64,000 bases of DNA from Candidatus Omnitrophota bacterium. Its GTDB lineage: Bacteria; Omnitrophota; Gorgyraeia; Gygaellales; Profunditerraquicolaceae. Under the pieces are notes generated by a model. It made no database searches, was not told where the DNA came from, and saw nothing but the letters and a program-made list of their open reading frames with translations. Numbering within the stretch: position 1 is the first letter of the stretch; each line of letters opens with the position of its first letter. Positions 1 to 64,000 of the stretch are shown here, in pieces. The translations under genes and the position numbers were made by a program. Location of the stretch: positions 120,697-184,696 of the forward strand of contig JBAZKC010000002.1 of assembly GCA_041651035.1 (NCBI GenBank), given 5' to 3'.

Positions 1-999
1 TCCAGGAACAGGGATTTTCCGGAAATAAAGGTTATTGATATGAGGTCTGTATACCGCGCGCCAAAGCAAAAAGGCCTGGTTTTATCAAGATATTTAGAGG
101 ACGCTATAGCCGCAAGCATTAATTCAGGCGGCAAGGCGCTCCTTTTCTTAGACCGCAAGGGTTTTGCTACTTTTGCCTCCTGTTCTACCTGCGGGAAAAC
201 CCTTAAATGCCCGCGCTGTGATATTAATTTAGTTTATCATTTTGATATTAATTCGTTGAATTGCCATTATTGTAATTTCAAATCTGAAGCGCCCAAGATT
301 TGCCCTGAATGTAACTCGGGTTACATCCGGTTCTTTGGGGCGGGCACAGAAAAGATAGAAAGCGAATTGTCCAGGATATTTGTAAAAGCGGTGGTAAAAA
401 GATTAGAATCCCGGGAGGATATGGATATTAAATCTGGCGATATATTCGTGGCAACCAGCGCTGTAATTAAACACGCAAACTATAATTTTGATATTGTGGG
501 TGTGCTGGGTATAGATAATTCCCTAAACCGCATTGATTTGCGCTCAAGCGAAAAAGCCTTTGCCTCCTTATTAGGCCTGTTAGGATTGACTGAACGCAAG
601 TTTATAATTCAAACAGCCCTGCCCATGAATAACTGTTTTCAGGCGCTGGTAAAGAAAGATATCGGTATATTTTACAAAGAGGAACTAAAACAAAGAAAGC
701 AGCTTGGTTTCCCTCCGTATAAACATATGGTTTTGGTAAAATTGCGGGGTAAATATGAGGACAAGGTTAAACAGGCAAGCCTTTCTTTGTCCGAAAGATT
801 AAATACTCATAATAAAAGCAAGGATATACGGATCCTTTCGGTTAATCCGGGCTATCCATCTAAATTACGGGGTAATTTCTATTGGCAAATATTAATTTCT
901 TCCGGCAATCCTAAAAAGGTAAGTGAGTTCTTAAAAACGTGCTTAAAATCTTTTTCGTCTTCTGGTATAATAGTCACCGTAGATGTTGACCCGTTGTAG
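1..999 (+). CDS. priA: Primosomal protein N' (PriA), C-terminal fragment. The ORF is open to the window start.
   Basis: Cys-rich zinc-binding region (CSTCGKTLKCPRCD...CHYCNF...CPEC) typical of the PriA C-terminal domain. The reading frame is open from base 1. Confidence 0.7.
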   Translation, partial: SRNRDFPEIKVIDMRSVYRAPKQKGLVLSRYLEDAIAASINSGGKALLFLDRKGFATFASCSTCGKTLKCPRCDINLVYHFDINSLNCHYCNFKSEAPKICPECNSGYIRFFGAGTEKIESELSRIFVKAVVKRLESREDMDIKSGDIFVATSAVIKHANYNFDIVGVLGIDNSLNRIDLRSSEKAFASLLGLLGLTERKFIIQTALPMNNCFQALVKKDIGIFYKEELKQRKQLGFPPYKHMVLVKLRGKYEDKVKQASLSLSERLNTHNKSKDIRILSVNPGYPSKLRGNFYWQILISSGNPKKVSEFLKTCLKSFSSSGIIVTVDVDPL

Positions 1000-1034
1000 A
1001 TAGTAGGTAGTAGATAGTAGGTGGTAGATAGGGA
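996..1034. repeat. Tandem repeat of about 2.5 copies of a 14-nt unit tagatagtaggt(a/g)g, followed by tagggagaag carrying an SD-like GGGAG.
   Basis: Direct reading: gtagatagtaggtagtagatagtaggtggtagataggg. A related copy lies at 31043-31086 and an inverted copy at 1412-1438. Confidence 0.8.
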
Positions 1035-1042
1035 GAAGTAAA

Positions 1043-1423
1043 GTGGCTAAAATACAAAGTTTTGAAGATTTAACTGTTTGGCAAAAAAGCCATGCGTTAG
1101 CCTTGGAGATTTATAAAATTACAAAGCATTTTCCATCAGAAGAAAAATTTGGATTGGTTTCGCAAATGAGAAGAGCGTCGGTTTCGGTTGCCGCGAATAT
1201 TGCGGAAGGGTTTAAAAGAAGAGGAAAAAGAGATAAAATAAATTTTTACAATATATCGCAAGGTTCGTTAACAGAGTTGGATTATTATTTAATTTTAGTT
1301 AAAGATTTAAAATATTTAGATTCTGATTCTGTCGGTAAGCTTAAACTTGTTGTAGATGAAGTTGGGAAGATGTTAAATGGCTTAATTTCAGCCATTGAAT
1401 TATCCCTAACCCCTGTCTACTAA
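1043..1423 (+). CDS. Four-helix-bundle protein (TIGR02436, the '23S rRNA intervening-sequence protein' family); GTG start
   Basis: Sequence WQKSHALALEIYKITKHFPSEEKFGLVSQMRRASVSVAANIAEGF is the hallmark of this family. Flanked by inverted TAGTAGGTAG repeats. Confidence 0.8.
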   Translation: MAKIQSFEDLTVWQKSHALALEIYKITKHFPSEEKFGLVSQMRRASVSVAANIAEGFKRRGKRDKINFYNISQGSLTELDYYLILVKDLKYLDSDSVGKLKLVVDEVGKMLNGLISAIELSLTPVY

Positions 1424-1438
1424 CTACTACCTACTGGC
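1412..1438. repeat. Inverted copy (cctgtctactaactactacctactgg) of the upstream TAGTAGGTAG repeat
   Basis: Its reverse complement, ccagtaggtagtagttagtagacagg, matches the repeat at 996-1034. Together they bracket the four-helix-bundle gene. Confidence 0.7.
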
Positions 1439-1439
1439 T

Positions 1440-2390
1440 ATGAAAATTATCTTTTTCGGAAGTTCACAATTCGCGGTTCCTTCACTGGAAGCGTTGTTGG
1501 CATCCGGCCATAAAGTTTCCTGCGTAGTCACGCAGCCGGACAGGAAGAAAGGCAGGGGATTCCATTTAGAAGGAACGCTGGTTAAGGCTCTGGCTTCTAA
1601 GTCCGGCATCGCGGTTTATCAACCCGAGGTAATTAATACCAAAGAATCAATCAAGTTCCTAAAAGACTTAAGCCCTGATTTATTTATAGTTGTCTCCTAT
1701 GGGCAGATATTATCACGGGAAATACTAGAGATCCCAAAAATATTTTCCCTAAATGCCCATGCTTCGCTATTGCCTAAATACCGCGGGGCAGCCCCCATAA
1801 GCAGGGCAATAATTAACGGAGATAAGTCCAGCGGGGTCACTATTATGAAAATGGCTGAAAAGATGGATGCCGGGCCGATAATTTTGCAGGAGGCAGTGGA
1901 TATTGAGGATGATGATACAACCCTTACATTAGAAGGCAAGTTGTCAAAGAGGGCAGCGAAGCTATTGATCGATTCTCTTAAATTAATAGAGAATAAAACT
2001 TATAATTTAACCGCGCAGGAAGAAGATAAGGTGAGTTTGGCGCCGAAACTTAAGAAAGAAACCGGATTGATCAATTGGGAGATGCCGGCGCAAGATATCA
2101 ATAATGTAGTGCGCGGGTGCGTGGGTTGGCCGGGAGCCTTTACTTATTACAACGGCAAATTATTAAAGATATATAAAGCAAGGGTTATCCCTTCTGTTTC
2201 CGGATCATCAAATTCATCTCCGGGAGAAATAATAAAAGCGGATAAGGAAAATATAATTGCCGCCGCGGGAAAAGATAATTTAGTAATCGAGGAATTACAG
2301 ATAGAGGGCAAGAGGAGAATGAGAGCCGAAGAATTTATCGCGGGGCATAAAATTAAGCCGGGAGAGCAGTTTGGTTGTCCCACCTCGTAA
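1440..2390 (+). CDS. fmt: Methionyl-tRNA formyltransferase
   Basis: N-terminal MKIIFFGS...VVTQPDRKKGRG and the SLNAHASLLPKYRGAAPI motif. Confidence 0.9.
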   Translation: MKIIFFGSSQFAVPSLEALLASGHKVSCVVTQPDRKKGRGFHLEGTLVKALASKSGIAVYQPEVINTKESIKFLKDLSPDLFIVVSYGQILSREILEIPKIFSLNAHASLLPKYRGAAPISRAIINGDKSSGVTIMKMAEKMDAGPIILQEAVDIEDDDTTLTLEGKLSKRAAKLLIDSLKLIENKTYNLTAQEEDKVSLAPKLKKETGLINWEMPAQDINNVVRGCVGWPGAFTYYNGKLLKIYKARVIPSVSGSSNSSPGEIIKADKENIIAAAGKDNLVIEELQIEGKRRMRAEEFIAGHKIKPGEQFGCPTS

Positions 2391-2455
2391 GATATGCTAA
2401 AATTTCCTTTGCATAATAAATTTAGTATGATATAATTTTAAGATATGCCAGAATT
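2384..2455. repeat. Two direct copies of the AAGATATGCYARAATT element. The second copy spans the GalT-like start codon. A TATAAT lies at 2431-2436.
   Basis: cctcgtaagatatgctaaaatt at 2384-2405 and taattttaagatatgccagaatt at 2432-2455. The same 22-mer recurs at 41765 and, inverted, at 44684. Confidence 0.7.
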
Positions 2456-3473
2456 AAGAAAAGATCCGATCATAGGTAGATGGGTAATTATTGCCACTGA
2501 GCGCGCCAGGCGGCCTGATCAATTCAGCGGCCAGCCGCAGGAGGTTGTGCCTGAGGGGGAGGTTTGCCCTTTTTGTGAGGGTAATGAATCCAAGACTCCT
2601 CCGGAAATATACGCGCTCAGGCCCGGGCATTCAGCTGCAAATACCCCTGGATGGGAATTAAGGGTTGTGCCCAGTATCGCGCCGTTCTTAAGGATAGAAG
2701 GCAGCCTTGACCGCAGGGGCAATGGCTTGTATGACCTGATGAATGGTGTTGGGGCCCATGAGATCGTCATCGAGACAAATCAGCACATAGCCAACATGGC
2801 GGATTTAAGTGAGGAGCAGATAGCCAAAGTCCTCACTTGTTATACAGACAGGATCACGGATCTGGAAAAGGACAAGCGTTTCAAATACGTCTTAGTATTT
2901 AAAAACTATGGTTGGACAGCCGGCGGCGGAAGTGTTAAGCATTCAAGGTCTCAGTTGATCGCTACCCCGGTTAACCCTAAACGAGTTAAGGAAGAATTAG
3001 TAGGTGCTAAGGCGTATTATGAGTATCATGAAAGATGCGTATTCTGCGATCTGATAAGGCAGGAGATAGCATCCAAGGACAGGCTTATATTGGATATCGA
3101 CGGTTTTATAGCGATAACGCCTTTTGCCGCAAGGTTCCCTTTTGAAGTCTGGATCCTGCCAAAGAAACATTCCCCTGATTTTACCAGCCTGGAAATGTCC
3201 ATGCGCCTTGACCTTGGCCGGGTAATAAAGAAAGTCCTGGCTAAATTGAAAAAGGGATTAAATGATCCGCCTTACAATTATGTCCTGCACACAGCTCCTT
3301 TCAGGCGCCAGGAGGTGGGTTATTGGAAAAGTATAGATAATGATTACCACTGGCATATTGAAATTATGCCCCGGCTTACCCGTGTAGCGGGTTTTGAGTG
3401 GGGCACCGGATTTTATATCTGCCCTTTGCCGCCTGAAGACGCGGCAAAGTTTTTAAGAGAGGTTGAAGTTTAA
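2445..3473 (+). CDS. GalT/HIT-family hexose-1-phosphate nucleotidyltransferase-like paralog 1. The catalytic His-Pro-His is replaced by His-Ser-Arg.
   Basis: CPFCEGNE zinc motif and GalT-like C-terminal HWHIEI motif. KHSRSQLIATP aligns with EHPHIQTIALP of the downstream paralog. Confidence 0.7.
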   Translation: MPELRKDPIIGRWVIIATERARRPDQFSGQPQEVVPEGEVCPFCEGNESKTPPEIYALRPGHSAANTPGWELRVVPSIAPFLRIEGSLDRRGNGLYDLMNGVGAHEIVIETNQHIANMADLSEEQIAKVLTCYTDRITDLEKDKRFKYVLVFKNYGWTAGGGSVKHSRSQLIATPVNPKRVKEELVGAKAYYEYHERCVFCDLIRQEIASKDRLILDIDGFIAITPFAARFPFEVWILPKKHSPDFTSLEMSMRLDLGRVIKKVLAKLKKGLNDPPYNYVLHTAPFRRQEVGYWKSIDNDYHWHIEIMPRLTRVAGFEWGTGFYICPLPPEDAAKFLREVEV

Positions 3474-4474
3474 TGTCAGAATTAAGAAGAGACCCTATTG
3501 TAGGAAGATGGGTGATAGTAGATACGGATCACCCCAGCAAGCCGGAAGATTTCCAGCATGAGCCTCATACCTGGCGGGGAGGGACGTGCCCCTTCTGTTA
3601 CGGTAACGAGCTATTGACCCCGCCGGAAATAGATTCGACCAGGGATCCTAATACCAGGCCTAATACATCCGGCTGGCAGGTCCGTGTGGTCCCGAATAAA
3701 TTCCCCGCGCTCCAGATCGAAGGCGATATAGACAGGCGGGCATTGGGTATTTATGATATGTCCAACGGCGTTGGAGCGCATGAGGTGCTGATCGATTCGC
3801 CCTACCATAATAAAAACCTTCCGGACCTGTTAAACAGCGAGATAGAGTGTATTATCTCTATGCTTTGCCGCAGAGCCATAGATCTTACCAAAGACCATCG
3901 TTTTAAATATTTAATGATCTTTAAAAACTATGGACCCGCGGCAGGGGCTTCATTAGAGCATCCGCATATCCAGACCATCGCTCTTCCTATGGTTCCTAAG
4001 AACGTCTTAGAAGAGATACACGGCTCAAGTAACTATTTTAAATACCGCGAACGCTGCATATTCTGCGATATGGTAAGGCAGGAGGAACAGGAAAAGGAAA
4101 GAATAGTCCTGGAAAACAAATATTTTCTTTCTTTTTGCCCGTTTGTCTCGCGGTTTCCTTTTGAGATCTGGATAATTCCCAAGAAGCACAGCAGCCATTT
4201 TTGTTATATACATCCTGAAGAGATCCCGTCGCTGGCGGAAATAATAAAAGATACTTTATCTAAATTAAGAAATGTTTTTCCTGACCCGGCGTATAATTTT
4301 ATTATTCATTCCTTGCCGATAAACGGCGATGCCGGGGCCGGCGTAGGTTATTATCATTGGCATATTGAGATTATGCCGAAATTAACACGCGTTGCTGGTT
4401 TTGAGTGGGGATCGGGTTTTTATGTTGTTTCAACCCCGCCGGAACTGGCCGCTAAATATTTAAGAGAAAAATAA
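3473..4474 (+). CDS. galT: Galactose-1-phosphate uridylyltransferase-family protein (class I GalT-like) with a canonical HPH active site
   Basis: CPFCYGNE motif, EHPHIQ motif and HWHIEIMPKLTRVAGFEWG motif. TAATG overlap with the upstream paralog. Confidence 0.75.
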   Translation: MSELRRDPIVGRWVIVDTDHPSKPEDFQHEPHTWRGGTCPFCYGNELLTPPEIDSTRDPNTRPNTSGWQVRVVPNKFPALQIEGDIDRRALGIYDMSNGVGAHEVLIDSPYHNKNLPDLLNSEIECIISMLCRRAIDLTKDHRFKYLMIFKNYGPAAGASLEHPHIQTIALPMVPKNVLEEIHGSSNYFKYRERCIFCDMVRQEEQEKERIVLENKYFLSFCPFVSRFPFEIWIIPKKHSSHFCYIHPEEIPSLAEIIKDTLSKLRNVFPDPAYNFIIHSLPINGDAGAGVGYYHWHIEIMPKLTRVAGFEWGSGFYVVSTPPELAAKYLREK

Positions 4475-5509
<1,035 letters not shown>

Positions 5510-5532
5510 TTTTTTAGAAGTTTATCTGCTGG

Positions 5533-5570
5533 AAAAGGAGCGACAGAAATGTCGCTCCTTTTTTGTTTTA
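5533..5570 (+). terminator. Rho-independent terminator after gap
   Basis: Hairpin ggagcgaca-gaaa-tgtcgctcc followed by ttttttg. Confidence 0.8.
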
Positions 5571-5577
5571 TCATGAC

Positions 5578-5640
5578 AGGGACTGTCCCCGCAGTCGGCT
5601 ATAGCGTAGCAAACTAAAGGGGACTGTCCCTAAGATAAAA
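5578..5640. repeat. Two copies of the GGGACTGTCCC palindrome (GGGGAC-N-GTCCCC family) separated by about 30 nt
   Basis: Direct reading: gggactgtcccc ... ggggactgtccctaag. The arms GGGAC and GTCCC are reverse complements. Confidence 0.8.
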
Positions 5641-5707
5641 ATCAGGTATAACTCTTTTCGTTAGAAAATAAGAGTTCCTGCGTCTATTATAAGTGAGGGC
5701 ATAAATT

Positions 5708-6403
5708 ATGGAGCTTAAAAAGCGTATACCTATAAACAACTGGCCTAAGGAAGACCGGCCCAGGGAGAAGCTATTAGAGAATGGCGAGCATACTTTAAGC
5801 GATTCCGAGCTGCTGGCGATCATTTTGAGGACAGGAGTAAAGGGAGAAAGCGCCTTGGATCTGGCAAGGAGGATTTTACGGAAATTTAAGACTTTTCGTA
5901 AAATGGGGCAGGCGGATCCGCATCACTGGAAGGAATTAAAGGGCCTGGGTGACGCGAAGCTTGCCCAGATAAAAGCATCCATCGAGATAGCAAGAAGATA
6001 CCAGGAAGAAAAACTTAAGGAGAGCCGTCCTAAAGTAGAGTCTTCAAAAGATGTGGTTGGTATCCTCAGGCCCCGGATGCAGGATTTAAAAAAAGAGGTA
6101 TTTAAGGTTTTGTTCTTAAATTCACAAAACAGGATTATAGATATAATTGAGATAGAGGAAGGAAGCGTGGATCAGGCAAGGCCTATAATAAGAGAGGTTT
6201 TTCAAGAGGCCCTAAAGCAGTTTGCTTCTTTTCTGATCTGTGTCCACAATCATCCTTCCGGAGATCCTAAGCCTAGCGAAGAAGACAAAGAGTTCACGCG
6301 GGCATTAGCTACCGCAGGAGACGCGCTGCTTATAAAATGCCTGGATCATATAATTATCGGAAACGGGAGTTATTTCAGTTTTTGTGATGAGAAGCTTATT
6401 TAA
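5708..6403 (+). CDS. radC: DNA repair protein RadC (JAMM/MPN-domain, UPF0758)
   Basis: C-terminal HNHPSGDPKPSEED JAMM-like motif. N-terminal helix-hairpin-helix-like region. Confidence 0.85.
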   Translation: MELKKRIPINNWPKEDRPREKLLENGEHTLSDSELLAIILRTGVKGESALDLARRILRKFKTFRKMGQADPHHWKELKGLGDAKLAQIKASIEIARRYQEEKLKESRPKVESSKDVVGILRPRMQDLKKEVFKVLFLNSQNRIIDIIEIEEGSVDQARPIIREVFQEALKQFASFLICVHNHPSGDPKPSEEDKEFTRALATAGDALLIKCLDHIIIGNGSYFSFCDEKLI

Positions 6404-6621
6404 GGAAGGAAGTCCTGAAGTTTCTTTTTATAGATCGCCGCGAATTCTTTTAATTGGACGGTGTCAATGCGGCGCTGTCCGGCTTCTAATTTGGAGATGT
6501 AGGATTGCGTCCTGCCTAATTTTTTAGCCGCGTCTACCTGCCTGAGTTTTGCCGCTTTACGCGCTTTAATCAGCTTACCGACTAAATCCTTATGGCTCTT
6601 TGTAAAAATAGTTTTATCCAT
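6400..6621 (-). CDS. XRE-family helix-turn-helix transcriptional regulator of 74 aa. The ORF track over-extends upstream; the start is taken at MDKTIF.
   Basis: KLRQVDAAKKLGRTQSYISKLEAGQRRIDTVQL is a canonical HTH_3 (XRE) motif. Confidence 0.7.
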   Translation of the reverse strand: MDKTIFTKSHKDLVGKLIKARKAAKLRQVDAAKKLGRTQSYISKLEAGQRRIDTVQLKEFAAIYKKKLQDFLP

Positions 6622-6666
6622 TTCGCTTGACACCTCAGGATTCCTATAATATACTAATCTTGTTAA

Positions 6667-6685
6667 TATTCCAAAATGGAATATA
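6667..6685. promoter_or_regulatory. Perfect inverted repeat atattcca-aaa-tggaatat upstream of the XRE regulator gene; candidate operator
   Basis: Direct reading. It sits in the divergent promoter region between the xre gene and the secreted-protein gene. Confidence 0.4.
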
Positions 6686-6829
6686 GATATTAGGCAGATT
6701 AGGATGAAACACCCTGCGCTTATCGTGCCCGGAGCATAACAGGTATTGCGCCGGGTATAACCCAATAAGTTACACCCAAACATATCGGATTGTTTGGTGT
6801 GGCCTTTCTGGCCAAGGAGGGTTTAATCT

Positions 6830-7321
6830 ATGCGAAAATTAGGGTTTTTAGTTGTTTTTATCTTGGGTTTATTTAATTTATGCCTTGCCGCGGAGGAATC
6901 CATTACCATTACTACGTATTATCCGTCACCTTATGGAAGCTATAACCAAGTAGAGGTGCACCGCAGCGTTACTTATAAACCGGTAGATAAGAATACGCTT
7001 GATGATCCTAAAGAAGGGGAGTTGGTTTATAATTCTTCTGATGATTCGTTATATCTTTACAACGGCTCTACCTGGGTAAAGCAAGGAGGAGGGAGTACCT
7101 GCGTCGTCACCTACAATAGTGTTGTTGGTAGCTGTAGTTGTCCCAGTGGTTGGACTCTTAAACTAGATCTCGGTCCCTGGGGCTACTGCTACAGCACCTA
7201 CTACCGCCCCGCCTTTTTCCGCCCGCCGGGCGGAGGCTGCCCCAGCGACAGCAACTGGGGGGGGAGCGGCACCAATATCGGCGCCTCTCTCGGTGAGGGT
7301 TGTTTTTGTTGCCAAAACTAA
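6830..7321 (+). CDS. Secreted hypothetical protein with a signal peptide and a C-terminal domain containing 10 Cys
   Basis: N-terminal MRKLGFLVVFILGLFNLCLA signal peptide. C-terminal CSCPSGW...CYSTYY...GGGCPSD...GCFCCQN. SD aaggaggg upstream. Confidence 0.6.
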   Translation: MRKLGFLVVFILGLFNLCLAAEESITITTYYPSPYGSYNQVEVHRSVTYKPVDKNTLDDPKEGELVYNSSDDSLYLYNGSTWVKQGGGSTCVVTYNSVVGSCSCPSGWTLKLDLGPWGYCYSTYYRPAFFRPPGGGCPSDSNWGGSGTNIGASLGEGCFCCQN

Positions 7322-8092
7322 ATGATTCGTAGGGGAAACTGGTTATTTATTACACTTTTCTTTTGCTCCAACACTTTTGCTTACGATATTAAACCTTATT
7401 TAAACCAATCTCCTTGCGAGGACGAAAAACTTAACTTGGTTTTTTGTTCTTTAAATTACCAAAATAAAGAAGATTCCTTAGAAGATACAAAGATACTTAT
7501 CCGAAGGCTAAAGGGAACCAATCCTTTTGATGAATTCAGGAACCTTGGATTTTGGTATATAGCCCTATCTAAAGAGGAAGAGAGGGAGATCTTCAAGCCA
7601 GCGCCAAGTTTTCCTCCCTGGCAAGTCCCTCAAGGCTTCATAAACAGTATCTCCAAACGCATTAAATCTGTTTACAAGTTAATCATAATTGACGCAAGAG
7701 GATATGTCTCATGTTCGGAGTTATCTTCTCTTGCTAAAACTTCTTTGATCATGTTAGGTAAGGCACGATATAAAGATGAAAACAGTTTTACTAAAGGGTT
7801 TTTGCATGAGTTGGGCCATTCTTTAGGCCTGCGTGATGAGAGTCCGCAGGGTGAAGCAATGCTTTGTTTACCCGGGCCGCCAAATTGCGCCGTTACCAGG
7901 CAGGAAGCAGAGAGGCTTTGGGGTGATCTAGTAGGAAAAGATTCAAGAGCAAATTATATTTCCGGCTGCTGCGGGAATAAGAATTATATCCGGCCAACCA
8001 TTGCTTCTTTGATGAATGATCCGGATAAGGCAGAGGATTTTGGTCCGGTGAATGAGAGGTATTTGCGCCATGTTTTAGGGATAGGCCCCTAA
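7322..8092 (+). CDS. Putative secreted zinc metallopeptidase with an HExxHxxGxxDE motif (M64-like)
   Basis: Hydrophobic N-terminus, HELGHSLGLRDES motif and a Cys-rich C-terminus. The start abuts the stop of the upstream gene. Confidence 0.5.
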   Translation: MIRRGNWLFITLFFCSNTFAYDIKPYLNQSPCEDEKLNLVFCSLNYQNKEDSLEDTKILIRRLKGTNPFDEFRNLGFWYIALSKEEEREIFKPAPSFPPWQVPQGFINSISKRIKSVYKLIIIDARGYVSCSELSSLAKTSLIMLGKARYKDENSFTKGFLHELGHSLGLRDESPQGEAMLCLPGPPNCAVTRQEAERLWGDLVGKDSRANYISGCCGNKNYIRPTIASLMNDPDKAEDFGPVNERYLRHVLGIGP

Positions 8093-8146
8093 GATCGATT
8101 CTCCGAGAACCACCTATCGGGGTCAGTCCCCTGGATTTAAAAATCT

Positions 8147-8176
8147 TGACATTGTATATCATTATGATATACTTTA
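8147..8176 (+). promoter_or_regulatory. Sigma70-like promoter for the toxin-antitoxin operon: TTGACA-N16-TATACT
   Basis: Direct reading: cttgacattgtatatcattatgatatact, followed by the SD ggaggtg. Confidence 0.55.
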
Positions 8177-8192
8177 AGCGGAGGTGATAAAG

Positions 8193-8426
8193 ATGTCCGC
8201 GATGATGAATAAAGAATTGTTGATAAGGATGCCATCTTCTCTTTATGAACAAACGATTAAACTCTCCAGGAAAAGATACATGACCATTTCTTCTTTTATC
8301 CGGGAATTGATTATCGAACAGGTAGAAAGCTCTCTATCCGCGGAAGAAGAAAAGATTGTCGCGCAGGCCGAGAGGCAGTATCTAAAAGGAAGAGGCGTTA
8401 ACTGGAGAAAAGTGAAGCGTGGTTAA
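8193..8426 (+). CDS. Ribbon-helix-helix (CopG-like) antitoxin
   Basis: Small protein directly upstream of, and overlapping, a RelE/ParE toxin gene. SD ggaggtg upstream. The ORF track begins at a GTG at 8184. Confidence 0.6.
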   Translation: MSAMMNKELLIRMPSSLYEQTIKLSRKRYMTISSFIRELIIEQVESSLSAEEEKIVAQAERQYLKGRGVNWRKVKRG

Positions 8427-8691
8427 CTTTGAAGTCCTTTTAATGCCTCAAGCGCTTAAATTCTATAAAACCTGTCCGGAAGAACTCGCCGGCAGGCTAA
8501 ATAAGTGCTTTGAAGAGCTAGAAGGCAATCCTTTCTTCGGGCCGAATATTAAAATATTGAAAGGCGAAAAGAGGCGTTATAGATATCGTATAGGTACCTA
8601 TCGGGTAATTTACGGCATTGACAAAGAAAGCAATAAGGTTATTATTACTTTAATTGCTCCCCGCCATTCTGTATATCGAAATATAAGTTAA
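8419..8691 (+). CDS. RelE/ParE-family type II toxin. Start is either GTG at 8419 or ATG at 8443.
   Basis: YRYRIGTYRVIYGIDKESNKVIITLIAPRHSVY is the typical RelE/ParE C-terminal region. 8-nt overlap with the antitoxin. Confidence 0.7.
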   Translation: MVNFEVLLMPQALKFYKTCPEELAGRLNKCFEELEGNPFFGPNIKILKGEKRRYRYRIGTYRVIYGIDKESNKVIITLIAPRHSVYRNIS

Positions 8692-8708
8692 CGAATAAAT
8701 CTTTCCGC

Positions 8709-8790
8709 AGGGGCTGTCCCTTAACTTCGGCTTAGGGACAGGCTCCTAAGACCAGCCCTTAGGGGACTACATTTCGGACCCAGTCCCTGT
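8709..8790. repeat. Cluster of GGGGAC-N-GTCCCC family palindromes
   Basis: Copies: aggggctgtccctta, cttagggacaggctcctaag, cccttaggggactac...cagtccctg. Confidence 0.7.
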
Positions 8791-8812
8791 TTTTTATGCT
8801 ATAATCCCGCTT

Positions 8813-11068
8813 ATGAACTATCTAACCGTACTGGTTATAGGCTTAAGTGGGATAGTCGTGCAGGTTTTGCTTTTGCGCGAACTGCTGGTGAGTTTCTACG
8901 GCAATGAATTAACCTTAGGGATAATTCTGGCTAATTGGATTCTCGCGGAAGCTTCGGGCGTATTTATCTCCGGGAAGTTTATTGAAAGGGTTAAAAATAA
9001 AGCAAACGTATTTATTATACTACAGGTATTATTTTCCATACTATTGCCTGTATCTATTTATTTGTCCCGCACCTTTAAGAGCCTGATAGGCATTCCTTTT
9101 GGCGAAGGAGTGGGATTATACACCATATTTTATGCTTCTTTCTTGATAATCCTTCCGGTGGGGTTCTGCCACGGTGCATTATTCAGCTCTCTGTGCAAGA
9201 TATGCTCTATAAAGATTAAAGATTTGGCCGGCGCGATAGGCAAAGTATATGCGTGGGAGACGATCGGCACAATCTGCGGCGGAATAATCCTTACCTATCT
9301 ATTCATACCATATCTGAATTCTTTTCAAATAGTTTTCATCCTATCCGTAATTAATCTTGCGGCTTGTTTATTTTTCTTTAAAGATACGGCTAAGGTTTTG
9401 AAATATATTGTTTTGGTTTTGATATTTACGGCAAGTATTTTTTCTTTGCAAGGCGGGATAAAATACCTGAACAAGCTTTCTATCAATAAACAATGGAAGC
9501 AGCAGGAAATCCTGGATTACCGGAATTCTAATTACGGCAATATTGTCGTAACCAAAAGAGAGGGGCAATACACGTTTTTTTATAACGGCATACCTGTAAT
9601 AACTACTCCGTATCCGGACAAGCAATTCGTCCAGGAATTCGGGAATTTGCCTTTGTTATTTTCTAAAAGCCCTAAAGAGGTACTGGTAATAAGCGCCGGG
9701 GCAGGCGGCCTGATAAACGAGATCTTGAAACACCCTGTAAAAAAGATTGATTACGCGGAACTTGATCCTTTACTCATAGAAATGTTAAGGCAATATCCGT
9801 CAGAACTCACGCAAAAGGAATTAACCGATCCGCGGGTTAATATTATGAATTTAGACGGCAGGTTTTTCGTTAAGAATACGCCTAATAAATATGATGTAAT
9901 TTTGATCGGCCTATCTAAGCCGTCGGATTTAAGCGCAAACCGCCTGTTTACCCGCGAATTCTTTTTTTTGGCTAAAGAGAGGCTAAATCCGGATGGGATA
10001 GTAGCGTTAACTTTACCCGGTTCCCTGACTTATCTAAGCCGGGAATTAAAAGACATTAATGCCTGCGTATTGAATGGGCTTAAAGATAGCTATGCTTATG
10101 TCCGTGTTATCCCCGGAGATTACAATATGTTCTTGGCTTCTAACAGTAGAGATATACTGGAAATCACTCCGGATATAATTACGCGAAAGATAGAGCGGAA
10201 AAATATAAGAACCGATATTCTGGTACCAGCTTACATAAACTTTAGGCTAAATAAGGCATGGTCGGATTGGTTCCAGCGTTCATTAACAGGGGCAACCGAA
10301 AAAGTTAACCAGGACCTAAGGCCTTTTGCGGTATTCCAGATGCTGATTCTTTGGAATAAGCAGTTTTCTCCGGGGCTTGCGTATATTTTTGGAATGTTGG
10401 GGAATTTGAATACAGGTTTCTTAGCGGTATTAATATTAGGCATAACTTTGATATTATTTTGTATCTTTTGTAGGAAACGAAGCACCAGTCCAGCTATTGT
10501 ATACAGTATTGCTACTACGGGATTATTCGGCATGCTGGCAAATCTGGTCTTGATCTTTAGTTTCCAGGTTTTCTATGGTTATTTATATTATATGATAGGA
10601 ATATTGATCAGTATCTTTATGGCCGGCATAGCGCTGGGCAGTATTTTTATGACAACTGCCCTTAAAAGGATTAAGGATGGCTTAAGGTTATTTATTGAGC
10701 TTGAGGCAGGGATAATCGTATTTTCCTGCATAATGGCAGTAACATTAACCAGATTTATGTGGTCAGCTCGCCATATCCCATTGATTTTTGCCACACTGCT
10801 TTTTATTTCCGGGTTATTTCTAGGATTGGAATTTCCTCTGGCAAGTAGAATATATCCGGGAAGAAAGGAAGAGGCGGGTAATACTGTAGGAGTGCTTTAT
10901 AGCGCTGACCTGATAGGCGGCTGGGTTGCTGGTGTATTGGGGAGCATTATATTGCTGCCTGTTTTAGGGCTTTTTAATACCTGCCTGGTTATAATTATGT
11001 TTAAACTAAGCAGCCTCTTTCTATTAGGGACACCCAATCTGCTAAAGCCGAGGGTGTCCCCTAAATAA
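8813..11068 (+). CDS. Polytopic membrane protein fused to a spermidine-synthase-like (aminopropyltransferase/methyltransferase fold) domain
   Basis: Multi-transmembrane N-terminus. Central region VLVISAGAGGLINEIL...NIMNLDGRFF...YDVILIG matches the spermidine synthase fold. A TATAAT lies 7 nt upstream of the ATG. Confidence 0.65.
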   Translation: MNYLTVLVIGLSGIVVQVLLLRELLVSFYGNELTLGIILANWILAEASGVFISGKFIERVKNKANVFIILQVLFSILLPVSIYLSRTFKSLIGIPFGEGVGLYTIFYASFLIILPVGFCHGALFSSLCKICSIKIKDLAGAIGKVYAWETIGTICGGIILTYLFIPYLNSFQIVFILSVINLAACLFFFKDTAKVLKYIVLVLIFTASIFSLQGGIKYLNKLSINKQWKQQEILDYRNSNYGNIVVTKREGQYTFFYNGIPVITTPYPDKQFVQEFGNLPLLFSKSPKEVLVISAGAGGLINEILKHPVKKIDYAELDPLLIEMLRQYPSELTQKELTDPRVNIMNLDGRFFVKNTPNKYDVILIGLSKPSDLSANRLFTREFFFLAKERLNPDGIVALTLPGSLTYLSRELKDINACVLNGLKDSYAYVRVIPGDYNMFLASNSRDILEITPDIITRKIERKNIRTDILVPAYINFRLNKAWSDWFQRSLTGATEKVNQDLRPFAVFQMLILWNKQFSPGLAYIFGMLGNLNTGFLAVLILGITLILFCIFCRKRSTSPAIVYSIATTGLFGMLANLVLIFSFQVFYGYLYYMIGILISIFMAGIALGSIFMTTALKRIKDGLRLFIELEAGIIVFSCIMAVTLTRFMWSARHIPLIFATLLFISGLFLGLEFPLASRIYPGRKEEAGNTVGVLYSADLIGGWVAGVLGSIILLPVLGLFNTCLVIIMFKLSSLFLLGTPNLLKPRVSPK

Positions 11069-11146
11069 AAAATAATTCCGGACAGGGGGACACCCTCCCG
11101 ATTGGCTGAAAGGGTGTCCCTCGATTGGCAAGTTGGGTGTCCCTAA
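11026..11146. repeat. Five copies of GGGACACCC / GGGTGTCCC, including a 9-bp-arm hairpin overlapping the CDS end and two direct cgattggcNNNNgggtgtccc units
   Basis: Direct reading: agggacaccc...gagggtgtcccctaa ... gggggacaccctcccgattggctgaaagggtgtccctcgattggcaagttgggtgtccctaa. Confidence 0.8.
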
Positions 11147-11212
11147 AAGGAATTGACAGGAAATATAATTTAATATATATTATAGTCTTAATTAAATAGG
11201 GGGTATTAAGGC

Positions 11213-12394
11213 ATGAGCAAGATGGGTATAAAGGATATGGATTTAAAGGGTAAGACGGTATTGATGCGCGCGGATTTTAATGTGCCGCAGGATGCCAGTT
11301 TAAACATTACCGATGATATACGCATAAGAGGGACATTGCCTACCATAAAATATATATTGCAAAACGGCGCTAAAAAGCTGGTATTAATGAGCCATTTAGG
11401 CAGGCCGGATGGCAAGATTGTGGAAAAATACAGCCTTAAGCCGGTGGCGCTTAGATTAAAGGATTTATTGGGTGAGCCTGTAAGATTCTTGAATGACTGC
11501 GTAGGCGATGATATCAAGAAAGAGATCAGTGAGTCAAAAGAAAGAATAATACTTTTAGAAAATTTAAGGTTTCACGCTGAAGAAGAAGCTAATGATCCCG
11601 GTTTTTCTAAGCAATTAGCTTCTTTAGCGGATGTATTTGTCAATGACGCATTTGGCACAGCCCACCGCGCGCACGCCTCTACAGAGGGCGTTACTCATTA
11701 TCTTAAGTCCGCGGCAGGTTTTCTTTTGGAAAAAGAGATCGAATATTTAGGTAATGCTGTGCAAGATCCTGTCCGGCCGTTTATGGTTATTTTGGGCGGC
11801 GCTAAGGTTTCCGATAAGATAGGGGTTATTGAGAATTTACTTCCAAAATGCGACGCTATTTTGATAGGCGGAGGCATGGCCTACACGTTTCTTAAGGCGC
11901 AGGGAAAAACTATCGGTAATTCTAAGCTGGAGAAAGACAAGCTTGAACTGGCTAAAGGGCTCCTGGATAAGGCAAAGAAATTAAATAAAGAGATTATTTT
12001 ACCCATAGATCACATAGTGGTAGAAAATATTGATCCTAATGCTAAAACAGAGATCGCGGGAGAAAATATCCCCGATGGAAAGATCGCGGTTGATGTCGGG
12101 CCAAAGACCATTTCTTTGTTTAAGGATAAATTGAGATCAGCTAAAACCATTGCCTGGAACGGGCCTTTGGGCATTTTTGAAATGGACGCGTTTAGTAAGG
12201 GTACGCGTGAAGTTGCCGAGTTTATCGCCACTTTAAAGTGCGTTACGATCATCGGAGGCGGAGATACCGCGGCAGCAGTGGCAAAGTTCAAGCTGGAAGA
12301 TAAGATGACCCATATCTCCACCGGCGGCGGAGCGAGTTTGGAGTATCTGGAAGGAAAGGCTTTGCCGGGAATTGCCGCGCTTACGGATAGGTAG
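11213..12394 (+). CDS. pgk: Phosphoglycerate kinase
   Basis: VLMRADFNVP motif and GGGASLE motif. Confidence 0.95.
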   Translation: MSKMGIKDMDLKGKTVLMRADFNVPQDASLNITDDIRIRGTLPTIKYILQNGAKKLVLMSHLGRPDGKIVEKYSLKPVALRLKDLLGEPVRFLNDCVGDDIKKEISESKERIILLENLRFHAEEEANDPGFSKQLASLADVFVNDAFGTAHRAHASTEGVTHYLKSAAGFLLEKEIEYLGNAVQDPVRPFMVILGGAKVSDKIGVIENLLPKCDAILIGGGMAYTFLKAQGKTIGNSKLEKDKLELAKGLLDKAKKLNKEIILPIDHIVVENIDPNAKTEIAGENIPDGKIAVDVGPKTISLFKDKLRSAKTIAWNGPLGIFEMDAFSKGTREVAEFIATLKCVTIIGGGDTAAAVAKFKLEDKMTHISTGGGASLEYLEGKALPGIAALTDR

Positions 12395-12411
12395 CTAAAA
12401 CCATAAATAAA

Positions 12412-13185
12412 ATGAGAAAAACTATTATTGCCGGAAACTGGAAGATGTATAAAACCATAACAGAAGCCATAGAATTGGTTACTGGCCTAAAGAGAGAATT
12501 GTATAAATTGGATAACCAGGCCGTAGAAGTAGTGGTCTGTCCGCCGTTTACGGCGTTAAGCGAGGTTTCCGAGGTAACGGATGATTCGATAATCCAATTA
12601 GGCGCTCAAAATGTTTACTGGCAGGATGAGGGCGCTTTTACGGGTGAGATATCTCCTAAGATGCTAAAGGACGCCGGATGTAAATTTGTAATTATCGGGC
12701 ATTCCGAACGCAGGCAGAATTTCGGAGAAACAAGTGAAACAGTAAACAAAAAAATAAAGGCGGCTTTAGCGGCCGATCTTACGCCGATAGTTTGCGTGGG
12801 TGAAACTTTAAAAGAAAGAGAAGGCGGTTTGACCTTTAAAGTCCTGGATGAACACGTTGGTAACGGCCTTAAAGGGCTATCCGAAGATGATGCCTTGAAA
12901 ATAGTTATTGCTTATGAGCCGGTATGGGCGATAGGCACGGGTAAGACCGCTACTCCGCAGCAAGCTCAAGAAGTGCATAAATATATTCGCGATTTATTAA
13001 AAAAAGAGTATAATGAAGACACGGCTAATAGTATAAGGATACAGTATGGCGGAAGCGTAAAGCCGGAGAATATTATCGAGCTCATGAAACAGCCGGATGT
13101 CGACGGAGCTTTGGTCGGCGGGGCAAGTTTAGCGGTTGAATCGTTTGTTCAAATAGTAAAGAAATCCTGCGAGGTCCTAAAATGA
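12412..13185 (+). CDS. tpiA: Triosephosphate isomerase
   Basis: AGNWKMYKT motif and IIGHSERR motif. Confidence 0.95.
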   Translation: MRKTIIAGNWKMYKTITEAIELVTGLKRELYKLDNQAVEVVVCPPFTALSEVSEVTDDSIIQLGAQNVYWQDEGAFTGEISPKMLKDAGCKFVIIGHSERRQNFGETSETVNKKIKAALAADLTPIVCVGETLKEREGGLTFKVLDEHVGNGLKGLSEDDALKIVIAYEPVWAIGTGKTATPQQAQEVHKYIRDLLKKEYNEDTANSIRIQYGGSVKPENIIELMKQPDVDGALVGGASLAVESFVQIVKKSCEVLK

Positions 13186-13538
13186 CATTTATAATTATTC
13201 TTCATGTAATAATATGCGCGGCTTTGATCATACTGGTTTTAATTCAAAGAGGCAGGGGGAGCGGGTTGGTTGAAAGTTTTTCAGGGGTAGAATCGATGTT
13301 CGGCACCAAGACTAACGAGTTCCTTACGCGCACCACTACCATATTGTCCATTTTGTTCTTTTTGACCTGCTTAAGCCTGGCAGTTTTATCCGTAAGGCAA
13401 AGCAAGTCCTTAATGAGAAACGTCAAGCCTCCCCAGGCAGAACAAAAGGCTAAAAATGATGCCGCTCCCGCGGCTCAAGCACCGATAGCGGCTGCCGCGC
13501 AACAGGAGAAAACCCCAGAGGTACCCAAGACTGAATAA
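13182..13538 (+). CDS. secG: Preprotein translocase subunit SecG, with an Ala/Pro-rich C-terminal tail
   Basis: LVLIQRGRGSG motif, position after tpiA, ATGA overlap. Confidence 0.8.
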   Translation: MTFIIILHVIICAALIILVLIQRGRGSGLVESFSGVESMFGTKTNEFLTRTTTILSILFFLTCLSLAVLSVRQSKSLMRNVKPPQAEQKAKNDAAPAAQAPIAAAAQQEKTPEVPKTE

Positions 13539-13560
13539 AAAAATATTCTGGATCTTCGCT

Positions 13561-14724
13561 TTGAACAGCGCGGTTTATTTCGCGCAAGGAATACAAGCCC
13601 TTCCTTCTCAAGGGCTTTTTTATTATTTAAAAGAGGGCCTTAATTTCTCCGCAGAAAAAATAATGCTTATTAACAGCATTATTATATTCGCCTGGGTGGT
13701 AAAGCCTGTAATAGGATATACCATAGATAATTTCTTTAATAAAAAAGCCTGGATTTTTATCGCGCTATTATCAGATATAATCATAGTTTTGATATTAGGA
13801 TTAACACAACTGCCCATTTTTACGCTGGTGGCTTTATTATTGGTAAATTCCACTAATGCCGCTTTCAGGGATGTGAGCGTAGACGGGATAATGTGCGTAG
13901 AAGGCAAGAAATACGGCCTGACGGGCAGGATCCAGAGTATCCAATGGATAGCTCTTTCTATAGCAGGCCTGCTTACGGGCGTCTTAGGCGGATACATCGC
14001 CCAGAGCTCAGGATACAGGCTGGGTTTCTTATGCCTCCTGCCTGTCTATTTAATGGTGGGGTTGGCCGCGTTCTTTTATAAAGAAAGCAAAAACCCCAAA
14101 GAAGGATATCCTGCCAGGTATTTATTTACGGAATTAAAGAAATTATTAATGGATAAAAAACTGCTGATCATCTGCGTATTTATTTTTCTTTATAAATATT
14201 CTCCTTCTTTCGGGACCCCGCTTTTTTTTATTCAAAGGGATAGTTTTAAATGGGGTAAGGTATGGATAGGTACGCTGGCTACGATCTCTACTGTCTTCCA
14301 GATAGCCGGGGCCCTGCTATATTATAAATTCAGCCAGAGAATAAATCTTAAGAAATGGCTGTTGATATCCGTATTTTTAGGAGCTGTTACTACCCTAAGC
14401 TATCTTTATTATACGCCTGTGACAGCGGTTGTTTATGATATCCTGTATAGCCTTATCGGAATGTTTATCTTTATAATGGTTATGGACTTTATGGCAAGGA
14501 GCACTGTCAGCGGGCTTGAGGCTACTTCATTTGCCCTGCTTGCCAGTATAAGCAACCTGGCTTTGGTTTCCAGCAATGTTTCCGGGGCTTTTTTATTGCC
14601 GAAGCTAGGCCTAAAATGGCTTATTGTTGTATCCGCGCTTACCAGTTTCCTGTGCCTTCCATTGATCAATAGAATAGACTTCTCCAAGAACAAATTAATG
14701 CTTGAAGGGGTAAAAGAAGAGTAG
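13561..14724 (+). CDS. MFS-type membrane transporter, possibly of the folate-biopterin transporter family. Start uncertain.
   Basis: 12 predicted transmembrane segments. In-frame upstream translation LNKKIFWIFALNSA looks like a native N-terminus but has no ATG. The ORF track uses a TTG at 13561. Confidence 0.6.
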   Translation: MNSAVYFAQGIQALPSQGLFYYLKEGLNFSAEKIMLINSIIIFAWVVKPVIGYTIDNFFNKKAWIFIALLSDIIIVLILGLTQLPIFTLVALLLVNSTNAAFRDVSVDGIMCVEGKKYGLTGRIQSIQWIALSIAGLLTGVLGGYIAQSSGYRLGFLCLLPVYLMVGLAAFFYKESKNPKEGYPARYLFTELKKLLMDKKLLIICVFIFLYKYSPSFGTPLFFIQRDSFKWGKVWIGTLATISTVFQIAGALLYYKFSQRINLKKWLLISVFLGAVTTLSYLYYTPVTAVVYDILYSLIGMFIFIMVMDFMARSTVSGLEATSFALLASISNLALVSSNVSGAFLLPKLGLKWLIVVSALTSFLCLPLINRIDFSKNKLMLEGVKEE

Positions 14725-14738
14725 TATAATTATTTCCT

Positions 14739-15338
14739 ATGCTAAAACTATTTGAGCCTTATATGCTTGCCTTTATACCCATATTTGTGGCAGTAGATGC
14801 CATAGGCAATATTCCTGTGTTTGTTTCTATTGTTGAGGGGGTAAACAAGAAGCAGAAACGCAGGATCATCCTGGAATCAGTTATCACCGCGACCGCTTTA
14901 GCGGTCCTTTTTATGTTCGTCGGTAAATGGGTATTAGGGGCTATCGGCGTAACCATACCGGATTTTCAGATCGCCGGAGGAATACTTTTATTCGTGATAG
15001 CTGTGCGGCTTTTATTACCCGGTTCGCATAAGGCTCTTTTGTCCAATGGCCGGGATAAAGACGCGGGCGTCTTTCCTTTGGGAACACCTTTGATCACCGG
15101 GCCGGCGGTGCTAACTACGGCGTTGATGATACGGGATAGTTTCGGTATCGCGCCCGCGTTTGTTTCTTTGGTCCTGAATATGCTGATCACCTGGTTGACG
15201 CTCATGCAGGCGGATTTTATTATAAAATTTATGGGCTCCAGCGGCACGCGCGCTTTTTCCAAGATCATGTATATTTTATTGGCTGCAATAGCCGTAATGA
15301 TGGTGAGGCGCGGTATGTTAGGCGTAATGCTAAGATGA
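14739..15338 (+). CDS. MarC-family (UPF0056) integral membrane protein
   Basis: Sequence IPIFVAVDAIGNIPVF and overall MarC-like topology. Confidence 0.7.
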   Translation: MLKLFEPYMLAFIPIFVAVDAIGNIPVFVSIVEGVNKKQKRRIILESVITATALAVLFMFVGKWVLGAIGVTIPDFQIAGGILLFVIAVRLLLPGSHKALLSNGRDKDAGVFPLGTPLITGPAVLTTALMIRDSFGIAPAFVSLVLNMLITWLTLMQADFIIKFMGSSGTRAFSKIMYILLAAIAVMMVRRGMLGVMLR

Positions 15339-16561
15339 TGCGCAGTGTCTTAACATTTATAATGGCAGGCGGTAAAGGAGAGCGGCTGTATCCTTTAACT
15401 AAAGACAGGGCCAAGCCGGCAGTGCCGTTTGGCGGCATATACAGGATCATAGACTTTACTTTAAGTAACTGCATAAATTCAGGCCTGCGCAAGATTTATC
15501 TTCTTACCCAGTATAAATCCGCCTCTTTACAAAGGCATATACGGCTTGGCTGGAATATTTTACCGTCTGAGTTAGGCCAATTCATCGAGATACTTCCCGC
15601 CCAACAGAGGGTCGGCGAATCCTGGTATTTGGGGACTGCCGACGCGATCTATCAAAATCTTTACACCTTAGAGATTGATTATCCTGATGAAGTCCTGATA
15701 CTGGCCGGAGATCATATTTATAAAATGAATTACTATACCATGATAGACTATCATCGGGAACAGGACGCGGATTTGACGGTGGGGGTGGTAGAGGTAGATA
15801 AGGACAAGGCCGCTCATTTAGGCGTAGTAGAGGTAGATAATGCCGGCAAGGTAATAGGATTTGAAGAGAAACCCGCCAAGCCTAAAACAATACCCTATCA
15901 GCCGGATAAGATATACGCGTCTATGGGCATATATGTTTTTAAGCATCCCATCCTTGAGCAGGAGCTTCAGGAGGACGCCAAGAAACGCAGCTCTACCCAT
16001 GATTTTGGCAAGGACATAATCCCGCAGATGCTTAAGAAGGGCTTAAAGGTGGCTGTCTTTAACTTTATCGACGAGAATAAGAAAGAGGCGCAATATTGGC
16101 GGGATATCGGGACTATGGATGCCTATTATGAAGCGAATATGGATTTAGTGCAGGTTGATCCCGTATTTAATCTTTATGACAAAAACTGGCCCATAAGAAC
16201 CCTTCAGGAACAATTTCCTTCAGCTAAAACAGTATTCTCCGGTGAAGAAGTTACCGGCAGGGTGGGTTTAGTGCTTGATTCTGTAGTTTCTAACGGCTGC
16301 ATCGTAAGCGGCGGCAGGGTCCAGCGTTCAATACTTTCTCCGAATGTCAGGGTGAATAGTTACTGCCAGGTTTACGATTCTATCCTTATGGAAGGCGTGA
16401 ATGTGGCTAGATACGCGAAAATAAAGAAGGCAATAATTGATAAAGATGTAAGTATCCCCCAGGGCGTAGTGATCGGATATGACCCGGAAGAAGACAAAAA
16501 AAGGTTTTATGTGACTGAATCAGGGATAGTCGTAGTGGCGAAAGGGACGGAGATTAAATGA
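15335..16561 (+). CDS. glgC: Glucose-1-phosphate adenylyltransferase
   Basis: N-terminal AGGKGERLYPLTKDRAKPAVPFGG motif. C-terminal left-handed beta-helix region. Confidence 0.9.
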   Translation: MMRSVLTFIMAGGKGERLYPLTKDRAKPAVPFGGIYRIIDFTLSNCINSGLRKIYLLTQYKSASLQRHIRLGWNILPSELGQFIEILPAQQRVGESWYLGTADAIYQNLYTLEIDYPDEVLILAGDHIYKMNYYTMIDYHREQDADLTVGVVEVDKDKAAHLGVVEVDNAGKVIGFEEKPAKPKTIPYQPDKIYASMGIYVFKHPILEQELQEDAKKRSSTHDFGKDIIPQMLKKGLKVAVFNFIDENKKEAQYWRDIGTMDAYYEANMDLVQVDPVFNLYDKNWPIRTLQEQFPSAKTVFSGEEVTGRVGLVLDSVVSNGCIVSGGRVQRSILSPNVRVNSYCQVYDSILMEGVNVARYAKIKKAIIDKDVSIPQGVVIGYDPEEDKKRFYVTESGIVVVAKGTEIK

Positions 16562-17007
16562 TCCGTAAAGCCAGGATAGAAGACATAAAAGAGATACAAG
16601 GCTTAATCCAGTATTTTGCTAAGCTGGACTTGATGCTGCCGCGTTCTTTGAATGAGCTGTATGAGAATTTAAGGGATTTCTGGGTATGCGAAGAAAACAA
16701 TAAGATCGTGGGCTGCGCCGCTGTGCATATTTCCTGGGATGATTTAGTAGAAATAAAATCTGTAGCCGTAGCAAAGACAAGGCAAGGCAAGGGAATAGGC
16801 AAAGAATTAATATCCACATGCCTGAATGAGGCCAAGCATCTTGGAGCCAAGAGAATATTCGTGCTCACCTATAAGCCGGATTATTTTAAAAAATTCGGGT
16901 TCAAGAGAGTAAAAACTTCCGACTTGCCCCATAAAGTCTGGGCGGAATGCATTAATTGCTGCAAATTCCCGGACTGCCAGGAAATCGCCCTTCTAAAACA
17001 ATTGTAA
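16558..17007 (+). CDS. GNAT-family N-acetyltransferase (N-acetylglutamate-synthase-like)
   Basis: Acetyl-CoA-binding motif VAKTRQGKGIGKELI. Confidence 0.7.
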   Translation: MIRKARIEDIKEIQGLIQYFAKLDLMLPRSLNELYENLRDFWVCEENNKIVGCAAVHISWDDLVEIKSVAVAKTRQGKGIGKELISTCLNEAKHLGAKRIFVLTYKPDYFKKFGFKRVKTSDLPHKVWAECINCCKFPDCQEIALLKQL

Positions 17008-17064
17008 AAATAGATTATTATGGTATAATCGCACTTTCACTGTCCCTATATTAAGGAGGAAGAT

Positions 17065-18216
17065 ATGGATTATTTATTCTCTGAAGAAACTAAAATGGTC
17101 AAGGACTTAGCGCACAAAATTGCCGAAGAGAAAATCCGGCCGGTTGCCGCTAAATATGACCAGAGCGAAGAATACCCCTGGGATATTATCAAGGTAATCG
17201 CGGATGCGGGACTTTTTGGCTTGTTTATTCCGGAAGAATACGGTGGAATGCATGTAAATGTTTTAAACCTCTGCTTAGCTACCGAAGAGATGTCCCGCGC
17301 CTGCGGCGGTATAGCCGTATGTTACGCGGCTTCGGCATTAGGGACTTTCCCGATAGTGCTATTCGGAAACGATGAACAAAAGAAGAAATATCTTCCTGAT
17401 CTGGCAAGCGGAAAAAAGGTAGCCGCGTTCGCGGTTACGGAGCCGGAAGCGGGTTCTGATGCTTCGGCGATCAAGACCACCGCTAAAAAAGAAGGCGATT
17501 ACTATGTTTTAAACGGTTTAAAGCATTTTATTACCAACGGCGGGGACGCGGAAACATATGTTGTCATCGCCATGACCGATAAAACAAAAGGCGCTAGAGG
17601 GGCTTCCGCGTTTATTGTGGAAAAAGGGACTCCGGGTTTTACGTTCGGCAAGAAAGAAGATAAATTCGGGATCCGCGCATCTTCAACCAGGGAGTTGATT
17701 TTTACTGATTGCAAGGTTCCTAAAGCTAACCTCTTGTCGAAAGAGGGAATGGGTTTTATCGTGACTATGAGGACTTTTGATATGTCCCGTCCGGGCGTAG
17801 CCGCGCAGGCGCTCGGTATCGCGCAGGGTGCGTTGGAATTAGCGGTAAAGTACGCCAGAGAAAGAGTGCAGTTTGGAAAATCCATATCCAGTTTCCAGGG
17901 GATACAGTGGATGCTTGCTGATATGGCTACCGGAGTAGAATCGGCAAGGGCATTGGTTTATGCCACCGCCAGAATGGTTGATGCCGGCATTAAAGACGTG
18001 GCAAAGGAATCCGCGATGGCGAAGATGTATGCCTCTGACGTTGCCATGAAAGTTACTGTTGACGCCTTGCAGATATTCGGCGGTTACGGTTACATGAAAG
18101 ATTATCCGATAGAAAAATACGTGCGTGACGCGAAAATCACCCAGATCTACGAAGGCACTAACCAGATCCAGCGCAGTATAATCGCGTTGCAGTTGATCAA
18201 GGAAATGGCTAAATAG
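17065..18216 (+). CDS. Acyl-CoA dehydrogenase (butyryl-CoA dehydrogenase-like)
   Basis: FAD/acyl-CoA DH motifs: AFAVTEPEAGSD and the C-terminal YEGTNQIQ. Confidence 0.9.
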   Translation: MDYLFSEETKMVKDLAHKIAEEKIRPVAAKYDQSEEYPWDIIKVIADAGLFGLFIPEEYGGMHVNVLNLCLATEEMSRACGGIAVCYAASALGTFPIVLFGNDEQKKKYLPDLASGKKVAAFAVTEPEAGSDASAIKTTAKKEGDYYVLNGLKHFITNGGDAETYVVIAMTDKTKGARGASAFIVEKGTPGFTFGKKEDKFGIRASSTRELIFTDCKVPKANLLSKEGMGFIVTMRTFDMSRPGVAAQALGIAQGALELAVKYARERVQFGKSISSFQGIQWMLADMATGVESARALVYATARMVDAGIKDVAKESAMAKMYASDVAMKVTVDALQIFGGYGYMKDYPIEKYVRDAKITQIYEGTNQIQRSIIALQLIKEMAK

Positions 18217-18223
18217 GGAATAT

Positions 18224-19006
18224 ATGAATATTATTGTCTGCATAAAACAGGTTCCAGAGACTACGGAAGTCAGGATCAATCCTGAAACTAATACCTTGAT
18301 CCGTGAAGGGGTTAAATCCATAATCAATCCTTTTGATATGTATGCTATTGAAGAAGCGATAAGGCTTAAGGAAAGGTTTGGAGGCAAAGTTAGCGTTGTC
18401 ACTATGGGGCCTCCTCAGGCTGATAACGCTTTAAGAGAAGCAATTTCTCTTGGAGCGGATGAAGGGTTCCTGGTTTGCGATCGGGCTTTTGCCGGAAGCG
18501 ATACCTGGGCAACCAGTTATACTTTAGCCGGGGCAATTAAAAAAGTAGGAAGCTTTGACCTGATACTCTGCGGAAAACAGGCTTCCGACGGAGATACCGC
18601 CCAGGTTGGGCCGGGAATATCTACGCATTTGGATATACCCCAGGTGACTTACGTAAAGAAAATAGAAGAAGTAAGGGATAATATAATGCGTGTTGAAAGA
18701 ATGATGGAGGAAGGTTTTGAGATCATTGAAACGCCCTTACCGGTATTATTGACGGTTGTTAAAGAAATAAATGAACCGCGCCTGCCTTCGTTAAAAGGAA
18801 TAATGAGATCAAAGAGCGCTAAAATCACCATATTGACCCAGAAAGAGCTGGATCTTGATACGCAGAGCATTGGGCTTTGTGGTTCTCCTACGCAGGTTGT
18901 TAAAATTTTTACTCCTCCTCAGAGAGCAGGCGGCCAGATGCTTACAGGGGAAATCTCTGAGATAGTAACAAAACTAGTAGAGTTAGTCAAAGGCGAGGTC
19001 CACTAA
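18224..19006 (+). CDS. etfB: Electron transfer flavoprotein, beta subunit
   Basis: MNIIVCIKQVPE N-terminus; EtfB fold. Confidence 0.9.
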   Translation: MNIIVCIKQVPETTEVRINPETNTLIREGVKSIINPFDMYAIEEAIRLKERFGGKVSVVTMGPPQADNALREAISLGADEGFLVCDRAFAGSDTWATSYTLAGAIKKVGSFDLILCGKQASDGDTAQVGPGISTHLDIPQVTYVKKIEEVRDNIMRVERMMEEGFEIIETPLPVLLTVVKEINEPRLPSLKGIMRSKSAKITILTQKELDLDTQSIGLCGSPTQVVKIFTPPQRAGGQMLTGEISEIVTKLVELVKGEVH

Positions 19007-19007
19007 T

Positions 19008-20231
19008 ATGCCTATCACTATAATCGTAGAAAAATGCACCGGTTGCGCGCTTTGTATGAAGGCCTGCCCTTTTGATGCCATACGTATGGTGGAGAAAAAA
19101 GGCCTGCCTGCCGGCAGGCAGGCGGTAATAGATTTGAATAAGTGCAATCTCTGCGGCGCATGCCTAGATGCCTGTAAATTCAAGGCGGTTTTACTTGAGA
19201 AAGACGTTAATAAATGCGCTTTACCCGATATTAAAGATCATAAAGGAATTTGGGTTTTTATAGAGCAGAAGAACGGGAAAATCCAGTCGATTTCCTATGA
19301 GCTTTTAGGAAAAGCCCAGGAGCTCTCCCAGAAATTAGGCTGCCAGGTCAGCGGCGTCCTGATCGGTAATAACCTTACCGACCAATTGGATGAAGTCATT
19401 TGGCACGGCGCGGATAATATTTATCTGGTTGAGGCGCCGGAAATCGCTAATTTTCAGGATGAACCCTACACCAATATACTGGTTGAATTGATCAGGAAAT
19501 ACAAGCCTGAGATCTTCTTATGCGGGGCAACTGCCATCGGCCGTTCTTTGATCTCCCGCGTGGCGATTAAGATCAAGGCAGGGCTTACCGCGGATTGCAC
19601 GGGCCTGGATATTGATCCTGCCAGGAAAATACTTTTACAGACCCGCCCCGCGTTCGGCGGAAATATTATGGCTACCATCATCAGCCCGAATTACCGTCCG
19701 CAGATGGCAACAGTGCGCCATAAAGTAATGCAGCCGATGGAGCCTGATAAAAAGAGGAAGGGCAAGATCATCAGAGAAAAATTTGACGCTAAAGTATATT
19801 TCTCGCGCACGAAACTTCTGGATATTGTTGAAGAAGTGGAGTCTTTGGTAAATATTGCCGAAGCGGATATTATTGTTTCCGGCGGCCGAGGTATGGGAGG
19901 CCCTGAAAATTTCAAACTCTTAGAGGATCTGGCGCATGTATTAGGAGCCGCGGTTGGCGCTTCCCGGGCGGCTGTAGATTCCGGCTGGAAGCCTTATTCC
20001 CATCAAGTAGGCCAGACCGGCAGGACAGTCGCTCCTAAAATGTACATTGCCTGCGGTATCTCGGGCCAGATCCAGCACTTAGTCGGTATGCAGTCATCCA
20101 AGATCATCGTGGCTATTAATAAAGACCCCGATGCCCCTATTTTTAAAGTAGCTACCTATGGTATTGTCGGGGATCTTTTTACGGTCATACCGGCCTTAAC
20201 CAAAAAGTTTAAAGAAGTTCTCAGGAAATAA
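19008..20231 (+). CDS. etfA: Electron transfer flavoprotein alpha subunit with an N-terminal 2x[4Fe-4S] ferredoxin domain (CarE/FixB-like)
   Basis: [12 protein letters not shown] and [11 protein letters not shown] cluster motifs, then an EtfA domain with an FAD-binding C-terminus. Confidence 0.85.
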
Positions 20232-20233
20232 TT

Positions 20234-20256
20234 AGCGCTTGAAAGCGCTTTCTTAA
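20234..20256 (+). terminator. Rho-independent terminator after etfA
   Basis: Hairpin agcgct-tgaa-agcgct followed by a T-run. Confidence 0.6.
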
Positions 20257-20338
20257 TAGCAAGATTTACCCTTGAAAGTATAAAGAAAATAAGGCAAAAT
20301 TAAGATAGGGGTTATCCATGTATTAACGGGGGAAAGGT

Positions 20339-20689
20339 ATGTCAAGCATATCCTTTGAAGAAAAAAGGTCGTTTCCCAGATTTCCTATCAAGATCCCATT
20401 AGTATGCCTAGACGAAAATTCTAATAAGGACTTGGAAGCCGCCGAGGTGTTTGATATAAGCGCGCAAGGGATAGGTATAATTACAAATGAAGAGTTATCT
20501 TTGGGTGTACGCCTAAATATAACCTTGAAGATGCCTGATAACGGAGAGCAGGTCTCCCGTAAAGGCAAGGTTATCTGGATAAGAAAGATCCAGCCCGTAA
20601 AATACAGGACAGGCGTCAAATTAGAAGAGCCAAAAATAAAACCGATCCCGCTGGTGCTAAGAATCATAAATTTTCAAAGGAAATATTAA
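20339..20689 (+). CDS. PilZ-domain protein (c-di-GMP binding)
   Basis: RxxxR motif (RSFPR) and DxSxxG motif (DISAQG). Confidence 0.75.
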   Translation: MSSISFEEKRSFPRFPIKIPLVCLDENSNKDLEAAEVFDISAQGIGIITNEELSLGVRLNITLKMPDNGEQVSRKGKVIWIRKIQPVKYRTGVKLEEPKIKPIPLVLRIINFQRKY

Positions 20690-20712
20690 TCTTGCCAGCC
20701 ATTTACCCACTT

Positions 20713-20752
20713 AATCTCGCTAAATGTCTTAAATAGCGAGATTTCTTATTTT
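20713..20752 (+). terminator. Palindrome aatctcgcta-N11-tagcgagatt followed by a T-rich tract; putative terminator
   Basis: Direct reading. Confidence 0.5.
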
Positions 20753-20861
20753 CACATCTTTCAACACTATAACCACCCTTTATGTATATATATGTCAAAG
20801 AATGTTAAAATTCTCCTTGACAAAAAATATTTTTCCGGTATAGTAAATTCAAGCGTTATTT

Positions 20862-21053
20862 ATGATGGAAAGGAAAGCTATGAACGGCGGATTAATGACC
20901 ATAGAAGACCTATCAGATTACCTGAAAGTTACACGCAGGACAATTTATGACTGGGTAAAACACAATAAGATCCCCGCGGTTAAGTTGGTTGGCCAGTGGA
21001 GATTTAAAAAAGATAAGATTGATGCCTGGATTGAGAACAGGTCGCTACATTAA
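20862..21053 (+). CDS. Small HTH_17 (excisionase/MerR-like) DNA-binding protein. The start is possibly the ATG at 20880, which follows SD aaggaaag.
   Basis: MTIEDLSDYLKVTRRTIYDWVKHNKIPAVKLVGQWRFKKDKIDAWI fits the HTH_17 pattern. Confidence 0.65.
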   Translation: MMERKAMNGGLMTIEDLSDYLKVTRRTIYDWVKHNKIPAVKLVGQWRFKKDKIDAWIENRSLH

Positions 21054-21067
21054 AGGGAGAAAAGTAT

Positions 21068-24000
21068 ATGTATTTTAAAAAATTGGAATTAATCGGTTTT
21101 AAATCCTTTTGTGATAAAACGGTTTTACATTTTGAGCCGGGTATTACCGCGGTTGTCGGGCCAAACGGCTGCGGAAAAAGCAATATCTTTGATTCTATAC
21201 GCTGGGTCCTGGGGGAGCAGTCAGCCAAATCCCTGCGCGGTTCAGAAATGCAGGACGTAATTTTTAACGGTACGGATTCAAAAGAAGGAGTAGGATTAGC
21301 TGAAGTCAGCTTGACTTTTGATAATGAAAAAAGGTTTTTTAATATAGATCATCCTGAGGTATCTATAACCAGGAGGCTTTTCCGCTCGGGAGAGAGCGAG
21401 TATCTGTTGAATAAAACCCCCGTGCGCTTAAAGGATATCCTGGACCTGCTTATGGGCACCGGTATCGGGGCGGAAAGTTATTCTATAGTAGCACAGGGTA
21501 AAATTGACATGGTATTAAGCTCCCGGCCTGAAGACAGGCGTTTGGTTTTTGATGAGGCAGCCGGTATTACCAAATACAAATCGCAGAAAAGAGAGACATT
21601 GAGGAGGCTGGAAGAAACCGAGCAGAACCTCTTGCGGGTTAACGACATTATTACGGAAGTAAAACGCCAGATAGGAAGCCTTGAGCGGCAGGCAAATAAG
21701 GCGCGTAAATATAAAGAAGTATTCGAAGAGTTGAAGTCCAGGGAAATAAGTCTATCGGTTTTAGAAAAGCAGGGGCTTTTTAAGCAGAAAGAAGAGATCA
21801 TCAGCCAATTAAAAGAGTTAGAGCTTAATGAGGCCGCTTTATTAAGCGCGATTCGCCAGCAGGAATCCAGTGTGGCGGGGCGCCAGGCAGAACTAAAACA
21901 ACAGGAAGAAAACTCGATAGCCATAAGAAATCAAATATTAAGCCTGGAGAACCTCATAGTAAGGAATAATGAACACGTAAGTTACAATAAAGAGAAGGTT
22001 GTGGAATTAACCCAGAATTTAGAGCATTTAGAAAACCAGATAGGGCAAGTAAGAAACAGGATTATTCTAGACGAAGAGAAACTGGCCCAGGTTAAAGACG
22101 CCTATGGGAACGTAAAGAAAAACATTGAAGCAAAATCGCTAGTGCTCGCGGAAAAAGAGAACCAGATCAATATCCTGGCGTCTTCCATTAAGAATTCGCT
22201 GGAAACCATAGCCAATTCCAAGAAACAGATCATGGATTTCGCTAATAAGATCGCTAACGCTAAGAATGAGATCTCCGATTTTAGCGCCAAAGAACAGATA
22301 TATCTGGCGCGCAAGAAAAGGCTGGAGATAGAAAAGGCAAAGGTTTTTGAAGAGAAATCCGTGACAGAGGAGAGTTTGACCGTTGTTACCCAAGAGGTAG
22401 AGTCTTTAAAGAAGGTAGTAGAAAGTATTAACCTTAAGACCTCCGGCATAAAAAATGATCTGGAGCAAGAAGGGTTAGTCTTAACCAATATCAATGCGGA
22501 TATTCTGGGTGTAGAGAGGCAGAGGCTGGCCCTGGAGTCCCAGAAGGAATTCCTGGAAAAACTAAAGAGTAAATACGAAGATATAGGAGAGGCGCTTAAC
22601 GCGGTTATCTATCTGGATAAGCTGCCTTCTGAGAATATGAGCGGCCTGGTGGTCAAGGTGAGGGACCAGGTCAATTTAAGCGATGAAGATAAGGTTATTT
22701 TAAAACCGGCAAATTTTAAATTGTCAGGAGAAGCCAAGCCCATTGAATTAGATACCCAGAAAATAGATGAAAAGATAAGCCATCTCCAGGATAAACTGGG
22801 AGTCCTAAAGAATGAAAAGGCCGCCAAGGAAGCCCGGGTTGAAGAATTAAATAATGCCATTCTTCTGCTTCAGCAGGATTTACGCAATCAAGAGATCGCG
22901 CTGGCAAATAAAGATACCTCGCGCCTGACTATATTGGAACAGTTTAATAAGATAGAGGAAGAAGAAGATATCATAGTCATGGAACTCCAGGACGTCGGAA
23001 ACGAGATCTCCGTCTTAGAAAAGAATATAGAAGTTTCCCAGTCGCGTTTATCCGAGTTAAATAAAGAGCAGCACCAGATAGAAGGGCTGATCTTACAAGA
23101 AGAAGATAATATATCCGAAAATAGCGGATTAAGGGAAGAGGTGCTGGTGGTCATCACCCAGACAAAGACCGAACTGGAAAATCTTAATAAAAGTATAATT
23201 TCCGACGAGTCTACTCTCAGGATACTCGAAGGTACCTATAAGCAGGACTTAGAGAGCCTGGCGAATATAGAGAAACAGATTTGCGACGGGGGAGCTAAAA
23301 AAGAATCACTCGCGCTGGAGATCGCGGATGCCGAAACAAAGGTCATTCGTTTTAATAAAGAGATAGAAGAGCAGAACAATTTGCTAAAAGAAGCGGAAGC
23401 TAAATACCGCCAGGATACGGAAGGCGCAAGCGGAATGCTTGGTAAAATAGAATCGGACAGGGCAGAACTTGATACCATAAAGAATAAGTTGTATGAATTG
23501 CAGATGCGCGATAAAGATATAGATTATAAGTACAGGAGCATAAAAGACAGGCTGCTGCAGGCTTATAAAATAGATTTGGAGAGCCTGGATAATACCGCTA
23601 CCCCTGAGGATATGAATACGGTTTCGCAGGAAATAGAAAAACTAAAAGAAAAATTAGATTCTTATGGAACGGTAAACCTTGTGGCTATTGAGGAATACGA
23701 CGAATTAAAAAAACGTTATGATTTCCTGGTCCATCAGCAGAACGACCTTTTATCCGCCAAGGAGTCCCTGCACCAGGCGATACTTAAAATAAATCGCACT
23801 ACCAAGCAAATGTTCCTGGAGACCTTTGAGAAAGTGCGCGAGGAGTTCCGTAATTATTTCAGGCTGCTTTTTAACGGCGGGGACGCGCAGGTATTCTTGG
23901 TTGATGAGCAGGATCCTTTGGAGTCGGGGATCGAGATTATCTGCAGGCCTCCGGGTAAGAAATTGCAGAATGTTTTATTGCTTTCCGGTGGAGAAAAATC

Positions 24001-24307
24001 GCTTTCCGCGATAGCGCTTATATTTGCTATTTTTAAGGTGAAGCCGTCGCCATTCTGCATATTAGACGAGATAGACGCGGCCCTTGATGAAGCAAACGTA
24101 ACCAGGTTTTCAGGGATGCTGCAGGAGTTTACTAAAACCTCACAGTTTATAGTGATCACACATAATAAGAAGACAATTATCAACGCGAACGTGATGTATG
24201 GTATTACCATGCAGGAATCAGGCGTGTCTAAGATCGTATCGGTTAAATTTGCCAAGCAGGAAGCCGCGCCCGTGCCTGATCCCGTGCCTGAGCCGGAACC
24301 TGTTTAG
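21068..24307 (+). CDS. smc: Chromosome segregation protein SMC, 1079 aa, apparently lacking a canonical hinge domain
   Basis: Canonical N-terminal head (GPNGCGKSN Walker A, RWVLGEQSAK) and C-terminal head (LSGGEKSLSAIALIFA, ILDEIDAALD). Two ~330-aa coiled-coil arms are joined by a ~55-aa segment. No GRATFLPL or GG-rich hinge motif is seen. Confidence 0.8.
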   Translation: MYFKKLELIGFKSFCDKTVLHFEPGITAVVGPNGCGKSNIFDSIRWVLGEQSAKSLRGSEMQDVIFNGTDSKEGVGLAEVSLTFDNEKRFFNIDHPEVSITRRLFRSGESEYLLNKTPVRLKDILDLLMGTGIGAESYSIVAQGKIDMVLSSRPEDRRLVFDEAAGITKYKSQKRETLRRLEETEQNLLRVNDIITEVKRQIGSLERQANKARKYKEVFEELKSREISLSVLEKQGLFKQKEEIISQLKELELNEAALLSAIRQQESSVAGRQAELKQQEENSIAIRNQILSLENLIVRNNEHVSYNKEKVVELTQNLEHLENQIGQVRNRIILDEEKLAQVKDAYGNVKKNIEAKSLVLAEKENQINILASSIKNSLETIANSKKQIMDFANKIANAKNEISDFSAKEQIYLARKKRLEIEKAKVFEEKSVTEESLTVVTQEVESLKKVVESINLKTSGIKNDLEQEGLVLTNINADILGVERQRLALESQKEFLEKLKSKYEDIGEALNAVIYLDKLPSENMSGLVVKVRDQVNLSDEDKVILKPANFKLSGEAKPIELDTQKIDEKISHLQDKLGVLKNEKAAKEARVEELNNAILLLQQDLRNQEIALANKDTSRLTILEQFNKIEEEEDIIVMELQDVGNEISVLEKNIEVSQSRLSELNKEQHQIEGLILQEEDNISENSGLREEVLVVITQTKTELENLNKSIISDESTLRILEGTYKQDLESLANIEKQICDGGAKKESLALEIADAETKVIRFNKEIEEQNNLLKEAEAKYRQDTEGASGMLGKIESDRAELDTIKNKLYELQMRDKDIDYKYRSIKDRLLQAYKIDLESLDNTATPEDMNTVSQEIEKLKEKLDSYGTVNLVAIEEYDELKKRYDFLVHQQNDLLSAKESLHQAILKINRTTKQMFLETFEKVREEFRNYFRLLFNGGDAQVFLVDEQDPLESGIEIICRPPGKKLQNVLLLSGGEKSLSAIALIFAIFKVKPSPFCILDEIDAALDEANVTRFSGMLQEFTKTSQFIVITHNKKTIINANVMYGITMQESGVSKIVSVKFAKQEAAPVPDPVPEPEPV

Positions 24308-25485
24308 CAACAGGTGCTATTTTTGCCTTTACGTTTCGCCTGATAGAGGGTTTTGTCGGAAGCGGTGATTAATTCGGAAGGACTGTATCCATCACCTGGA
24401 AAACTCGCCAGGCCCAGGCTTGCGGTTAATTTCTTCTGGGGCAGTATTTCTTCATGAGTAAACGCGTGTTTTTCAATATCCGCCCTTAAGCGCTCAGCAA
24501 TTAAAAAAGCCTCTTTCTTATCTGTCACGGGCAGAATAATAGTAAATTCCTCCCCTCCGTAACGGCAGACAAAATCCATTTTTCGCGATTGATTCTTAAG
24601 CAATGTAGCCAGTTCTTTTAATATTTTATCTCCGGCCTGGTGGCCCAGCGTGTCGTTATAGACCTTAAAATCATCGATATCCAGCATGATCAGGCTTAAG
24701 GGGGATCCTGTTATTTTAGACTTTTCCATTTCCGCCTGGAGCAGGTATTGAAAATAGCCGTGATTCCATAGGTCGGTAAGAGGATCCATATGCGCCAGCA
24801 TGACTGTTTTTTCGTAAAGCTGGGAATTTTCTATTGCCAACCCTGCCTGGTTGGAAAGCATAATGAGCATACGCAGGTCATCTTTAGTGATAGGTTTCTT
24901 GGTAATGAAATTATCGGCCGCTATTATGCCTTTTACTTTATCTTTTGCCCGTAATGGCGTTAAAACCATCTCCTCGCTGTTTAGCATCTGCACTATTGAG
25001 GAGTTTTTATAATTTTGTATGGTTTCTTTAGTTAAATGCAGGGGCATTCCTTCCAGTGCCACCAAAGTCAATAAATCTTCATTTTTCTCCTGCAGGGAAA
25101 ATCTTAAGTGCTGGGTTTGCCGGTTAAAACCGGATTCAAATACCTTGTTGGAGAATTTGTAAGCGTTGATCAAATCCTCCAGGTCCATTTTCTCCTGCTC
25201 TATTTGAGTCCAGATACGGTTCGCTTCTTCCCCTGTTTCCGGGCCGATGCCCATTTTACCTTCGATTATGCCGTCTTTCTCGTTAACCAGAAACAACAGC
25301 GCCCGGTTAAAACCCAACGCTGTGTGCGCGGTTACGCCGGTGAGGATAATATAGAGGATCTCATCGAGCTTTAAAGTGGTGCGCATGGCATTGGATATCT
25401 CGTATAGAATGCCCAGCTCGGTTTTTGTCCGTTCAAGATCCTGTTTAAGCGCGGCTATGTTTTCCATAATCATAGACTTTAACAT
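24304..25485 (-). CDS. GAF-GGDEF diguanylate cyclase
   Basis: N-terminal GAF-like domain. RYGGEEF active-site motif. Confidence 0.8.
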   Translation of the reverse strand: MLKSMIMENIAALKQDLERTKTELGILYEISNAMRTTLKLDEILYIILTGVTAHTALGFNRALLFLVNEKDGIIEGKMGIGPETGEEANRIWTQIEQEKMDLEDLINAYKFSNKVFESGFNRQTQHLRFSLQEKNEDLLTLVALEGMPLHLTKETIQNYKNSSIVQMLNSEEMVLTPLRAKDKVKGIIAADNFITKKPITKDDLRMLIMLSNQAGLAIENSQLYEKTVMLAHMDPLTDLWNHGYFQYLLQAEMEKSKITGSPLSLIMLDIDDFKVYNDTLGHQAGDKILKELATLLKNQSRKMDFVCRYGGEEFTIILPVTDKKEAFLIAERLRADIEKHAFTHEEILPQKKLTASLGLASFPGDGYSPSELITASDKTLYQAKRKGKNSTCC

Positions 25486-25606
25486 ATTTTAGCGGCCGTG
25501 TCAAGGCAGGGGGAGATAAAACAGAACCGTTCCCTTATCTTTTGTTAGATTTCCTTTCCGGCTGCGTCTATTAATATAGAAAGGAGGCAAAAGGGGGATT
25601 TTTAGT

Positions 25607-25635
25607 TTGACAGGCACGTATTGCTGGGTTATAAT
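25607..25635 (+). promoter_or_regulatory. Consensus sigma70 promoter for recA: TTGACA-N17-TATAAT
   Basis: Direct reading: ttgacaggcacgtattgctgggttataat. Confidence 0.6.
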
Positions 25636-25666
25636 ATTTTTTCTAAAACAAGTTAAAGGAGGTAAT

Positions 25667-26698
25667 ATGGCTATCGCAGAAAAGAAACCATTAAAGGAAG
25701 AATCCCGTAATATTTCAGACAAGCAAAAAGCCCTGGAATTGGCTCTTTCCCAGATTGAAAAGCAGTTTGGTAAAGGCTCGATCATGAAATTAGGCGGTGA
25801 GGTAAAGGTGAACGTAGAAACAATTCCTACGGGTGCCCTTACTTTGGATATAGCTTTAGGCGTGGGAGGCTTGCCCCGAGGCAGGGTTATTGAGATATTC
25901 GGGCCGGAGGCTTCAGGCAAGACCACTATTTCTTTAACCGCGACAAGGGAGATCCAGAAGAAGGGCGGGGTAGCCGCGTTTATTGACGCGGAACATGCCT
26001 TTGACCCTACTTTTGCTAAAATAATCGGGGTCAATTTAGATGAATTATTGATATCCCAGCCGGATACAGGAGAGCAGGCTTTAGAAATAGCTGAAACATT
26101 AGTGCGCTCAAACGCGGTGGACCTGGTGATAATTGATTCCGTGGCAGCACTTACTCCCCGCGCGGAGATAGAAGGAGAAATGGGGGACTCGCATGTAGGT
26201 TTACAGGCCCGGCTTATGTCTCAAGCATTACGTAAGCTGACTGGAGCAATAAGCAAATCGCGCACCTCGGTTATTTTTATCAACCAGCTCAGGGAGAAAA
26301 TAGGCGTTATGTTCGGTTCTCCTGAAACTACTCCCGGAGGAAGGGCGCTTAAGTTTTACTCATCAGTGAGATTAGACGTAAGAAGGATCGCTACTTTAAA
26401 AGAAGGCGATATTGTCATTGGCAACCATGTAAGGGTAAAAGTGGTAAAGAATAAAGTTGCTCCTCCATTCAGAGAGGCGGAGTTTGATATATTGCATAAA
26501 GAGGGTATCTCTAAGGCAGGCGCGGTTTTGGATGCCGCGGTTAACCTGGGTATTATCGAGAAATCAGGTACATGGCTGTCTTTTCAGAATGAGAAATTGG
26601 GCCAGGGCAGGGATAGTGCTATAAAATCCTTAAAAGAAAAACCCAAATTACAGGAAGAAATAGAAAAAGAGGCCAGGAAGAAGCTTGGGACGAATTAG
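25667..26698 (+). CDS. recA: Recombinase RecA. The ORF track is over-extended; the start is at MAIAEKK after SD aaaggagg.
   Basis: GPEASGKTT Walker A motif and overall RecA sequence. Confidence 0.95.
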
Positions 26699-27146
26699 CA
26701 AGGGGACGCTTCAGGATGCAAGGGATTACGCGTTTTTGCTGCTTAAGTTCAGGCTGCGCAGTGAAAAAGAACTTTGTGAGCGCCTGAAGAAAAAAGGTTT
26801 TGAGAGCGGCACAATAAGAGAGGTTGCGGGGTCCTTAAAGAGCAAAGGGTTTATTGACGATAGGCTTTTTGCCAAAGCATGGATCAAATCGCGGCTAGGA
26901 AGGTCTTTAGGTTTAAGAAGAATAAGACAAGAGCTAAACTTAAAAGGCATAGATAAAGAGATCACGGATACTTATCTCAACGAAGTAAAGAAGGTTTATT
27001 CCGAGCAGGACGTAGTTAAAAATATCGCCCAAGAGAGGCTTGAGAAATTAAAGGGCGTTGAGCCACGCTGCGCCAGGAGGCGCGTATATGCCTATCTGTT
27101 GCGCCGCGGTTTCTCTCCCGAGATCGTTATTGACGCGTTAAACTAA
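26685..27146 (+). CDS. recX: Regulatory protein RecX (TTG start, overlaps the recA end)
   Basis: Three-repeat helical RecX-like sequence; position downstream of recA. Confidence 0.7.
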
Positions 27147-27150
27147 TATT

Positions 27151-29820
27151 ATGCAGGCAGATACCCTAAGAAAGAAATTCCTGGATTTTTTCAAATCCAA
27201 AAAACACAAGATCGTAGATAGCGACAGCCTGGCTCCTAAAGATGACCCGACCGTGTTGTTTACTCCGGCAGGGATGAACCAGTTTAAAAAGCAGTTCCTG
27301 GGCCACTTGACCGGCTTCTCCCGCGCCGCTACCAGCCAGAGATGTTTGCGCACAGATGACTTAGATAAAGTCGGCAAAACCCCCAGCCACCATACGTTCT
27401 TTGAAATGCTGGGAAATTTTTCTTTCGGGGATTATTTTAAAGAAGAGGCGATTGCCTGGGCCTGGGAATTCCTGACCAAAGAACTTAAGATCAATGAAGG
27501 CAAGCTTTGGGTTTCCGTATACAAAGACGATGATGAATCGTATAAGATATGGAAGGATAAGATAAAGGTGCCGGCAAATAAAATTGTAAAGTTAGGCGAT
27601 AAAGAAAACTTCTGGCCGTCTGAAGCAAAAGAAAAGGGGCCTAATGGCCCGTGCGGGCCGTGTTCCGAGATATTTTATGACCAGGGCGGAGGTTGTGGTA
27701 AGCCTGATTGCGGCCCTGCCTGCAGCTGCGGGAGGTTCCCGGAGATCTGGAATCTTGTATTTACGCAGTTTAACCGCAAAGCAGACGGGAAATTAGAGCC
27801 TTTGCCTAAAAAGAATATAGATACCGGTATGGGCCTGGAGAGGCTGGCGGCGGTTATGCAGGGTATGTCTAATAATTTTGAGACGGACCTGTTTAGGCCG
27901 ATAATCAAAGAAATTCTTTCTAGCGCAAAGAATAAGTCCGCTAATGATGTAGTTTATCCGGTAGCCGATCATATTCGCGCAATCGTCTTTGCTGTGTATG
28001 ATGGCGTATTACCTTCTAACGAAGGCCGCGGTTATGTGGTAAGAAAATTAATCCGTAAGTCTGTGCTTGCTTTGCGTCAATTAGGCATAGAGAAACCGTT
28101 CTTATATAAATTGGTGCCTGTATTAGCTGAAGTTATGAAGGCTCCTTATCCTGAATTATCCGGGCAAAAAGAGAATATCGCGCAGATTATCCTGGTGGAA
28201 GAAAATAATTTCATTCAAACCTTGAATTCTAGTGACGATATTATAAGAGAAAAAAATAAGCCTGTGCTAGATATGGCTAAAAATGATGGTGTTGATGCTG
28301 GCTATATTATAGCCAGCATACCTACAACAGGAACCGCAGCCATTACTGCTGTTAAGCTCTATGATACTTATGGTATACCCCTTGATTTAACAAGAGACTG
28401 GTGGGAAGAGAATATAAAAATAAAGTTTATTGAAAATGTATATACGGATAGCCTTGTTAAAGAATTAGAAAAGCATAAAGCACTCTCAAAGTCCCGCAGC
28501 GCGATGAAAGGCGATGTTTTTGATTTTAAAGATTTACATATAACGGCTACCAAGACTAATTTTTCCGGGTATGCAAAATACGAAACCAAAGCCAAGGTTT
28601 TAAAGATTATCAAAGATAGCGCGCCAGTTAAGAAGATAACTAAAGGCGAAGAAGCCCAGGTGATCTTAGATAAAACCGTATTTTACCCGGAATCAGGCGG
28701 GCAGGTAGGAGATACAGGCGAACTTATTAAAGGAAAAAATATTTTTCAGGTTACGGATACGCAAAAGTTTGATAAGGTTATTGTGCATAAAGGCGTAGTC
28801 AGAGAAGGCAGCTTTAAGAATGCGGATGAATTAAAAGCCTGTGTGGATATTGAGCGCAGGTTGTCTATAGGAAGAAACCATACTGCTACCCATCTTTTGC
28901 AGGCAGCCTTAAGGGAAGTTTTAGGCGCCCATGTGCAGCAGCAAGGATCTCTTGTCGCGGAAGATAAATTAAGGTTTGATTTTACGCATTTTAAGGCCTT
29001 AACCTCCGAACAGGTAGGCCGCGTAGAACAGATAGTCAATGAGCACATAATGAATAACGAAAGTTTGTCTATGAAGGAAATGTCTTTATCTCTGGCTAAA
29101 AAAACAGGGGCATTAGCTTTTTTTGGCGAAAAATACGAAGGTAAGGTGCGTGTAGTTTCAATCGGAAAAGTTTCTAAGGAGTTTTGCGGCGGCACACATC
29201 TGGATTCAACAGGACAGATCGGCTTATTTAAAATTATCCAGGAAGGTTCAGTCGCATCCGGAGTCAGAAGGATAGAGGCAGCAACAGGAAGGGCGGCCTA
29301 TAAGATCGCTAAAGAAGAAAAAGATATCGTAGCTGAGGCGGCTTCTCTTTTGGGGGTGCCCAAAGATAAGATACTTCAGGAGTTAGATAAACGTTTAGTT
29401 AAGGTTAAAGACCTGGAAAAGCGTTTAAGTTCGCAAATATTGGATATTGCCAGGTCTAACATAGACGAGTTGATAGAAAAAGCGCAAATAATAAACGGCA
29501 CAAAGGTCATAGCCGCTATGTTAGAAGGTTTAAATATGGATCTATTAAGAAAAAACGTGGACTTGATTAAAGAAAAAACGAATAACGCGGTTATAGCTTT
29601 AGGTTCTAATATTGAAGGCAGGGTGTTTTTGGTAATAGGTATAACTCCTGATTTAATTATAAAAGGATTAGATGCCTCAGTATTGATACGCGATATTGCC
29701 AAACTGATCGGAGGCAGCGGCGGCGGGAGAAAAGATTTCGCGCAGGCCGGCGGCAATAAACCGGAGAATTATCAAGAGGCCATAGAGAAACTAAAAGACA
29801 CTCTTGGGAAAACACTATGA
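27151..29820 (+). CDS. alaS: Alanine--tRNA ligase
   Basis: Class II motifs, HxxxH...CxxxH editing domain, C-terminal DHHA1 domain. Confidence 0.95.
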   Translation: MQADTLRKKFLDFFKSKKHKIVDSDSLAPKDDPTVLFTPAGMNQFKKQFLGHLTGFSRAATSQRCLRTDDLDKVGKTPSHHTFFEMLGNFSFGDYFKEEAIAWAWEFLTKELKINEGKLWVSVYKDDDESYKIWKDKIKVPANKIVKLGDKENFWPSEAKEKGPNGPCGPCSEIFYDQGGGCGKPDCGPACSCGRFPEIWNLVFTQFNRKADGKLEPLPKKNIDTGMGLERLAAVMQGMSNNFETDLFRPIIKEILSSAKNKSANDVVYPVADHIRAIVFAVYDGVLPSNEGRGYVVRKLIRKSVLALRQLGIEKPFLYKLVPVLAEVMKAPYPELSGQKENIAQIILVEENNFIQTLNSSDDIIREKNKPVLDMAKNDGVDAGYIIASIPTTGTAAITAVKLYDTYGIPLDLTRDWWEENIKIKFIENVYTDSLVKELEKHKALSKSRSAMKGDVFDFKDLHITATKTNFSGYAKYETKAKVLKIIKDSAPVKKITKGEEAQVILDKTVFYPESGGQVGDTGELIKGKNIFQVTDTQKFDKVIVHKGVVREGSFKNADELKACVDIERRLSIGRNHTATHLLQAALREVLGAHVQQQGSLVAEDKLRFDFTHFKALTSEQVGRVEQIVNEHIMNNESLSMKEMSLSLAKKTGALAFFGEKYEGKVRVVSIGKVSKEFCGGTHLDSTGQIGLFKIIQEGSVASGVRRIEAATGRAAYKIAKEEKDIVAEAASLLGVPKDKILQELDKRLVKVKDLEKRLSSQILDIARSNIDELIEKAQIINGTKVIAAMLEGLNMDLLRKNVDLIKEKTNNAVIALGSNIEGRVFLVIGITPDLIIKGLDASVLIRDIAKLIGGSGGGRKDFAQAGGNKPENYQEAIEKLKDTLGKTL

Positions 29821-31049
29821 AAATAATCCGTTTTACGAGCAAGAAGCTGGAGAAGATCTATAACCGCGGAGTTATAAGGCAGAGCCGCATTGAAGAAAAG
29901 GTCAGGAAGATCATTGAAGACGTGCGCTTATTTGGCGATGAAGCGGCCATAAAATACACTAAGAAATTTGATGGAGTTAAATTATCCCCGAGGCAGTTAA
30001 AGGTCTCTGAAATAGAGATCAGCGGCGCTTATCAAAATATCAGCCCTAATTTTGTCTCAAGCCTGAAGGTTGTTATTGATAATGTAAACAGGTTTTACCG
30101 CAAGACAATAAGAAAATCCTGGAGGATGAAGGATGCTGACGGAGTTGTGTTAGGAGAAAACTACGCGCCTTTAGAAAGGGTGGGCGTATATATCCCAGCG
30201 GGAACTGCGCCGCTTGTTTCTACTGTCTATATGACCGTCCTGCCGGCTAAGATCGCCGGCGTAAAGAATATAGCTTTGATCAGCCCTCCTGATAAAAATG
30301 GTTTTATAAACCCGCACATACTGGTTGTGGCTGATCTTTTAAAAGTAGATGAGATCTACCGGTTAGGCGGGGCCCAGGGGATCGCTGCCCTTGCTTACGG
30401 GACAAAAACAATACCCCGCGTGGATAAGATCGTTGGCCCGGGCAATATTTATGTAAGTGAAGCAAAAAGGCAGGTTTTTGGCGTTGTGGATATTGATATG
30501 ATCGCCGGGCCTACGGAACTGGTGATCATCGCCAACCGTTACAGTGATCCGGAATTTATTATCGCCGATCTACGCGCGCAGGGTGAACACGCTAAAGGCC
30601 TGGCTATCCTGATCACCAATTCCAAGGCCTTGGCTAAAGAAGTAAAGTCGCGGCTTGACGGCAATAACGGGCTTATTGTCCTGACTAAAAATTTAGAGCA
30701 GGCAGTGGAAATATCCAATAAGATAGCACCCGAGCACTTAGAGATCATGGTTAAGAATTCCCAGAGGTTAGTTAAAGGGATAAAGAACGCAGGAGCCGTA
30801 TTCTTAGGCCCTTACAGCCCGACAGCTGTAGGAGACTATGTCGCAGGGCCCAGCCATGTCCTGCCAACACTCGGGACCGCGAGATTCTTCTCGGGATTAT
30901 CAGTATTTGACTTTATGAAAAGTAACCATATAATAAGTTATTCTAAAAAGGCCCTAGAGAAGATACGGGAGCCGTTAGAGAAGATCGCCGGTATTGAAGG
31001 TTTAAGCAAACACGCTGATTCTGTAAAAGCCAGGTTTAAAACACAGTAG
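29817..31049 (+). CDS. hisD: Histidinol dehydrogenase
   Basis: Conserved stretch MIAGPTELVIIAN...AQGEHA. Confidence 0.9.
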   Translation: MKIIRFTSKKLEKIYNRGVIRQSRIEEKVRKIIEDVRLFGDEAAIKYTKKFDGVKLSPRQLKVSEIEISGAYQNISPNFVSSLKVVIDNVNRFYRKTIRKSWRMKDADGVVLGENYAPLERVGVYIPAGTAPLVSTVYMTVLPAKIAGVKNIALISPPDKNGFINPHILVVADLLKVDEIYRLGGAQGIAALAYGTKTIPRVDKIVGPGNIYVSEAKRQVFGVVDIDMIAGPTELVIIANRYSDPEFIIADLRAQGEHAKGLAILITNSKALAKEVKSRLDGNNGLIVLTKNLEQAVEISNKIAPEHLEIMVKNSQRLVKGIKNAGAVFLGPYSPTAVGDYVAGPSHVLPTLGTARFFSGLSVFDFMKSNHIISYSKKALEKIREPLEKIAGIEGLSKHADSVKARFKTQ

Positions 31050-31086
31050 GTAGTAATTAGTAGGTAGGGGTTAGGGAGAATAAAAT
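31043..31086. repeat. Copy of the TAGTAGGTAG repeat plus the TAGGGAGAA RBS module immediately upstream of hisB
   Basis: Direct reading: cagtaggtagtaattagtaggtaggggttagggagaataaaatATG. Compare with 996-1042. Confidence 0.7.
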
Positions 31087-31701
31087 ATGAGAAAAGCCAT
31101 TATAAAAAGAAAGACCAAAGAGACTGATATAGCAGTTGAATTGAATATAGACGGTTCCGGTGAATACGAGATAGAAACAGGCATAGGGTTCTTAGATCAT
31201 ATGCTGGAGCTATTTTCTTTTTGGGGGCATTTTGATTTAAAGGTAAAAGTCAATAAAGGTGACTTCAAAATTGATATTCATCACACAAATGAAGACGTGG
31301 GAATACTTTTAGGCCAGGTTTTTAAGGAGGCATTAGGCGATAAACAGGGGATTAAAAGGATAGGTTCCGCGTCTGTCCCTATGGAAGAAGTGACTGCAAG
31401 TGTCTCAGTGGATATCAGCGGCAGAGGATCATATAAATTAAACTTACCAATACTTGAATTAAATATAGCGGTTAGCCCTGAGGCGCAAGAAGGGTATGAA
31501 TTAAAATATGCGGAGCACTTCTTTGATGCTTTAGCTAAACAGCTAGGTATGAATCTTAATATAACAATTGAAAATATGAGTAGAGATTTACATGCTACTT
31601 TAGAGCCGGTATTTAAAGCTTTAGGTATCGCTTTAGATCAGGCCACGCAAATAGACCCGCGCAGAAAAGGAATTCCTTCTACCAAGGGAGTTATTGATTA
31701 A
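31087..31701 (+). CDS. hisB: Imidazoleglycerol-phosphate dehydratase
   Basis: IGPD motifs: GFLDHML and HH...E. Confidence 0.9.
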   Translation: MRKAIIKRKTKETDIAVELNIDGSGEYEIETGIGFLDHMLELFSFWGHFDLKVKVNKGDFKIDIHHTNEDVGILLGQVFKEALGDKQGIKRIGSASVPMEEVTASVSVDISGRGSYKLNLPILELNIAVSPEAQEGYELKYAEHFFDALAKQLGMNLNITIENMSRDLHATLEPVFKALGIALDQATQIDPRRKGIPSTKGVID

Positions 31702-32328
31702 ATGATCGCGAGAATTTCAGGGAAGGTAATTGAAAAAGGGGATAATTATCTTATCCTTGATACGGGTGGTATCTGTTATGAGGTGTTTATTCCGCAAACA
31801 GTTATGCAGCGCCTGGAAGAGAATATAAAGGACGGCTGCGCGTTGACCTTAAAGACTTTTCATTATTTCCAGGTTGAGCCGTCAAAGACTACTCCGGTAT
31901 TAATAGGGTTCTTAAATGACATTGAGAAAGATTTCTTTGAGATATTTATTACTGTTTCCGGTATAGGGCCGAGGGCGGCGTTAAGGGCGTTAAATAAGCC
32001 CATATCAGAGATCGCGCAGGCCATAGACAGCGGGGACCTGAATTTCTTAAGATCCCTGCCCGGCATAGGTGAACAAAGGGCAAAGGAAATTATCGCGAAG
32101 CTTCAGAATAAAGTTGCTAAATTCGGCCTGATAAAGAACGATAAGATAAAAGAAAAAGCGGGAGAATCCGGAGATACCGCCCAGGAAGTCCTGGCCGTGC
32201 TTATGCAGTTAGGTTATAAGAAACCTGAGGCAGCGGGTATGATAAAAACAGCCCTGGAGAAATCACCCGATATACAAACAACGGAAGAATTACTGAATGT
32301 GGTTTATAAGCAGAGGAAATCAAGGTAG
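31702..32328 (+). CDS. ruvA: Holliday junction DNA helicase subunit RuvA
   Basis: N-terminus MIARISGKV...GICYEV and HhH motifs. Confidence 0.85.
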   Translation: MIARISGKVIEKGDNYLILDTGGICYEVFIPQTVMQRLEENIKDGCALTLKTFHYFQVEPSKTTPVLIGFLNDIEKDFFEIFITVSGIGPRAALRALNKPISEIAQAIDSGDLNFLRSLPGIGEQRAKEIIAKLQNKVAKFGLIKNDKIKEKAGESGDTAQEVLAVLMQLGYKKPEAAGMIKTALEKSPDIQTTEELLNVVYKQRKSR

Positions 32329-32330
32329 AT

Positions 32331-32945
32331 ATGCCGGAAGATAACGTAAAGTCGGTAATAGAAGCATTACTTTTTGCCAGCGATAAGCCCTTGACTATTG
32401 AACAGGCAAAGAATGTTTTAGGCAGCTTGGAAGCCGCTGAAATACGCGCGATACTGGAACAGTTAAAATCAGAATACGAACATTCTAACCGCGGCATACG
32501 CATTGCCGAAATAGCGGGTGGTTTCCAGATGACTACCGCGCCTGATTTTGCTGTTTTCTTAAAGAAGCTGTTTAAAGAACGCCACGCGGATAAATTATCA
32601 AAACCTGCCTTAGAGACTTTGGCTATTGTTGCCTATAAACAGCCGGTAACTAAAGCAGAAATAGAGTCTTTGAGGAATGTGAACGTTGATGGGGTAATGA
32701 GCAGTCTTTTGGATAAAGAGCTTATTCGCATTTCGGGAAGAAAAAAGGTTCCCGGCCGGCCGTTTGTATTCGGCACAACCAGGGAGTTCCTGGAATGTTT
32801 CGGGTTAAGGTCTTTAGACGATCTGCCAAAAAAAGAAGAATTCGGCTCTTTAGCCAAAGAGAATGATGTGGAAGTGATCCCTGAAGAAGAAAACCAGACA
32901 ACGGAGGTAGCTAATGACTCTTGCAAGCCTGCGCAGACAAATTGA
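32331..32945 (+). CDS. scpB: Segregation and condensation protein B
   Basis: VIEALLFAS...P winged-helix ScpB signature. Confidence 0.85.
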   Translation: MPEDNVKSVIEALLFASDKPLTIEQAKNVLGSLEAAEIRAILEQLKSEYEHSNRGIRIAEIAGGFQMTTAPDFAVFLKKLFKERHADKLSKPALETLAIVAYKQPVTKAEIESLRNVNVDGVMSSLLDKELIRISGRKKVPGRPFVFGTTREFLECFGLRSLDDLPKKEEFGSLAKENDVEVIPEEENQTTEVANDSCKPAQTN

Positions 32946-33975
32946 TGTAATCGATAAAAAGATCGTTAAGCTTTTAAATATGCGCGCCGGTATCTCACTG
33001 GGCATTGGCAAATTAAAAGTAAGGGACGGTAAAAGTATTTATTCTCCTGCCCGGGAAGCTGAGGTTTTAAGAAAGGTTGCTCATTTAAGCCGCGGGCCTT
33101 TAAAATCATCCGCCTTAGAAGCGATATACCGCGAGGTCATGTCTTCAAGCCTTTCCCTGGAAAAACACTTAAAGATAGCCTACATGGGGCCGGAGGCGTC
33201 TTTCAGCAACTTAGCGGCTTTAAAGAAATTCGGCTCACAGGTAAACTACGTAGCCTGCGGTAATATTACCGATGTATTCCTGGAGGTGGAAAGAGATGCC
33301 GCGGATTACGGAGTTGTGCCTGTGGAGAATTCTATTGAAGGGGCGGTAACGCATACATTAGATATCCTGGTGGATTCAGACTTAAAGATATGTTCGCAGA
33401 TAATTTTAGACGTTGCCCATAACCTTTTAGCTAATTGCCCGAAAGATAAGGTCAAGCGGGTATATTCTAACCCGCAGGTACTTGGCCAGTGCCGTATATG
33501 GCTGCAGGAAAACTTGCCTCATGTTGAGCAAATTGAAGTTTCCAGCACTACGCGCGCGGCCCAGATCGCCGCGAAAGAAAAGAACAGCGCCTGCATAGCC
33601 TCATTACTGGCAGGGAAGGTTTATAAATTAAAGGTGGTCGCCCGTGATATCGAGGATTCACCGCATAATATTACCAGGTTCTTTGTCGTCGGTAAAAACG
33701 AGGTTGGCCAGACCGGGCACGACAGGACATCGATCCTGTTTTCTATCAAAGACAGGGTAGGCGCCCTCTATGATATGCTTTTGCCTTTTAAGAAATACAA
33801 GATCAACCTTACTAAGATCGAGTCAAGGCCGTCAAAGAAGAAAGCCTGGGATTATTATTTCTTCATGGACTTAGAAGGGCATCTGCGTGATCCGCGCGTT
33901 AATAAAGCGCTCCTGGAGTTGGAAAATAAATGCACGTTCTTAAAAATATTAGGTTCTTATCCCGTAGGTGAATAA
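32914..33975 (+). CDS. pheA: Bifunctional chorismate mutase / prephenate dehydratase
   Basis: CM domain (LRRQIDVIDKKIVKLLNMRA), PDT domain and C-terminal ACT domain. Confidence 0.85.
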   Translation: MTLASLRRQIDVIDKKIVKLLNMRAGISLGIGKLKVRDGKSIYSPAREAEVLRKVAHLSRGPLKSSALEAIYREVMSSSLSLEKHLKIAYMGPEASFSNLAALKKFGSQVNYVACGNITDVFLEVERDAADYGVVPVENSIEGAVTHTLDILVDSDLKICSQIILDVAHNLLANCPKDKVKRVYSNPQVLGQCRIWLQENLPHVEQIEVSSTTRAAQIAAKEKNSACIASLLAGKVYKLKVVARDIEDSPHNITRFFVVGKNEVGQTGHDRTSILFSIKDRVGALYDMLLPFKKYKINLTKIESRPSKKKAWDYYFFMDLEGHLRDPRVNKALLELENKCTFLKILGSYPVGE

Positions 33976-35057
33976 TGACAAGCTTAGCCAGAAAGAATAT
34001 ACTGAATATAAACCCTTATATAGCCGGTAAACCCATAGAAGAAACTAAGAGGCAGCTGGGCTTAAAGAAGGTTTATAAACTTGCTTCTAACGAAAATCCT
34101 TTGGGCCCCAGCCCTAAAGCGCTTGAGGCCATCAGGAAGAATTTGTCCGGGATCAACCGTTATCCGGATAGCTGCGGATTCTACTTAAAAAAGAAACTCA
34201 GCAGGTATTTAAATATCGGGCAATCTAACCTTATTCTGGGCAATGGTTCGGATGAGCTTATTGATATTATTATAAAGACCTTTGTAGAAGAGGATGAGTC
34301 TGTCTTGACCGCCGATACGACATTCCTGGAATACAGGATCATATCCGAGGCATTTGCCCGTAAGGTTACTACGGTCCCGTTGAGATATTTTAAATATGAT
34401 CTAGAGTCTATTGGAAAAAGGATCGACAAAAAGACCAAGCTGATTTTCATCTCAAACCCTAATAACCCAACAGGCACTTATCTTACGAAATATGAGCTGG
34501 AGAATTTTATGAGCGGCTTGCCTGATAATGTCGTCTTGGTCTTAGATGAGGCTTATGATACATTTATCGATGTTAATGATTTCCCGAATAGTTTAAAATA
34601 TACCGGCAATAAGAACGTCATAGTTTTAAAGACGTTTTCTAAAGCGTATGGTTTAGCCGGGTTAAGGATAGGTTATGCTGTGGCGCGCCCGGGGCTGATT
34701 TCCTGCATGGAAAAGGCAAGGTTGCCTTTTAATGTTAATGTTTTAGCGCAGGTGGCAGCAACTGCTGCTTTGGATGATAATAAGTTTTTGTTGAAGACGC
34801 GAAAATTGATTCTAGAAGGCAAGCGTTACCTTTACAGCTGCCTTACGGGCTTAGGTATAGCTTATGTGCCAACCGTTACTAATTTTATCCTTATTGATTG
34901 CGGCAGGGACGGCGCGGAAGTATTCCGCGATATGCTTAAATACGGGGTAATTGTGCGCGATATGAAGCAATATGGGCTCAAGAATTTTATCAGGGTTAGT
35001 ATCGGAACAAAAAGAGAGAATGAAAGATTTATTAAGGTGTTCAAAAAGATCCTTTAA
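33975..35057 (+). CDS. hisC: Histidinol-phosphate aminotransferase
   Basis: Class II aminotransferase with PLP lysine motif KTFSKAYGLAGLRIGY. Confidence 0.9.
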   Translation: MTSLARKNILNINPYIAGKPIEETKRQLGLKKVYKLASNENPLGPSPKALEAIRKNLSGINRYPDSCGFYLKKKLSRYLNIGQSNLILGNGSDELIDIIIKTFVEEDESVLTADTTFLEYRIISEAFARKVTTVPLRYFKYDLESIGKRIDKKTKLIFISNPNNPTGTYLTKYELENFMSGLPDNVVLVLDEAYDTFIDVNDFPNSLKYTGNKNVIVLKTFSKAYGLAGLRIGYAVARPGLISCMEKARLPFNVNVLAQVAATAALDDNKFLLKTRKLILEGKRYLYSCLTGLGIAYVPTVTNFILIDCGRDGAEVFRDMLKYGVIVRDMKQYGLKNFIRVSIGTKRENERFIKVFKKIL

Positions 35058-35069
35058 GGAGGTAATAGG

Positions 35070-36086
35070 ATGATCATAGTTTTAAAACCGGAGGCTACGG
35101 AAGAACAGATAAACCATATTATTGATAAGGTCAAGAAGCTGGGGCTTACCCCGCATGTGTCAAAAGGAACAGAACGTACTATAATCGGTGTCATCGGGCC
35201 TGAAGATATCCTGCGGGTTACCCCTTTAGAGGCTTTCCCGGGAGTTGAAAAGGCTATTCCGGTTTTATCTCCCTACAAACTGGTTTCGCGTGAATTTAAG
35301 CATGAGGATTCAGTGATCGATCTAGGCAAGGGTGTCGCGATCGGGGCTAAAAAGTTAGTTATCATGGCCGGGCCTTGCGCGATTGAAAATCAGGAGACTT
35401 TATACGAAATTGCTTCTGAGGTAAAAAAGGCCGGCGCGACAGTCTTGCGCGGCGGGGCATTTAAGCCGCGCACTTCGCCATACAGTTTTCAAGGGTTAGG
35501 GGAAAAGGGGTTAAAATATTTAAATAAAGTTGGCAACGATCTGGGTTTGGTCACGATCAGCGAAGTAATGGACCCTCGCGATGTAGAACTGGTTGCCAGT
35601 TACGTGGATATGCTGCAAATCGGAGCCCGCAATATGCAGAATTTTAACCTTTTAAAAGAAGTAGGGCTTACTAAGAAGCCTGTTCTTCTTAAGCGGGGCA
35701 TGTCTTCTACCGTAAAAGAATTGCTGATGTCGGCGGAATACATATTATCAGGCGGGAATTTTAACGTGATACTCTGCGAACGCGGGATCAGGACGTTTGA
35801 AGATTCAACGCGCAATACTTTGGATGTAAGCGCGGTACCTACGGTTAAACAGCTTTCGCATTTGCCTATAATCATTGATCCGTCACACGCGGCCGGTAAA
35901 TGGGGATTGGTCAGCCCATTGTCTAAAGCAGCTATAGCCGGCGGGGCTGACGGCCTGATCATTGAAGTGCATAGCCATCCTGAAGATGCCATGTCTGATG
36001 GAGCGCAGTCTTTAAAACCATCTAATTTCGCTAATTTAATGCAGGAATTAAAAGCATTAGCCAAAGTGGTAGGAAGGGATATTTGA
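35070..36086 (+). CDS. 3-deoxy-7-phosphoheptulonate (DAHP) synthase, type I-beta, with an N-terminal ferredoxin-like regulatory domain
   Basis: Core [11 protein letters not shown]...GARNMQN motifs. N-terminal ~70-aa extension as in Thermotoga-type DAHPS. Confidence 0.8.
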
Positions 36087-36916
36087 TGCGGTTATTTAAT
36101 AAAATAGCGATTGTAGGCACGGGTTTAATTGGCGGCTCAATAGCTTTGGCGATAAAAAAGAACCGGCTTGCTGATAAAGTTATAGGGGTCAGCCGCCATA
36201 AAGAGAGCTTATTATTAGCAAAAAGAAAAGGGGCCATAGATATAGGTTCCTGTGATTTAGGCATTATTAAAGATGCCCAGCTGGTAATTTTAGCAATGCC
36301 TGTAGACGCGATAATAAAATTAGCGCCTAAGATCTCTGCTATTGTCTCTAAAGATTGCATAGTTACTGATGTGGGCAGCACAAAAGAGGATATCGTTTCA
36401 CGCCTAAAAGGCGTATTTACTAATTACGTGGGAAGCCATCCTTTGGCCGGTTCAGAAAAAAGAGGTATCGCTAACGCGCGTCCGGACCTGTTTAAAAACT
36501 CCTTGTGCATATTGACGCCTGCGCGGGATACAAATAATAAGGCATTAAAGAAACTACAGGTTTTATGGGGCCGCTTAGGCGCTAAGACGGCTTTGCTTTC
36601 TCCCTCTGGACATGATAAAGCTTTGTCTTTTGTAAGCCATCTGCCTCATGTTGTCGCTTTTTCCTTGATCGGTATTATGCCGAAACAATATTTAAGATTT
36701 GCTTCAACCGGGCTAAAAGATACCACTCGTATCGCCGCTTCAGAAAGCGAACTCTGGGCTGCCATATTATTAAGTAACCGCAAGAATATCATACAGGCCA
36801 TGGAGTTGTTGCGGGTTAACATGTCCAGGATCAAGTCTGCCCTCCAGAAGAAAGACCTGGATCTATTGACGTTAATTGTAAAGCAGGCAAAAGCTAAAAG
36901 AGAATTATTGGGATGA
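36086..36916 (+). CDS. tyrA: Prephenate dehydrogenase. The ORF track begins at a TTG at 36083; the ATG at 36086 overlaps the upstream TGA.
   Basis: Rossmann motif IAIVGTGLIGGS. Confidence 0.85.
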   Translation: MRLFNKIAIVGTGLIGGSIALAIKKNRLADKVIGVSRHKESLLLAKRKGAIDIGSCDLGIIKDAQLVILAMPVDAIIKLAPKISAIVSKDCIVTDVGSTKEDIVSRLKGVFTNYVGSHPLAGSEKRGIANARPDLFKNSLCILTPARDTNNKALKKLQVLWGRLGAKTALLSPSGHDKALSFVSHLPHVVAFSLIGIMPKQYLRFASTGLKDTTRIAASESELWAAILLSNRKNIIQAMELLRVNMSRIKSALQKKDLDLLTLIVKQAKAKRELLG

Positions 36917-37572
36917 TCATTGCTGTTGACGGCCCAGCCGGAGCGGGCAAGAGTACGGTTGCTAAGATATTAGCCCTGAAGCTGGGTTTTCTTTATATTG
37001 ACACCGGAGCGATGTACCGGGCATTGACTTTAAAGGTTTTGGAAGAAGAAATAGATATTAAAGATACGGCTAAGATTATCGCACTTGCCTCGCAGACCAG
37101 CATTGACTTAATAAACAATCAGGGCGGCCCCTTAAAAGTTTTACTGGACGGCCGCGATGTAACTTCCCAGATACGCCAACCGCGGATAACTAAATTTGTT
37201 TCCGATATTGCCAGGATAAAAGGCGTCCGGGATATCATGCTGGAATTACAGAGAAAGCTTGGCAAGCAGGGGGATTGTGTTTTAGACGGGCGTGATATCG
37301 GTACAGTTATTTTTCCCGGCGCGGATAAGAAATTCTTTATCGACGCGGATCCTAAGGAAAGGACCGCGCGCCGTTATAAAGAATTAAAGGGCCTGGGGCA
37401 AGAGGTAAGCTTAACTGATGTTCAGTCCGATATAGCTAACCGTGATACCATTGATTCTACGCGGGAGTTCGCCCCTCTTAAGAAAGCCGATGACGCTGTT
37501 TATATAGATACAACTGATATGTCTATTGAGCAAGTAGTAAACGCGCTTCTAAAAAATATTCAAAAGTCTTAA
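36913..37572 (+). CDS. cmk: Cytidylate kinase
   Basis: IIAVDGPAGAGKST P-loop. Confidence 0.9.
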   Translation: MIIAVDGPAGAGKSTVAKILALKLGFLYIDTGAMYRALTLKVLEEEIDIKDTAKIIALASQTSIDLINNQGGPLKVLLDGRDVTSQIRQPRITKFVSDIARIKGVRDIMLELQRKLGKQGDCVLDGRDIGTVIFPGADKKFFIDADPKERTARRYKELKGLGQEVSLTDVQSDIANRDTIDSTREFAPLKKADDAVYIDTTDMSIEQVVNALLKNIQKS

Positions 37573-37574
37573 TA

Positions 37575-39371
37575 ATGGATAAATCTTTAATACGTAATTT
37601 TAGTATAATCGCCCACATCGACCATGGTAAATCCACTCTGGCAGACAGGATACTGGAGTTGACTGGCGCGGTGGATAAAAGGCATAAAGGTAACCAGCTC
37701 TTAGATGATATGGACCTGGAAAAAGAGCGGGGTATTACTATTAAAGCCTCGATGGTAAGGTTGGCGTATCGTTCTAGGAAAGATAATAAGGAGTACGTAT
37801 TAAACCTTATTGATACGCCCGGGCACGTAGATTTTACCTACGAAGTGTCCAAATCTTTGGCAGCCTGCGAGGGCGCGGTTTTAGTGATAGACGCCGGACA
37901 GGGTATTGAAGCGCAAACTGTAGCTAATTATTATCTGGCCAGAGACAACAAACTGACGGTTATCCCGGTGATAAACAAGATCGACCTTACCAGCATCGAT
38001 ATCCCGCGCATAGAGAAACAGATCACCGATGTTTTGGGCTTTGCTAAAGAAGACATATTGCGGGCTTCCGCTAAGGAAGGTATCGGTATTGAGGATATCT
38101 TAGAAAGGATCATTGAGGCCGTGCCGGAGCCTAAAGGCGAGATCGCCCGCCCCTTAAAAGCGCTGGTTTTTGATTGCCGTTTTGACCCTTTTAAAGGAGT
38201 GGTGGTTTTTGTCAGGGTAGTAGACGGTAATATAGATATAAATACGCAGCTTAAAATGATGCACTCGGGTAAAATTTATAAAATGGAAGAACTGGGAGTT
38301 TTAAAGAACCTTAAATATTCCCAGGTTTTGAGCCTTTCGGCAGGAGAAGTCGGATACTTTACCGCCAATATGAGGGACCCCAGAGAGATCGTTATCGGAG
38401 ACACTATTACCGATAATAAGAATCCCTGCCTGGGAGCCTTGCCGGGGTATAAGACTTTAAAGCCGCTGGTATTTTGCGGCATATATCCGGTTAATTCCGG
38501 GGATTTTCCCCGCCTGCGCGACGCGATGGATAAACTTAAGTTGTCAGACGCGTCTTTTTGTTTTGAACCGGAGAATTCCCAGTCGTTCGGTTTTGGATTC
38601 AGGTGCGGTTTCCTGGGGCTGCTGCATATGGAAATAGTCCAGGAACGGCTGGAAAGAGAATATAACCTTAATTTGATATTAACTGTCCCCAATGTCGTAT
38701 ACAAAGTAAAGAAAAGAAACGGCGAGTTTATAGAAATGGATACTCCCGCGAAGTTCTCCGGGCAGGACATAGAGGAAGCATATGAACCATACGTGAGCCT
38801 GTTGATAATTATTCCTGTTGAGGTGATCGACCCGGTATGTGAATTGGCAAAAGCGCGCCGGGGAGTCTTTTGTTCCAGCGACTATCTCGGTGATGACAGG
38901 GTAAAATTAACCTTTAATATACCTCTTTCAGAGATCATCGTGGATTTTTATGACCGGATGAAATCTTTAAGTAAGGGGTACGGCTCCCTGGATTATGAAT
39001 TCAAGGATTATTTTCCCACGAAGCTGGTCAGGATGGATATACTGCTGAATGGCACGCCCTGCGACGCCTTTTCTTCCTTGATGCACAAAGATAAAGCCAC
39101 GCATAAAGCGCACGCCCTGGTGGATAAATTGCAGGAACTTATCCCGCGGCAGGTCTTTGAAGTAACTATTCAGGCAGCGGTAGGCAGCCAGATCCTGGCA
39201 TCCGCTAAAGTCCGTCCCTTAACAAAGCATGTTACCAGTAAATGTTACGGCGGCGATATCACCCGTAAGCGCAAGCTTTGGGATAAACAGAAAGAAGGAA
39301 AGAAGAGGCTTAAGACATTTGGGAGAGTAGAAATTCCTCAAGAGGCATTCCTGGAGGTACTTAAAATATGA
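37575..39371 (+). CDS. lepA: Elongation factor 4
   Basis: GTPase motifs AHIDHGKST and DTPGHVDF; LepA-specific C-terminus. Confidence 0.95.
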   Translation: MDKSLIRNFSIIAHIDHGKSTLADRILELTGAVDKRHKGNQLLDDMDLEKERGITIKASMVRLAYRSRKDNKEYVLNLIDTPGHVDFTYEVSKSLAACEGAVLVIDAGQGIEAQTVANYYLARDNKLTVIPVINKIDLTSIDIPRIEKQITDVLGFAKEDILRASAKEGIGIEDILERIIEAVPEPKGEIARPLKALVFDCRFDPFKGVVVFVRVVDGNIDINTQLKMMHSGKIYKMEELGVLKNLKYSQVLSLSAGEVGYFTANMRDPREIVIGDTITDNKNPCLGALPGYKTLKPLVFCGIYPVNSGDFPRLRDAMDKLKLSDASFCFEPENSQSFGFGFRCGFLGLLHMEIVQERLEREYNLNLILTVPNVVYKVKKRNGEFIEMDTPAKFSGQDIEEAYEPYVSLLIIIPVEVIDPVCELAKARRGVFCSSDYLGDDRVKLTFNIPLSEIIVDFYDRMKSLSKGYGSLDYEFKDYFPTKLVRMDILLNGTPCDAFSSLMHKDKATHKAHALVDKLQELIPRQVFEVTIQAAVGSQILASAKVRPLTKHVTSKCYGGDITRKRKLWDKQKEGKKRLKTFGRVEIPQEAFLEVLKI

Positions 39372-39964
39372 GCGATAAAATTAAAAGTTCAGGAGTCATG
39401 AAGAAGTCCGTAGTGCGCGAGTGGGCTGAATCAATTATTATTGCTTTTATACTGGCAATGATCATCCGCGCGTTCCTGGCGCAGGCGTTTAAGATCCCCA
39501 CTGGCTCTATGCGGTCTACGCTCCTGGAGGGGGATTTGATCTTGGTGAATAAATTAATCTACGGAGCCAAAGTTCCTTTTACCGATCTAACATTGCCCGC
39601 GCTGGCGCAGCCTAAGAGAGGGGATGTGGTTGTCTTCATCTATCCTGAAGACCCTAAAAAAGACTTCGTAAAAAGGCTTGTTGCTTTACCCGGAGAAACG
39701 GTGGAGATAAAGAGCGGGTCCATATACATAAATGATGTACCGTTATTAAGCCCTGTATTTAACCAAAGGTATTATTATAACCGGGGAGATTTTGCCGAGG
39801 AAGGAAAAAAAATAGTCGTGCCTGAGGGCAGCTTCTTCGTTTTGGGAGACAATTCCGCTTCTTCAAAAGACAGCCGGTATTGGGGGTTTGTCCCGCGGAA
39901 AAATATTTTAGGCAAGGCGATGGTAATTTATTGGCCGCCTCAACGCATAAGGATAATACGATGA
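39368..39964 (+). CDS. lepB: Signal peptidase I
   Basis: Catalytic Ser motif SMRSTL and the GDNSASSKDSRYWG box. Confidence 0.9.
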   Translation: MSDKIKSSGVMKKSVVREWAESIIIAFILAMIIRAFLAQAFKIPTGSMRSTLLEGDLILVNKLIYGAKVPFTDLTLPALAQPKRGDVVVFIYPEDPKKDFVKRLVALPGETVEIKSGSIYINDVPLLSPVFNQRYYYNRGDFAEEGKKIVVPEGSFFVLGDNSASSKDSRYWGFVPRKNILGKAMVIYWPPQRIRIIR

Positions 39965-40524
39965 ACTTCGCGAATAAGATCTCTACATTCAGGATATTGA
40001 TCGTCCCGTTTTTTATTGCCAGTTTAATTTATTACTCTCCGCAAAGAGACTATCTTAGGTTTGTCGCCTTAGTCATATTTATTTTAGCGGTTATTTCCGA
40101 CGCGGTGGATGGGTATGTTGCCAGAAAATCAAAACAAATGTCTAAGGCGGGAGTTGTCCTGGACCCTCTGGGAGATAAATTGCTGCTGATGAGCGCTTTT
40201 ATTTGTTTGACCGTAGTCAAGGAATTCCCTTTAAAGTTCCCTTTGTGGGTTACTTTTGTGGTAATAAGCAGGGACGCGATCATCTTGTTAGGGACGATAG
40301 TGATCTATATGGTTAAACAAAGCATAGATATCTATCCGTCAAGATGGGGCAAGCTTTCCACTACTTTTCAGATGCTTTCAGTTATTTTTGTCCTTATGCA
40401 AGACAGGCACGCCTATATTATTTGGTGGTTAGCCGTAATTTTTACAATTATTTCAGGGGTATATTACACAAAGAAAGGGTTTAAGGCTTTATATGCTGTT
40501 GATAATTTCAGGGGCATTCGTTAG
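39961..40524 (+). CDS. pgsA: CDP-diacylglycerol--glycerol-3-phosphate 3-phosphatidyltransferase. The ORF track is over-extended; the start is at MNFANK.
   Basis: CDP-alcohol phosphatidyltransferase motif DAVDGYVAR...G...D...D. Confidence 0.8.
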   Translation: MNFANKISTFRILIVPFFIASLIYYSPQRDYLRFVALVIFILAVISDAVDGYVARKSKQMSKAGVVLDPLGDKLLLMSAFICLTVVKEFPLKFPLWVTFVVISRDAIILLGTIVIYMVKQSIDIYPSRWGKLSTTFQMLSVIFVLMQDRHAYIIWWLAVIFTIISGVYYTKKGFKALYAVDNFRGIR

Positions 40525-41128
40525 CTATCTTATCGGATCTATTCCTACAGCTTATATATTCGGCAGGCTGCTAAAAGGAATAGATATCCGTAATTTCGGT
40601 TCAGGTAATATCGGCGCGACTAACGCGTTACGCGTATTAGGCAAGCGCGCGGGAATAACGGTACTGGTTTTAGACGTACTTAAAGGTTTTATAGCGGTAG
40701 TTTTCCTGGGTAACCTTATAGCTTCTAAAACCGCCTTTATCCCGGAGGGCACTCTCCGGCTGATATTGGGATTATGCTGTATCTGCGGGCATAACTGGAC
40801 GATATTTCTGAAATTCAAGGGCGGCAAAGGCATAGCTACGACATTCGGCGTATTATTGGGTTTATCGGTTAAGATAGCAGGTTTAAAGCTGGTATTAGTT
40901 TTAATAATATTAACCTGGGTTTTGACTTTCATTATCACCAGGATCGTATCCGTAGCTTCGATCGTAACAGGTATTTCTCTGCCCTTGTATATGCTTGTAT
41001 TTAAACAGTCAAAAATGCTGCTGTATTTAAGCCTTTTACTCTGTGTTTTTGTCATACTGCGCCACAAATCCAACCTTAAAAGGATCCTTAAGGGGAAAGA
41101 ACCCCGTCTCAACTTAACAAGTAAATAG
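40493..41128 (+). CDS. plsY: Glycerol-3-phosphate acyltransferase PlsY
   Basis: GSGNIGATN motif. Confidence 0.9.
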   Translation: MLLIISGAFVSYLIGSIPTAYIFGRLLKGIDIRNFGSGNIGATNALRVLGKRAGITVLVLDVLKGFIAVVFLGNLIASKTAFIPEGTLRLILGLCCICGHNWTIFLKFKGGKGIATTFGVLLGLSVKIAGLKLVLVLIILTWVLTFIITRIVSVASIVTGISLPLYMLVFKQSKMLLYLSLLLCVFVILRHKSNLKRILKGKEPRLNLTSK

Positions 41129-41245
41129 TCCGTTTAGCACTCCTGAAAACGCTTTCTTTTAACGCTCCTATCATCTTGAAAAGCATTGATTTTAGATGGT
41201 ATACTTGACTTGTAATCGGACATATTTTAGGATGAGGAATAAAAT

Positions 41246-41602
41246 ATGAGAGACTTACTATTCAAAAATCTAACTTCGGTAGACAGAAAGCGTAAGGTAG
41301 TGTCCACCTCCGAAACTATGGAGAATCAGGGCATTAGAAGCGTAATACGCCGTCATTTTGTTTGTATGATGAAAGAGGTTATGGCCGAGGATATGGAAAA
41401 AAAGCCTTCGCCGTATCTTTATGTTTTAAAGATCCGCAATGCCAAAGAGCAAAAAGAGAAGTTTTTCTGCAGGATAAAAGGAAGCGTGTACGCGATAAAT
41501 AAGGGCAGGATATTCCTTATTGTTTTCGCGCATTCTTTAAAAGTTGATCTTGCGGCTACGACTCATGATCTGGCAGGATATAAGGAGGATAATAGTACCT
41601 AA
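41246..41602 (+). CDS. Hypothetical protein of 118 aa
   Basis: ORF with upstream SD gaggaat; no family recognised. Confidence 0.4.
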   Translation: MRDLLFKNLTSVDRKRKVVSTSETMENQGIRSVIRRHFVCMMKEVMAEDMEKKPSPYLYVLKIRNAKEQKEKFFCRIKGSVYAINKGRIFLIVFAHSLKVDLAATTHDLAGYKEDNST

Positions 41603-41662
41603 CTCTTTGGGGCATAAAGAGTTTTATCTCTGATTATTGTTAGGAATACGCGGAAAATCTAG

Positions 41663-41698
41663 GGGACGGTTCTAGAATAGAACCGTCCCCTTGTTTTT
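41663..41698 (+). terminator. Perfect 13-bp-arm palindrome ggggacggttcta-gaa-tagaaccgtcccc followed by a T-run. It is a terminator and a member of the GGGGAC/GTCCCC family.
   Basis: Direct reading. Confidence 0.75.
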
Positions 41699-41762
41699 AC
41701 CTGTCTTAACTTAGTTTCTTAGCAGCTTTCGCGGCGGCAAGATGCTTTATAATCCCTTCGTT

Positions 41763-41869
41763 ATCCCGCCTCGTAAGATATGCCAAAATTCTCTTCGTTA
41801 CCTTCGGTAACTTTGATAATTTTGGCATACTCGGCGGGATATCTTTGCGCATTATAAATGCGCAAAGAT
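41763..41869. repeat. Composite structured element: the 22-mer cccgcctcgtaagatatgccaaaatt, an inner hairpin gttacc-ttcg-ggtaac, an inverted partial copy aattttggcatactcggcggg, and the perfect palindrome atctttgcgcatt-ata-aatgcgcaaagat
   Basis: Direct reading. The 22-mer is identical to 2384-2405 apart from one substitution. Confidence 0.75.
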
Positions 41870-41879
41870 TAAATTTTTA

Positions 41880-41908
41880 TTGACACATTCGGAAAAAATA
41901 TATAAAAT
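41880..41908 (+). promoter_or_regulatory. Consensus sigma70 promoter TTGACA-N17-TAAAAT ending 6 nt before the ATG at 41915, implying a leaderless or near-leaderless transcript
   Basis: Direct reading: ttgacacattcggaaaaaatatataaaat aacgta ATG. Confidence 0.55.
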
Positions 41909-41914
41909 AACGTA

Positions 41915-44659
41915 ATGCAAAAACAGCCCACCAGGGTATTATCAATCTGTATAATTCTATTTTTATGCCTGACTACCAGTTCGGCTTTTGCCGCGTCTCA
42001 GGCAGCGCAGTATCTTTCTGAATTCGGCGCCACATTTTATCGCATGGGTAAGTTTGATGATGCCTTAGGCGAGTTTGAAAAAGTGCTCATGATTGAGCCT
42101 GATAACCAAGAGGCAAAAGCCTATATCAGGCTTATTTTTCAGAAGGAAGCGGCAGTACGCGCTCAAGCTCAAGTTAATCCCCTGGCAAAATCTTCAATAG
42201 GCGGGGCACCGGATGTAGATAATGTTAAACCAAGCCGGGAAGACGCGATCTCGAATACTTTAAACCAATTAGACAGTGAAAGTTCTTATGGGAAAAAACC
42301 AGGCACATCTTTAAATAAAGGCATAGTAATAAGCGGAGAAGCAATGCTGAGCCTGGGCGTTACGCCTCATGATGTGATCTGGAAACGGGCTAATTTTGAC
42401 TTAAACGAGGAATATCAAAGCTGGCGCAGGAATTCCACCGCGGTTTTTAACCGTGGTTTTAATACTTATGACCCGAGGGTTTATGATTCGCTGGTTATAA
42501 ACGCGGATACTCAAAATAAAGAAGGCTTCAATTTCCATACCAATATTACGATAGATCCCTGGAGTTTTGTAGGTAAGAGCGACAAGATCACGGTTACCGG
42601 TTCCAACGGCGATACCGCCCAGTTGCAGCTGTATTACTGGTCCAACACCGGTTATGTGGTAAATGACACGGCATATACTTCCTCTAAGGGGGATAGTTTC
42701 GGGATCCCCGAAGTAAAAGTAAAAAATGGAATATCCGATGGTTTTACTTCCACTTCTTACCGCTTAGGCGCCACTTACGATGTCCCCGCCATGAAGATCA
42801 AGCGGGAGTTCCAGCCGTTGCGCGAGTTATGGCTGAATTATAATAATGACCAGCTGAAATTCAGGGCGTTTCCCATGTCTTATCAGGACCAGGCTTATTC
42901 TTCAGATGATCCCATGGGGATAACTAATCACGGTATATGGTGGAACGAAAGTAAGTGGCTGCGCCAGTATACGCCAGGCAATTATAACTCCGGGGATACG
43001 ACACCCAGTTATACTAAGGGCTATTGGAATGACGCTCTTTCTTCCTTAAGTAAAGATTCTACCGGCAAATATTTAACCGCTTTAAGAGGTTTCTCTTTCA
43101 CCATCCAGCCGCAGGAACAGGTTTCTTTTGACACTACTATTGCCACGCCTAAAAACCTCTGGCAGGATTATGGACAGGTAGATAACATTATTTCCGCCAG
43201 CCGCCTTAAATATAAGCCGAAAGATAACTTTATGCTGGGCAGTACCTTTACCAGCCGCACGGGATTTATAACCGAAAAAAAACAGGAACTAGACAGCCGG
43301 AACTTTGTTGCCGGAGTGGATCTAGGATATGAGATAGCTGATGGGATAAAAGCCCAGGCAGAAGCATTGGGTTCTAAGTCATACTATGATGAGAGCAATT
43401 CTAACTACAGGACACAAGACCAGGGTAACGCCTACTATTTTTCTTTAATTACCCGCTACCCCAGAGAAAGCATCATGGACTTAAAATACGGCTATGATGA
43501 AATAGGCATGAAGAAAGGGGAAACTTTCCTGACCAAAAGCAAGTTTTACGCCGCGCGCATGGATAACGGTTTTGATTCAGCGCTTTCTGATTTCCATAAT
43601 ACGCGCCAGGATGTGTTCTGGTCAAGGCATATACATTTTCGCATGCCTTTGAAATATTACAGTTCCGGGCTATATGGCAACAGGACAAATTGGGATGAGT
43701 TAAACGCTACTAAGATAGGCGACGGCATCGATATCGGCCGTAATGTTTTAGGCTACCGTTTTGAAACATTCTTAGAAAATAAATTCTATAACCTTTTTGA
43801 CGTGCGTAACGTGCACAATGTAAAAGGAAAATTCGTGGAAAACGTAGTGCGGGACGAGGCCACTATTAAAGTAACTGATAAATTGACTGCCAAGGTACTG
43901 GGAATTTACCAGAAATTACCCCGGACTACGGGCGGAGTAGACCCTTTTATATACGATGGGGTAACAGGCGATTTTTTCCTTAACTCGGCAGTCCCTGACG
44001 GAGAGGATCCTTCTATTAAAACAGGTTCCTTTGGCTTAAATTATGATTTCTTTGATTGGTTGAGTATAAATGGTATATATGAACGCACGAATGATTATAG
44101 CCTGGCGTATGGCGGTTTCCCTCAGGATGTATATATAAACAATACTACCTTGTACGGGACCTATTACCAGAATGACAAACTCTACCGCGCTATTCAGTCT
44201 TTTCTTTACAACCAGCAGTATTATCCGCAGGCGCCTTATCCTTACTACAACGTGGCTAAGGCCGGGTTAAGGTTGGCCCCGTTTAAGAATATGGAGATGT
44301 ATATTGACTATGCTTATAACGAATTCAAGGCTGCCTCCATGAATTCCGACGGCATGAACCACGTAGGCTTTGAAGTAGCCTATATGCCGACCAGCAAATT
44401 CGGCATGGCTTTAAAATATATTTTCTCGCGTTCTCAGGATATGGATCATTTACTGGCAGGTGACGACAATATGATAGGGCACCATAACTTTTTTGGAGAA
44501 TTCAGGTATCTTCCTTCTAAAGACGATGAGCTTATCCTGCAGTACGGAGAAGGCAATAGCAGCGCTATCGGCAATATGGTTTTGGACCCTTACGGTGGCA
44601 GCATGCTTACCTTAGACACGCAGCATATTTTCCGCGCTTATTATCGTAGAAAATTTTAA
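41915..44659 (+). CDS. Large secreted protein of 914 aa: signal peptide, N-terminal TPR-like segment, aromatic/Asn/Gly-rich body and C-terminal Phe. Putative outer-membrane beta-barrel.
   Basis: Signal peptide MQKQPTRVLSICIILFLCLTTSSAFAAS; TPR-like YRMGKFDDALGEFEKVLMIEPDN; terminal ...YYRRKF. Confidence 0.55.
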   Translation: MQKQPTRVLSICIILFLCLTTSSAFAASQAAQYLSEFGATFYRMGKFDDALGEFEKVLMIEPDNQEAKAYIRLIFQKEAAVRAQAQVNPLAKSSIGGAPDVDNVKPSREDAISNTLNQLDSESSYGKKPGTSLNKGIVISGEAMLSLGVTPHDVIWKRANFDLNEEYQSWRRNSTAVFNRGFNTYDPRVYDSLVINADTQNKEGFNFHTNITIDPWSFVGKSDKITVTGSNGDTAQLQLYYWSNTGYVVNDTAYTSSKGDSFGIPEVKVKNGISDGFTSTSYRLGATYDVPAMKIKREFQPLRELWLNYNNDQLKFRAFPMSYQDQAYSSDDPMGITNHGIWWNESKWLRQYTPGNYNSGDTTPSYTKGYWNDALSSLSKDSTGKYLTALRGFSFTIQPQEQVSFDTTIATPKNLWQDYGQVDNIISASRLKYKPKDNFMLGSTFTSRTGFITEKKQELDSRNFVAGVDLGYEIADGIKAQAEALGSKSYYDESNSNYRTQDQGNAYYFSLITRYPRESIMDLKYGYDEIGMKKGETFLTKSKFYAARMDNGFDSALSDFHNTRQDVFWSRHIHFRMPLKYYSSGLYGNRTNWDELNATKIGDGIDIGRNVLGYRFETFLENKFYNLFDVRNVHNVKGKFVENVVRDEATIKVTDKLTAKVLGIYQKLPRTTGGVDPFIYDGVTGDFFLNSAVPDGEDPSIKTGSFGLNYDFFDWLSINGIYERTNDYSLAYGGFPQDVYINNTTLYGTYYQNDKLYRAIQSFLYNQQYYPQAPYPYYNVAKAGLRLAPFKNMEMYIDYAYNEFKAASMNSDGMNHVGFEVAYMPTSKFGMALKYIFSRSQDMDHLLAGDDNMIGHHNFFGEFRYLPSKDDELILQYGEGNSSAIGNMVLDPYGGSMLTLDTQHIFRAYYRRKF

Positions 44660-44705
44660 TCTCGCGCATTGCAAATGCGCGAGATTTTGCCATATCTTAG
44701 GAGTC
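44658..44705. terminator. Bidirectional terminator palindrome aatctcgcgcatt-gca-aatgcgcgagatt between convergent genes, fused to an inverted copy of the CTCNTAAGATATGSCAAAA element
   Basis: Direct reading. The palindrome belongs to the same family as 41841-41869. Confidence 0.7.
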
Positions 44706-44713
44706 GGCGAAAC

Positions 44714-47700
44714 TCACTTCCCCAAATAAATATCTATAAAATTAACCTGGCCTGATCTTATTTGTTGAGCATAGGGTGCGGGTATGATGTTAGAGGGTAT
44801 TTCAACAGGGTTGCCGCCTGCGTCATTGAATAATATCTTTTTGCAGGTAACTTTATCCTTGCCAAAGGTATCCTTGCGGAGGGAATTATAGTAGGTCACT
44901 TGTATTTTACCCAAGAAATTAAAGGTATAGGTTTTTTCTTTCTTACGGAACAGCCATCCGGCTAATAAGGGTTCAATCTTTAAGTTTAGCTCGCCCTGTT
45001 CGTTTAGAAAAAACGGGCAGGAGCCGATGTTCATGGTAAGCCAGATCTCCAGGAATTCAGCTGTCGAGCCGGACAGCCTCGCCACAAAGCCGTTGCCATG
45101 CAGATGTTTATCAGGAAAAGCGCTGCTGACTAAGAATGAGGAGTTTTCCAGTGTGCTGCGCCCGTATTGGACGGGGTCCTGAAAAGGTATAAGCACATTC
45201 TTAAAATCTTCATAGAATTCTTTATACAGGCCCTGTTTTAATATTTCTAACAGATATTTATATTCCATGTGCAGCCATATAGATTCGTTTTCCAGCCATC
45301 CCGGCGTAAATACGCGGCACCTGCCGATCTCTTCAGGCTGGCTGATAAGCGGAGCGGTTACTTTATACATCTTAAGCTTTTTATCGTAAAGTTCTCCCAG
45401 CCTTATCGCCCGGTATAAGGATCTTGCCGTGTTTATGTCTTTACAAAGTCTTAAGGCGTGCATTTGGCCTTCCAGGAAGAAGGGGAGCCTTTTCTGGATA
45501 AATTTAGTGGGTTTCACAAAGGGTTCTTTTAAGGGCTCATATTCTACCACTTCGTTTATAAAATAGGCATAATAAGTATTTCTTTTTTTATCCAGGGACC
45601 TGTCGATCCCTGTATTTACTTTCTCCAGCGCGGCATTTAAAATATCTTTTAGCTGGTTGGTTTCCATTTCTATTTCTTTACCGCTAAAGCCAAGCCGGGT
45701 TTTATGGTTATAGCCTTCTTTAAGGGAATGGCTTTTATCCCAATATTGGTAATCCGCGTCTGCCGCTTGCGAGGCATTAAAATATTCTTTTGTTAAGGAG
45801 TTTAAGCCGATAAGAAAGTTGTGGATTTCTTCGGTAACGCGCACTTTTCCTGAGTCAGCCCTGCCCAGGGCCCGCGTAATCAGCAGGATCAATCTTTTTA
45901 GCTCAAAGGTTTCGCAGAGAGAAGAGCCGAACAGGGAGGGCAGGCCATTTAAAGCATCGAACCAATTAGGCTTATCCGCTTCCATTTCGATGCCGCAGCC
46001 AAAAGGATCCAGTGAGGCCAGTTTAGTTGCCAACAGGCATAACAATTTATTAATTAGGGTAGTTTGGTATATTTCTCCCAGCCCGTACTGAGTCCTGACG
46101 ACATGAGCCTGGGTTGTTCTTTTCCGGATCATTTCTTTCTTGGCGTTGTCAGACACCAATGAATGCAGCTGCCTTACCTTACCGTACCTAAGCAGGTATT
46201 TTTCCTGCCGCGGCTTAACAGTTTCGATATTGTCGTAAAAGGTAAAAACCCTCTTATCAAAGAATATCTCCCGGTATTTTTCAGGGTAAAGGCTTAAAAA
46301 GCTATCCAGCAAATCAAGGTTATACGCCCAATGGTCTGTCCAGAATCCTTCGCCATGCTCTGCTTCCTGTAATTTCAGGGAATTAGATATAAGCAATCCT
46401 ATGAATTCATCGTATGCCGCGTTAAGTTTTATTTTATTTTCTTCGATAAAAAAGATCAGTTCCCCGGGGGTAAATCCCGTCAAGTAGCGTTTATCCTGGG
46501 GCGCGGATTTATCAGGCGGGGCATCCAGTTTATCCAGGAATGAAGCGATCTTTAAAATATCTTCTTCTCCCGCCAAACCCTTTAAGAGTATTCTTAAATC
46601 CGTTCCTTCTTTTAGTTTAAAGCTCGTGCCTTTGATTATTAAAGGATTAAAGCCGTCTGCCTGCAGAAGATTAAAGAAATAGATCAGGTTCTCGTCTTTT
46701 ATACCAGGGTTAAACCAGGCATCGCTTCTGCGGTTTTGATTCATATCGCGGTAATTACCGTTACCTTGCGAAAAATAAGCGGGCTGTAATTGGAATTTAT
46801 TATAATCTCTTTCTAGGTCTCCGTGTTTCCGGGAATAGAGATAGAACACAGAATCAGAAAGCGTGAGCGGGTAGCCGCCGCGCATAACATTGTCTAGGTA
46901 TGTCTGCTTAGCGTAGAGATCAAAGTGCCTGGAACTAGAGACTGTGGCTATATCGGACTCTATGCCGCTGATAATATTTTTATTTTCTTCTTTTTTCCGC
47001 GCGAGGTATCCGGCAGCGGTAATTTTATTAAGGGATGTATTCAGCATTTCCACGCTACTCATGGAACCTGCCACAGAGCAGAATACTTTTTCTTCGCAGT
47101 CGGATAATTCAAAGTTAAAGAGCAGGAAGGCGCAAGGGGTCTTACTTTTGGTTATTTGTTCTTTAGGATACCGAAAATTATTCGCGGCCAGGAATTCATG
47201 AGGCAAAGAGAAATCGGCAGGCGGGCCGAATATACACTGGGGATCTACTATAGGTTTTATGATCTTCGGCTTTTCCGGTCCGGGGAGAAAACCCAGGTAG
47301 AAATTACCTTCTTTTATATGAATGACTTCCGGCCTGTCTGAAGGGTCAACATCCAGTTTATAGAAAGGAGCACCTTTATCAAGGTTTTCCACGTTCATCC
47401 ATGCTTCTATGGTGCGGCTCATTTTCTTGAGGAAGAAGTTATTGACACCGTATGGCACGATTTGAGGCAGGCCGTCAAGTAATTGTATTTTCTTAGCGGA
47501 ACGCCCGGAATTTTTAATAGTTACTATTCTGGCTAGGCCGGCATAAGAATCATTGGGAATGTTGAAATATTCTACCTTTACTTTAAGGCCCAGGGATATA
47601 TTATCCTCTTCCAGCGTTAAGCCGGATGAAGAGACGCGCATTGAGTTGGCAATATTGAATCCTGAATTTACGGATCCATTCTGAAACGGCTCATAAAATA

Positions 47701-48001
47701 TCGTTTTCTTCCCTCGGGGGGATACTTTAATAAAAGTGCGGAAGCCCTGGGAGGAAGCCATCTGCCAGGCTTTGTTGGCAGGAAAAAATTCTAATATGGA
47801 GTGATCCTTGTCTTTTATACCGAAACTGGATATGGCTTGCCCGCGGTTAACGTAGAATACCCACATGGGTATGCCGTATTTACCGGCGATACCGGGGAAA
47901 AAGTTGGCGAATGGCTTAGAAGAGTTGTAGTTCTCTATAACGAACTCTCCCTCTTCGTTAAGGTAATATTTTGGTTTCTTATCTTTTGGATTTTTAACCA
48001 T
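44714..48001 (-). CDS. Large cytoplasmic GH94-like glycoside phosphorylase-family protein of 1095 aa, possibly 1,2-beta-oligoglucan/cellobiose phosphorylase-like
   Basis: The N-terminal pattern EFVIENYNSSKPFANFFPG...GFRTFIKV resembles the GH94 N-terminal domain (E[YF]VI..P..W.NY.G...YFYI). The size is similar to ~1080-aa GH94 oligoglucan phosphorylases. Recalled by pattern only. Confidence 0.4.
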   Translation of the reverse strand: MVKNPKDKKPKYYLNEEGEFVIENYNSSKPFANFFPGIAGKYGIPMWVFYVNRGQAISSFGIKDKDHSILEFFPANKAWQMASSQGFRTFIKVSPRGKKTIFYEPFQNGSVNSGFNIANSMRVSSSGLTLEEDNISLGLKVKVEYFNIPNDSYAGLARIVTIKNSGRSAKKIQLLDGLPQIVPYGVNNFFLKKMSRTIEAWMNVENLDKGAPFYKLDVDPSDRPEVIHIKEGNFYLGFLPGPEKPKIIKPIVDPQCIFGPPADFSLPHEFLAANNFRYPKEQITKSKTPCAFLLFNFELSDCEEKVFCSVAGSMSSVEMLNTSLNKITAAGYLARKKEENKNIISGIESDIATVSSSRHFDLYAKQTYLDNVMRGGYPLTLSDSVFYLYSRKHGDLERDYNKFQLQPAYFSQGNGNYRDMNQNRRSDAWFNPGIKDENLIYFFNLLQADGFNPLIIKGTSFKLKEGTDLRILLKGLAGEEDILKIASFLDKLDAPPDKSAPQDKRYLTGFTPGELIFFIEENKIKLNAAYDEFIGLLISNSLKLQEAEHGEGFWTDHWAYNLDLLDSFLSLYPEKYREIFFDKRVFTFYDNIETVKPRQEKYLLRYGKVRQLHSLVSDNAKKEMIRKRTTQAHVVRTQYGLGEIYQTTLINKLLCLLATKLASLDPFGCGIEMEADKPNWFDALNGLPSLFGSSLCETFELKRLILLITRALGRADSGKVRVTEEIHNFLIGLNSLTKEYFNASQAADADYQYWDKSHSLKEGYNHKTRLGFSGKEIEMETNQLKDILNAALEKVNTGIDRSLDKKRNTYYAYFINEVVEYEPLKEPFVKPTKFIQKRLPFFLEGQMHALRLCKDINTARSLYRAIRLGELYDKKLKMYKVTAPLISQPEEIGRCRVFTPGWLENESIWLHMEYKYLLEILKQGLYKEFYEDFKNVLIPFQDPVQYGRSTLENSSFLVSSAFPDKHLHGNGFVARLSGSTAEFLEIWLTMNIGSCPFFLNEQGELNLKIEPLLAGWLFRKKEKTYTFNFLGKIQVTYYNSLRKDTFGKDKVTCKKILFNDAGGNPVEIPSNIIPAPYAQQIRSGQVNFIDIYLGK

Positions 48002-48160
48002 AATCTTCCCCGTTGATTAATTAAGTTATTTTACACATTCTACGGGTTTTGTCTATAAGAATTTAATCGAAGCGCAGAAATTCCCGGGATTTTGGATTGT
48101 GTTTGACTTTTCAGGCAGGGAATGTTAATATAACAAGTTAAATATAAGGGAGGAGCGGTT

Positions 48161-48448
48161 ATGGCGATAACCAAGGAAACTGTAGAATACGTGGCGCATT
48201 TAGCGCGTATGGAATTGGAACCCAAGGAGTTAGAGAAACTCTCCAGGCAGCTAGAGGGTATATTGGATTTTATTGATAAGCTAAAAGCAATAAATATAGA
48301 TAATATAGTTCCCACGAGCCATATCTTACCAGTCAGCAATGTATTAAGAGAGGATAACCTTAAAGAATCTTTGCCTCCCGAGAAAGCGTTAATGAATGCT
48401 CCTGCTCGTGAAGGCAATTTCTTTGCCGTCCCCAAGGTAATAGAATAA
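48161..48448 (+). CDS. gatC: Asp/Glu-tRNA(Asn/Gln) amidotransferase subunit C
   Basis: Family signature and position upstream of gatA. Confidence 0.85.
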   Translation: MAITKETVEYVAHLARMELEPKELEKLSRQLEGILDFIDKLKAINIDNIVPTSHILPVSNVLREDNLKESLPPEKALMNAPAREGNFFAVPKVIE

Positions 48449-48460
48449 CTAAATTACAAA

Positions 48461-49903
48461 ATGGAACTTTACAACTTAACCGCGCATGAACTCTTAGGGA
48501 AAATAAAGAATAAGGAAGTATCTCCTGAAGAGATATTTCTGGCGCTTAAAAAAAGAATTAAAGAAGTCGATTGTAAAGTCAGGGCCTATGTGCGGGCTGA
48601 TAAATCAGAGGAAAGAATTCGTGAATCCAAGAACCCGAAGACGGGTTTATTAGAAGGCATCCCCGTTTCTATCAAAGACAATATCTGCACTGACAACTGC
48701 AATACCGAATGTTGTTCCAGGATACTGGAAGGATTTAAGCCGCCGTACGACGCTACCGTGATCAAAAAGCTTAAAGAAGCAGGCGCGGTAATACTGGGTT
48801 TTAAAACCAATATGGATGAGTTTGCCTTCGGGTCTTCTACTGAGAATTCATTCTTTGGTTCCACGCGCAATCCCTGGGACCTGGAACGCGTGCCGGGAGG
48901 TTCATCAGGAGGTTCCGCGGCAGCAGTGGCAGCTAATGAAGCCATTTTAGCCTTAGGCTCTGATACTGGAGGCTCAATACGCCAGCCGGCTTCTTTTTGC
49001 GGAGTGGTGGGGCTTAAGCCAACGTATGGCAGGGTTTCCCGTTATGGCTTAATTGCTTTTGCCTCCAGCTTAGACCAAATTGGGCCTATTACTAAAGATG
49101 TGCGAGACAATGCCCTCCTTATGAATTGTATTTCCGGATATGATCCTATGGATTCTACGTCTGTAGACACAAATGTCCCTGATTATACCCAGGCATTAGT
49201 CAACGATATAAAAGGCATTAAAATAGGGATACCTGAAGAATATTTTGTCGCGGGGCTTGATCCTGAAGTAAGAAGCGTGCTGGAAGAGTCTATCCATAAA
49301 TTAAAAGCCCTGGGGGCTGATTTTAAAGAAATTTCTTTGCCGCATACTGAATACGCGGTTCCGGTTTATTATATTATCGCCACTGCCGAGGCCAGTTCTA
49401 ACCTGGCCAGGTTTGATGGTGTCCAGTATGGGCTTAGGGTAGACAAGACGCGTAATCTTATCGATATGTATAAGAATACGCGCGCGGAAGGATTCGGCGA
49501 AGAGGCAAAACGAAGGATAATCCTGGGGACGTTCGCGCTCTCTCATGGCTATTATGATGCCTATTATCTGCGCGCGTTAAAAGTCAGGACGCTTATAAAG
49601 CAGGATTTTGACGCGGCATTTAAAGAGCTTGACTGCATCCTTACCCCTACTTCTCCTACGCCGGCATTTAAGATCGGAGAAAAAACAGCAGACCCGTTAA
49701 AAATGTACCTTTCTGATATCTATACCATATCCGTTAACCTGGCGGGGATCCCGGCAATATCTGTTCCTTGCGGCTTTACTAAAAAAGGCCTGCCTGTGGG
49801 GTTACAGATCTTAGCCAGGCCCTTTGCCGAAGAAATGCTTTTCAGGGTTGCTCATACATATGAGCAGAATACCTGCTGGCACAAAATGGAACCGAAGATC
49901 TAA
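48461..49903 (+). CDS. gatA: Asp/Glu-tRNA(Asn/Gln) amidotransferase subunit A
   Basis: Amidase signature [13 protein letters not shown]. Confidence 0.95.
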
Positions 49904-49904
49904 G

Positions 49905-51344
49905 ATGGATTATGAAGTTGTCATAGGATTGGAAGTGCATTTACACCTGAATACCAGGACAAAGGCGTTCTGCGGATGTTCTACGGAATTCGGCAAAGAG
50001 CCGAACTCTGGAGCCTGCCCTGTCTGCCTTGGTTTTCCCGGGTCTTTGCCTGTTTTGAATAAAACTGCCCTGGATTACGCGATTAAAGTCGCCCTTGCCT
50101 TAAATTGTAAAGTGCAAGAGTATACCAAGTTCGACCGGAAAAATTATTTCTATCCGGACCTGCCCAAAGACTATCAGGTCTCGCAATATGACCTGCCTTT
50201 ATCCAGGGACGGTTTTCTGGATATTTATTTACCCGATGCCAGGGTCAAACGCGTGGGGATACATCGCGTGCATATGGAAGAAGACGCCGGTAAACTTATA
50301 CATAAAGACACAGTAAGCCTGGTAGATTTTAACCGGGCCGGCGTGCCATTGCTGGAGATAGTGAGTGAACCACAGATGAATTCCGCGCAGGAAGCTTACG
50401 AATACCTGACTGTTTTAAAAAGCATCATTCAATACTTAGACGTTTCTGATTGCGATATGGAAAAGGGGTCTTTACGCTGCGACGCCAATATTTCCTTAAG
50501 GAAAAAAGGGGCTTTAGAATTAGGCACTAAAACAGAATTGAAGAATATGAATTCTTTTAAGGCGATAAAAGAGGCGCTTGTTTTTGAAATAGAGCGGCAA
50601 GGCGGGCTGCTTGATTCCGGAAAACAGATCATCCAGGAAACAAGATTATGGGACCCCAAGGAATTAAAGACCATTTCGATGCGCACAAAAGAGGAAGCGA
50701 AGGATTACCGTTATTTTCCTGAGCCTGACCTGCCGCCGTTTATAATCAAACCCGATAAGATCAATGAGATTAAAAAGGCTATTCCGGAATTACCCAGAGA
50801 GAAAATGCTGCGTTTTATAAAAGATTACGGGATACCGGAATATGATGCCAAGATCCTGGTTTCTTCCAAAAAAGATGCTGATTTCGCTGAAAAATGCCTG
50901 AAAGAATTCCCTGATACAAATAAGAAGCCGGTTGCCAACTGGTTGATCGGGCCGTTGGCTGGGGCAGCAGGCAATAGGGCCTGCGCGATCTCTGAACTGC
51001 GGATCTCACCCGCCGACCTTATCGGATTGATCGATCTGGTAGAAAAGAAACAGGCTATCTCTAATCTTACCGGCAAGTCGGTATTAGAAGATATGCTTGA
51101 TACCGGGGAGCCGGCCCAGAAAATAATTACAGAAAAAAACTTGGCCCAGATCTCAGATTCCGGAAGCTTGAATTTAATTGTTGAAGAAACGATCAAGGAA
51201 AATCCCGCCTCAGTAAATGATTACAGGTGCGGAAAGGTTAATGCCCTGATGTTTTTAGTGGGCCAGGCAATGAAAAAGAGCCGGGGTAAGGCAAATCCTA
51301 AAGCAGTCCAGGAGATATTAAAGCGGAGGCTAGCTGATGCGTAG
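49905..51344 (+). CDS. gatB: Asp/Glu-tRNA(Asn/Gln) amidotransferase subunit B. The ORF track is over-extended; the start is at MDYEVVIGLEVH.
   Basis: GatB N-terminal motif VIGLEVHLHLNT and C-terminal YqeY-like domain. Confidence 0.9.
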   Translation: MDYEVVIGLEVHLHLNTRTKAFCGCSTEFGKEPNSGACPVCLGFPGSLPVLNKTALDYAIKVALALNCKVQEYTKFDRKNYFYPDLPKDYQVSQYDLPLSRDGFLDIYLPDARVKRVGIHRVHMEEDAGKLIHKDTVSLVDFNRAGVPLLEIVSEPQMNSAQEAYEYLTVLKSIIQYLDVSDCDMEKGSLRCDANISLRKKGALELGTKTELKNMNSFKAIKEALVFEIERQGGLLDSGKQIIQETRLWDPKELKTISMRTKEEAKDYRYFPEPDLPPFIIKPDKINEIKKAIPELPREKMLRFIKDYGIPEYDAKILVSSKKDADFAEKCLKEFPDTNKKPVANWLIGPLAGAAGNRACAISELRISPADLIGLIDLVEKKQAISNLTGKSVLEDMLDTGEPAQKIITEKNLAQISDSGSLNLIVEETIKENPASVNDYRCGKVNALMFLVGQAMKKSRGKANPKAVQEILKRRLADA

Positions 51345-52620
51345 AAAACTTATTATTATTTTAGCTTTATGCCTTGCCGGGGTAGCTGTCTTCTCGCTGG
51401 CAAATTCAGGCGTAGATAAAAAAAACAGGGACGCGTTGTACAGGCAGGTTGAGCTCTTTTCGGATTCATTAGCCATCGTGCAATCGGAATATGTCGATGA
51501 GGCAAAACCCAAAGACTTAATATACGGGGCATTAAAAGGAATGATCTCTTCTTTGGACCCGCATAGCCAATTTCTTGATCCGGATACGTATAACGAACTA
51601 AAGGTTGATACGGAAGGAAAATTCGGCGGTTTAGGCATAGAGATCACCATAAAAGACAGCCTTTTGACGGTAGTGACGCCCATAGAAGACACGCCTGCCT
51701 GGAGAGCGGGGATAAAAACCAACGACAGGATAGTTAAGATCAATAATGAACTGACCCGCGACATGACTCTTGCCGACGCGGTAAAGAAAATGAGGGGTAA
51801 GCCCGGAGAAGCGGTGAACATCTCTGTCTTAAGGGAATCGGAAAAGAAGATCCTGGAATTCAAGATCGTGCGGGATATTATTAAGATAAAGGATGTAAAA
51901 GAGGCGCGGATACTGGAAGACGGGATTGGATATATCCGCTTGGTTGAGTTTAGGGAAAATACCTCCCAGGATTTAAATACGGCTTTAGAAAAACTAAGCA
52001 AAGCCGGCATGAACGCCCTTATTTTGGATCTGCGTAATAATCCGGGAGGATTGTTGGATGTAGCGGTCAAGGTATCTGAAAAATTCATACCTAATGGCAA
52101 GTTGATTGTCTACACCAAAGGCAGGCAATCTTCTCAAAACCTGGAATTTTCCTCTCATTCGAATCATCCTATTATAAATATGCCCATGGCAGTGTTGATC
52201 AACGAGGGCTCTGCTTCGGGAAGCGAAATAGTCGCGGGCTGCCTCAAGGATTATAAGCGCGCCATAATCGTAGGTGCTAAGTCATTCGGCAAAGGCTCTA
52301 TACAGACAGTTATACCTTTAAGCGATGGTTCAGCGCTAAGGCTGACTACGAGTAAATACTTCACACCGCTCGGTCAGATAATACACAATAAGGGTGTCCA
52401 GCCGGATATCGTCGTGGAAGAACCCCAAAAGGAGATTACCGCGGGTCAGGAACAGAAAACAGGAAAACCGGAAGAAATATTCGAAGAAATAGAAAAAAAG
52501 GTGAGGGCGGGAAAGCCCAATAAACCCGACAAACCCTTTGATTATAAATCCGATAATCAACTTATGCGTGCCGTGGATATTCTAAAGGCCGCTAAATTCT
52601 ACAAAGATACTAAAAGCTAG
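51337..52620 (+). CDS. ctpA: Carboxyl-terminal processing protease (S41)
   Basis: PDZ domain and S41 catalytic region GSASGSEI...K. Confidence 0.85.
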   Translation: MRRKLIIILALCLAGVAVFSLANSGVDKKNRDALYRQVELFSDSLAIVQSEYVDEAKPKDLIYGALKGMISSLDPHSQFLDPDTYNELKVDTEGKFGGLGIEITIKDSLLTVVTPIEDTPAWRAGIKTNDRIVKINNELTRDMTLADAVKKMRGKPGEAVNISVLRESEKKILEFKIVRDIIKIKDVKEARILEDGIGYIRLVEFRENTSQDLNTALEKLSKAGMNALILDLRNNPGGLLDVAVKVSEKFIPNGKLIVYTKGRQSSQNLEFSSHSNHPIINMPMAVLINEGSASGSEIVAGCLKDYKRAIIVGAKSFGKGSIQTVIPLSDGSALRLTTSKYFTPLGQIIHNKGVQPDIVVEEPQKEITAGQEQKTGKPEEIFEEIEKKVRAGKPNKPDKPFDYKSDNQLMRAVDILKAAKFYKDTKS

Positions 52621-52629
52621 CGCGCCGTT

Positions 52630-53433
52630 ATGAAAAAAGACTCAAAATACAAGATCGCTGTAGGGATCCTGATACTTATCATTATTGTATTGGGATTTTT
52701 TCTCGTCTCTAAGCCTAAAAAAGCAGCCGTAAGGGTCCCTGCTGTTGTAAAAGGAAGGATCGCCATTATTATTGATGATTTAGGCTATAACTTGAATAAC
52801 CTGCGCGTATTAGAGCAGATCAGGCGCCCCTTGACCTGTTCGGTATTGCCGAATTTAGAGTATTCGCGCAGGGCTGCTGAAGAGCTGCACGCGCGGGGAT
52901 ATCACGTGATCCTGCATTTGCCGATGGAGCCACAGGAGAAATACGGGTTGGAAAAAAATACCATTTTAACCAGCATGGATGAAGAAACTATCAGAAGTAT
53001 CCTCAGGCAGGATCTATCCAGCATTGTTTATGCCGAAGGGGTTTCAAATCATATGGGTTCGCGTGCCACAGAAGACCCGGCCACGATGGAGGCGATATTT
53101 AAGGAATTAAAGAAGAGGCGCCTTTATTTTTTGGATAGCTATGTATCTTCCAAATCTGTTTGTTCTCAATTAGCCGCTAAAATAAGCCTGGGCTTTGCCA
53201 AAAGAGACGTGTTTTTGGATAATAAAAGCGAACCTGCTTATATAAAACAGCAGATCTATAAATTAAAATCCAGGGCCGGATTTTACGGCTATGCCATTGG
53301 CATTGGCCATGACCGGAAGGCCACTTTAGAGGTATTAAAAGAAATGATCCCGGAATTAGAAAAAGAGGGCTACAGGATGGTTTTTGTTTCAGACGTAATT
53401 AAACAGGGTGCTCCTAAGAGGTTGAAGAGATGA
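52630..53433 (+). CDS. Divergent polysaccharide deacetylase family protein (YibQ-like)
   Basis: RIAIIIDDLGYN...VLPNL...HLPMEP motifs. Confidence 0.7.
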   Translation: MKKDSKYKIAVGILILIIIVLGFFLVSKPKKAAVRVPAVVKGRIAIIIDDLGYNLNNLRVLEQIRRPLTCSVLPNLEYSRRAAEELHARGYHVILHLPMEPQEKYGLEKNTILTSMDEETIRSILRQDLSSIVYAEGVSNHMGSRATEDPATMEAIFKELKKRRLYFLDSYVSSKSVCSQLAAKISLGFAKRDVFLDNKSEPAYIKQQIYKLKSRAGFYGYAIGIGHDRKATLEVLKEMIPELEKEGYRMVFVSDVIKQGAPKRLKR

Positions 53434-54413
53434 ACGTATTGGGGATTGAAACATCTTGCGACGAAACTTCAGTATCGGTAGTAGAGAATGGCAGGAAAGT
53501 CCTTTCTAATAAGGTAAGCTCAAGCCTGGCATTTCATAAGAAATATGGCGGGGTTGTCCCGGAAATAGCTTCCCGCATGCAATTGGAAACGATAACAGAA
53601 GTAGCTGAGGCGGCCGTAAAAGAATCGGGGGTCACTTTAAAAGGTATCGGCATGGTCAGCGTTACCAGCGGCCCTGGCCTTTTAGGTTCTCTATTAACGG
53701 GGATATCATTTGCGAAGTCCGTAAGCCTGTCTTTAGGCGTCCCTTTGCTGGGAGTTAATCATGTTTACAGCCATATATACGCTAATTTTCTAAACAGGCA
53801 GGCTATAATGTTTCCTTTTGTAGCGTTGGTTGTATCAGGGGGGCATACGAGTTTATTCTGTGTAAAGGATTTTGATAAGATGGAAACCCTGGGAGAGGCT
53901 CGGGATGACGCCTGCGGGGAGGCGTTTGATAAAGTGGCTAAGATCTTAGGGCTGGGGTATCCGGGCGGCCCCATTATCGAGAAATTAGCCAAAGAAGGGG
54001 ATAGTAATAAAATAAAATTCCGTTGTTCAGGCACCGAAGGAGAATTGGATTTCAGTTTTAGTGGAATAAAAACCGCGGTATTATATTTAACTAAAGGCAG
54101 GCAATTAAGCCTCGCGGATAAAAAAGACATTGCCGCTTCTTTTCAGAAAGCAGTCGTAGATGCGCTTATTAGAAAGTCTTTATTGGCCTGTAAAATAAAA
54201 AAAGTAAACAAGATAGTTGTCGGCGGAGGGGTGGCGGCGAATAATAAATTAAGAGAAACGCTCCGGGAGGCGGCTAAAGACGCGGGCAGGGAATGTTACT
54301 TTCCTTCCAAAGAATTATGCATGGATAACGCGGCAATGGTAGCGGGGCTCGGCTATCAATTATTCAAGAAAGGTTTCAGGTCGGGTTTGGGCTTGACCGC
54401 CCAGTTAGACTAA
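53430..54413 (+). CDS. tsaD: tRNA N6-adenosine threonylcarbamoyltransferase
   Basis: MNVLGIETSCDETSV N-terminus; Kae1/TsaD family. Confidence 0.9.
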   Translation: MNVLGIETSCDETSVSVVENGRKVLSNKVSSSLAFHKKYGGVVPEIASRMQLETITEVAEAAVKESGVTLKGIGMVSVTSGPGLLGSLLTGISFAKSVSLSLGVPLLGVNHVYSHIYANFLNRQAIMFPFVALVVSGGHTSLFCVKDFDKMETLGEARDDACGEAFDKVAKILGLGYPGGPIIEKLAKEGDSNKIKFRCSGTEGELDFSFSGIKTAVLYLTKGRQLSLADKKDIAASFQKAVVDALIRKSLLACKIKKVNKIVVGGGVAANNKLRETLREAAKDAGRECYFPSKELCMDNAAMVAGLGYQLFKKGFRSGLGLTAQLD

Positions 54414-54448
54414 AATATACTTCGCCTTAAGGAAGATCGGAGGTAAAC

Positions 54449-54892
54449 ATGCTTACGGACAATCAGATAATCTTACGCTTAACGTTATCTGTGCTCTTAA
54501 GCGGGCTTATCGGCATTGAACGCCAATGGCACCGCCGCACCGCGGGACTGCGCACCCATATTCTGGTTTGTCTCGGGTCTTGCCTTATCATGTTGACATC
54601 GTTGTATCTTTTTGATATATATAAAGATCAGGTCCCTCTGGATCCCGCGCGTATCGCTGCCGGAGTCATTACCGGTATCGGCTTTCTGGGAGCAGGCGCG
54701 ATCATCAGGGCAAGAGAAGGCGTAAAAGGGCTTACTACTGCCGCCAGCCTTTGGGTGGTCGCCGGGATTGGTTTAGCCATAGGATGCGGATTCTGGAAAG
54801 CGGGAGTTTTTACTGCCATACTGTCTTTGGTTGTTCTTCTGTTTTTAGGGCACATAGAAACAAGGATGTTCGGCAAAGAAGAAAGGTGGTGA
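54449..54892 (+). CDS. mgtC: MgtC/SapB-family membrane protein
   Basis: RLTLSVLLSGLIGIERQWHRRTAGLRTH signature. Confidence 0.8.
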   Translation: MLTDNQIILRLTLSVLLSGLIGIERQWHRRTAGLRTHILVCLGSCLIMLTSLYLFDIYKDQVPLDPARIAAGVITGIGFLGAGAIIRAREGVKGLTTAASLWVVAGIGLAIGCGFWKAGVFTAILSLVVLLFLGHIETRMFGKEERW

Positions 54893-54896
54893 TACC

Positions 54897-55400
54897 ATGG
54901 CTTTTAAGAAGAAATCGGAAGAGAAGATTCTTGATGTTGATGCTGCGATGCAGGGAAGCCTGGTTTTTAAGGATCCGGTAAGCATACGTATCAACGGCAA
55001 ATTTGAAGGAGACCTGGAAACCAGGGGTAATTTAACCATCAGTGCTACGGCAATAGTAGTGGCCGATATTGTAGGCGACAATATCATTATCGGAGGCAAG
55101 GTCAAGGGAAGAGTGACTGCCAAAGAAAGGCTGACCCTTTTACCTACGGCGGTAGTTGAAGGCGATGTGTATCCGGCGAAATTGAATATTGCCGAAGGCG
55201 CTATACTGGAAGGCAACTGTTTGATGCTCCATGATTTCTTAAACCCTGAAGAACTGGCCAGATACCTGGAGGTAGATTTGAATTCTATTATGGAATGGGC
55301 TAATTCAGGCAAGATGCCGGGGAATAAAGAAGGGAGCAACTGGAAGTTTGAAAGAAAGGCTATTGATTCCTGGGTTGCCTCCGGCAAGATAGAAAAATAG
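54897..55400 (+). CDS. Bactofilin-domain protein fused to a C-terminal HTH_17 DNA-binding domain
   Basis: Bactofilin beta-helix repeats (RINGKFEGDLETRGNLTISATAIVVADIVGDNIIIGGKVKGRVTA...). The C-terminus NPEELARYLEVDLNSIMEWANSGKMPGNKEGSNWKFERKAIDSWV fits HTH_17. Confidence 0.65.
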   Translation: MAFKKKSEEKILDVDAAMQGSLVFKDPVSIRINGKFEGDLETRGNLTISATAIVVADIVGDNIIIGGKVKGRVTAKERLTLLPTAVVEGDVYPAKLNIAEGAILEGNCLMLHDFLNPEELARYLEVDLNSIMEWANSGKMPGNKEGSNWKFERKAIDSWVASGKIEK

Positions 55401-55427
55401 CTAATAGGCGGCTGATAAGATAAACTT

Positions 55428-55739
55428 ATGAGAGAAGAAAAACTTTTAACCGTAAGGGATGTTTCTTTGATTTTAGGCATTTCAGAAAAAGAGGTCTTAG
55501 ACTTAGCTGAAAGCGGAGCTATCCCCGCGTATAAGATCGGCGGGATATATTTAAGGTTCAAAAAGAATCAGGTACAGGAATACAAATCATCAGGCAAAGC
55601 CTCTTTACATAAAGCCGATACCCCTCTAAGATACCCGCTTAAAGACAAGCTAAGCGACTTCTGCTATTTTAATGATTTTTATATTTTAACCAGCCTGATA
55701 ATAATTTTACTGTTAGCCGTCATATTCTGGGGGTACTAA
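55428..55739 (+). CDS. HTH_17 DNA-binding protein with a C-terminal transmembrane helix
   Basis: HTH_17 region LTVRDVSLILGISEKEVLDLAESGAIPAYKIGGIYLRFKKNQVQEY. C-terminal transmembrane helix ILTSLIIILLLAVIFWGY. Confidence 0.6.
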   Translation: MREEKLLTVRDVSLILGISEKEVLDLAESGAIPAYKIGGIYLRFKKNQVQEYKSSGKASLHKADTPLRYPLKDKLSDFCYFNDFYILTSLIIILLLAVIFWGY

Positions 55740-55740
55740 G

Positions 55741-56409
55741 ATTTCTAATAAAGGTTTCTGCGACTTAGGCTTTGCCAAGGTCGATACAGACAGGCAAAAA
55801 CGTAAAGGGCAGGCAGAGGTAATATATTGCCCGGGTAAATCCAGGGAGCATCTTAAGAAAATATCCCTGGAATTACTAAAGAATAAACAGGATTTATTGC
55901 TTACCAGGTTAAGCAAGGATAACTTCGCGTATCTTAAGAAATTGATCCCCCGGTTAAAATATAACGTTTTGGCCCGGATAGGCTATTATTTACAAAGAAA
56001 AAAAGAGCTAAAGAAAGGCCTGGTTATAGTTATGTGCGCGGGGACATCGGATATACCCGTAGCTGAAGAGGCGTTTGTCACGTTAGAAATAATGGGTAAC
56101 CGCGCGATAAAACTTTACGACGTCGGAGTGGCAGGCGTACACCGCCTTATGAAGAATATGGACATGCTGAAAAAAGCGCATGTGGTTATTGTGGCCGCGG
56201 GGATGGAGGGGGCTTTAGCGAGTTTGGTAAGCGGGCTGGTAAGCTGCCCTGTGGTCGCGGTGCCTACGAGCTGCGGTTATGGCGCTAATTTCGGCGGACT
56301 CTCCGCGTTATTGACCATGCTTAACAGCTGCTCTCCGGGAGTAGCGACGGTAAATATCGATAACGGATTCGGCGCGGGGTATCTGGCGAGCCTGATCAAT
56401 AATAAATAA
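55741..56409 (+). CDS. larB: LarB-like protein (PurE/AIR-carboxylase fold, COG1691). The true start is unresolved: no ATG/GTG/TTG precedes the conserved N-terminal motif.
   Basis: In-frame translation from 55741 gives ISNKGFCDLGFAKVDTDRAKRKGQAEVIYCPGKSREHL, a LarB-type N-terminal motif. It is followed by the PurE-like core GLVIVMCAGTSDIPVAEEA...VVIVAAGMEGALASLVSG. The ORF track begins only at a TTG at 55897. An in-frame stop lies at 55714-55716. Confidence 0.6.
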   Translation: MSNKGFCDLGFAKVDTDRQKRKGQAEVIYCPGKSREHLKKISLELLKNKQDLLLTRLSKDNFAYLKKLIPRLKYNVLARIGYYLQRKKELKKGLVIVMCAGTSDIPVAEEAFVTLEIMGNRAIKLYDVGVAGVHRLMKNMDMLKKAHVVIVAAGMEGALASLVSGLVSCPVVAVPTSCGYGANFGGLSALLTMLNSCSPGVATVNIDNGFGAGYLASLINNK

Positions 56410-56413
56410 TACG

Positions 56414-56818
56414 ATGAAGAGTGGAATAACCTTAAAAGAAGCGATAAAGTTTCATGGGCACTTAGGGCCATATCTGGTTTTAGGTATTTTAGCCGGCCTC
56501 CTGGCCTTAAAGAAATTAAGATGCAAGAAATATTTCGGTTTAAAAGTAATAGTCCAGGGGGCTCTTAAGAAACCAAAATCCTGCCTTATCGACGGCTTGC
56601 AGCTATCCACAGGAGCAACTTACGGCAAAGGAAATATTAGAAAATTGGATGGGCGCGAAATAAAAATAGATTTCCGAGGCCCTGCCGGATATAAAAAAGT
56701 TACCCTTAAGTTAAGAAAAGCCCTTATACAGAGGTTAGAAAAAACCCAAACCCATAAAGATTCGGAATTATTAGCAAAACAGTTATATAATACTGACCCC
56801 TTAAAACTGTTTATATAA
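56414..56818 (+). CDS. FmdE/FwdE-family domain protein
   Basis: FHGHLGPYLVLG (HGH motif with the usual Cys replaced by Gly) and CLIDGLQLSTGATYGKGN match the FmdE fold signature. Confidence 0.6.
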   Translation: MKSGITLKEAIKFHGHLGPYLVLGILAGLLALKKLRCKKYFGLKVIVQGALKKPKSCLIDGLQLSTGATYGKGNIRKLDGREIKIDFRGPAGYKKVTLKLRKALIQRLEKTQTHKDSELLAKQLYNTDPLKLFI

Positions 56819-56820
56819 AC

Positions 56821-58149
56821 ATGGCGCTTTCAGGATTAGATATTTATAAGTTATTGCCTAAAACTAATTGCCGCGAATGCGGATTCGCGACCTGCCTTGC
56901 TTTTGCCATGGCCTTGGCTAAAAAAACGGTAAATATTGACAAGTGCCCTTTTTTAAGCGCGGAGGCGAAGAAAATATTAGAGGCATCCAGCCTTCCGCCT
57001 ATAAAGTTAGTTTCTGTCGGCGCGGGAGAAAATAAGTTAGAGATCGGCAGTGAAACTGTAATGTTCCGCCACGAAGAGAAATTCTATCACCCCAGCGGCC
57101 TGGGTTTTATTATTGAAGACAGCTTAAGAGACCTGGAAATAAAACAGAGGTTGGAAAGAATAAACAACCTGCGATTTGAACGCATAGGGCAATTTCTTAA
57201 TGTGGATCTTGTGGCGATAAGGCAGAACAAGGGGGTAAAAAGATTTGTTGAAGCGGTAAAGTTAGTTTCAGATAATACTTCCTTAGCGCTTGTTTTGATG
57301 AGTGATGATCTGGAAGGGTTGAGGCAGGCGTTAGAAATAACCAAACATAGGAGGCCGTTAATTTACCGCGCGACTAAAGATAATGCCGCTTTAATTGCCG
57401 GCCTGGCAAGCGCCTATAATGTGCCGTTGGTAGTTTCAGGGGAAGACCTGGAAACAATTTCTAATCTTACCCAAGAGTTAAATAAACAAGGAGTAAACGA
57501 GTTGGTCCTGGATACGGGATTAAAGCCTATTCCGGAGAAAATCCGGGATTTAACTCAAATAAGAAGGCAGGCTCTTAAGAAATCAAACCGCAGCCTGGGG
57601 TATCCGGCTTTGGTAATAGTAGGCAGGCAAGACCCTTACACGGAGGCGATGGAGGCCGCTACTTATATTTCAAAATACGCCGGGATTGTTTTAATGGAAG
57701 GAATAGAGGCCTGGCAGGTTTTGTCGCTTTTGACCTTAAGGCAGAATATCTATACTGACCCGCAGAAACCATTGCAGATCGAACCGAAACTTTATCCTGT
57801 CGGACAGGCAAATGAAAGATCTCCCGTATTAGTTACCACTAATTTCTCCCTTACTTATTATACTGTCTTAGGCGAGGTAGAAGCAAGCAAGGTGCCCGCG
57901 CATATCTTAACTATTGATACAGAAGGCATGTCAGTGCTTACTGCCTGGGCAGCGGAGAAGTTTACTCCGGATAAAATCACCGATTTTATAAATAAATCCG
58001 GGATCGGCAGCTCGGTTTCGCACAAAAGGCTGATCATTCCCGGATATGTAGCGGTAATGAGCGGAGACCTGGAAGAAAAATCCGGCTGGCAAGTAACTGT
58101 CGGACCTAAAGAGGCGGCCGGCATACCGGCGTTCTTGAAGAATTTGTAA
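56821..58149 (+). CDS. acsC: Corrinoid iron-sulfur protein large subunit (acetyl-CoA decarbonylase/synthase gamma subunit)
   Basis: N-terminal [4Fe-4S] domain LPKTNCRECGFATCLAFAMALA...CPF; length of about 440 aa. Confidence 0.85.
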   Translation: MALSGLDIYKLLPKTNCRECGFATCLAFAMALAKKTVNIDKCPFLSAEAKKILEASSLPPIKLVSVGAGENKLEIGSETVMFRHEEKFYHPSGLGFIIEDSLRDLEIKQRLERINNLRFERIGQFLNVDLVAIRQNKGVKRFVEAVKLVSDNTSLALVLMSDDLEGLRQALEITKHRRPLIYRATKDNAALIAGLASAYNVPLVVSGEDLETISNLTQELNKQGVNELVLDTGLKPIPEKIRDLTQIRRQALKKSNRSLGYPALVIVGRQDPYTEAMEAATYISKYAGIVLMEGIEAWQVLSLLTLRQNIYTDPQKPLQIEPKLYPVGQANERSPVLVTTNFSLTYYTVLGEVEASKVPAHILTIDTEGMSVLTAWAAEKFTPDKITDFINKSGIGSSVSHKRLIIPGYVAVMSGDLEEKSGWQVTVGPKEAAGIPAFLKNL

Positions 58150-58150
58150 C

Positions 58151-60076
58151 ATGGAAAAATTCAAGGTTACATTTTATCCGGATAATAAAAGTATAACGGT
58201 AGAGAAGGATACGGCTATTCTTTCTGCCGCCATTTCCTGTGGAGTTTATATAAATGCCGTTTGCGGAGGAGATGGCGTCTGCGGCAAATGCAAAGTTATC
58301 GTTAAGAAAGGTAAGGTTATTACCCAGCCAAACGTTTCCGTAACCCAGGAAGAGAAAAATAATCATGTTTATCTTTCCTGCCTGACAACCATACATAGTG
58401 ATCTGGAAGTAGAAATCCCTCCGCAATCGAGATTAACTTTTGGTTCGATAAGCCCGGAGGAATTGGAAAAAAGGCTTAAAGGCCTATATTCCGAAGCCGA
58501 AGAAATTGATCCGGTCTCACCCAAAGAAACAGGAGGCTTTACCCATTCTCCATTGGCTACAAAACTTTATCTGGAAATTCCCCAACCGGACCTTAATGAT
58601 AGAATAAGCGACCTGGAGAGATTATACCGCGAGATCCGTAAAACCGTAGACATACCGTCTATGCAGACAGGATTAAGCAATATCAGGCAGCTTGGCGAAT
58701 TATTAAGAGACTCTGACTGGAAAGTCACGGTTACTTTAGGCAAAAGAAACGATACGGTAGAGATCGTCTTTATTGAACCGGCGGATACATCAGGCAATAA
58801 TCTCGGCCTTGCTTTTGATATCGGCACTACCACAATTTCAGGGCAGTTGATAGACTTAAATAACAAAAAGATCCTGGGGACAAAGGCAGCTTACAACAAA
58901 CAGGCAAGTTTCGGCAGTGATGTAATTACGCGGATCATCTATGCCAAAGAAGAAAACGGCCTGGATAAACTGCATAATGCCGTAACCTACACGATGAACC
59001 AGATAATAATGGAATTGACGCGGGAGCACAGTGTAGACCTCAAGGATGTTGCCTGCGTATTATGCGCGGGTAATACTACGATGATCCACCTTCTGTTGAA
59101 TATTGACCCGACATATATCAGAAGGGAACCTTATGTGCCTACGGGTAATTTTCTGCCTGTTGTTCGCGCCGCGGAAGCAGGCATAAATATAAACCCCCGT
59201 GGGCTTTTATCATGTGTCCCGGGGGTCTCCAGCTATATTGGAGGAGACACAACCGCCGGGGTGTTGTCAAGCGGCCTGTATAAGGAAGAAGACCTAAGTA
59301 TCCTGATAGACATAGGGACAAACGGGGAGATCGTATTGGGAAATAAAGATTTCTTTGTGGCTGCCGCCGCTTCTGCCGGCCCCGCTTTTGAAGGAAGCGG
59401 GCTTACCTGCGGCATGCGCGCCAGCCGCGGAGCGATCCAGAAGATAAAAATTCATCCTAAGGACCTTAGCGTAGATTTCAACACGATCGAAGGAGCTAAA
59501 CCGCGAGGAATATGTGGTTCGGGGTATATTGAGATGCTGGCTTCGATGTTATCCTGCGGCTTACTTGACAAGAACGGTAAAATAAAAGGAATAGGGCATA
59601 AGCGCGTCCGCGGCGGGAAGGAAAACAGGGAATTCGTGGCCGTGTTTAAAGAAGAATCCGGGACAGATGCCGATATAGTTATTACAGAAGCTGACATTGA
59701 AAACTTAAAGTGCGCTAAAGCCGCTATTTATTCCGCGGTCTCTATATTGGCTAAGCGCATGGATCTGAACTTATCCCAAATAAAGAAATTCTTCATCGCC
59801 GGAGGATTTGGAACTTATCTGGATATAAGCAGCGCGATTAGAATAGGATTACTTCCGGACCTAGACAGGACAAGGTTCTTTTTTATCGGTAACAGCGCTC
59901 TAGCGGGAGCGCGCGCGATGCTTATTTCTAACCAGGCGATGAAAGAAGCGGAAAGAATAGCAGGGAAGATCACTTATCTGGAATTATCAGTTGAGCCGGG
60001 ATACATGGATGAGTATGTGGCGGCCCTGTTTTTTCCGCACACGGACTTATCGCGTTTTCCCAGCGTTGATCTTTAA
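58151..60076 (+). CDS. Reductive activator of the corrinoid iron-sulfur protein (RACo; 2Fe-2S ferredoxin + ASKHA ATPase, DUF4445)
   Basis: N-terminal plant-type ferredoxin motif CGGDGVCGKC...C. About 640 aa with a C-terminal ASKHA-like domain. Sits between acsC and cooC. Confidence 0.75.
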   Translation: MEKFKVTFYPDNKSITVEKDTAILSAAISCGVYINAVCGGDGVCGKCKVIVKKGKVITQPNVSVTQEEKNNHVYLSCLTTIHSDLEVEIPPQSRLTFGSISPEELEKRLKGLYSEAEEIDPVSPKETGGFTHSPLATKLYLEIPQPDLNDRISDLERLYREIRKTVDIPSMQTGLSNIRQLGELLRDSDWKVTVTLGKRNDTVEIVFIEPADTSGNNLGLAFDIGTTTISGQLIDLNNKKILGTKAAYNKQASFGSDVITRIIYAKEENGLDKLHNAVTYTMNQIIMELTREHSVDLKDVACVLCAGNTTMIHLLLNIDPTYIRREPYVPTGNFLPVVRAAEAGININPRGLLSCVPGVSSYIGGDTTAGVLSSGLYKEEDLSILIDIGTNGEIVLGNKDFFVAAAASAGPAFEGSGLTCGMRASRGAIQKIKIHPKDLSVDFNTIEGAKPRGICGSGYIEMLASMLSCGLLDKNGKIKGIGHKRVRGGKENREFVAVFKEESGTDADIVITEADIENLKCAKAAIYSAVSILAKRMDLNLSQIKKFFIAGGFGTYLDISSAIRIGLLPDLDRTRFFFIGNSALAGARAMLISNQAMKEAERIAGKITYLELSVEPGYMDEYVAALFFPHTDLSRFPSVDL

Positions 60077-60828
60077 TGGGATACGTTATTGCCTTAGCTG
60101 GTAAAGGCGGCACCGGCAAGACTACGATTGCCGCGTTATTGGTAAGGATAATTAAAGAAAAAAAACTGGGTTCTATATTAGCGGTGGATGCTGACCCCAA
60201 TAGTAATCTTTGTGAATCGCTGGGGTTGGAATCAAAAGAAACTATAGGAAGCATTTTAGACGATATTACCGCTCATCCGGAGAAAATACCCTCCGGCATG
60301 CCTAAGGACAGGTTCATTGAATACCAGGTCCAGACTACGATCATAGAAGGCAATGGTTTTGATGTCTTAACCATGGGCAGGCCGGAAGGCCCGGGCTGCT
60401 ATTGCTATGTCAATAATATTTTAAGAAATATACTGGGTAAATTGATCAATGATTACCAGTATATTATCGTGGATAATGAAGCGGGGCTTGAACATTTTTC
60501 CCGGCGCACCACAAAAAGCGCCGATGCTTTAGTAGTTATTTCCAGCCCTACGTACGCGGGGTTAAGGGCGGCGGAGAGAATAAGCGGGTTAGCCAAAGAA
60601 TTAGGCATTAAAACCAAAAAGAACCTTTTGATCGTAAATTGTTGTGATAAGGAAATTGAGAGAGAAAGAATAAAAAGCCTGGATTTGGATTATTTAGGGC
60701 TCCTGCCGCTGGATAAGCATATAGAGCAGGCCGGTATAAGCGGGAATTCATTGCTGGAGCTGAAAGAAAACTCGCCAAGCTTGATAGCTCTTCGTAAAAT
60801 AGGAGATAAGATATGGCAATGCAATTAG
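60076..60828 (+). CDS. cooC: CooC/AcsF-family nickel-insertion accessory ATPase (MinD/ParA fold)
   Basis: Deviant Walker A AGKGGTGKTT and a conserved CxC (GCYCY) motif. Confidence 0.8.
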   Translation: MGYVIALAGKGGTGKTTIAALLVRIIKEKKLGSILAVDADPNSNLCESLGLESKETIGSILDDITAHPEKIPSGMPKDRFIEYQVQTTIIEGNGFDVLTMGRPEGPGCYCYVNNILRNILGKLINDYQYIIVDNEAGLEHFSRRTTKSADALVVISSPTYAGLRAAERISGLAKELGIKTKKNLLIVNCCDKEIERERIKSLDLDYLGLLPLDKHIEQAGISGNSLLELKENSPSLIALRKIGDKIWQCN

Positions 60829-61775
60829 CGTTAGAAAAATGGCCTGGCCGGGTCTATGAAGTAACCATAGGTGCTACTAAAGAAGAAGGGGGCAGCCGAA
60901 CGCATACCGTTAAGATCGGCGGCGCGCAGGCGCTGCCTTTCTTGTTTGACGAAGGCGCCATACCGAATAAGCCTTCTATCGCCTTTGAGATCTGTGATAT
61001 TCCGCCTGCTGATTGGCCGCAGGAATTAGTAAAGTGGTACGGCTCAGCCTTAAATGACCCGCTGGCCTTAGCGGAAAAATGCGTTAAGGAATACAAAGCG
61101 CAGATCTTATGCTTAAGGTTGCAGGGAGCGCATTCCGATTTCGGGGATAAAAGCCCTGAAGCGGAAGCAAAACTGGTAAGCCAATTATTAAAAAAAGTAA
61201 GTGTGCCCCTAATTATCCTCGGCAGCGGAGATGACGCTAAAGATAATCTGGTATTGCCTGCCTGCTGTGAAGCGGCTAAAGGAGAAAGATGTTTAGTTGG
61301 CAGCGCTGTACAGGATAATTATAAAACACTGGCTGCAGCGGTATTAGCGGACGGCCACAATATTATCGCTGAATCGCCTATAGATATAAATATTGCCAAG
61401 CAGTTGAATATCCTGATCTCAGATATGGACCTGCCTCTGGAGCGTATTGTAATAAACCCCACTATCGGCGCCTTAGGTTATGGCCTGGAGTACGCATATT
61501 CCATAATGGAGCGGGCTAGGCTTGCGGCATTATCAGGAGATAAAACAGTGGCCTCTCCGTTTATATGTTTTACCGGACAGGAAAGCTGGCGAGCCAAAGA
61601 AGCCAAGGCGGCTCAAGAAGAATTCCCCTCCTGGGGCCCTGAATCAGAGCGCGGCATAATATGGGAGACAATTACTTCGGTTGCCTTAATTCAGGCAGGA
61701 GCGGAGTTATTGGTTATGCGCCACCCCAAAGCAATCCAAAAAGTTAATGAGTATATAGATAAATTAATGAAATAG
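60813..61775 (+). CDS. acsD: Corrinoid iron-sulfur protein small subunit (acetyl-CoA decarbonylase/synthase delta subunit)
   Basis: TIM-barrel AcsD/CdhD-like sequence of about 320 aa; genomic context. Confidence 0.8.
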   Translation: MAMQLALEKWPGRVYEVTIGATKEEGGSRTHTVKIGGAQALPFLFDEGAIPNKPSIAFEICDIPPADWPQELVKWYGSALNDPLALAEKCVKEYKAQILCLRLQGAHSDFGDKSPEAEAKLVSQLLKKVSVPLIILGSGDDAKDNLVLPACCEAAKGERCLVGSAVQDNYKTLAAAVLADGHNIIAESPIDINIAKQLNILISDMDLPLERIVINPTIGALGYGLEYAYSIMERARLAALSGDKTVASPFICFTGQESWRAKEAKAAQEEFPSWGPESERGIIWETITSVALIQAGAELLVMRHPKAIQKVNEYIDKLMK

Positions 61776-61786
61776 GGGATTTAAAA

Positions 61787-62572
61787 ATGTTTATAATCGG
61801 CGAATTGATCAATGGTATGTATCAAAATATCGGCAAGGCGATAAAGGAACGGGATAAATCCGTTATCCAGAAGTGCGCGCTTCTCCAGGTTAAATCAGGC
61901 GCTGACGCTTTAGATATAAATTGCGGGCCTGCTTCCCGGCAGCCGGATTCCGATATCCAATGGTTAGTTGAGGTTATACAGGAAGTAACGGATAAACCCT
62001 TGGCCCTGGATTCCAGTAAACCGCAGGTCATTGAATCCGGGTTTAAGGTTGCCAGGAATAAAGTAATTATTAATTCTACCACTGCCGATGCGGATAAACT
62101 GGATATTTTAGTGCCTATGGCAAGAGAACATAATGCCAGGCTCATAGGATTGACCATAAGTGCTAAAGGCATACCTCAGAATAAAGACCAACGCCTGGAA
62201 TTGGCTGCTACGATCGTAGCCAGCTGTATTGATAAAGGTTTTCCCGTTGAAGACCTCTACCTTGACCCTATAGTATTACCGGTAAATGTCGCCCAGGCAC
62301 AGATGAAGGACATTTTGGAATCCATACGCGAATTTAAGATTATCTCTGATCCTTCCCCTAAAACTATAGTCGGCTTAAGTAATGTTTCACAAGGCGCCTG
62401 CCTGAGGAGCCTGATCAACCGCACGTTTCTTACCTTAGCGGCCGGCTTTGGCCTGGACGCGGCGATATTAGACCCTCTGGATCAGGCTTTAATGGACGCC
62501 TTAATTACCTCTGAACTGATTTTAAATAAACACATATACTGTGATTCGTATTTAGAGGCATACAAAAAATGA
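61787..62572 (+). CDS. acsE: Methyltetrahydrofolate:corrinoid/iron-sulfur protein methyltransferase (pterin-binding MeTr)
   Basis: 261 aa; pterin-binding-domain motifs GADALDIN...D and SNVS.G; genomic context. Confidence 0.8.
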   Translation: MFIIGELINGMYQNIGKAIKERDKSVIQKCALLQVKSGADALDINCGPASRQPDSDIQWLVEVIQEVTDKPLALDSSKPQVIESGFKVARNKVIINSTTADADKLDILVPMAREHNARLIGLTISAKGIPQNKDQRLELAATIVASCIDKGFPVEDLYLDPIVLPVNVAQAQMKDILESIREFKIISDPSPKTIVGLSNVSQGACLRSLINRTFLTLAAGFGLDAAILDPLDQALMDALITSELILNKHIYCDSYLEAYKK

Positions 62573-62955
62573 CACGCAGAAAGATCTTGAGGCATATTTT
62601 TAAATTCCACGGCATAGCAGAAAGCCTCCAATTTGCCGTAAAGGGGATCATTTATTTATTCTTATTTCATCGCAATATGCGCATAATCTTCATATTCGGG
62701 GCAGCGACATTCATCCTGGGGCTATGTTTTCATTTGGAAGGGATCCAACTCGTCTGTCTCTCTATTACTATAACCATGGTTTTCATGGCAGAGATATTTA
62801 ATACTTCTATTGAGATGCTGATGAATATGTTCACCACTAAATACCGCACCAGGATAAAGCTGATAAAGGATATCGCCGCAGCCGTGGTGTTGTTGACTTG
62901 TTTAAACGCTTTAGTTGTAGGATACGCGCTTTTCGTAAAAAAGTTGTTTAATTAA
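62569..62955 (+). CDS. dgkA: Diacylglycerol kinase (prokaryotic DgkA family membrane protein)
   Basis: About 125 aa with 3 transmembrane segments. The AEIFNTSIEMLMN motif matches the DgkA E..N(S/T).IE signature. Confidence 0.7.
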   Translation: MTRRKILRHIFKFHGIAESLQFAVKGIIYLFLFHRNMRIIFIFGAATFILGLCFHLEGIQLVCLSITITMVFMAEIFNTSIEMLMNMFTTKYRTRIKLIKDIAAAVVLLTCLNALVVGYALFVKKLFN

Positions 62956-63012
62956 AAGGCGATAAGCTTGCTTTTTAACTGTTTTATGCTAATATAAATC
63001 TTCGGTTGGCGA

Positions 63013-63090
63013 CGGCGGAGTAGCTCAGCCTGATAGAGCACGCGGCTCATACCCGCTTGGTCGGTGGTTTAAATCCACTCTCCGCCACCA
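63013..63090 (+). tRNA. tRNA with CAT anticodon (elongator Met or lysidine-modified Ile2), with a genomically encoded CCA
   Basis: Cloverleaf read by hand: acceptor ggcggag/ctccgcc; D-arm tagctcagcctgatagagc; anticodon loop ctCATac; T-arm ggtggtttaaatccacc; 3' acca. The anticodon stem lacks the three G-C pairs of initiator tRNA. Confidence 0.8.
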
Positions 63091-63117
63091 CTTTATCTTA
63101 TTAGAGAGGAGAAAAAA

Positions 63118-63549
63118 ATGGCGAATTCAGCTAAAACAGGGGTTTTATTTTTCTATATTATTCTATTTAGTTGTATCAACGCGTTTGCGCAGCAAAATGT
63201 TGGTTTTATGGCTCCTGAAGAAATACGGGAGCAGCAGATAAAAGCGAAGTTCCAGGAAATAGATACTGATAAGGACGGTTTCATAACTCCCGACGAAATG
63301 GAGGCGGAAAAGGAGAAATTCTTTAACCGGCTAGATAAGGATCAAAACGGGCTACTTGATGCGGAAGAAATGAAAGCGGATAATACGCCAATGTCGGAAG
63401 AAGCGGATAAGGATAAGGATCAAGTAGTTACTCCGGAAGAAGCCGATGCACAATTCAAAAAATACCTTAACGAGGTAGATACCGATAAGGACGGCAAGGT
63501 TTCAGAAGACGAATATACCGATTATTGGAAGTTGAGGATAAAATTCTAA
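63118..63549 (+). CDS. Secreted EF-hand calcium-binding protein
   Basis: Signal peptide plus three canonical EF loops: DTDKDGFITPDE, DKDQNGLLDAEE and DTDKDGKVSEDE. Confidence 0.75.
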   Translation: MANSAKTGVLFFYIILFSCINAFAQQNVGFMAPEEIREQQIKAKFQEIDTDKDGFITPDEMEAEKEKFFNRLDKDQNGLLDAEEMKADNTPMSEEADKDKDQVVTPEEADAQFKKYLNEVDTDKDGKVSEDEYTDYWKLRIKF

Positions 63550-63567
63550 CAAAAAGAGTAAAACGTT

Positions 63568-64000
63568 ATGGAGAATAAAGATAAAAGCAAAGAAGACCTT
63601 TTGTCAGAATTGCTCTTGGCGCATAAGTATATCGCGGACCTAGAAGCTTTGAAGGCGAGCGAAGAGAGATATAGGCAGATAGTAGAGAACGCCAACAGTA
63701 TTATCCTGCTCATGGATACTAAAGGGGATATTACTTTCTTCAACCGGTTTGCCCAAAGATTCTTTGGTTTTCGAGAAGGGGACGTCCTGGGTAAGAACGT
63801 TATCGGAACGATCGTCTCAGAAAAAGACCTGTCCGGATCAGACTTAGTAAGCACCATAAAAGACATTGTGAATAATCCGGAGCAGCATTCCGCAAATGAG
63901 AACGAGAATATGCGCAGTAACGGCGAACGCGTGCGTATCTTATGGACGAATAAAGCCATTATCGGCGATGATGGAAACGTTAAGGAAATCCTGTGTATTG
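63568..64000 (+). CDS. PAS-domain sensor protein, N-terminal fragment that continues past the window end
   Basis: Plus-strand translation: MENKDKSKEDLLSELL...YRQIVENANSIILLMDTKGDITFFNRFAQRFFGFREGDVLGKNV...NGERVRILWTNKAI is a typical PAS fold. It is missing from the ORF track because no stop codon falls inside the window. Confidence 0.7.
   Translation, partial: MENKDKSKEDLLSELLLAHKYIADLEALKASEERYRQIVENANSIILLMDTKGDITFFNRFAQRFFGFREGDVLGKNVIGTIVSEKDLSGSDLVSTIKDIVNNPEQHSANENENMRSNGERVRILWTNKAIIGDDGNVKEILCI

Follow-up and report, generated by a model that had tools for sequence, protein, structure and literature searches.

The window, the whole stretch of 64,000 nucleotides that was analysed, contains two tandem genes for GalT-like proteins, here termed UP (upstream, nucleophile-less) and DN (downstream). 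The major conclusion from their comparison is that the two products are likely to form an obligate heterodimeric nucleotidyltransferase of the class I GalT/ADP-glucose phosphorylase type, with a single composite active site assembled from both chains. From the observed sequences, their conservation, the complementary pattern of residue losses, the synteny and the fusions, we infer a physical heterodimer, a single active site and a substrate.

The ancestral enzyme is proposed to have been a homodimer with two sites, each built from a cis and a trans set of residues. The cis set would comprise two loops, Asn-Lys-Phe for the ribose and Gly-Ala-Ser for the phosphate, along with the His-x-His-x-Gln motif held by zinc. 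The trans set, supplied by the partner chain, would comprise a pair of N-terminal Arg residues and, at the C-terminus, the GFEWG sugar loop. After duplication, the trans Arg pair would have disappeared from DN, whose cis set remained. In UP the cis set would have been lost, and with it the nucleophile, whose position now holds Arg, whereas the trans set was retained. The sole complete site in the UP-DN dimer would consist of DN His165 and its pocket together with Arg20, Arg23 and the sugar loop of UP. It is expected to operate by a ping-pong mechanism via a nucleotidyl-His intermediate, probably catalysing ADP-glucose + Pi <-> glucose-1-phosphate + ADP. The second site, composed of the UP pocket and the DN arm, would be catalytically dead, with the Arg or Lys of UP probably filling or neutralising the old phosphate pocket.

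The tandem genes and the nucleophile position

The initial annotation of the two genes as tandem GalT-like paralogs was borne out, as UP and DN aligned over their full length with 49% identity (E = 5e-123). Their locations and those of related features are listed in Table 1. The reported TAATG overlap was likewise present. At the junction, GAAGTTTAATGTCAG, the TAA stop and the ATG start have one base in common, and a similar junction was found in most orthologous pairs. Among the 33 tandem pairs whose downstream start could be placed, 28 had a stop-to-start gap of −8 to +9 nt. Translational coupling of UP and DN, as suggested by the overlap, is supported by these short gaps. Upstream of UP, no Shine-Dalgarno sequence was found between the promoter-like site and the ATG.

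Table 1. Features of the UP-DN locus and its surroundings (window coordinates)
Feature	Position	Strand	Remarks
Promoter-like site, TTTGCA-17-TATAAT with TG extension	2408..2436	+	consensus scan, 10/12 matches; 8 nt 5' of UP ATG
UP, upstream GalT-like gene (nucleophile-less subunit)	2445..3473	+	342 aa
UP Arg20-Ala-Arg-Arg23, cross-interface Arg pair	2502..2513	+	kept; E. coli Arg28/Arg31, human Arg48/Arg51
UP Ser77-Ile-Ala-Pro-Phe81, remodelled nucleotide/ribose loop	2673..2687	+	ancestral Asn-Lys-Phe-Pro-Ala
UP KHSRSQ	2937..2954	+	His166, kept zinc ligand; Gln170 kept
UP Arg168, in place of nucleophile	2946-2948	+	codon AGG
TAATG stop/start overlap of UP and DN	3471..3475	+	
DN, downstream GalT-like gene (putative catalytic subunit)	3473..4474	+	333 aa
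DN His20-Pro-Ser-Lys23, Arg-pair positions	3530..3541	+	pair lost
DN EHPHIQ, canonical His-x-His-x-Gln	3956..3973	+	nucleophile His165 at 3965-3967
gap (GAPDH gene)	4490..5509	+	15 nt 3' of DN; AAGGAGG ribosome-binding site
Terminator-like hairpin after gap	5530..5565	+	consensus scan; 16-bp stem + T run
glgC homologue (ADP-glucose pyrophosphorylase)	15335..16561	+	11 kb downstream of the pair

The motifs were found as first quoted, with CPFCEGNE and CPFCYGNE in the two copies and YHWHIEIMP(R/K)LTRVAGFEWG in both. The first zinc site (Cys41/Cys44/His114/His166 in UP, Cys39/Cys42/His112/His163 in DN) was 95-100% conserved in the UP, DN and single-copy groups, and the equivalents of the second (Cys198/Cys201/His242/His302) were 100% conserved in both copies. 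These correspond to the zinc sites Cys63/Cys66/His133/His184 and Cys216/Cys219/His255/His310 of the Arabidopsis ADP-glucose phosphorylase At5g18200, which are conserved in UP and DN.

The claim that the nucleophilic His of the first copy is replaced by Arg (HSR), with HPH kept in the second, was upheld by the alignment proposed as its check. The HSR segment is homologous to HPH, since the residues on either side, an invariant His (the zinc ligand) and an invariant Gln, match E. coli His164/His166/Gln168; the same flanks also align with His184/His186/Gln188 of At5g18200. A misalignment of the two segments was considered and rejected on the strength of these invariant residues and because UP offers no alternative candidate: there was no other His near HSR, and a comparison of the upstream orthologues revealed no conserved His peculiar to them. 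Among the best 120 homologue clusters, the position was occupied by Arg or Lys in all 118 that showed the motif (2 gave no regex match), and it was Arg in 35 of the 37 upstream orthologues at genome loci. Across the orthologues this Arg is encoded by five codons (CGT, CGC, CGG, CGA and AGG), and the AGG codon of UP Arg168 is two changes from a His codon. His was observed at the position in two deep UP lineages (L028 and L032), which fall in separate deep branches amid Arg-type copies. The change from His to Arg may have taken place several times, or may have been reverted in these two lineages. The motif of catalytic members was thus absent from UP (His-Ser-Arg-Ser-Gln) and present in DN (His-Pro-His-Ile-Gln), and UP is deduced from its sequence to belong to the GalT branch of the HIT superfamily by structure but not by catalysis. 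Both genes carry the annotation 'galactose-1-phosphate uridylyltransferase', which obscures the inability of one copy to form the covalent intermediate.

In 35 complete tandem loci, almost all of which carry an Omnitrophota label, the UP and DN genes had the same order and strand. The tandem set consisted of the window, L001-L034 other than L017 and L025, and L038, L070 and L086; in L017 and L025 the sequence ends after the upstream copy. Of 496 genome-pair comparisons, 435 showed higher conservation of UP than of DN. Strong purifying selection on UP is indicated by its slower evolution relative to DN, the retention of Arg168 through five codons, the kept zinc sites and a confident AF2 model (pLDDT 94.9, pTM 0.92). 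It therefore resembles other pseudoenzyme partners, in which a catalytic residue is missing and yet purifying selection acts. The ratio dN/dS was unsuitable because synonymous sites would saturate at 20-40% amino-acid divergence. In a neighbour-joining tree with 100 bootstraps, UP was monophyletic in 67% and DN in 70%, and a clade uniting the two was never recovered. Each copy thus had its own clade, but a sister relation between them did not emerge, and the tree is compatible with a duplication within Omnitrophota, an older duplication or a transfer, any of which may have given rise to the pair.

Complementary loss of cis and trans residues

The active-site positions tallied were those defined in the literature, 13 in cis (own chain) and 5 in trans (cross-interface). 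UP has lost 7 of the 13 cis positions and none of the 5 trans positions, while DN has lost none of the cis and 2 of the trans positions (Fisher p = 0.028, from very few positions, with the cis and trans roles taken over from the human and E. coli GalTs, which share ~22% identity with the pair). The own-chain losses of UP include Asn77, Lys78, Phe79, Ser161 and the nucleophile; Gln170, Asn154 and Gly160 are retained. The ancestral residues of the nucleotide/ribose loop were kept in 3-5% of UP copies compared with 91-100% of DN copies. The reverse was observed for the two positions of the Arg pair, which were retained in 100% and 94% of UP copies, in 6% and 6% of DN copies, and in 98% and 95% of 44 single-copy relatives. 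Positions 20 and 23 of DN are occupied by many different residues, with column entropies of 2.8 and 2.3 bits. UP also retains the C-terminal GFEWG sugar loop. The sugar loop of DN is conserved as well, despite facing the predicted dead site, which may reflect a need of the interface.

The residues lost from the two copies are those that touch one another in the human enzyme. In human GALT, contacts are made between Arg48 of chain A and Phe99 of chain B and between Arg51 of chain B and Asp98 of chain A, and Arg48 and Arg51 are the main holders of Glc-1-P (PMC8513031). Arg48 and Gln188 come from opposite chains, and the sugar site is made of both (PMC5081055). Since the contacting human residues map to DN positions 20 and 23 and to UP positions 77-79, the losses all lie in a single site. 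The initial annotation had offered, as one of two readings, a heterodimer of a catalytic chain and a pseudoenzyme, and this reading is supported by the complementary cis and trans losses on touching residues as well as by the natural fusion described below. Because UP evolves more slowly than DN and is predicted to supply catalytic residues in trans, it is regarded as a half-enzyme rather than a passive scaffold, and very probably contributes essential catalytic residues to the DN site. One of the two Arg was missing from 35 of 135 His-type family representatives, about a quarter, and the pair may therefore be less than indispensable. The conservation of UP Ser77 (97%) and Arg168 suggests that the 'dead' pocket still has some role.

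The fusion protein P0121 (locus L085) carries a UP-type and a DN-type unit in one chain and is encoded at the same gap-pgk-tpi-secG locus as the pair. Its first unit has the N-terminal arm with both Arg and the GFEWG loop and is without CPFC and HxHxQ, and its second unit has EHPHTQ and is without the N-terminal arm. By sequence, this is the same division of labour as in UP and DN, with the losses taken further. Of five nucleophile-less representatives of other clusters, P0133 belongs to a divergent tandem pair at the same priA-fmt locus as UP and DN. No adjoining partner was found for the other four, P0128, P0132, P0135 and P0145, within the 2-8 kb of contig available per locus (L082-L084 and L087-L090; 2-3 kb for L083, L084 and L089). 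The existence of these partnerless relatives implies that tandem pairing is not a general rule for nucleophile-less members.

Family, genomic context and probable substrate

The Pfam domains GalP_UDP_transf and GalP_UDP_tr_C, which mark the two tandem HIT-like half-barrels of the fold, scored above their cutoffs in both copies. The best match by both sequence and fold was At5g18200 (PDB 1Z84, 1ZWJ, 2H39). A Foldseek search with the UP model gave 2h39/1z84 as best (TMq 0.83, TMt 0.91, 38% identity), with GalTs next at a TMq of ~0.8, and for DN the best solved relative was At5g18200 with E = 1e-63, compared to 1e-21 for E. coli GalT. The TIGR00209 scores (106.8 and 127.5) just exceeded the cutoff of 102.1, and those for the E. 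coli-type GalT model NF008724 (126 and 131) were well under its cutoff of 448. By its best sequence and fold matches, the pair is placed nearer to ADP-glucose phosphorylase than to the GalT of the Leloir pathway. At5g18200 and DN have the same His-x-His-x-Gln motif. In At5g18200, two identical chains form a homodimer and there are two active sites, whereas the pair consists of two diverged chains; relative to it, Arg stands at the His186 position of UP, whose nucleotide loop is remodelled, and DN is without the equivalents of Arg41 and Arg44.

The neighbours of the pair in about 35 loci were priA, fmt, gap, pgk and tpi, and galK, galE and galM were not recognised among them. Synteny of the pair with gap was kept in about 33 loci, and in the window gap is probably in one transcript with UP and DN. 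The glgC homologue in the window points to ADP-glucose metabolism in this genome. Single-copy relatives adjoin glgA, glgC, GH57 and glgB genes, and fusions of family members to GlgA and to GH57 were found. A recent and comprehensive review of the alpha-glucan enzymes of prokaryotes makes no mention, in its accessible portion, of this wider, glycogen-linked family, which spans many phyla. The substrate is predicted to be an NDP-glucose, probably ADP-glucose, and the annotation 'galactose-1-phosphate uridylyltransferase' probably misstates it.

Alternative readings and related systems

The nearest alternative retains the heterodimer and makes the remodelled UP pocket a working regulatory or ligand-sensing site that tunes the catalytic site, with Arg/Lys168, Ser77 and other UP-specific residues binding an anionic effector such as Pi, a sugar phosphate or a nucleotide. 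The conservation of these residues speaks for it (Ser77 97%, Arg168 95%, Asn117/Glu141/Asn177/Arg288 84-89%), as do the acceptance of only Arg, Lys and His at position 168, the slower evolution of UP and the apparent co-transcription of the pair with glycolytic genes. The DN residues that would complete the UP pocket are, however, highly variable, UP positions 78, 79, 160 and 161 vary to an extent (entropy 1.2-2.2 bits) unlike that of a defined ligand site, and the sequence alone suggests no ligand. This alternative was deemed unlikely. A more specific form of it, in which an effector pocket for an anion or sugar phosphate, formed by the invariant Arg/Lys and Ser77 in the old active site of UP, makes NDP-glucose turnover track the glycolytic state, is slightly more doubtful still. 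If true, it would account for the pair having left the glycogen cluster for the gap-pgk-tpi operon across Omnitrophota, and would represent the first allosteric HIT-fold nucleotidyltransferase derived from a recycled catalytic site. The initial annotation had offered altered chemistry as the other choice besides the heterodimer. Here UP would be an enzyme in its own right, for instance one that bypasses a covalent His intermediate by direct in-line phosphorolysis or transfer, with Arg168 stabilising the transition state. The retention of Gln170, Asn154, Gly160, His166 and both zinc sites, together with the strict selection for Arg, is consistent with this, but the ribose/nucleotide loop (Asn77, Lys78, Phe79) and Ser161 are gone, the UP pocket would be without the trans Arg pair in a UP-DN dimer, and the occurrence of His in two lineages and Lys in several fits poorly with a single new catalytic role. 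We know of no HIT-fold enzyme with a direct mechanism independent of a covalent His, and none was found in the literature on HIT pseudoenzymes. With the partner residues lining the UP pocket also variable, altered chemistry was judged improbable, and of the two choices the heterodimer is the better supported.

It was also considered that UP and DN do not interact, DN being a homodimer that tolerates loss of the Arg pair and UP a separate non-catalytic binding or moonlighting protein. The His-type representatives that miss one of the two Arg and the stand-alone nucleophile-less relatives are in keeping with this. It is made improbable by the strict conservation of adjacency and order, the overlapping junctions, the losses on residues in mutual contact and the single-chain fusion of both types. 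That the first copy is a decaying pseudogene, or its Arg a sequencing error, draws on nothing except the loss of the nucleophile and was rejected as having next to no probability. The UP reading frame was intact at every locus and 76-87% identical to its closest orthologues (best 120 clusters; loci L001-L012), UP is more conserved than the active DN, and the Arg is encoded by five codons, of which AGG is two changes from His. The recurrence of the pair in 35 loci, together with the codon usage and the slower evolution, excludes chance as well as a pseudogene.

The preferred reading, the obligate heterodimer with one composite site, has partial parallels in known systems. The pair has its fold in common with class I GalT (E. 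coli, human), whose active sites span the subunit interface, and in human GALT the 97-101 loop and the substrate of each chain are met by Arg48/Arg51 from its partner. Mixed GALT dimers with one defective site, for example wild type/Q188R, are known from patients. Compared to these, the asymmetry of UP and DN is evolved, fixed and complementary rather than the product of a disease allele. In prozyme-type complexes (trypanosomatid AdoMetDC/prozyme and DHSc/DHSp), a dead paralog is retained by selection, as is UP. Deoxyhypusine synthase is described as a complex of a catalytically impaired and an inactive subunit, and on the heterodimer model UP would be needed for the activity of DN. The prozyme-type systems differ in fold, domain of life and chemistry, and UP and DN adjoin and overlap in a bacterial operon. 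In ADP-glucose pyrophosphorylase (plant small/large subunits, Firmicutes GlgC/GlgD), which belongs to the same area of ADP-glucose and glycogen metabolism, a catalytic subunit is joined by a degenerate modulating paralog; that enzyme is a heterotetramer of unrelated fold (nucleotidyltransferase plus left-handed beta-helix), and its sites are not divided across chains as proposed for UP and DN.

No description of the UP-DN pair, or of any heteromeric GalT/HIT enzyme, was found in the literature on GalT paralogs, ADP-glucose phosphorylase, GH57 together with GalT and glycogen, HIT pseudoenzymes and Omnitrophota. On the preferred reading, the pair is a variant of the known arrangement of an enzyme with a dead paralog, and the complementary loss is the new result. 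Confirmation would make the pair the first heteromeric enzyme known in the GalT branch and, as far as was found, in the HIT superfamily as a whole. GalT is a textbook enzyme that underlies classic galactosemia, and its cross-interface sites account for the partial dominance of some patient alleles. The locus resembles a natural experiment on this architecture, with the nucleophile pocket drawn from one chain and the cross-interface arginines from the other. If confirmed, the pair would offer an easily expressed system for studying the dependence of one GalT site on the other, and a clean example, from a bacterium, of duplicated subunits that complementary degeneration has made obligate partners.

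The tandem GalT-like genes and the nucleophile position

The two GalT-like genes, the upstream copy 1 (UP) and the downstream copy 2 (DN), overlap as the initial annotation had described, with the junction GTT TAA TG having one base common to the stop and start codons. UP versus DN gave 49% identity end to end (E = 5e-123), and both proteins scored above cutoff for the two GalT Pfam domains (N- and C-terminal). The closest solved relative was At5g18200, the Arabidopsis ADP-glucose phosphorylase (PDB 1z84/2h39), which matched DN with E = 1e-63, while the match of E. coli GalT to DN was weaker (about 1e-21). The AlphaFold2 model of UP was very confident (pLDDT 94.9, pTM 0.92), and its fold was closest to the At5g18200 structures (TMq 0.83, TMt 0.91), with class I GalTs next. 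The catalytic subunit and the fold are typical of the GalT/ADP-glucose phosphorylase branch. UP fails the family-defining nucleophile feature and is therefore a structural member of the branch only.

Residue equivalences were obtained from a 116-sequence alignment including E. coli GalT and At5g18200. His166, Arg168 and Gln170 of UP correspond to His164, His166 and Gln168 of E. coli GalT and to His184, His186 and Gln188 of At5g18200, which bears out the earlier claim that UP carries Arg at the nucleophile position. The alternative that HSR is not homologous to HPH, with the active His elsewhere in UP, was refuted by the invariance of the His and Gln flanking Arg168 in this alignment, and since no other His was found near the UP motif and no conserved His was specific to upstream copies.

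Coordinates of the genes, motifs and neighbouring features (window positions unless a locus is named)
Feature	Location	Strand	Remark
bAvd-like gene	1043-1423	+	126-aa 23S rRNA-intervening-sequence / bAvd-like four-helix-bundle protein
Promoter-like site	2408-2436		extended -10, consensus match
UP ORF	2445..3473	+	342 aa; same strand as DN
KHSRSQ motif	2937-2954	+	UP
DN ORF	3473..4474	+	333 aa; same strand as UP
EHPHIQ motif	3956-3973	+	DN
Terminator-like hairpin	5530-5565		strong, consensus match
gap-pgk interval	5708-11068		about 5.7 kb
Cys- and Gly-rich protein	6830-7321		signal-like N-terminus, no Pfam match; adjoins 7322-8092 protein
Protein without Pfam match	7322-8092		adjoins 6830-7321 protein
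Two small overlapping ORFs	8184-8691
glgC homologue	15335-16561	+	NTP_transferase + GlgC-type beta-helix
P0121 fusion gene	L085:5001-6800		assembly GCA_003558915.1
UP copy with RHAHSQ	L028:5998-7029		deep-branching Omnitrophota
UP copy with KHAHTQ	L032:5983-7014		deep-branching Omnitrophota
UP-like gene with KHCSSR	L090:1704-2708		Arg pair kept

Conservation of the pair and complementary loss

Identity to UP was 80-87% in the best 120 homologue clusters, and those labelled were all Omnitrophota but one Deltaproteobacteria and one labelled only 'bacterium'. The nucleophile position was Arg in 113 and Lys in 5 of the 118 motif-bearing clusters of this set. A locus scan with one genome per species returned 80 loci, 34 of which held the complete tandem pair in the window order (UP with His-x-Arg, then DN with His-x-His), and 2 more were cut off after the UP copy. 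The synteny priA-fmt-UP-DN-gap(-pgk-tpi-secG) was conserved around the pair, and the UP stop lay -8 to +9 nt from the DN start in 28 of the 33 pairs with a placeable start. A sequencing error at Arg168 was excluded by the recurrence of Arg across loci via five codons (CGT, CGC, CGG, CGA and AGG); the window codon, AGG, is two changes from any His codon. Decay of UP was likewise excluded, as the gene is conserved across Omnitrophota and evolves more slowly than DN (more conserved in 435 of 496 genome-pair comparisons). From this distribution, the nucleophile-less UP is deemed a conserved, selected feature.

Scoring covered the 108 alignment columns with 90% or higher conservation among 44 single-copy relatives, which come from other phyla; active-site positions described in the GalT literature were scored in a second step. 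At these literature-defined positions, UP losses were confined to residues acting within their own chain (cis), and the same seven positions kept the ancestral residue in 88-100% of DN.

Active-site positions replaced in UP (E. coli GalT numbering)
Position	Ancestral residue	UP residue	Ancestral kept in UP
77	Asn	Ser	3%
78	Lys	Ile/Val	5%
79	Phe/Tyr	Ala/Ser/Thr	5%
108	Val	Ile	27%
160	Ala	Gly/Ser	19%
161	Ser	Gly + one-residue insertion	14%
166	His	Arg	5%

The N-terminal Arg pair (E. coli Arg28/Arg31, human Arg48/Arg51, At5g18200 Arg41/Arg44) was kept at its first and second positions in 98% and 95% of single-copy relatives, 100% and 94% of UP, and 6% and 6% of DN. The DN substitutes were His, Asn, Lys, Ser, Asp, Gly or Leu (entropy 2.8 and 2.3 bits), and the Ile-Asn-Pro after the C-terminal sugar loop was also relaxed in DN. 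The counts of 7 cis and 0 trans losses (trans residues reach the partner chain's site) in UP and 0 cis and 2 trans losses in DN gave a Fisher p of 0.028 on small numbers.

Class I GalTs and At5g18200 are homodimers with active sites between the subunits (bioRxiv 10.64898/2026.09.13.751320). The Glc-1-P site of human GALT comprises Lys334-Gln346 of one chain and Gln188 and Asn173 of the other, with Arg48 coming from the chain opposite Gln188 (PMC5081055). Molecular dynamics based on the human crystal structure indicated that Glc-1-P is held mainly by Arg48 and Arg51, with stable inter-subunit contacts Arg48(A)-Phe99(B) and Arg51(B)-Asp98(A) (PMC8513031). Since human residues 97-99 correspond to E. 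coli residues 77-79, the loop remodelled in UP and the Arg pair lost from DN would touch across the interface. With the cis and trans assignment transferred by homology from GalT, all losses in a UP-DN dimer would fall in one of the two sites; the other, formed by the DN His-Pro-His pocket, UP Arg20/Arg23 and the UP sugar loop, would retain every ancestral residue. In a DN homodimer the Arg pair would be missing from both sites, and a UP homodimer would have no nucleophile at either. This complementary loss points to a UP-DN heterodimer.

The UP replacements Ser77 and Arg168 are conserved and not merely relaxed, position 168 being restricted to Arg and Lys, with His in two deep lineages; thus, the dead pocket may retain a structural or effector-binding role. 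The variability of the remaining residues lining this pocket, including the DN arm, speaks against a defined second catalytic site.

Fused, divergent and nucleophile-less relatives

The top match in the library of 50%-identity representatives was P0121, a single 599-aa chain of two units. In the UP-like unit 1 the N-terminal arm (MSELRKDP..RWVIIAVERAKRP, both Arg present) and the RVAGFEWGTGIYINP loop are retained, and the CPFC zinc knuckle and the His-x-His-x-Gln motif are missing. The DN-like unit 2 starts at ECPFC, with the arm absent altogether, and carries EHPHTQ. Since the gene lies directly upstream of gap-pgk-tpi-secG, the locus is orthologous to the UP-DN pair. By these features P0121 is the same UP/DN division of labour, taken further and covalently joined, and lends independent support to the heterodimer reading; known from one contig only, the fusion could conceivably be an assembly artefact. 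In a second, divergent pair (L086), the UP pocket is still more eroded and the adjacent UP arm is unchanged.

The deep-branching L028 and L032 UP copies have His at the nucleophile position, reflecting either a repeated His-to-Arg change or reversion. The Asn77/Lys78/Phe79 loop is already remodelled in both, and the downstream partner, checked for L028, has already lost the Arg pair. In P0155 (871 aa), possibly of eukaryotic source, a long low-complexity N-terminus precedes two GalT-like units that are each complete and carry His-x-His-x-Gln; no obvious complementary loss was seen between the units of this tandem-fused pseudo-dimer. A neighbour-joining tree did not place UP and DN as sisters.

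Of the 150 closest representatives of the family, about 13 had no nucleophilic His and carried Ser, Tyr, Val, Ile, Cys, Leu or Arg in its place (examples are P0128, P0132, P0135, P0145, P0150, P0163, P0196, P0204, P0211, P0216 and P0259; loci L082-L084 and L087-L090). No GalT-like partner of four such representatives was found within the 2-8 kb of contig examined, where the neighbours include pantothenate kinase plus Usp, acetate kinase and a baeRF-family protein. As judged from these sequences, nucleophile loss is recurrent in the family and a tandem partner is not always present. Among the His-type representatives, one Arg of the pair is absent in about a quarter. At L090, the UP-like gene follows fmt, as in the Omnitrophota pairs; tblastn found no DN-like sequence within this 6.7-kb locus, and the 850 nt 3' of the gene hold no called gene.

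Genomic setting and probable reaction

The promoter-like site ends 8 nt before the UP ATG with no Shine-Dalgarno sequence in between, so the UP mRNA may be leaderless or nearly so. Together with the terminator-like hairpin 3' of gap, this site suggests a three-gene UP-DN-gap transcript. At many related loci pgk directly follows gap; the interval separating them in the window also contains radC, a minus-strand ORF and a gene for a membrane protein of 751 aa containing a spermidine-synthase domain. The bAvd-like gene is inserted between priA and fmt and is missing from most related loci.

Single-copy relatives in other phyla (Zixibacteria, Planctomycetota including Brocadia, Desulfobacterota-type MAGs, Acidobacteriota, WOR-1) and a few Omnitrophota keep both the cis and trans residue sets and adjoin glgA, glgC, GH57 enzymes, a GH57 branching enzyme and glgB. 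Clusters of glgA-glgC-GH57-glgB with a GalT-like gene occur in many phyla (L036-L080), often with a histidine kinase/response regulator pair. In the portion examined of a 2024 review (Chem Rev) on the alpha-glucan enzymes of prokaryotes, this family is not mentioned. In some organisms the family is fused to GlgA (glycogen synthase, GT5) or GH57 domains (P0156, P0189, P0212), and the glgC homologue of the window is 62% identical to GlgC genes adjoining single-copy GalT-like genes in other phyla. Given these neighbours and fusions, the window glgC and the At5g18200 match, the most likely reaction is nucleotidyl transfer or phosphorolysis of an NDP-glucose, probably ADP-glucose, this substrate being a tentative assignment. 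A Leloir-type GalT function is unlikely: both copies score well under the NF008724 cutoff, and gal genes were not recognised in the neighbourhoods of the loci.

The proposed UP/DN arrangement would be comparable to the pairing of catalytic with non-catalytic subunits in ADP-glucose pyrophosphorylase. It would also be similar to the trypanosomatid prozymes in being an enzyme complexed with its dead paralog. The literature searched yielded neither a description of a heteromeric enzyme of the GalT or HIT type nor any reference to the UP-DN pair. The principle of an enzyme with a dead paralog is already established elsewhere; within a textbook family of enzymes, the UP-DN pair would be a clear example that is widely conserved and open to direct testing.

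Follow-up and report, generated by a model that had tools for sequence, protein, structure and literature searches.

A probable mosaic of a resident gene, a relocated native block and REP elements between gap and pgk in a Candidatus Omnitrophota genome

We analyzed a 64-kb stretch of Candidatus Omnitrophota DNA (hereafter the window) in which gap is separated from pgk-tpiA-secG by positions 5510-11212; loci used for comparison are numbered with the prefix L. Annotation confirmed the gene content and order given in the original prediction, namely gap, radC, XRE (minus strand), a Cys-rich protein, an HExxH protein, RHH, RelE/ParE, SpeE-like and pgk. Domain searches of 5510-11212 found no integrase or transposase domain, also as predicted. 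The features are as follows:

4490..5509, plus strand: gap (glyceraldehyde-3-phosphate dehydrogenase), left anchor (Pfam Gp_dh_N and Gp_dh_C)
5530..5565, plus strand: intrinsic terminator hairpin with T-run 3' of gap (terminator scan; folding z -7.1)
5578..5631, no strand: r1, palindromic element of AGGGACTGTCCCC, 27 nt and AGGGGACTGTCCCT (folding z -4.8)
5660..5688, plus strand: promoter-like motif GTTAGA-N15-CGTCTATT 5' of radC, kept 5' of radC in L172 and L173
5708..6403, plus strand: full-length radC (UPF0758_N and JAB domain; NCBIfam NF000642)
6400..6621, minus strand: XRE-family HTH regulator (Pfam HTH_3; longest ORF reaches 6783)
6830..7321, plus strand: secreted Cys-rich protein, homologue of DGR variable (target) proteins (VR-like part ~7168-7318)
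7322..8092, plus strand: predicted M64-fold zinc metalloprotease (HELGHSLGLRDE; invariant motif, AF2 model and Foldseek)
8100..8140, no strand: r2, the second repeat site of the original prediction, a single GGGGTCAGTCCCC; not a significant palindrome
8146..8691, plus strand: type II toxin-antitoxin operon (promoter scan, Pfam, PHROG)
8710..8746, no strand: r3a, imperfect hairpin of GGGGCTGTCCCT, 12 nt and AGGGACAGGCTCC, resembling the r1 and L012 stems; marginal
8761..8795, plus strand: r3b, AGGGGACT..AGTCCCT hairpin with T-run just 5' of the SpeE-like ATG (alignment; 13.2 bits)
8813..11068, plus strand: membrane-fused spermidine-synthase-like (SpeE-like) gene (Pfam Spermine_synth; NCBIfam fused MFS/SpdSyn)
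11026..11061, minus strand: REP of 'upstream-flank' type, left REPIN arm (covariance model, 49.9 bits)
11086..11144, plus strand: REP of 'downstream-flank' type, right REPIN arm, loop motif CCCGATTGG (11086-11121; 58.5 bits)
11153..11181, plus strand: pgk promoter (TTGACA, 17 nt, TATATT), 8 nt past the REP, kept in L012, L004 and L015
11213..13538, plus strand: pgk-tpiA-secG, right anchor (pgk, 11213-12394)
41662..41690, no strand: REP-like terminator hairpin of a second RAYT-linked family (GGGGACGGTTCTA..TAGAACCGTCCCC), outside the interval (folding z -7.3)

The radC gene scored 241.9 bits against NCBIfam NF000642 (cutoff 180), and the XRE gene converges on radC and is transcribed away from the variable-protein gene. 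The toxin-antitoxin operon comprises a promoter (8146-8173; 11/12 positions matching in the promoter scan), an RHH/Arc-like antitoxin (8184-8426; PHROG Arc-like, E 8e-4) and a RelE/ParE toxin (8419-8691; Pfam ParE_toxin, 30.5 bits, cutoff 23; PHROG RelE-like, E 1.7e-12). The gap terminator is unlike those of L012 and L005 in sequence and equal to them in position (positional alignment), and the last 14 codons of the SpeE-like gene are encoded within the REP of the 11026-11144 element.

By protein comparison, the Cys-rich protein is a homologue of DGR variable proteins. It is 49% identical (E 4e-36) to an L083 protein with a DGR variable repeat at its C-terminus, the alignment extends through this variable repeat, and the L083 template repeat matches window positions 7168-7247 (E 1e-12); in addition, a Logan gene identical to the Cys-rich protein gene has a weak match to PF26696. 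In L081, L082 and L083, TR/VR pairs with A-to-N differences, RVT_1 and bAvd are found between the target and the M64-like gene, and L086 carries the same four genes in another order, with Avd ahead of the RT. In the window, the protease ATG comes immediately after the TAA stop of the target gene, so the RT, template repeat and Avd that lie between the two genes in some relatives are missing here, and none of the three was found anywhere in the 64 kb. The M64-like protein has 224 homologues, among which HELGH..E is invariant, and Foldseek searches with its AF2 model matched BF3526 (E 2e-6) and the T. ramosa IgA protease (E 1e-5), a fold and a motif that bear out the M64-like label it had been given. 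Its gene neighbours the variable-protein gene in 9/9 Omnitrophota loci examined, and this constant partner of the Cys-rich protein has a modelled M64-protease fold.

Synteny around gap and pgk separates old from new DNA. gap directly adjoins pgk in L001, L003, L014, L018 and L019, and the order gap-speE-like-pgk is present in L012, L005 and L010 (gap identity of 89% to L012 and L005; Pgk identity of 86% to L012); in L015 and L004 the speE-like gene is directly 5' of pgk, both contigs stopping short of gap. None of radC, XRE, target, M64-like gene or toxin-antitoxin pair occurs at the gap-pgk site in any relative examined. The original prediction is right in that DNA absent in relatives is present at this site, but the interval is not a single 5.7-kb accessory insertion, as only ~3.2 kb (~5.51-8.76 kb) is lineage-specific. 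The SpeE-like gene (2.26 kb), which shares the site in five relatives (L012, L005, L010, L015 and L004), is best read as having occupied the gap-pgk space ancestrally in this subclade; it lies outside the lineage-specific insertion, and because of this the REPIN at 11 kb is not an insertion boundary.

The reverse history, in which the window order is ancestral and relatives lost the block with nothing inserted, seems very unlikely to us. The gap-pgk sample is only ~10 loci and gene loss is common in small-genome candidate phyla, but this history needs independent losses in the gap-speE-pgk and gap-pgk lineages and independent gains of radC-XRE-target at surA/purB (L172, L173), with parts in L086 and L087; moreover, the hairpin just 5' of the SpeE-like gene aligns with the L012 gap terminator.

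The ~3.2 kb of new DNA is native to Omnitrophota and not foreign, contrary to its earlier reading as an accessory insertion. The best non-self matches of radC are 83%, 81% and 80% identical, every source-named match being from Omnitrophota, and radC, XRE and the Cys-rich protein together show 36-83% identity to Omnitrophota homologues. The XRE protein is 77-78% identical to that of an equivalently placed gene in L172 and L173, where the order is surA (minus), radC, XRE (minus) and a target-like gene, and where the radC promoter region is homologous to that of the window; L172 continues into purB-purL, and the L173 contig stops after the target-like gene. The M64-like gene is 5' of purB in L086 and L087, with surA alongside in L086, and the order XRE (minus), target, M64-like is also present in L088. 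The relatives giving the surA/purB context are other genomes than those giving the gap-pgk context. GC, GC3 and codon usage of the new DNA show no deviation, falling within ~2 SD of the window.

We also considered that the gap/radC joint is a metagenome assembly chimera formed at r1, which we find scarcely credible. REP-type repeats break assemblies, as in the RAYT Logan contig that ends within its downstream REP, and the independent Logan contig L170, 100% identical over 6076-11287, begins at 6076, leaving 5510-6075 with the left junction outside its cover. However, the L170 end falls inside radC, where there is no repeat, the relE-speE-like-pgk joints are 100% identical in this independent assembly, composition is uniform across the gap/radC joint, and the deposited contig spans 385,813 bp.

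One palindromic repeat family had been predicted at four sites and at every module junction. Folding supports two of these sites as real, 5578-5631 (5572-5640; z -4.8) and 11026-11144 (11020-11150; z -6.8), the region of 8710-8788 being marginal (8700-8800; z -1.45, with 17/200 shuffles folding equally well) and 8100-8140 not significant (8095-8140; z 0.0, and no blastn match against the loci). The XRE/Cys-rich divergent junction (6622-6829) has no such repeat, so the claim for every junction fails. The motif GGGACNGTCCC at <=1 mismatch was observed 5 times (expected 1.0), and GGGACACCC also 5 times (expected 0.11), the occurrences of the latter all lying within 11027-11143; neither count was attained in any shuffle. 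The repeats do not form one family, since a covariance model of the 11-kb element gave its own arms 50-58 bits but no more than 13-14 bits (E 0.1-0.2) to 5578-5631 and 8762-8788.

A homologue of the r1 element lies in L004 (5692-5747), at a site that is not orthologous, and the gap terminator of L012 (7664-7692) is a further copy with a short loop; the family was absent from 169 loci (~80 of them RAYT loci) save these two. The r1 element belongs to a conserved palindrome family distinct from the 11-kb element and seen only in close relatives. The r3b hairpin aligns positionally with the 3' half of the L012 gap terminator, which makes it the likely right edge of the inserted DNA; part of the marginal palindrome at 8710-8788 is the ancestral gap terminator. 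Outside the interval lies a related hairpin, 41662..41690, whose 15-16-mers recur on either side of the L159 RAYT gene; the RAYT genes of L102, L103 and L117 are flanked by hairpins related to it.

The 11026-11144 element consists of two REP hairpins of 36 nt in inverted orientation, 24 nt apart (arms 78% complementary), the right arm being trailed by a 23-nt partial direct copy (11122-11144), and the covariance model found only this one copy of the RAYT-linked REPIN within 64 kb. The left arm (11026..11061) has 87% identity to the hairpin 5' of the L094 and L095 RAYT genes, a REP type that also occurs 5' of the L171 RAYT, and the right arm (11086..11121) differs by one mismatch (97%, E ~1e-11 to 1e-12) from the hairpin 3' of the L094/L095 RAYT; the 3' side of the L171 RAYT repeats the right-arm architecture, half copy included. 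These matches of 87-97% to RAYT-gene flanks justify the 'REP-like' label of the original prediction for this element. In L089, L092, L094 and L095, a GGGACACCC..GGGTGTCCC hairpin stands on both sides of a Y1_Tnp gene, bringing the loci in which hairpins of this type flank RAYT genes to five with L171. NCBIfam RAYT equivalog scoring, which covered L089, L094, L095 and L171, was passed by L089, L095 and L171 (protein P0140), with L094 at 77.7 bits against the cutoff of 80. In 5 genomes the RAYT lies in synteny with hppA, and the CCCGATT loop motif is conserved beside differing stems in ~20/83 RAYT loci. L171 comes from the same sequencing run as the window, has equal GC, and its protein MFA5144922.1 is 141 accessions apart from MFA5145063.1 of the window; by accession adjacency and binning, the cognate RAYT is almost certainly encoded elsewhere in the same MAG. 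These sequence relationships identify 11026-11144 as a true REPIN, one of the non-autonomous single-strand-DNA elements of the RAYT-mobilised (Y1/HUH) kind, and this RAYT would act on the REP copies of the window.

A distinctly unlikely alternative is that, rather than being mobile REPs, the hairpins serve as ordinary operator sites or intrinsic terminators in which a GGGGAC stem is preferred. T-runs and gene 3' ends at 41662-41690, r3b, L012 7664-7692 and L003 12409-12458 agree with it, as do r1 and r3, which are without a RAYT link and may be plain terminators. Against it, near-identical 36-mers of the 11-kb element flank RAYT genes in the five other loci named above and also occur at non-orthologous sites in different species, neither REPIN arm (11026-11061, 11086-11121) is followed by a T-run, and the r1-type copy of L004 interrupts a junction at which the genes of the window and of L006 adjoin or overlap.

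The account nearest to the original prediction, in which REP-like palindromes divide a single 5.7-kb accessory segment into modules and recombination or transposition at them led to its acquisition or shuffling, is in our judgement unlikely. It draws on the lack of the block at the gap-pgk site of relatives, on palindromes bordering the lineage-specific part on either side (GGGG(A)CTGTCCCT being common to r1 and r3a), on the REPIN at the pgk edge, on the L172 radC block being bracketed by two copies of another palindromic repeat, and on a RAYT-like gene directly beside the XRE-target-M64 module in L088, with a RAYT and REP nearby in L089. It is countered by the ancestral position of the SpeE-like gene with a REPIN that is no boundary, by a non-significant r2 and a repeat-free XRE/target junction, by at least two repeat families, by cargo that is native, and by the finding of no target-site duplication or matching end pair. 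Paired GGGAC..GTCCC occurs in 3/5 intergenic spacers inside the interval and 1/11 outside (hypergeometric p ~0.06), and because of this enrichment and the L172 palindromes the repeats may have had a causal role in the rearrangement. In relatives, many ordinary spacers between genes (3' of secG, BT1 and pgk) contain similar hairpins, so their presence at junctions here is no proof of causation; nothing shows that REP-like repeats mediated the shuffling, and we treat them as occupants of new spacers rather than as its cause.

We consider it probable that the gap-pgk interval is a mosaic of an old resident gene, a relocated native block and REP elements in spacers. First, the membrane-fused SpeE-like gene would have been placed between gap and pgk before the subclade diverged. 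Second, a ~3.2-kb native block would have been placed into the gap terminator region, bringing a new gap terminator, r1, radC, XRE, a DGR-type variable surface protein and its M64-fold protease partner, the last four being the genes found at the surA/purB locus in relatives; the RelE/RHH operon adjoins this block, and the ancestral GGGGAC-type gap terminator would have remained on the SpeE-like side. Third, the REPIN would have settled in the spacer at 11026-11144, the 41.66-kb hairpin belonging to the second RAYT-linked family. Parsimony over ~14 loci, in an unrooted comparison, suggests that the move was into the gap site, and the hairpins would be used as terminators or insulators. The interval would thus reflect ordinary genome reshuffling with REP elements of a known kind, and no new type of mobile element.

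Several known systems resemble parts of this mosaic. As in DGRs of the Bordetella phage BPP-1 type (mtd-avd-TR-brt), the Cys-rich protein is homologous to true variable-repeat proteins, which in relatives come with template repeats rich in Asn codons, bAvd and an RVT_1 reverse transcriptase. Departures from DGRs are that RT, Avd and TR are all absent from the window, where the next gene begins right at the stop codon of the target; that a small Cys-rich module (FFRPPGGGC...CCQ), with no obvious C-type lectin fold, makes up the variable region; and that the cassette is always followed by a conserved gene for an M64-fold protease. A resemblance to genomic islands and integrative elements lies in a multi-gene segment missing in relatives, with a toxin-antitoxin pair and XRE, and in a DGR cassette beside HTH_17 and a phage-type integrase in the relative L081; here, however, there is no integrase, tRNA attachment site, direct repeats or compositional deviation, and the cargo consists of vertically inherited core-like genes (radC, 83% identity). 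The IS200/IS605 'peel-and-paste' elements share a Y1 HUH superfamily transposase and hairpins that bound the mobile unit, but the 3.2-kb block contains no transposase and the RAYT reaches only 22-29 bits on the IS200 equivalog (cutoff 55).

Finally, the REPIN follows REPIN-RAYT systems, in which REP doublets are mobilised by REP-associated tyrosine transposases (Bertels and Rainey, 2011, PMC3116915; Bertels, 2017, PMC5581495). It shares with them extragenic 36-nt imperfect palindromes in two inverted copies with a short spacer, and these hairpins recur on the flanks of a 160-aa Y1/HUH transposase scoring above the NCBIfam RAYT equivalog cutoff. Such systems are also referenced to Nunvar 2010 and Ton-Hoang 2012. 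The present case differs in its host, Candidatus Omnitrophota (our search of a paper library found no article pairing RAYT or REPIN with Omnitroph*), in a conserved motif located in the loop and not 5' of the stem, and in the extra 23-nt half copy found with the downstream-type REP in the window as well as at the RAYT. As in known systems, the RAYT position is syntenic across genomes (beside hppA), and stems vary by RAYT lineage while CCCGATT is retained, like GTAG in the REPs of E. coli.

ORF listing together with Pfam, NCBIfam and PHROG scans gave the following features for the interval from gap to pgk, in agreement with the gene list of the original prediction:

4490-5509, gap
5530-5565, intrinsic terminator
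5708-6403, plus strand, radC of the full-length type (NF000642, 242 bits)
from 6400, minus strand, XRE regulator
6830-7321, secreted Cys-rich protein
7322-8092, HExxH protein
8184-8426, RHH antitoxin (PHROG Arc-like antitoxin, E = 8e-4)
8419-8691, RelE/ParE toxin (ParE_toxin, 30.5 bits against a cutoff of 23; PHROG RelE-like, E = 1.7e-12)
8813-11068, membrane-fused spermidine-synthase-like (SpeE-like) gene
11213-13538, pgk-tpiA-secG

As had been stated from the sequence, no integrase or transposase was detected in 5510-11212 by Pfam, NCBIfam or PHROGs. The antitoxin and toxin genes are small, overlap by 8 nt and carry the corresponding family domains, which places them among the type II RelE/ParE toxin-antitoxin (TA) pairs with an RHH antitoxin. 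The best relatives of the Pgk protein of the window (61-86% identical) come from MAGs of Candidatus Omnitrophota, a few of which carry Planctomycetales names in the database, and no exact match to this Pgk was on record. Upstream of gap, at 2445-4474, stand two tandem galT-like (galactose-1-phosphate uridylyltransferase-type) paralogues; this pair is kept in all close relatives, and tblastn cross-matches between both are ~46-53% identical. Further downstream, a PilZ-like small ORF (20339-20689) and an HTH_17/excisionase-like small ORF (20880-21053) were recognized by eye upstream of the 1079-aa gene at 21068.

The interval had been interpreted as a single 5.7-kb insertion, and tblastn of the window proteins against 20 Omnitrophota loci around pgk led to a different delimitation. 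The expectation that gap lies directly beside pgk holds in the more distant loci (8-25 nt apart in L001, L003, L014, L018 and L019), but the speE-like gene stands between the two in L005, L010 and L012, the last being the closest relative of the window (gap 89%, Pgk 86% identical). It is also located directly upstream of pgk in L015 and L004, whose contigs end before gap, that of L004 starting at the SpeE-like C-terminus. Because of this placement beside pgk in L012, L005, L010, L015 and L004, the SpeE-like gene is an old resident of the subclade. In contrast, neither radC nor the XRE, Cys-rich protein, HExxH protein or TA genes were found by tblastn at the gap-pgk site of these loci, so that 5.51-8.76 kb is absent from this site in relatives and the SpeE-like gene is not. 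In addition, the hairpin and T-run at 8761-8795, just before the SpeE-like start codon, align with the 3' half of the L012 gap terminator (GGGGACTGTCCCC-GAA-GGGGACAGTCCCC-TTTTT), indicating that the DNA specific to the window lineage extends from just after the gap stop to ~8760 (~3.2 kb). Judging from this alignment, the ~3.2-kb segment would have brought or created a new gap terminator. Extra DNA is also present between pgk and tpiA in L005 (11231-11581, a paralogue of the ORF at window 1043-1423) and L010 (11180-11805), and the glycolytic cluster is therefore interrupted at other points too in this clade. The split is ordinary genome plasticity and leaves the understanding of glycolytic gene clustering unchanged.

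The cargo of this segment is native. Our search with radC returned 7,755 homologues (E <= 1e-20), the best of them 83%, 81% and 80% identical; every source-named match is from Omnitrophota, and the identity range is the same as for housekeeping genes. Taking into account that the best matches of radC (83%), the XRE regulator (78%) and the M64-like HExxH protein (67%) are all from Omnitrophota, there is no foreign phylogenetic affinity. An acquired origin is not reflected in composition either, as the block was not flagged by GC, GC3, codon log-likelihood or tetranucleotide distance over the interval. Its GC, GC3, use of synonymous codons and tetranucleotide signature do not leave the spread of the window: all block genes are within ~2 SD (relE GC3 z = -2.0), and the tetranucleotide z is at most 2.4, the ancestral SpeE-like region reaching 2.9. 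Beyond the palindromes, no att sites or direct repeats flank the block; ARAGORN found no tRNA near the interval as an attachment site, and an Rfam scan of the window at gathering thresholds returned only tRNA-Met. A horizontally acquired genomic island was rejected, since integrase, recombinase, transposase, atypical composition and foreign cargo are all missing and only the absence from the site in relatives was found.

The same genes are linked elsewhere in the phylum. In L172 and L173, the order is POR genes, rubrerythrin, ferredoxin, surA (minus), radC (plus), XRE (minus) and the Cys-rich protein gene, followed by purB and purL in L172 and by the contig end in L173. The XRE protein is 77-78% identical to its counterpart in these two loci, and the radC promoter region is homologous. 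In L086 and L087 the HExxH gene precedes purB, and in L086 surA also adjoins it. The simplest reading of these gene orders is that a native linked block would have moved from a surA/purB neighbourhood to the gap terminator in the window lineage, the direction being probably into the gap site and not out of it. The radC-to-pgk joints are not artefacts, because 6076-11287 is reproduced at 100% identity in an independent Logan assembly of run SRR8542065; the gap|radC joint lies outside this coverage.

Two further observations concern these neighbourhoods. A promoter-like motif, GTTAGA-N12-20-CGTC(T/A)ATT followed by GGAGG, occurs at window 5660-5688 and 25544-25572 (two copies against 0 expected), at L172 6046-6090 and in L090-L105; it stands upstream of radC, of the genes for REP-associated tyrosine transposases (RAYTs) in L090-L105 and of an ORF6N gene, and may represent a lineage-specific promoter or operator class. 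An intein (Hint/Intein_splicing) interrupts the TPP-binding subunit of a 2-oxoacid:ferredoxin oxidoreductase in L086 (3213-5195) and L173 (5640-7622), and is not present in L172.

The HExxH protein has 224 homologues; the 120 matches listed are 52-67% identical, and every source-named one among them is from Omnitrophota. Pfam gave no direct match for the window protein, and some homologues have a precomputed PF09471 assignment. The original "M64-like" label stands, because the AlphaFold model (pLDDT 74) matches M64 peptidases by Foldseek (BF3526, BACOVA_00663 and the T. ramosa IgA protease; E = 2e-6 to 1e-5, TMq 0.54-0.57) and HELGH plus E173 are invariant in 32 sequences.

In L081 and L082/L083, the HExxH gene lies directly after an RVT_1 reverse transcriptase (RT) gene and a bAvd gene; these genes are also present in L086, where Avd precedes RT. 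The 3' end of the upstream small-protein gene of L081-L083 is a variable repeat, and an Asn-codon-rich template repeat of 84-96 nt is located between RT and Avd, the differences falling at template adenines. This cassette is a classic diversity-generating retroelement (DGR). The Cys-rich protein of the window is 49% identical (E = 4e-36) to the variable protein of L083, variable repeat included, and the L083 template repeat matches window 7168-7247, with the variable positions aligned to the template Asn codons, by which the Cys-rich protein is predicted to be a DGR target with a variable C-terminal region. Pfam yielded weak matches only for this protein and its homologues (e.g., Mtd_N, E = 0.009, for L083), and PF26696, the family precomputed for the Cys-rich proteins, gave no match in the Pfam scan run. 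A functional DGR in the window was rejected, as RT, Avd and the template/variable repeat pair are absent: tblastn with RT and Avd of L081 and L083 found no match, no template repeat was detected in the window by blastn, and there is no second copy of 7100-7330. These tblastn and blastn searches found no integrase in the window either. The TAA of the target directly abuts the ATG of the protease. RT-less versions are also found in L084, L087, L088, L089 and L172.

In 9 of 9 loci (including window 6830-8092, L081 7425-10771, L083 7716-10786 and L086 6372-8771) the protease gene comes after a target-like gene, so that an M64-fold metalloprotease is the constant partner of a DGR-type Cys-rich variable protein in Omnitrophota; only some genomes have RT, template repeat and Avd between or next to the two. 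Processing of the variable surface protein may be the task of the protease. The literature searched contained no description of the pair, and papers in it that name both DGRs and Omnitrophota mention the phylum in passing only. The constancy of the pair, with or without the retroelement, points to a conserved and testable surface-protein processing module in this phylum. The DGR cassette of L081 is located beside an XRE gene, an HTH_17 gene and a phage-type integrase (11574-12886), with a nucleotidyltransferase/HepT toxin-antitoxin pair nearby (6771-7374), and appears to ride on an integrative element.

With regard to the palindromes, one repeat family had been proposed to sit at every module junction. 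Our analysis showed that the four sites are not equivalent. The element at 11026-11144 comprises two REP hairpins of 36 nt with a 10-bp stem, an upstream-flank type (UP) arm (11026-11061) and a downstream-flank type (DN) arm (11086-11121), which are 78% complementary across a 24-nt spacer. Folding of 11020-11150 against shuffles gave a z of -6.8, and a covariance model matches the arms on opposite strands (49.9 and 58.5 bits). The DN arm is intergenic. The UP arm and the 3' end of the SpeE-like ORF coincide in part, this ORF taking its last 14 codons and its stop (11026-11068) from the REP arm, which suggests that repeat insertion replaced the native C-terminus of the protein.

In L089, L092, L094, L095 and L171, a RAYT gene stands between two hairpins whose identity to the window arms is 87-97%. 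L089 encodes a 162-aa Y1_Tnp protein with GGGACACCC..GGGTGTCCC hairpins on both sides of the gene; in L094 and L095 the downstream hairpin (GGGGACACCCTC(C/T)CGATTGGC(A/T)GAAAGGGTGTCCCT) is one mismatch from window 11086-11121, and the upstream hairpin matches 11026-11061 at 87%. The RAYT equivalog model NF047646 (cutoff 80) scored 84.3 bits for L089, 84.2 for P0140 (the RAYT protein of L171) and 80.6 for L095, with L094 (77.7) and L088 (75.3) just under the cutoff; the IS200 model reached 22-29 bits against a cutoff of 55, which assigns the transposase to the RAYT clade and not to IS200. Since the window element combines both RAYT-flank hairpins, inverted and 24 nt apart, without the gene, 11026-11144 is predicted to be a REPIN of a RAYT system followed by a 23-nt half copy (11122-11144), an assignment that rests on hairpin, inverted doublet, RAYT flanks and RAYT clade.

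The 64-kb window has no RAYT gene, and among the first 89 loci only L088 and L089 have one. P0140 derives from the same run as the window (SRR8542065), with a GC content of 43.6% against 43.5%; the accessions MFA5144922.1 (P0140) and MFA5145063.1 (window) differ by 141, and the P0140 gene carries the same two flanks, half copy included. Taken together, these features place the cognate transposase very probably in the same genome, which is not closed, and it presumably still acts on the window copies. The Logan contig of P0140 breaks inside the REP, which hints at a repeated sequence. The covariance model, run with filters off, identified one REPIN plus the half copy in the window and no hidden copies; over 372 kb of relatives the only new copy was L089 6615-6673. 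A metagenome scan with the L089 RAYT returned 80 loci, and there are thousands of RAYT homologues in metagenomes. The stems at RAYT loci vary (GGGACACCC, AGACACTTTCC, CCCACTGTCC and others) around a kept CCCGATT loop, as expected for a recognition motif. RAYT and hppA are convergent in L089, L090, L093, L094 and L095, an arrangement that fits vertical inheritance. It should also be mentioned that the 3' end of the DN-type REP is followed after 7-10 nt by a TTGACA -35 box at window 11144-11158, L004 233-248 and L089 6673-6690, the genes behind being pgk twice and a target-like gene once; the DN-type REP either prefers promoter-proximal sites or adds to the promoter context.

The remaining sites are r1 (5578-5631, motif GGGACTGTCCC, alongside which the further hairpin motif GGGACGGTTCT is named), r2 (8100-8140) and r3 (8710-8788). 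GGGACNGTCCC and GGGACACCC are strongly over-represented and clustered in the window. The folding z was -4.8 for 5572-5640, only -1.45 for 8700-8800 and 0.0 for 8095-8140, and the covariance model of the 11-kb type found nothing else in the window above 14 bits, r1 and r3 scoring 13-14 bits (E = 0.1-0.2). By blastn-short of the four sites against all loci, r1 matches only L004, and r2 and r3 have no significant relatives; r2 is noise, and r3a (8710-8746) weakly resembles r1. GGGACWGTCCC was found only in L004 and L012 among 169 loci, never beside a RAYT gene. The description "REP-like" suits 11026-11144 with its RAYT-flank hairpins. The r1 homologue of L004 occupies a non-orthologous site between orthologues of window ORFs 15335-16561 and 16558-17007, which overlap in the window and abut in L006; such non-orthologous copies exist for r1 only, not for r3. 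A short-loop version of r1 is the gap terminator of L012. On these sequence comparisons, r1 is a putatively mobile palindrome.

Outside the interval, a related hairpin at 41662-41690, also a textbook terminator, represents a second family (GGGGACGGTTCT) whose members are found on the flanks of RAYT genes in L102, L103, L117 and L159; in L003, L009, L012 and L016 they are terminators after secG, BT1 and pgk. Paired motifs occur in 3/5 spacers inside the interval versus 1/11 outside (16 intergenic spacers >= 40 nt), a suggestive enrichment that is not significant (p ~0.06, our own calculation). The hairpins may act as terminators or insulators at gap|radC, relE|speE-like and speE-like|pgk, where transcription units are newly juxtaposed. 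GGGGAC-type hairpins in Omnitrophota MAGs are best regarded as repeats able to break assemblies, not as island boundaries. A role of the GGGAC hairpins as DGR IMH/cruciform signals was rejected, since their neighbours in relatives are housekeeping genes and they do not follow the variable repeat. Upstream of radC, both L172 (5946-6030) and L173 (9845-9935) have a long, GC-rich palindromic repeat (GGCAGCGGGTGACTGA...TCAGGCAGGCCCTGCTGCC), with a half copy at L172 8466-8516, beyond the radC-XRE-target-ORF6N block. The Rfam scan of L172 and L173 for this palindrome returned nothing credible; a hammerhead ribozyme, considered for its CTGATGAG..CGAA string, was dropped because Rfam gave no support.

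It is conceivable that the hairpins moved the block themselves. In such a composite REP transposon, the 3.2-kb native block, TA pair included, would have travelled as cargo between two REP-type hairpins by means of a RAYT or related Y1 enzyme, as in an IS200/IS605 element with left and right hairpins 3 kb apart. This would explain the palindromes r1 and r3a at both block edges, the different palindromic repeat that brackets the same block in L172, the RAYT genes or REPs adjoining the module in L088 and L089 and the different genomic site of the module in most genomes examined; however, there is no matching end pair and no target duplication, and REPs settle in any spacer, which makes this scenario quite improbable. 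The acquisition or shuffling by REP-like repeats that was originally suggested survives as a minority view through the edge palindromes, the L172 bracketing and the REPs and RAYTs of L088 and L089. We favor the relocation of a native linked block.

REP and REPIN populations number tens to hundreds of copies per genome and are over-represented in extragenic space, and REPIN-RAYT systems have been studied mostly in Proteobacteria. No paper pairing RAYT or REPIN with Omnitrophota was found in the literature searched. The same organisation is now seen in an uncultivated phylum of the PVC group, where varied stems around a fixed CCCGATT offer a broader data set on hairpin recognition and on the persistence of repeat populations. 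The useful products of this analysis are the Omnitrophota REP-RAYT families with conserved CCCGATT and the M64 protease as constant partner of a DGR-type variable protein. What is new here, namely a REPIN-RAYT system in Omnitrophota, an RT-less DGR target cassette and a TA pair, is in each case of a known kind.

Follow-up and report, generated by a model that had tools for sequence, protein, structure and literature searches.

What kind of element is the short palindromic repeat that recurs in the spacers between gap and pgk in a Candidatus Omnitrophota MAG? The repeats in the 64-kb stretch of this MAG analysed here (the window) are probably copies of a REP/REPIN-type family of short, non-autonomous, hairpin-forming elements, a reading to which we assign a probability of about 0.7. 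The family would be a new member of the known REP/REPIN kind of tiny mobile hairpins. Of the five loci, four are in the gap-pgk interval, clustered within 5.6 kb, and the fifth is at 41.66 kb; a degenerate copy and a relic come in addition. The copies are as follows.

5579..5630, + strand: REPIN-like doublet A-B, arms GGGACTGTCCCC and GGGGACTGTCCC of 12 nt each, 28-nt loop
8119..8131, no strand assigned: degenerate single unit GGGGTCAGTCCCC, one mismatch from GGGGACAGTCCCC
8710..8746, + strand: hairpin D1/D2, GGGGCTGTCCCTTAAC-TTCG-GCTTAGGGACAGGCTCC; DNA fold -10.7 kcal/mol, z -3.2
8758..8795, + strand: hairpin D3, CTTAGGGGACT-N13-AGTCCC, then TGTTTTTT
11024..11064, + strand: hairpin E, TTAGGGACACCC-N16-GGGTGTCCCCTAA; DNA fold z -4.6
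11085..11146, + strand: unit F1, GGGGGACACCC-N16-GGGTGTCCC, with a partial direct copy F2, TCGATTGGCAAGTTGGGTGTCCCTAA
17039..17051, + strand: relic right arm ACTGTCCCTATAT of a GGGACGGTTC...GAACCGTCCC hairpin, from alignment with relatives
41659..41698, + strand: hairpin G, CTAGGGGACGGTTCTA-GAA-TAGAACCGTCCCC, then TTGTTTTT; family foot present

Hairpins of the form GGGAC-N(1-31)-GTCCC were found six times in the window, against 0.65 ± 0.81 expected from 100 dinucleotide shuffles, none of which reached six. All six are intergenic or at the end of a CDS. The pentamer GGGAC/GTCCC was not enriched across the window (81 observed, ~80 expected); 14 pentamers lie in or beside four spacers of ~550 nt in total. 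A first-pass annotation had described the repeats by the consensus GGGGAC-N-GTCCCC, which proved to be idealised, with no exact match in the window for N0-6. The variants that it listed were all recovered at their positions, and its CTTAGG/CCTAAG-type flanks are real. The family foot is GGGAC...GTCCC, usually preceded by TA or TTAG. The canonical unit, recognised from copies in the relatives L004 and L006, is a 27-nt hairpin, GGGACTGTCCCC-GMA-GGGGACTGTCCC, with TA on either flank and a central T.T mismatch that is conserved. Most window copies have diverged from this canonical 27-mer: besides the long-loop doublet at 5579-5630 there are diverged subfamilies, with ACACCC or ACGGTTC as the inner stem, a degenerate copy and a relic.

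Doublet A-B, with GGGACTGTCCC at 5579 and 5620, is the long-loop form of the canonical unit and lies directly 3' of the gap terminator (5533-5565), upstream of radC. Its loop contains a small stem of its own, GGCTATAGC, and the doublet folds with a z of -5.9 as RNA and at -15.9 kcal/mol (z -4.8) as DNA. The same long-loop subfamily (CxxxxGGCTAxx...CTAA loop) was also found in L004 at 15697, a different locus, and in metagenome contigs L049, L050, L086, L123 and L116. The degenerate unit at 8119-8131 folds weakly (z -1.4) and is located 15 nt upstream of the -35 box (TTGACA at 8146) of the RHH/ParE operon promoter. D1/D2, with GGGGCTGTCCC at 8710 and CTTAGGGACAGGCTCCTAAG at 8730, lies 3' of the ParE toxin gene. 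The core of D3, GGGACT-N13-AGTCCC with a T-run, occupies 8763-8795 and adjoins TGCTATAAT, an extended -10 element of the gene at 8813. D3 is a plausible but putative terminator of the toxin-antitoxin operon, as the hairpin alone (8758-8795) folds no better than shuffles (z -0.9).

Hairpin E encodes the last 14 residues of a SpeE-like membrane protein (CDS 8813-11068, stop at 11066-11068), in agreement with the overlap reported by the first-pass annotation; it was found in L004 and is missing from L006, whose CDS ends differently. The direct arrangement of F1 and F2 with CGATTGGC spacers, also reported previously, was likewise observed at 11085-11146, and 7 nt separate the end of F from the -35 box (TTGACA at 11153) of the downstream pgk promoter. 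The unit alone (11083-11148) folds no better than shuffles (z -1.7), and E and F together can form one long composite hairpin (RNA fold of 11015-11160, -70 kcal/mol, z -7.5). F is kept at the orthologous site in L004 and is reduced in L006. At the relic locus, the hairpin is intact in L006 (15879-15905), its left arm is gone in the window, and the whole ~65-nt insert is missing from L004. Hairpin G forms the perfect 13-bp stem described previously (DNA fold -15.9 kcal/mol, z -8.3), followed by TTGTTTTT, and looks like an intrinsic terminator 3' of the gene at 41246-41602; its subfamily also occurs in L006 at 15879, a different locus. The hairpin-forming capacity proposed for the loci was borne out for A-B, D1/D2, E and G, but not for 8758-8795 and 11083-11148 taken alone. 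The proposed terminator function fits 41659-41698 and is plausible for 8758-8795, but does not fit the remaining copies, which carry no T-tract. At three window loci, a sigma70-like -35 box is located 7-26 nt beyond the end of the repeat.

Is the family confined to this window? Both L004 and L006 are syntenic with the window, with PGK proteins 86% and 85% identical, respectively. Hairpins of the family number five in 17 kb of L004 and seven in 21 kb of L006, against ~0.2 expected, and most are located at junctions where the window has none. The acyl-CoA dehydrogenase/ETF junction is filled in L006 and empty in the window, and the NTP-transferase/acetyltransferase junction carries an insert of ~80 nt in both relatives, at the point where the window genes overlap. 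In all three, the copies are on the strand that carries the flanking genes. The toxin-antitoxin slot also differs, being occupied by RHH/ParE in the window and by Gp49/HTH_37 in L006, and L004 is without the radC-to-toxin-antitoxin block and has a composite repeat in its place. The variant GGGTCTGTCCCC...GGGGACTGACCC represents a compensatory double change. It is the hairpin, and not the duplex palindrome, that is conserved.

An exact 25-base pattern scan of metagenomes returned at least 120 contigs. Among the matches listed, GC content ranges from 0.32 to 0.75, copies adjoin housekeeping genes, and no copies were seen in viral contigs or plasmids; one of the carriers listed is a Gaiellaceae-like contig of Actinobacteria, another a Woeseiaceae-like contig of Gammaproteobacteria. 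Judged from these contigs, the canonical 27-base form is present letter for letter also in unrelated bacterial phyla. Some copies lie in frame inside ValRS and LeuRS genes, others 3' of stop codons between translationally coupled genes, and some in 5' UTRs; low-GC copies among the matches listed are 13 sense versus 4 antisense. Adjacent 11-mers outside the constraint of the scan pattern were of the same type in a ratio of 12:2, so that the T.T or A.A mismatch is preserved. The three flank positions adjoining the element co-vary in low-GC copies (93%, 70% and 50% paired, versus 67%, 36% and 26% when shuffled, with 0 of 500 shuffles matching the observed values). The TA flanks may be part of the element because they pair and co-vary. 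As for a flank tag, position -1 is A or G and -2 is mostly T, GTA occurs in only ~10 of 102 copies, and the canonical unpaired GT[AG]G tag is matched only in part. The recurrence that the first-pass annotation anticipated, above expectation and beyond the window, was accordingly observed.

A transposase associated with the family was found on contig L099, which is the Gaiellaceae-like one. Its gene at 3320-3766 encodes a Y1_Tnp protein (PF01797, 36.8 bits against a cut-off of 23) whose best NCBIfam match is REP_Tyr_transpos (70.6 bits, below the equivalog cut-off of 80) and which contains the motifs HYH and YVLENPV. This RAYT-like gene is bracketed on both sides by inverted doublets of the family's own 27/28-mer, ~31 nt apart. 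The arrangement is that of a classic REPtron, and the gene is the presumed transposase of the family. In Woeseiaceae-like and Planctomycetota MAGs, every RAYT gene of a related clade has flanking hairpins that share this foot, (T)AGGGAC-ATTC...GAAT-GTCCC. No RAYT or IS200-like ORF was found in the 64-kb window or in L004 and L006. The suggested RAYT association holds for one contig and not within the window, so a RAYT in the window's genome is presumed; because L099 belongs to another phylum, it is hairpin identity alone that would carry this presumption over to Omnitrophota.

Under the REP/REPIN reading, a single-copy HUH/Y1 RAYT encoded elsewhere would recognise the folded single-stranded hairpin and its foot, and would cut and rejoin DNA, so that copies are seeded in the spacers between genes and, on rare occasions, within genes in frame. 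Once inserted, copies would be transcribed together with neighbouring genes. The copy at 41659-41698, and perhaps that at 8758-8795, would serve as intrinsic terminators; E would supply the SpeE-like protein with its C-terminal 14 residues and stop context, and E/F may be a conserved structured spacer from the SpeE-like gene to the pgk promoter.

Could the repeats instead be MITEs of a TA-duplicating DDE transposon (IS630/Tc1-mariner style), with the 12-nt arms as TIRs and TA...TA as the TSD? This is unlikely. The TTAG...CTAA flanks of window copies fit such an origin, as do the flanks of low-GC copies, with A at -1 in 25/30 (5' side) and 23/30 (3' side) and T at -2 in 16/30 and 15/30. However, the TA flanks pair mutually and lengthen the stem via co-varying positions, the filled and empty sites are too diverged to show a duplication, and a conserved mismatch in the arms is what hairpins recognised in single-stranded form typically show. 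Around the copies no DDE transposase recurs; the Y1/HUH RAYT-like gene is the sole transposase found with the repeat on its flanks. Binding of a dimeric operator or nucleoid protein to duplex GGGAC-W-GTCCC upstream of promoters, the candidates being the XRE regulator (6400-6783) or the RHH antitoxin (8184-8426), is quite improbable. The 11-mer is a near-perfect palindrome, three loci are placed close to -35 boxes as described above, and E/F is retained upstream of pgk at the orthologous site; yet the GGGTC...GACCC variant breaks the palindrome and preserves the hairpin, and the subfamilies have unrelated inner stems with only the 5-nt foot in common. Copies in frame in ValRS/LeuRS genes or 3' of stops between coupled genes, and the same sequence beside unrelated genes in three phyla, also argue against operators.

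Independently evolved intrinsic terminators or mRNA 3' stabilisers, i.e., G+C-rich stems without common origin or mobility, would account for the T-tracts at 41659-41698 and 8758-8795, the location of all copies 3' of co-directional genes, and the sense-strand bias in the window, its relatives and the low-GC metagenome copies. Convergence of random terminators is ruled out because identity of at least 25 nt is shared across non-orthologous sites and phyla, and this very unlikely reading appears largely refuted by the cross-genome identity. Moreover, gap already has a clean terminator right before A-B, A-B, E and F are without T-tracts, and some copies are within 5' UTRs or coding sequences. 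The least credible reading is that the repeats, as attC-like cassette junctions of a site-specific recombination system (integron-like or other), separate mobile modules between gap and pgk. The repeats do lie at module boundaries (gap / radC-HTH-secreted proteins / toxin-antitoxin / speE-like / pgk), and the toxin-antitoxin swap in L006 and the composite repeat in L004 would suit such a system. However, by inspection, CCCTAAG/CTTAGGG match the core sites RYYYAAC/GTTRRRY at only 5/7 positions, units are 11-41 nt versus 57-141 nt for attC, no integrase occurs among the proteins scanned near the loci, and other genomes carry these hairpins as single copies, both within genes and between core housekeeping genes.

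How does the family, read as REP/REPIN-type, compare with known systems? Cyanobacterial small repeats and Rickettsia palindromic elements are tiny hairpin repeats that enter spacers and, in frame, protein-coding genes; the Rickettsia elements are 100-150 bp. The small dispersed repeats, very small mobile repeats of cyanobacteria, were reportedly described by Elhai and co-workers in 2008, and to our knowledge no transposase has been linked to them. The present family is similar in its tiny hairpins in spacers and in frame in genes, but sequences and hosts differ. The copy at 41659-41698, with its G+C-rich stem and T-run, and possibly that at 8758-8795, resemble Rho-independent terminators on the sense strand, whereas most copies have no T-tract and share their sequence among unrelated loci and genomes. 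REP sequences are usually lineage-specific. Unlike in REPIN-RAYT systems, described in the RAREFAN preprint as mostly vertically inherited (10.1101/2022.05.22.493013), identical sequence occurs here in Omnitrophota, a Gaiellaceae-like actinobacterium and a Woeseiaceae-like gammaproteobacterium. The closest system is REP/BIME/REPIN with RAYT (TnpA-REP) of E. coli, Pseudomonas and Stenotrophomonas (PMC2817692, PMC3116915, PMC3733652, PMC6006769). The unit here is smaller, with 12-nt arms, and an entire doublet, its 3-nt spacer included, can measure 27 nt; GGGAC after TA takes the place of an unpaired GTAG or CGTC tag as the foot; and, unlike for known REP-RAYT pairs, we infer the genome's own RAYT from hairpin identity. 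Shared features are imperfect palindromes of 20-40 nt with a stem mismatch, extragenic location mostly between co-directional genes, inverted doublets with a short spacer and small mosaic clusters, ends giving TAG/TAA stops, occasional in-frame genic copies, and a Y1/HUH transposase gene between its own repeats (L099). The first-pass annotation is partly confirmed as a whole, and its REP-like interpretation is supported, the copies being short imperfect extragenic palindromes that form inverted doublets and small clusters and are dispersed in relatives at sites that are not orthologous. Foot-tagged REPs have been reported from eight phyla, the PVC group among them; most lie between genes that are co-directional or convergent, some are found inside ORFs, and their ends often supply TAG stop codons (PMC3733652), all of which matches the present family.

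The palindromic repeats of the window are best explained as a REP/REPIN family (a REPIN being an inverted REP doublet), because of their enrichment, the compensatory conservation of a hairpin, their dispersal and presence/absence polymorphism, their wide distribution, and a RAYT-like gene (REP-associated tyrosine transposase) that they flank in one lineage. The first-pass annotation had called them REP-like, and this call is borne out by the short imperfect palindromes, their extragenic position, the doublets and the presence/absence differences among relatives. Inspection of 5400-11400 and 41560-41940, with coordinates rechecked, located all of the listed variants at the places claimed for them. 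Every copy in the window is intergenic or at the 3' end of a CDS, and inverted doublets or clusters occur at A-B and at E/F.

Copies of the repeat in the window (window coordinates)
A-B, 5579-5630: GGGACTGTCCCC-N28-GGGGACTGTCCC
C, 8119-8131: GGGGTCAGTCCCC, a degenerate copy
D1/D2, 8710-8746: copy pair
D3, 8758-8795: copy with a T-run
E, 11024-11064: TTAGGGACACCC-N16-GGGTGTCCCCTAA, spanning the last 14 codons of the CDS at 8813-11068
F, 11085-11146: copy whose spacers are CGATTGGC
Relic, 17039-17051: right arm, seen in an orthologous junction alignment (A3)
G, 41659-41698: perfect 13-bp stem, then TTGTTTTT

The consensus by which the family had been named, GGGGAC-N0-6-GTCCCC, has no literal match in the window. 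The GGGAC/GTCCC pentamer is present in 81 copies and shows no window-wide enrichment; 14 of these lie in or beside four spacers amounting to about 550 nt. The hairpin pattern GGGAC-N1-31-GTCCC, on the other hand, was enriched, with 6 occurrences versus 0.65 ± 0.81 expected and none of 100 dinucleotide shuffles reaching 6. The motif did not surface in a window-wide k-mer ranking, where codon-bias words dominate, and Rfam (gathering threshold and E<=1) gave no family at the repeats, its matches being a tRNA-Met and weak ones on the gap terminator.

REPs and REPINs are imperfect palindromes of about 20-40 nt, and mismatch-bearing stem-loop folds were confirmed in the present family. Copies in L004 and L006, contigs of two syntenic relatives obtained by way of their PGK proteins (86% and 85% identity, respectively), revealed the canonical unit GGGACTGTCCCC-GMA-GGGGACTGTCCC, whose 12-bp stem has a T.T mismatch at its centre and whose loop is 3 nt long. 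This 27-mer folds as DNA at -11.2 kcal/mol (z -5.2). Stable stem-loops were also obtained for A-B, D1/D2, E and G (DNA z -3.2 to -8.3); D3 and F folded alone were no better than shuffles, and E and F together could fold, as RNA, into a single extended composite hairpin (-70 kcal/mol, z -7.5). Both relatives carry the variant GGGTCTGTCCCC-GMA-GGGGACTGACCC, in which both arms are altered in a compensatory manner, so that the 11-mer palindrome GGGACWGTCCC is lost and the stem kept. Neighbouring 11-mers 14-20 nt apart are nearly always of like type (T,T or A,A; 12:2, counting only pairs unforced by the scan pattern), and the stem thus always retains a T.T or A.A mismatch.

The hairpin is usually flanked by TA on both sides, mostly paired and seldom unpaired. 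In low-GC copies, the three flank positions per side were paired in 93%, 70% and 50%, versus 67%, 36% and 26% with shuffled partners, and none of 500 shuffles attained the observed values. Position -1 is A or G, never C and T in only 4 of 102; T prevails at position -2, and G is weakly favoured at position -3. The foot of a REP is tagged by a conserved tetranucleotide, GT[AG]G or CGTC; GTAG-GGAC is present at L006 17071 and L004 11631, and in the window the flank reads TTAG, CTAG or AAAG.

The family is not confined to the window. Hairpins were found at five places in L004 and seven in L006 (about 0.2 expected), mostly at junctions that are bare in the window, giving densities per 10 kb of 2.9-3.3 in these relatives and 0.9 in the window; REP/REPIN elements are typically dispersed in more than 100 copies per genome. 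Alignment of orthologous junctions revealed filled and empty sites. The NTP-transferase and acetyltransferase genes (A1) overlap at ATGA in the window; in both relatives some 80 nt of inserted sequence, with the hairpin and its own ribosome-binding site, keeps them apart. The acyl-CoA dehydrogenase/ETF junction (A2) is empty in the window and filled in L006 by the 27-mer, whose TAG serves as the stop codon. At the acetyltransferase/acyl-CoA dehydrogenase junction (A3), a GGGACGGTTC...GAACCGTCCC hairpin is complete in L006 and reduced to its right arm in the window, and the site is empty in L004. Copy E, at the 3' end of the SpeE-like gene (A4), is shared by the window and L004 and is missing from L006. 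Copy A-B belongs to a long-loop subfamily that is also present, with a similar loop, at another L004 locus and in several low-GC metagenome contigs. All copies in the window, L004 and L006 lie on the strand of the flanking genes; among the low-GC metagenome copies, 13 were co-directional sense versus 4 antisense by crude gene calls. Tagged REPs likewise lie between co-directional genes, supply TAG stops from REP ends, are in some cases inside ORFs and include members from the PVC group (PMC3733652), habits that the present family matches.

Two further features accompany some of these copies. An extended -10 element, TGGTATAAT, lies within the roughly 65-nt insert around the relic hairpin (window 16985-17064; L006 15842-15924), an insert that L004 lacks; a promoter for the acyl-CoA dehydrogenase gene was thus possibly brought by insertion. 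Longer conserved flanks, GCATTGCCAGTA-[hairpin]-ACGACAAGATAAGCRTTG, are present at L004 11620-11680, L006 15310-15375 and in the metagenome contigs L049, L024 and L108, directly upstream of a ribosome-binding site, and may make up a bigger composite, some 80 nt long, with translation signals of its own.

An exact scan of JGI metagenome contigs with GGGACTGTCCCCG-N1-31-GGGGACTGTCCC (25 specified bases) found at least 120 contigs carrying the pattern. Among the contigs listed, GC spans 0.32-0.75 and most loops are 3-4 nt long. Clustering of ORFs beside 120 listed copies gave no recurrent neighbour family, the neighbours being housekeeping genes. L099 (GC 0.68) is Gaiellaceae-like, its MetK being 85-89% identical to proteins of Gaiellaceae/Thermoleophilia MAGs, and L111 (GC 0.58) is Woeseiaceae-like from its RAYT homologues and synteny. 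The 27-mer had no match in 2.9 million viral contigs and chance-level matches only in 72,556 plasmids. L099, L037, L056 and L120 contain doublets spaced by about 31 nt as well as tandem arrays. Tandem arrays of the unit were seen in high-GC contigs, with a period of 17 at L013 3664-3769 and of about 59 at L056 1255-1400 and L037 3738-3882; the spacers of the latter two are identical or nearly so, and these arrays are therefore not CRISPR-like.

No Y1-transposase-like or RAYT ORF was detected within the 64-kb window, L004 or L006. A profile built from 120 RAYT homologues, searched against six-frame translations of the collected contigs, recovered one ORF beyond the query loci, L099 3320-3766 (E 1.8e-24). 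This ORF contains HYH and YVLENPV motifs and scores 36.8 bits with Pfam Y1_Tnp, whose cut-off is 23; among NCBIfam models it is best matched by "REP-associated tyrosine transposase", at 70.6 bits, under the equivalog cut-off of 80. The RAYT association suggested in the first-pass annotation has a counterpart here: on either side of the L099 gene stand inverted doublets of the identical 27/28-mer, separated by about 31 nt. A RAYT flanked by its own repeats is the REPtron layout (PMC6006769). The RAYT genes of L111, of the Woeseiaceae-like MAGs L129-L132 and L134 and of the Planctomycetota MAG L133 are all hairpin-flanked as well, with the foot (T)AGGGAC-ATTC...GAAT-GTCCC; the RAYT-homologue loci of L129-L134 have no GGGACWGTCCC 11-mer, only like-footed hairpins. 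The GGGAC foot accordingly looks like a recognition feature of this RAYT clade, and the feet-only hairpin (GGGAC-T-GTCCCC...) could be its minimal substrate. With IS200/YafM queries, phmmer hit L111 and, besides it, only a frameshifted IS200-like gene in L125; no GGGAC hairpin adjoins the latter. Immediately upstream of the RAYT gene in L111, a small two-gene module (5460-5890), by eye possibly a HicA/HicB-type toxin-antitoxin pair, lies between two GGGGACATTCT hairpins.

Copies were also found inside essential genes. One ValRS site is filled in two genomes, in frame in both: in the sense orientation at L114 1152-1178 (peptide GLSPKGTVP) and in antisense at L057 1725-1751 (peptide GQSPSGTVP). 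The element appears to flip in place, since this one site is occupied both ways, and inversion between the outer arms, GGGAC and GTCCC, could have produced the opposite orientations. In L101 a 27-mer lies in frame within a LeuRS gene (peptide GDCPRRGLS). The window gene at 27151-29820, considered as an empty ValRS site, encodes AlaRS and was ruled out.

A bolder reading of these data, to which we give a probability of roughly one in three, is that GGGACTGTCCCC-GMA-GGGGACTGTCCC is a minimal REPIN, letter-identical in at least three phyla (Omnitrophota, Gaiellaceae-like Actinomycetota and Woeseiaceae-like Gammaproteobacteria), which also colonises ValRS and LeuRS genes in frame and appears to flip in place. 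Under the REP/REPIN explanation itself, which is held to be likely, a RAYT encoded in this Omnitrophota genome would mobilise the copies as single-stranded hairpins; G, and perhaps D3, would terminate transcription, and E/F would have been co-opted as the C-terminus of the SpeE-like protein and as a spacer before the pgk promoter.

At least one direct observation contradicts each of the rival explanations, namely TA-duplicating MITEs, operator sites, unrelated terminators and attC-like junctions. A MITE derived from IS630/Tc1-mariner elements would account for the TA on both sides of most low-GC copies, but no unambiguous empty site with a single TA was seen, and the genes near the copies include no recurrent DDE transposase. 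Integron attC sites have core sites RYYYAAC...GTTRRRY, are 57-141 nt long and have a nearby IntI integrase. For integron-like cassette junctions, CCCTAAG/CTTAGGG fit the attC core at 5 of 7 positions by inspection; the units are 11-41 nt long, and no integrase was present among the ten neighbouring proteins scanned. As to operator sites, C and F lie just upstream of strong sigma70-like -35 boxes, ending 15 and 7 nt short of them; judged from the sequence variants, the conserved feature is the hairpin rather than a duplex palindrome.

A terminator role is plausible for some of the copies. A stem with a sense T-run was recognised by eye for 41659-41698 and 8758-8795, whereas A-B, E and F have no T-run. 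In a terminator scan of 5000-12000, 8758-8795 was not among the hits, its loop being too long, and a clean terminator of gap itself was, at 5530/5533-5565, so that copy A-B is unneeded for termination. A REP/REPIN family would explain several oddities of annotation: hairpins after a good terminator, a repeat-encoded C-terminus and indels between syntenic genomes.

REP/REPIN elements are well known in Proteobacteria. The literature search found no paper pairing Omnitrophota or Gaiella/Gaiellales with "repetitive extragenic palindromic", and an exact-sequence search returned eukaryotic primers and similar items only, with nothing on bacterial repeats. Unusual in the present family are the very small unit, the copies lying in frame in aminoacyl-tRNA synthetase genes and, most of all, the letter-perfect sharing between distant phyla. 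If the minimal-REPIN reading is true, either a RAYT-REPIN pair has repeatedly crossed phyla, or a deeply conserved GGGAC-foot specificity within a single RAYT clade drives the independent emergence of the identical "all-foot" hairpin. Both options run contrary to the picture of vertically inherited, lineage-specific REPIN-RAYT systems, and the identical hairpin in distant phyla bears on how strict that verticality is; such systems are described as mostly vertically inherited (RAREFAN preprint, 10.1101/2022.05.22.493013). With its sharply defined 27-nt substrate (T.T mismatch, TA flanks) and a candidate cognate RAYT, the family offers a convenient system for the study of RAYT hairpin recognition and spread.

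In window 4490-12394, gap (4490-5509) and pgk (11213-12394), 5.7 kb apart, enclose all four loci of the cluster. The intervening genes encode RadC and a divergent XRE regulator, two small secreted proteins, a toxin-antitoxin pair of the RHH/ParE kind and a SpeE-like membrane protein of 751 aa. The SpeE-like gene is common to this interval in the window, L004 and L006; a scan of genome contigs with its protein found one distant Planctomycetales MAG (53% identity) in which the motif is absent. The gene order in L004 (2774-7455) is gap, SpeE-like and pgk, the radC-to-toxin-antitoxin block being missing, and in L006 (3531-11182) it is gap, radC, an HTH gene, a COLFI protein, a Gp49/HTH_37 toxin-antitoxin pair, SpeE-like and pgk. 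The block contains two small secreted proteins and RHH/ParE in the window, as against COLFI and Gp49/HTH_37 in L006, one slot thus holding different toxin-antitoxin pairs, and repeat copies sit at the edges of the block.

Near copy G, two palindromes unrelated to the GGGAC family, ATCTTTGCGCATT-ATA-AATGCGCAAAGAT (41841-41869) and AATCTCGCGCATT-GCA-AATGCGCGAGATT (44658-44686), bracket a 914-aa TPR gene at 41915-44659 (2 matches versus 0.01 expected). The long spacer that contains hairpin G also holds an inverted repeat at 41779-41829, with 24-nt arms TATGCCAAAATTCTCTTCGTTACC and GGTAACTTTGATAATTTTGGCATA that are 83% complementary.
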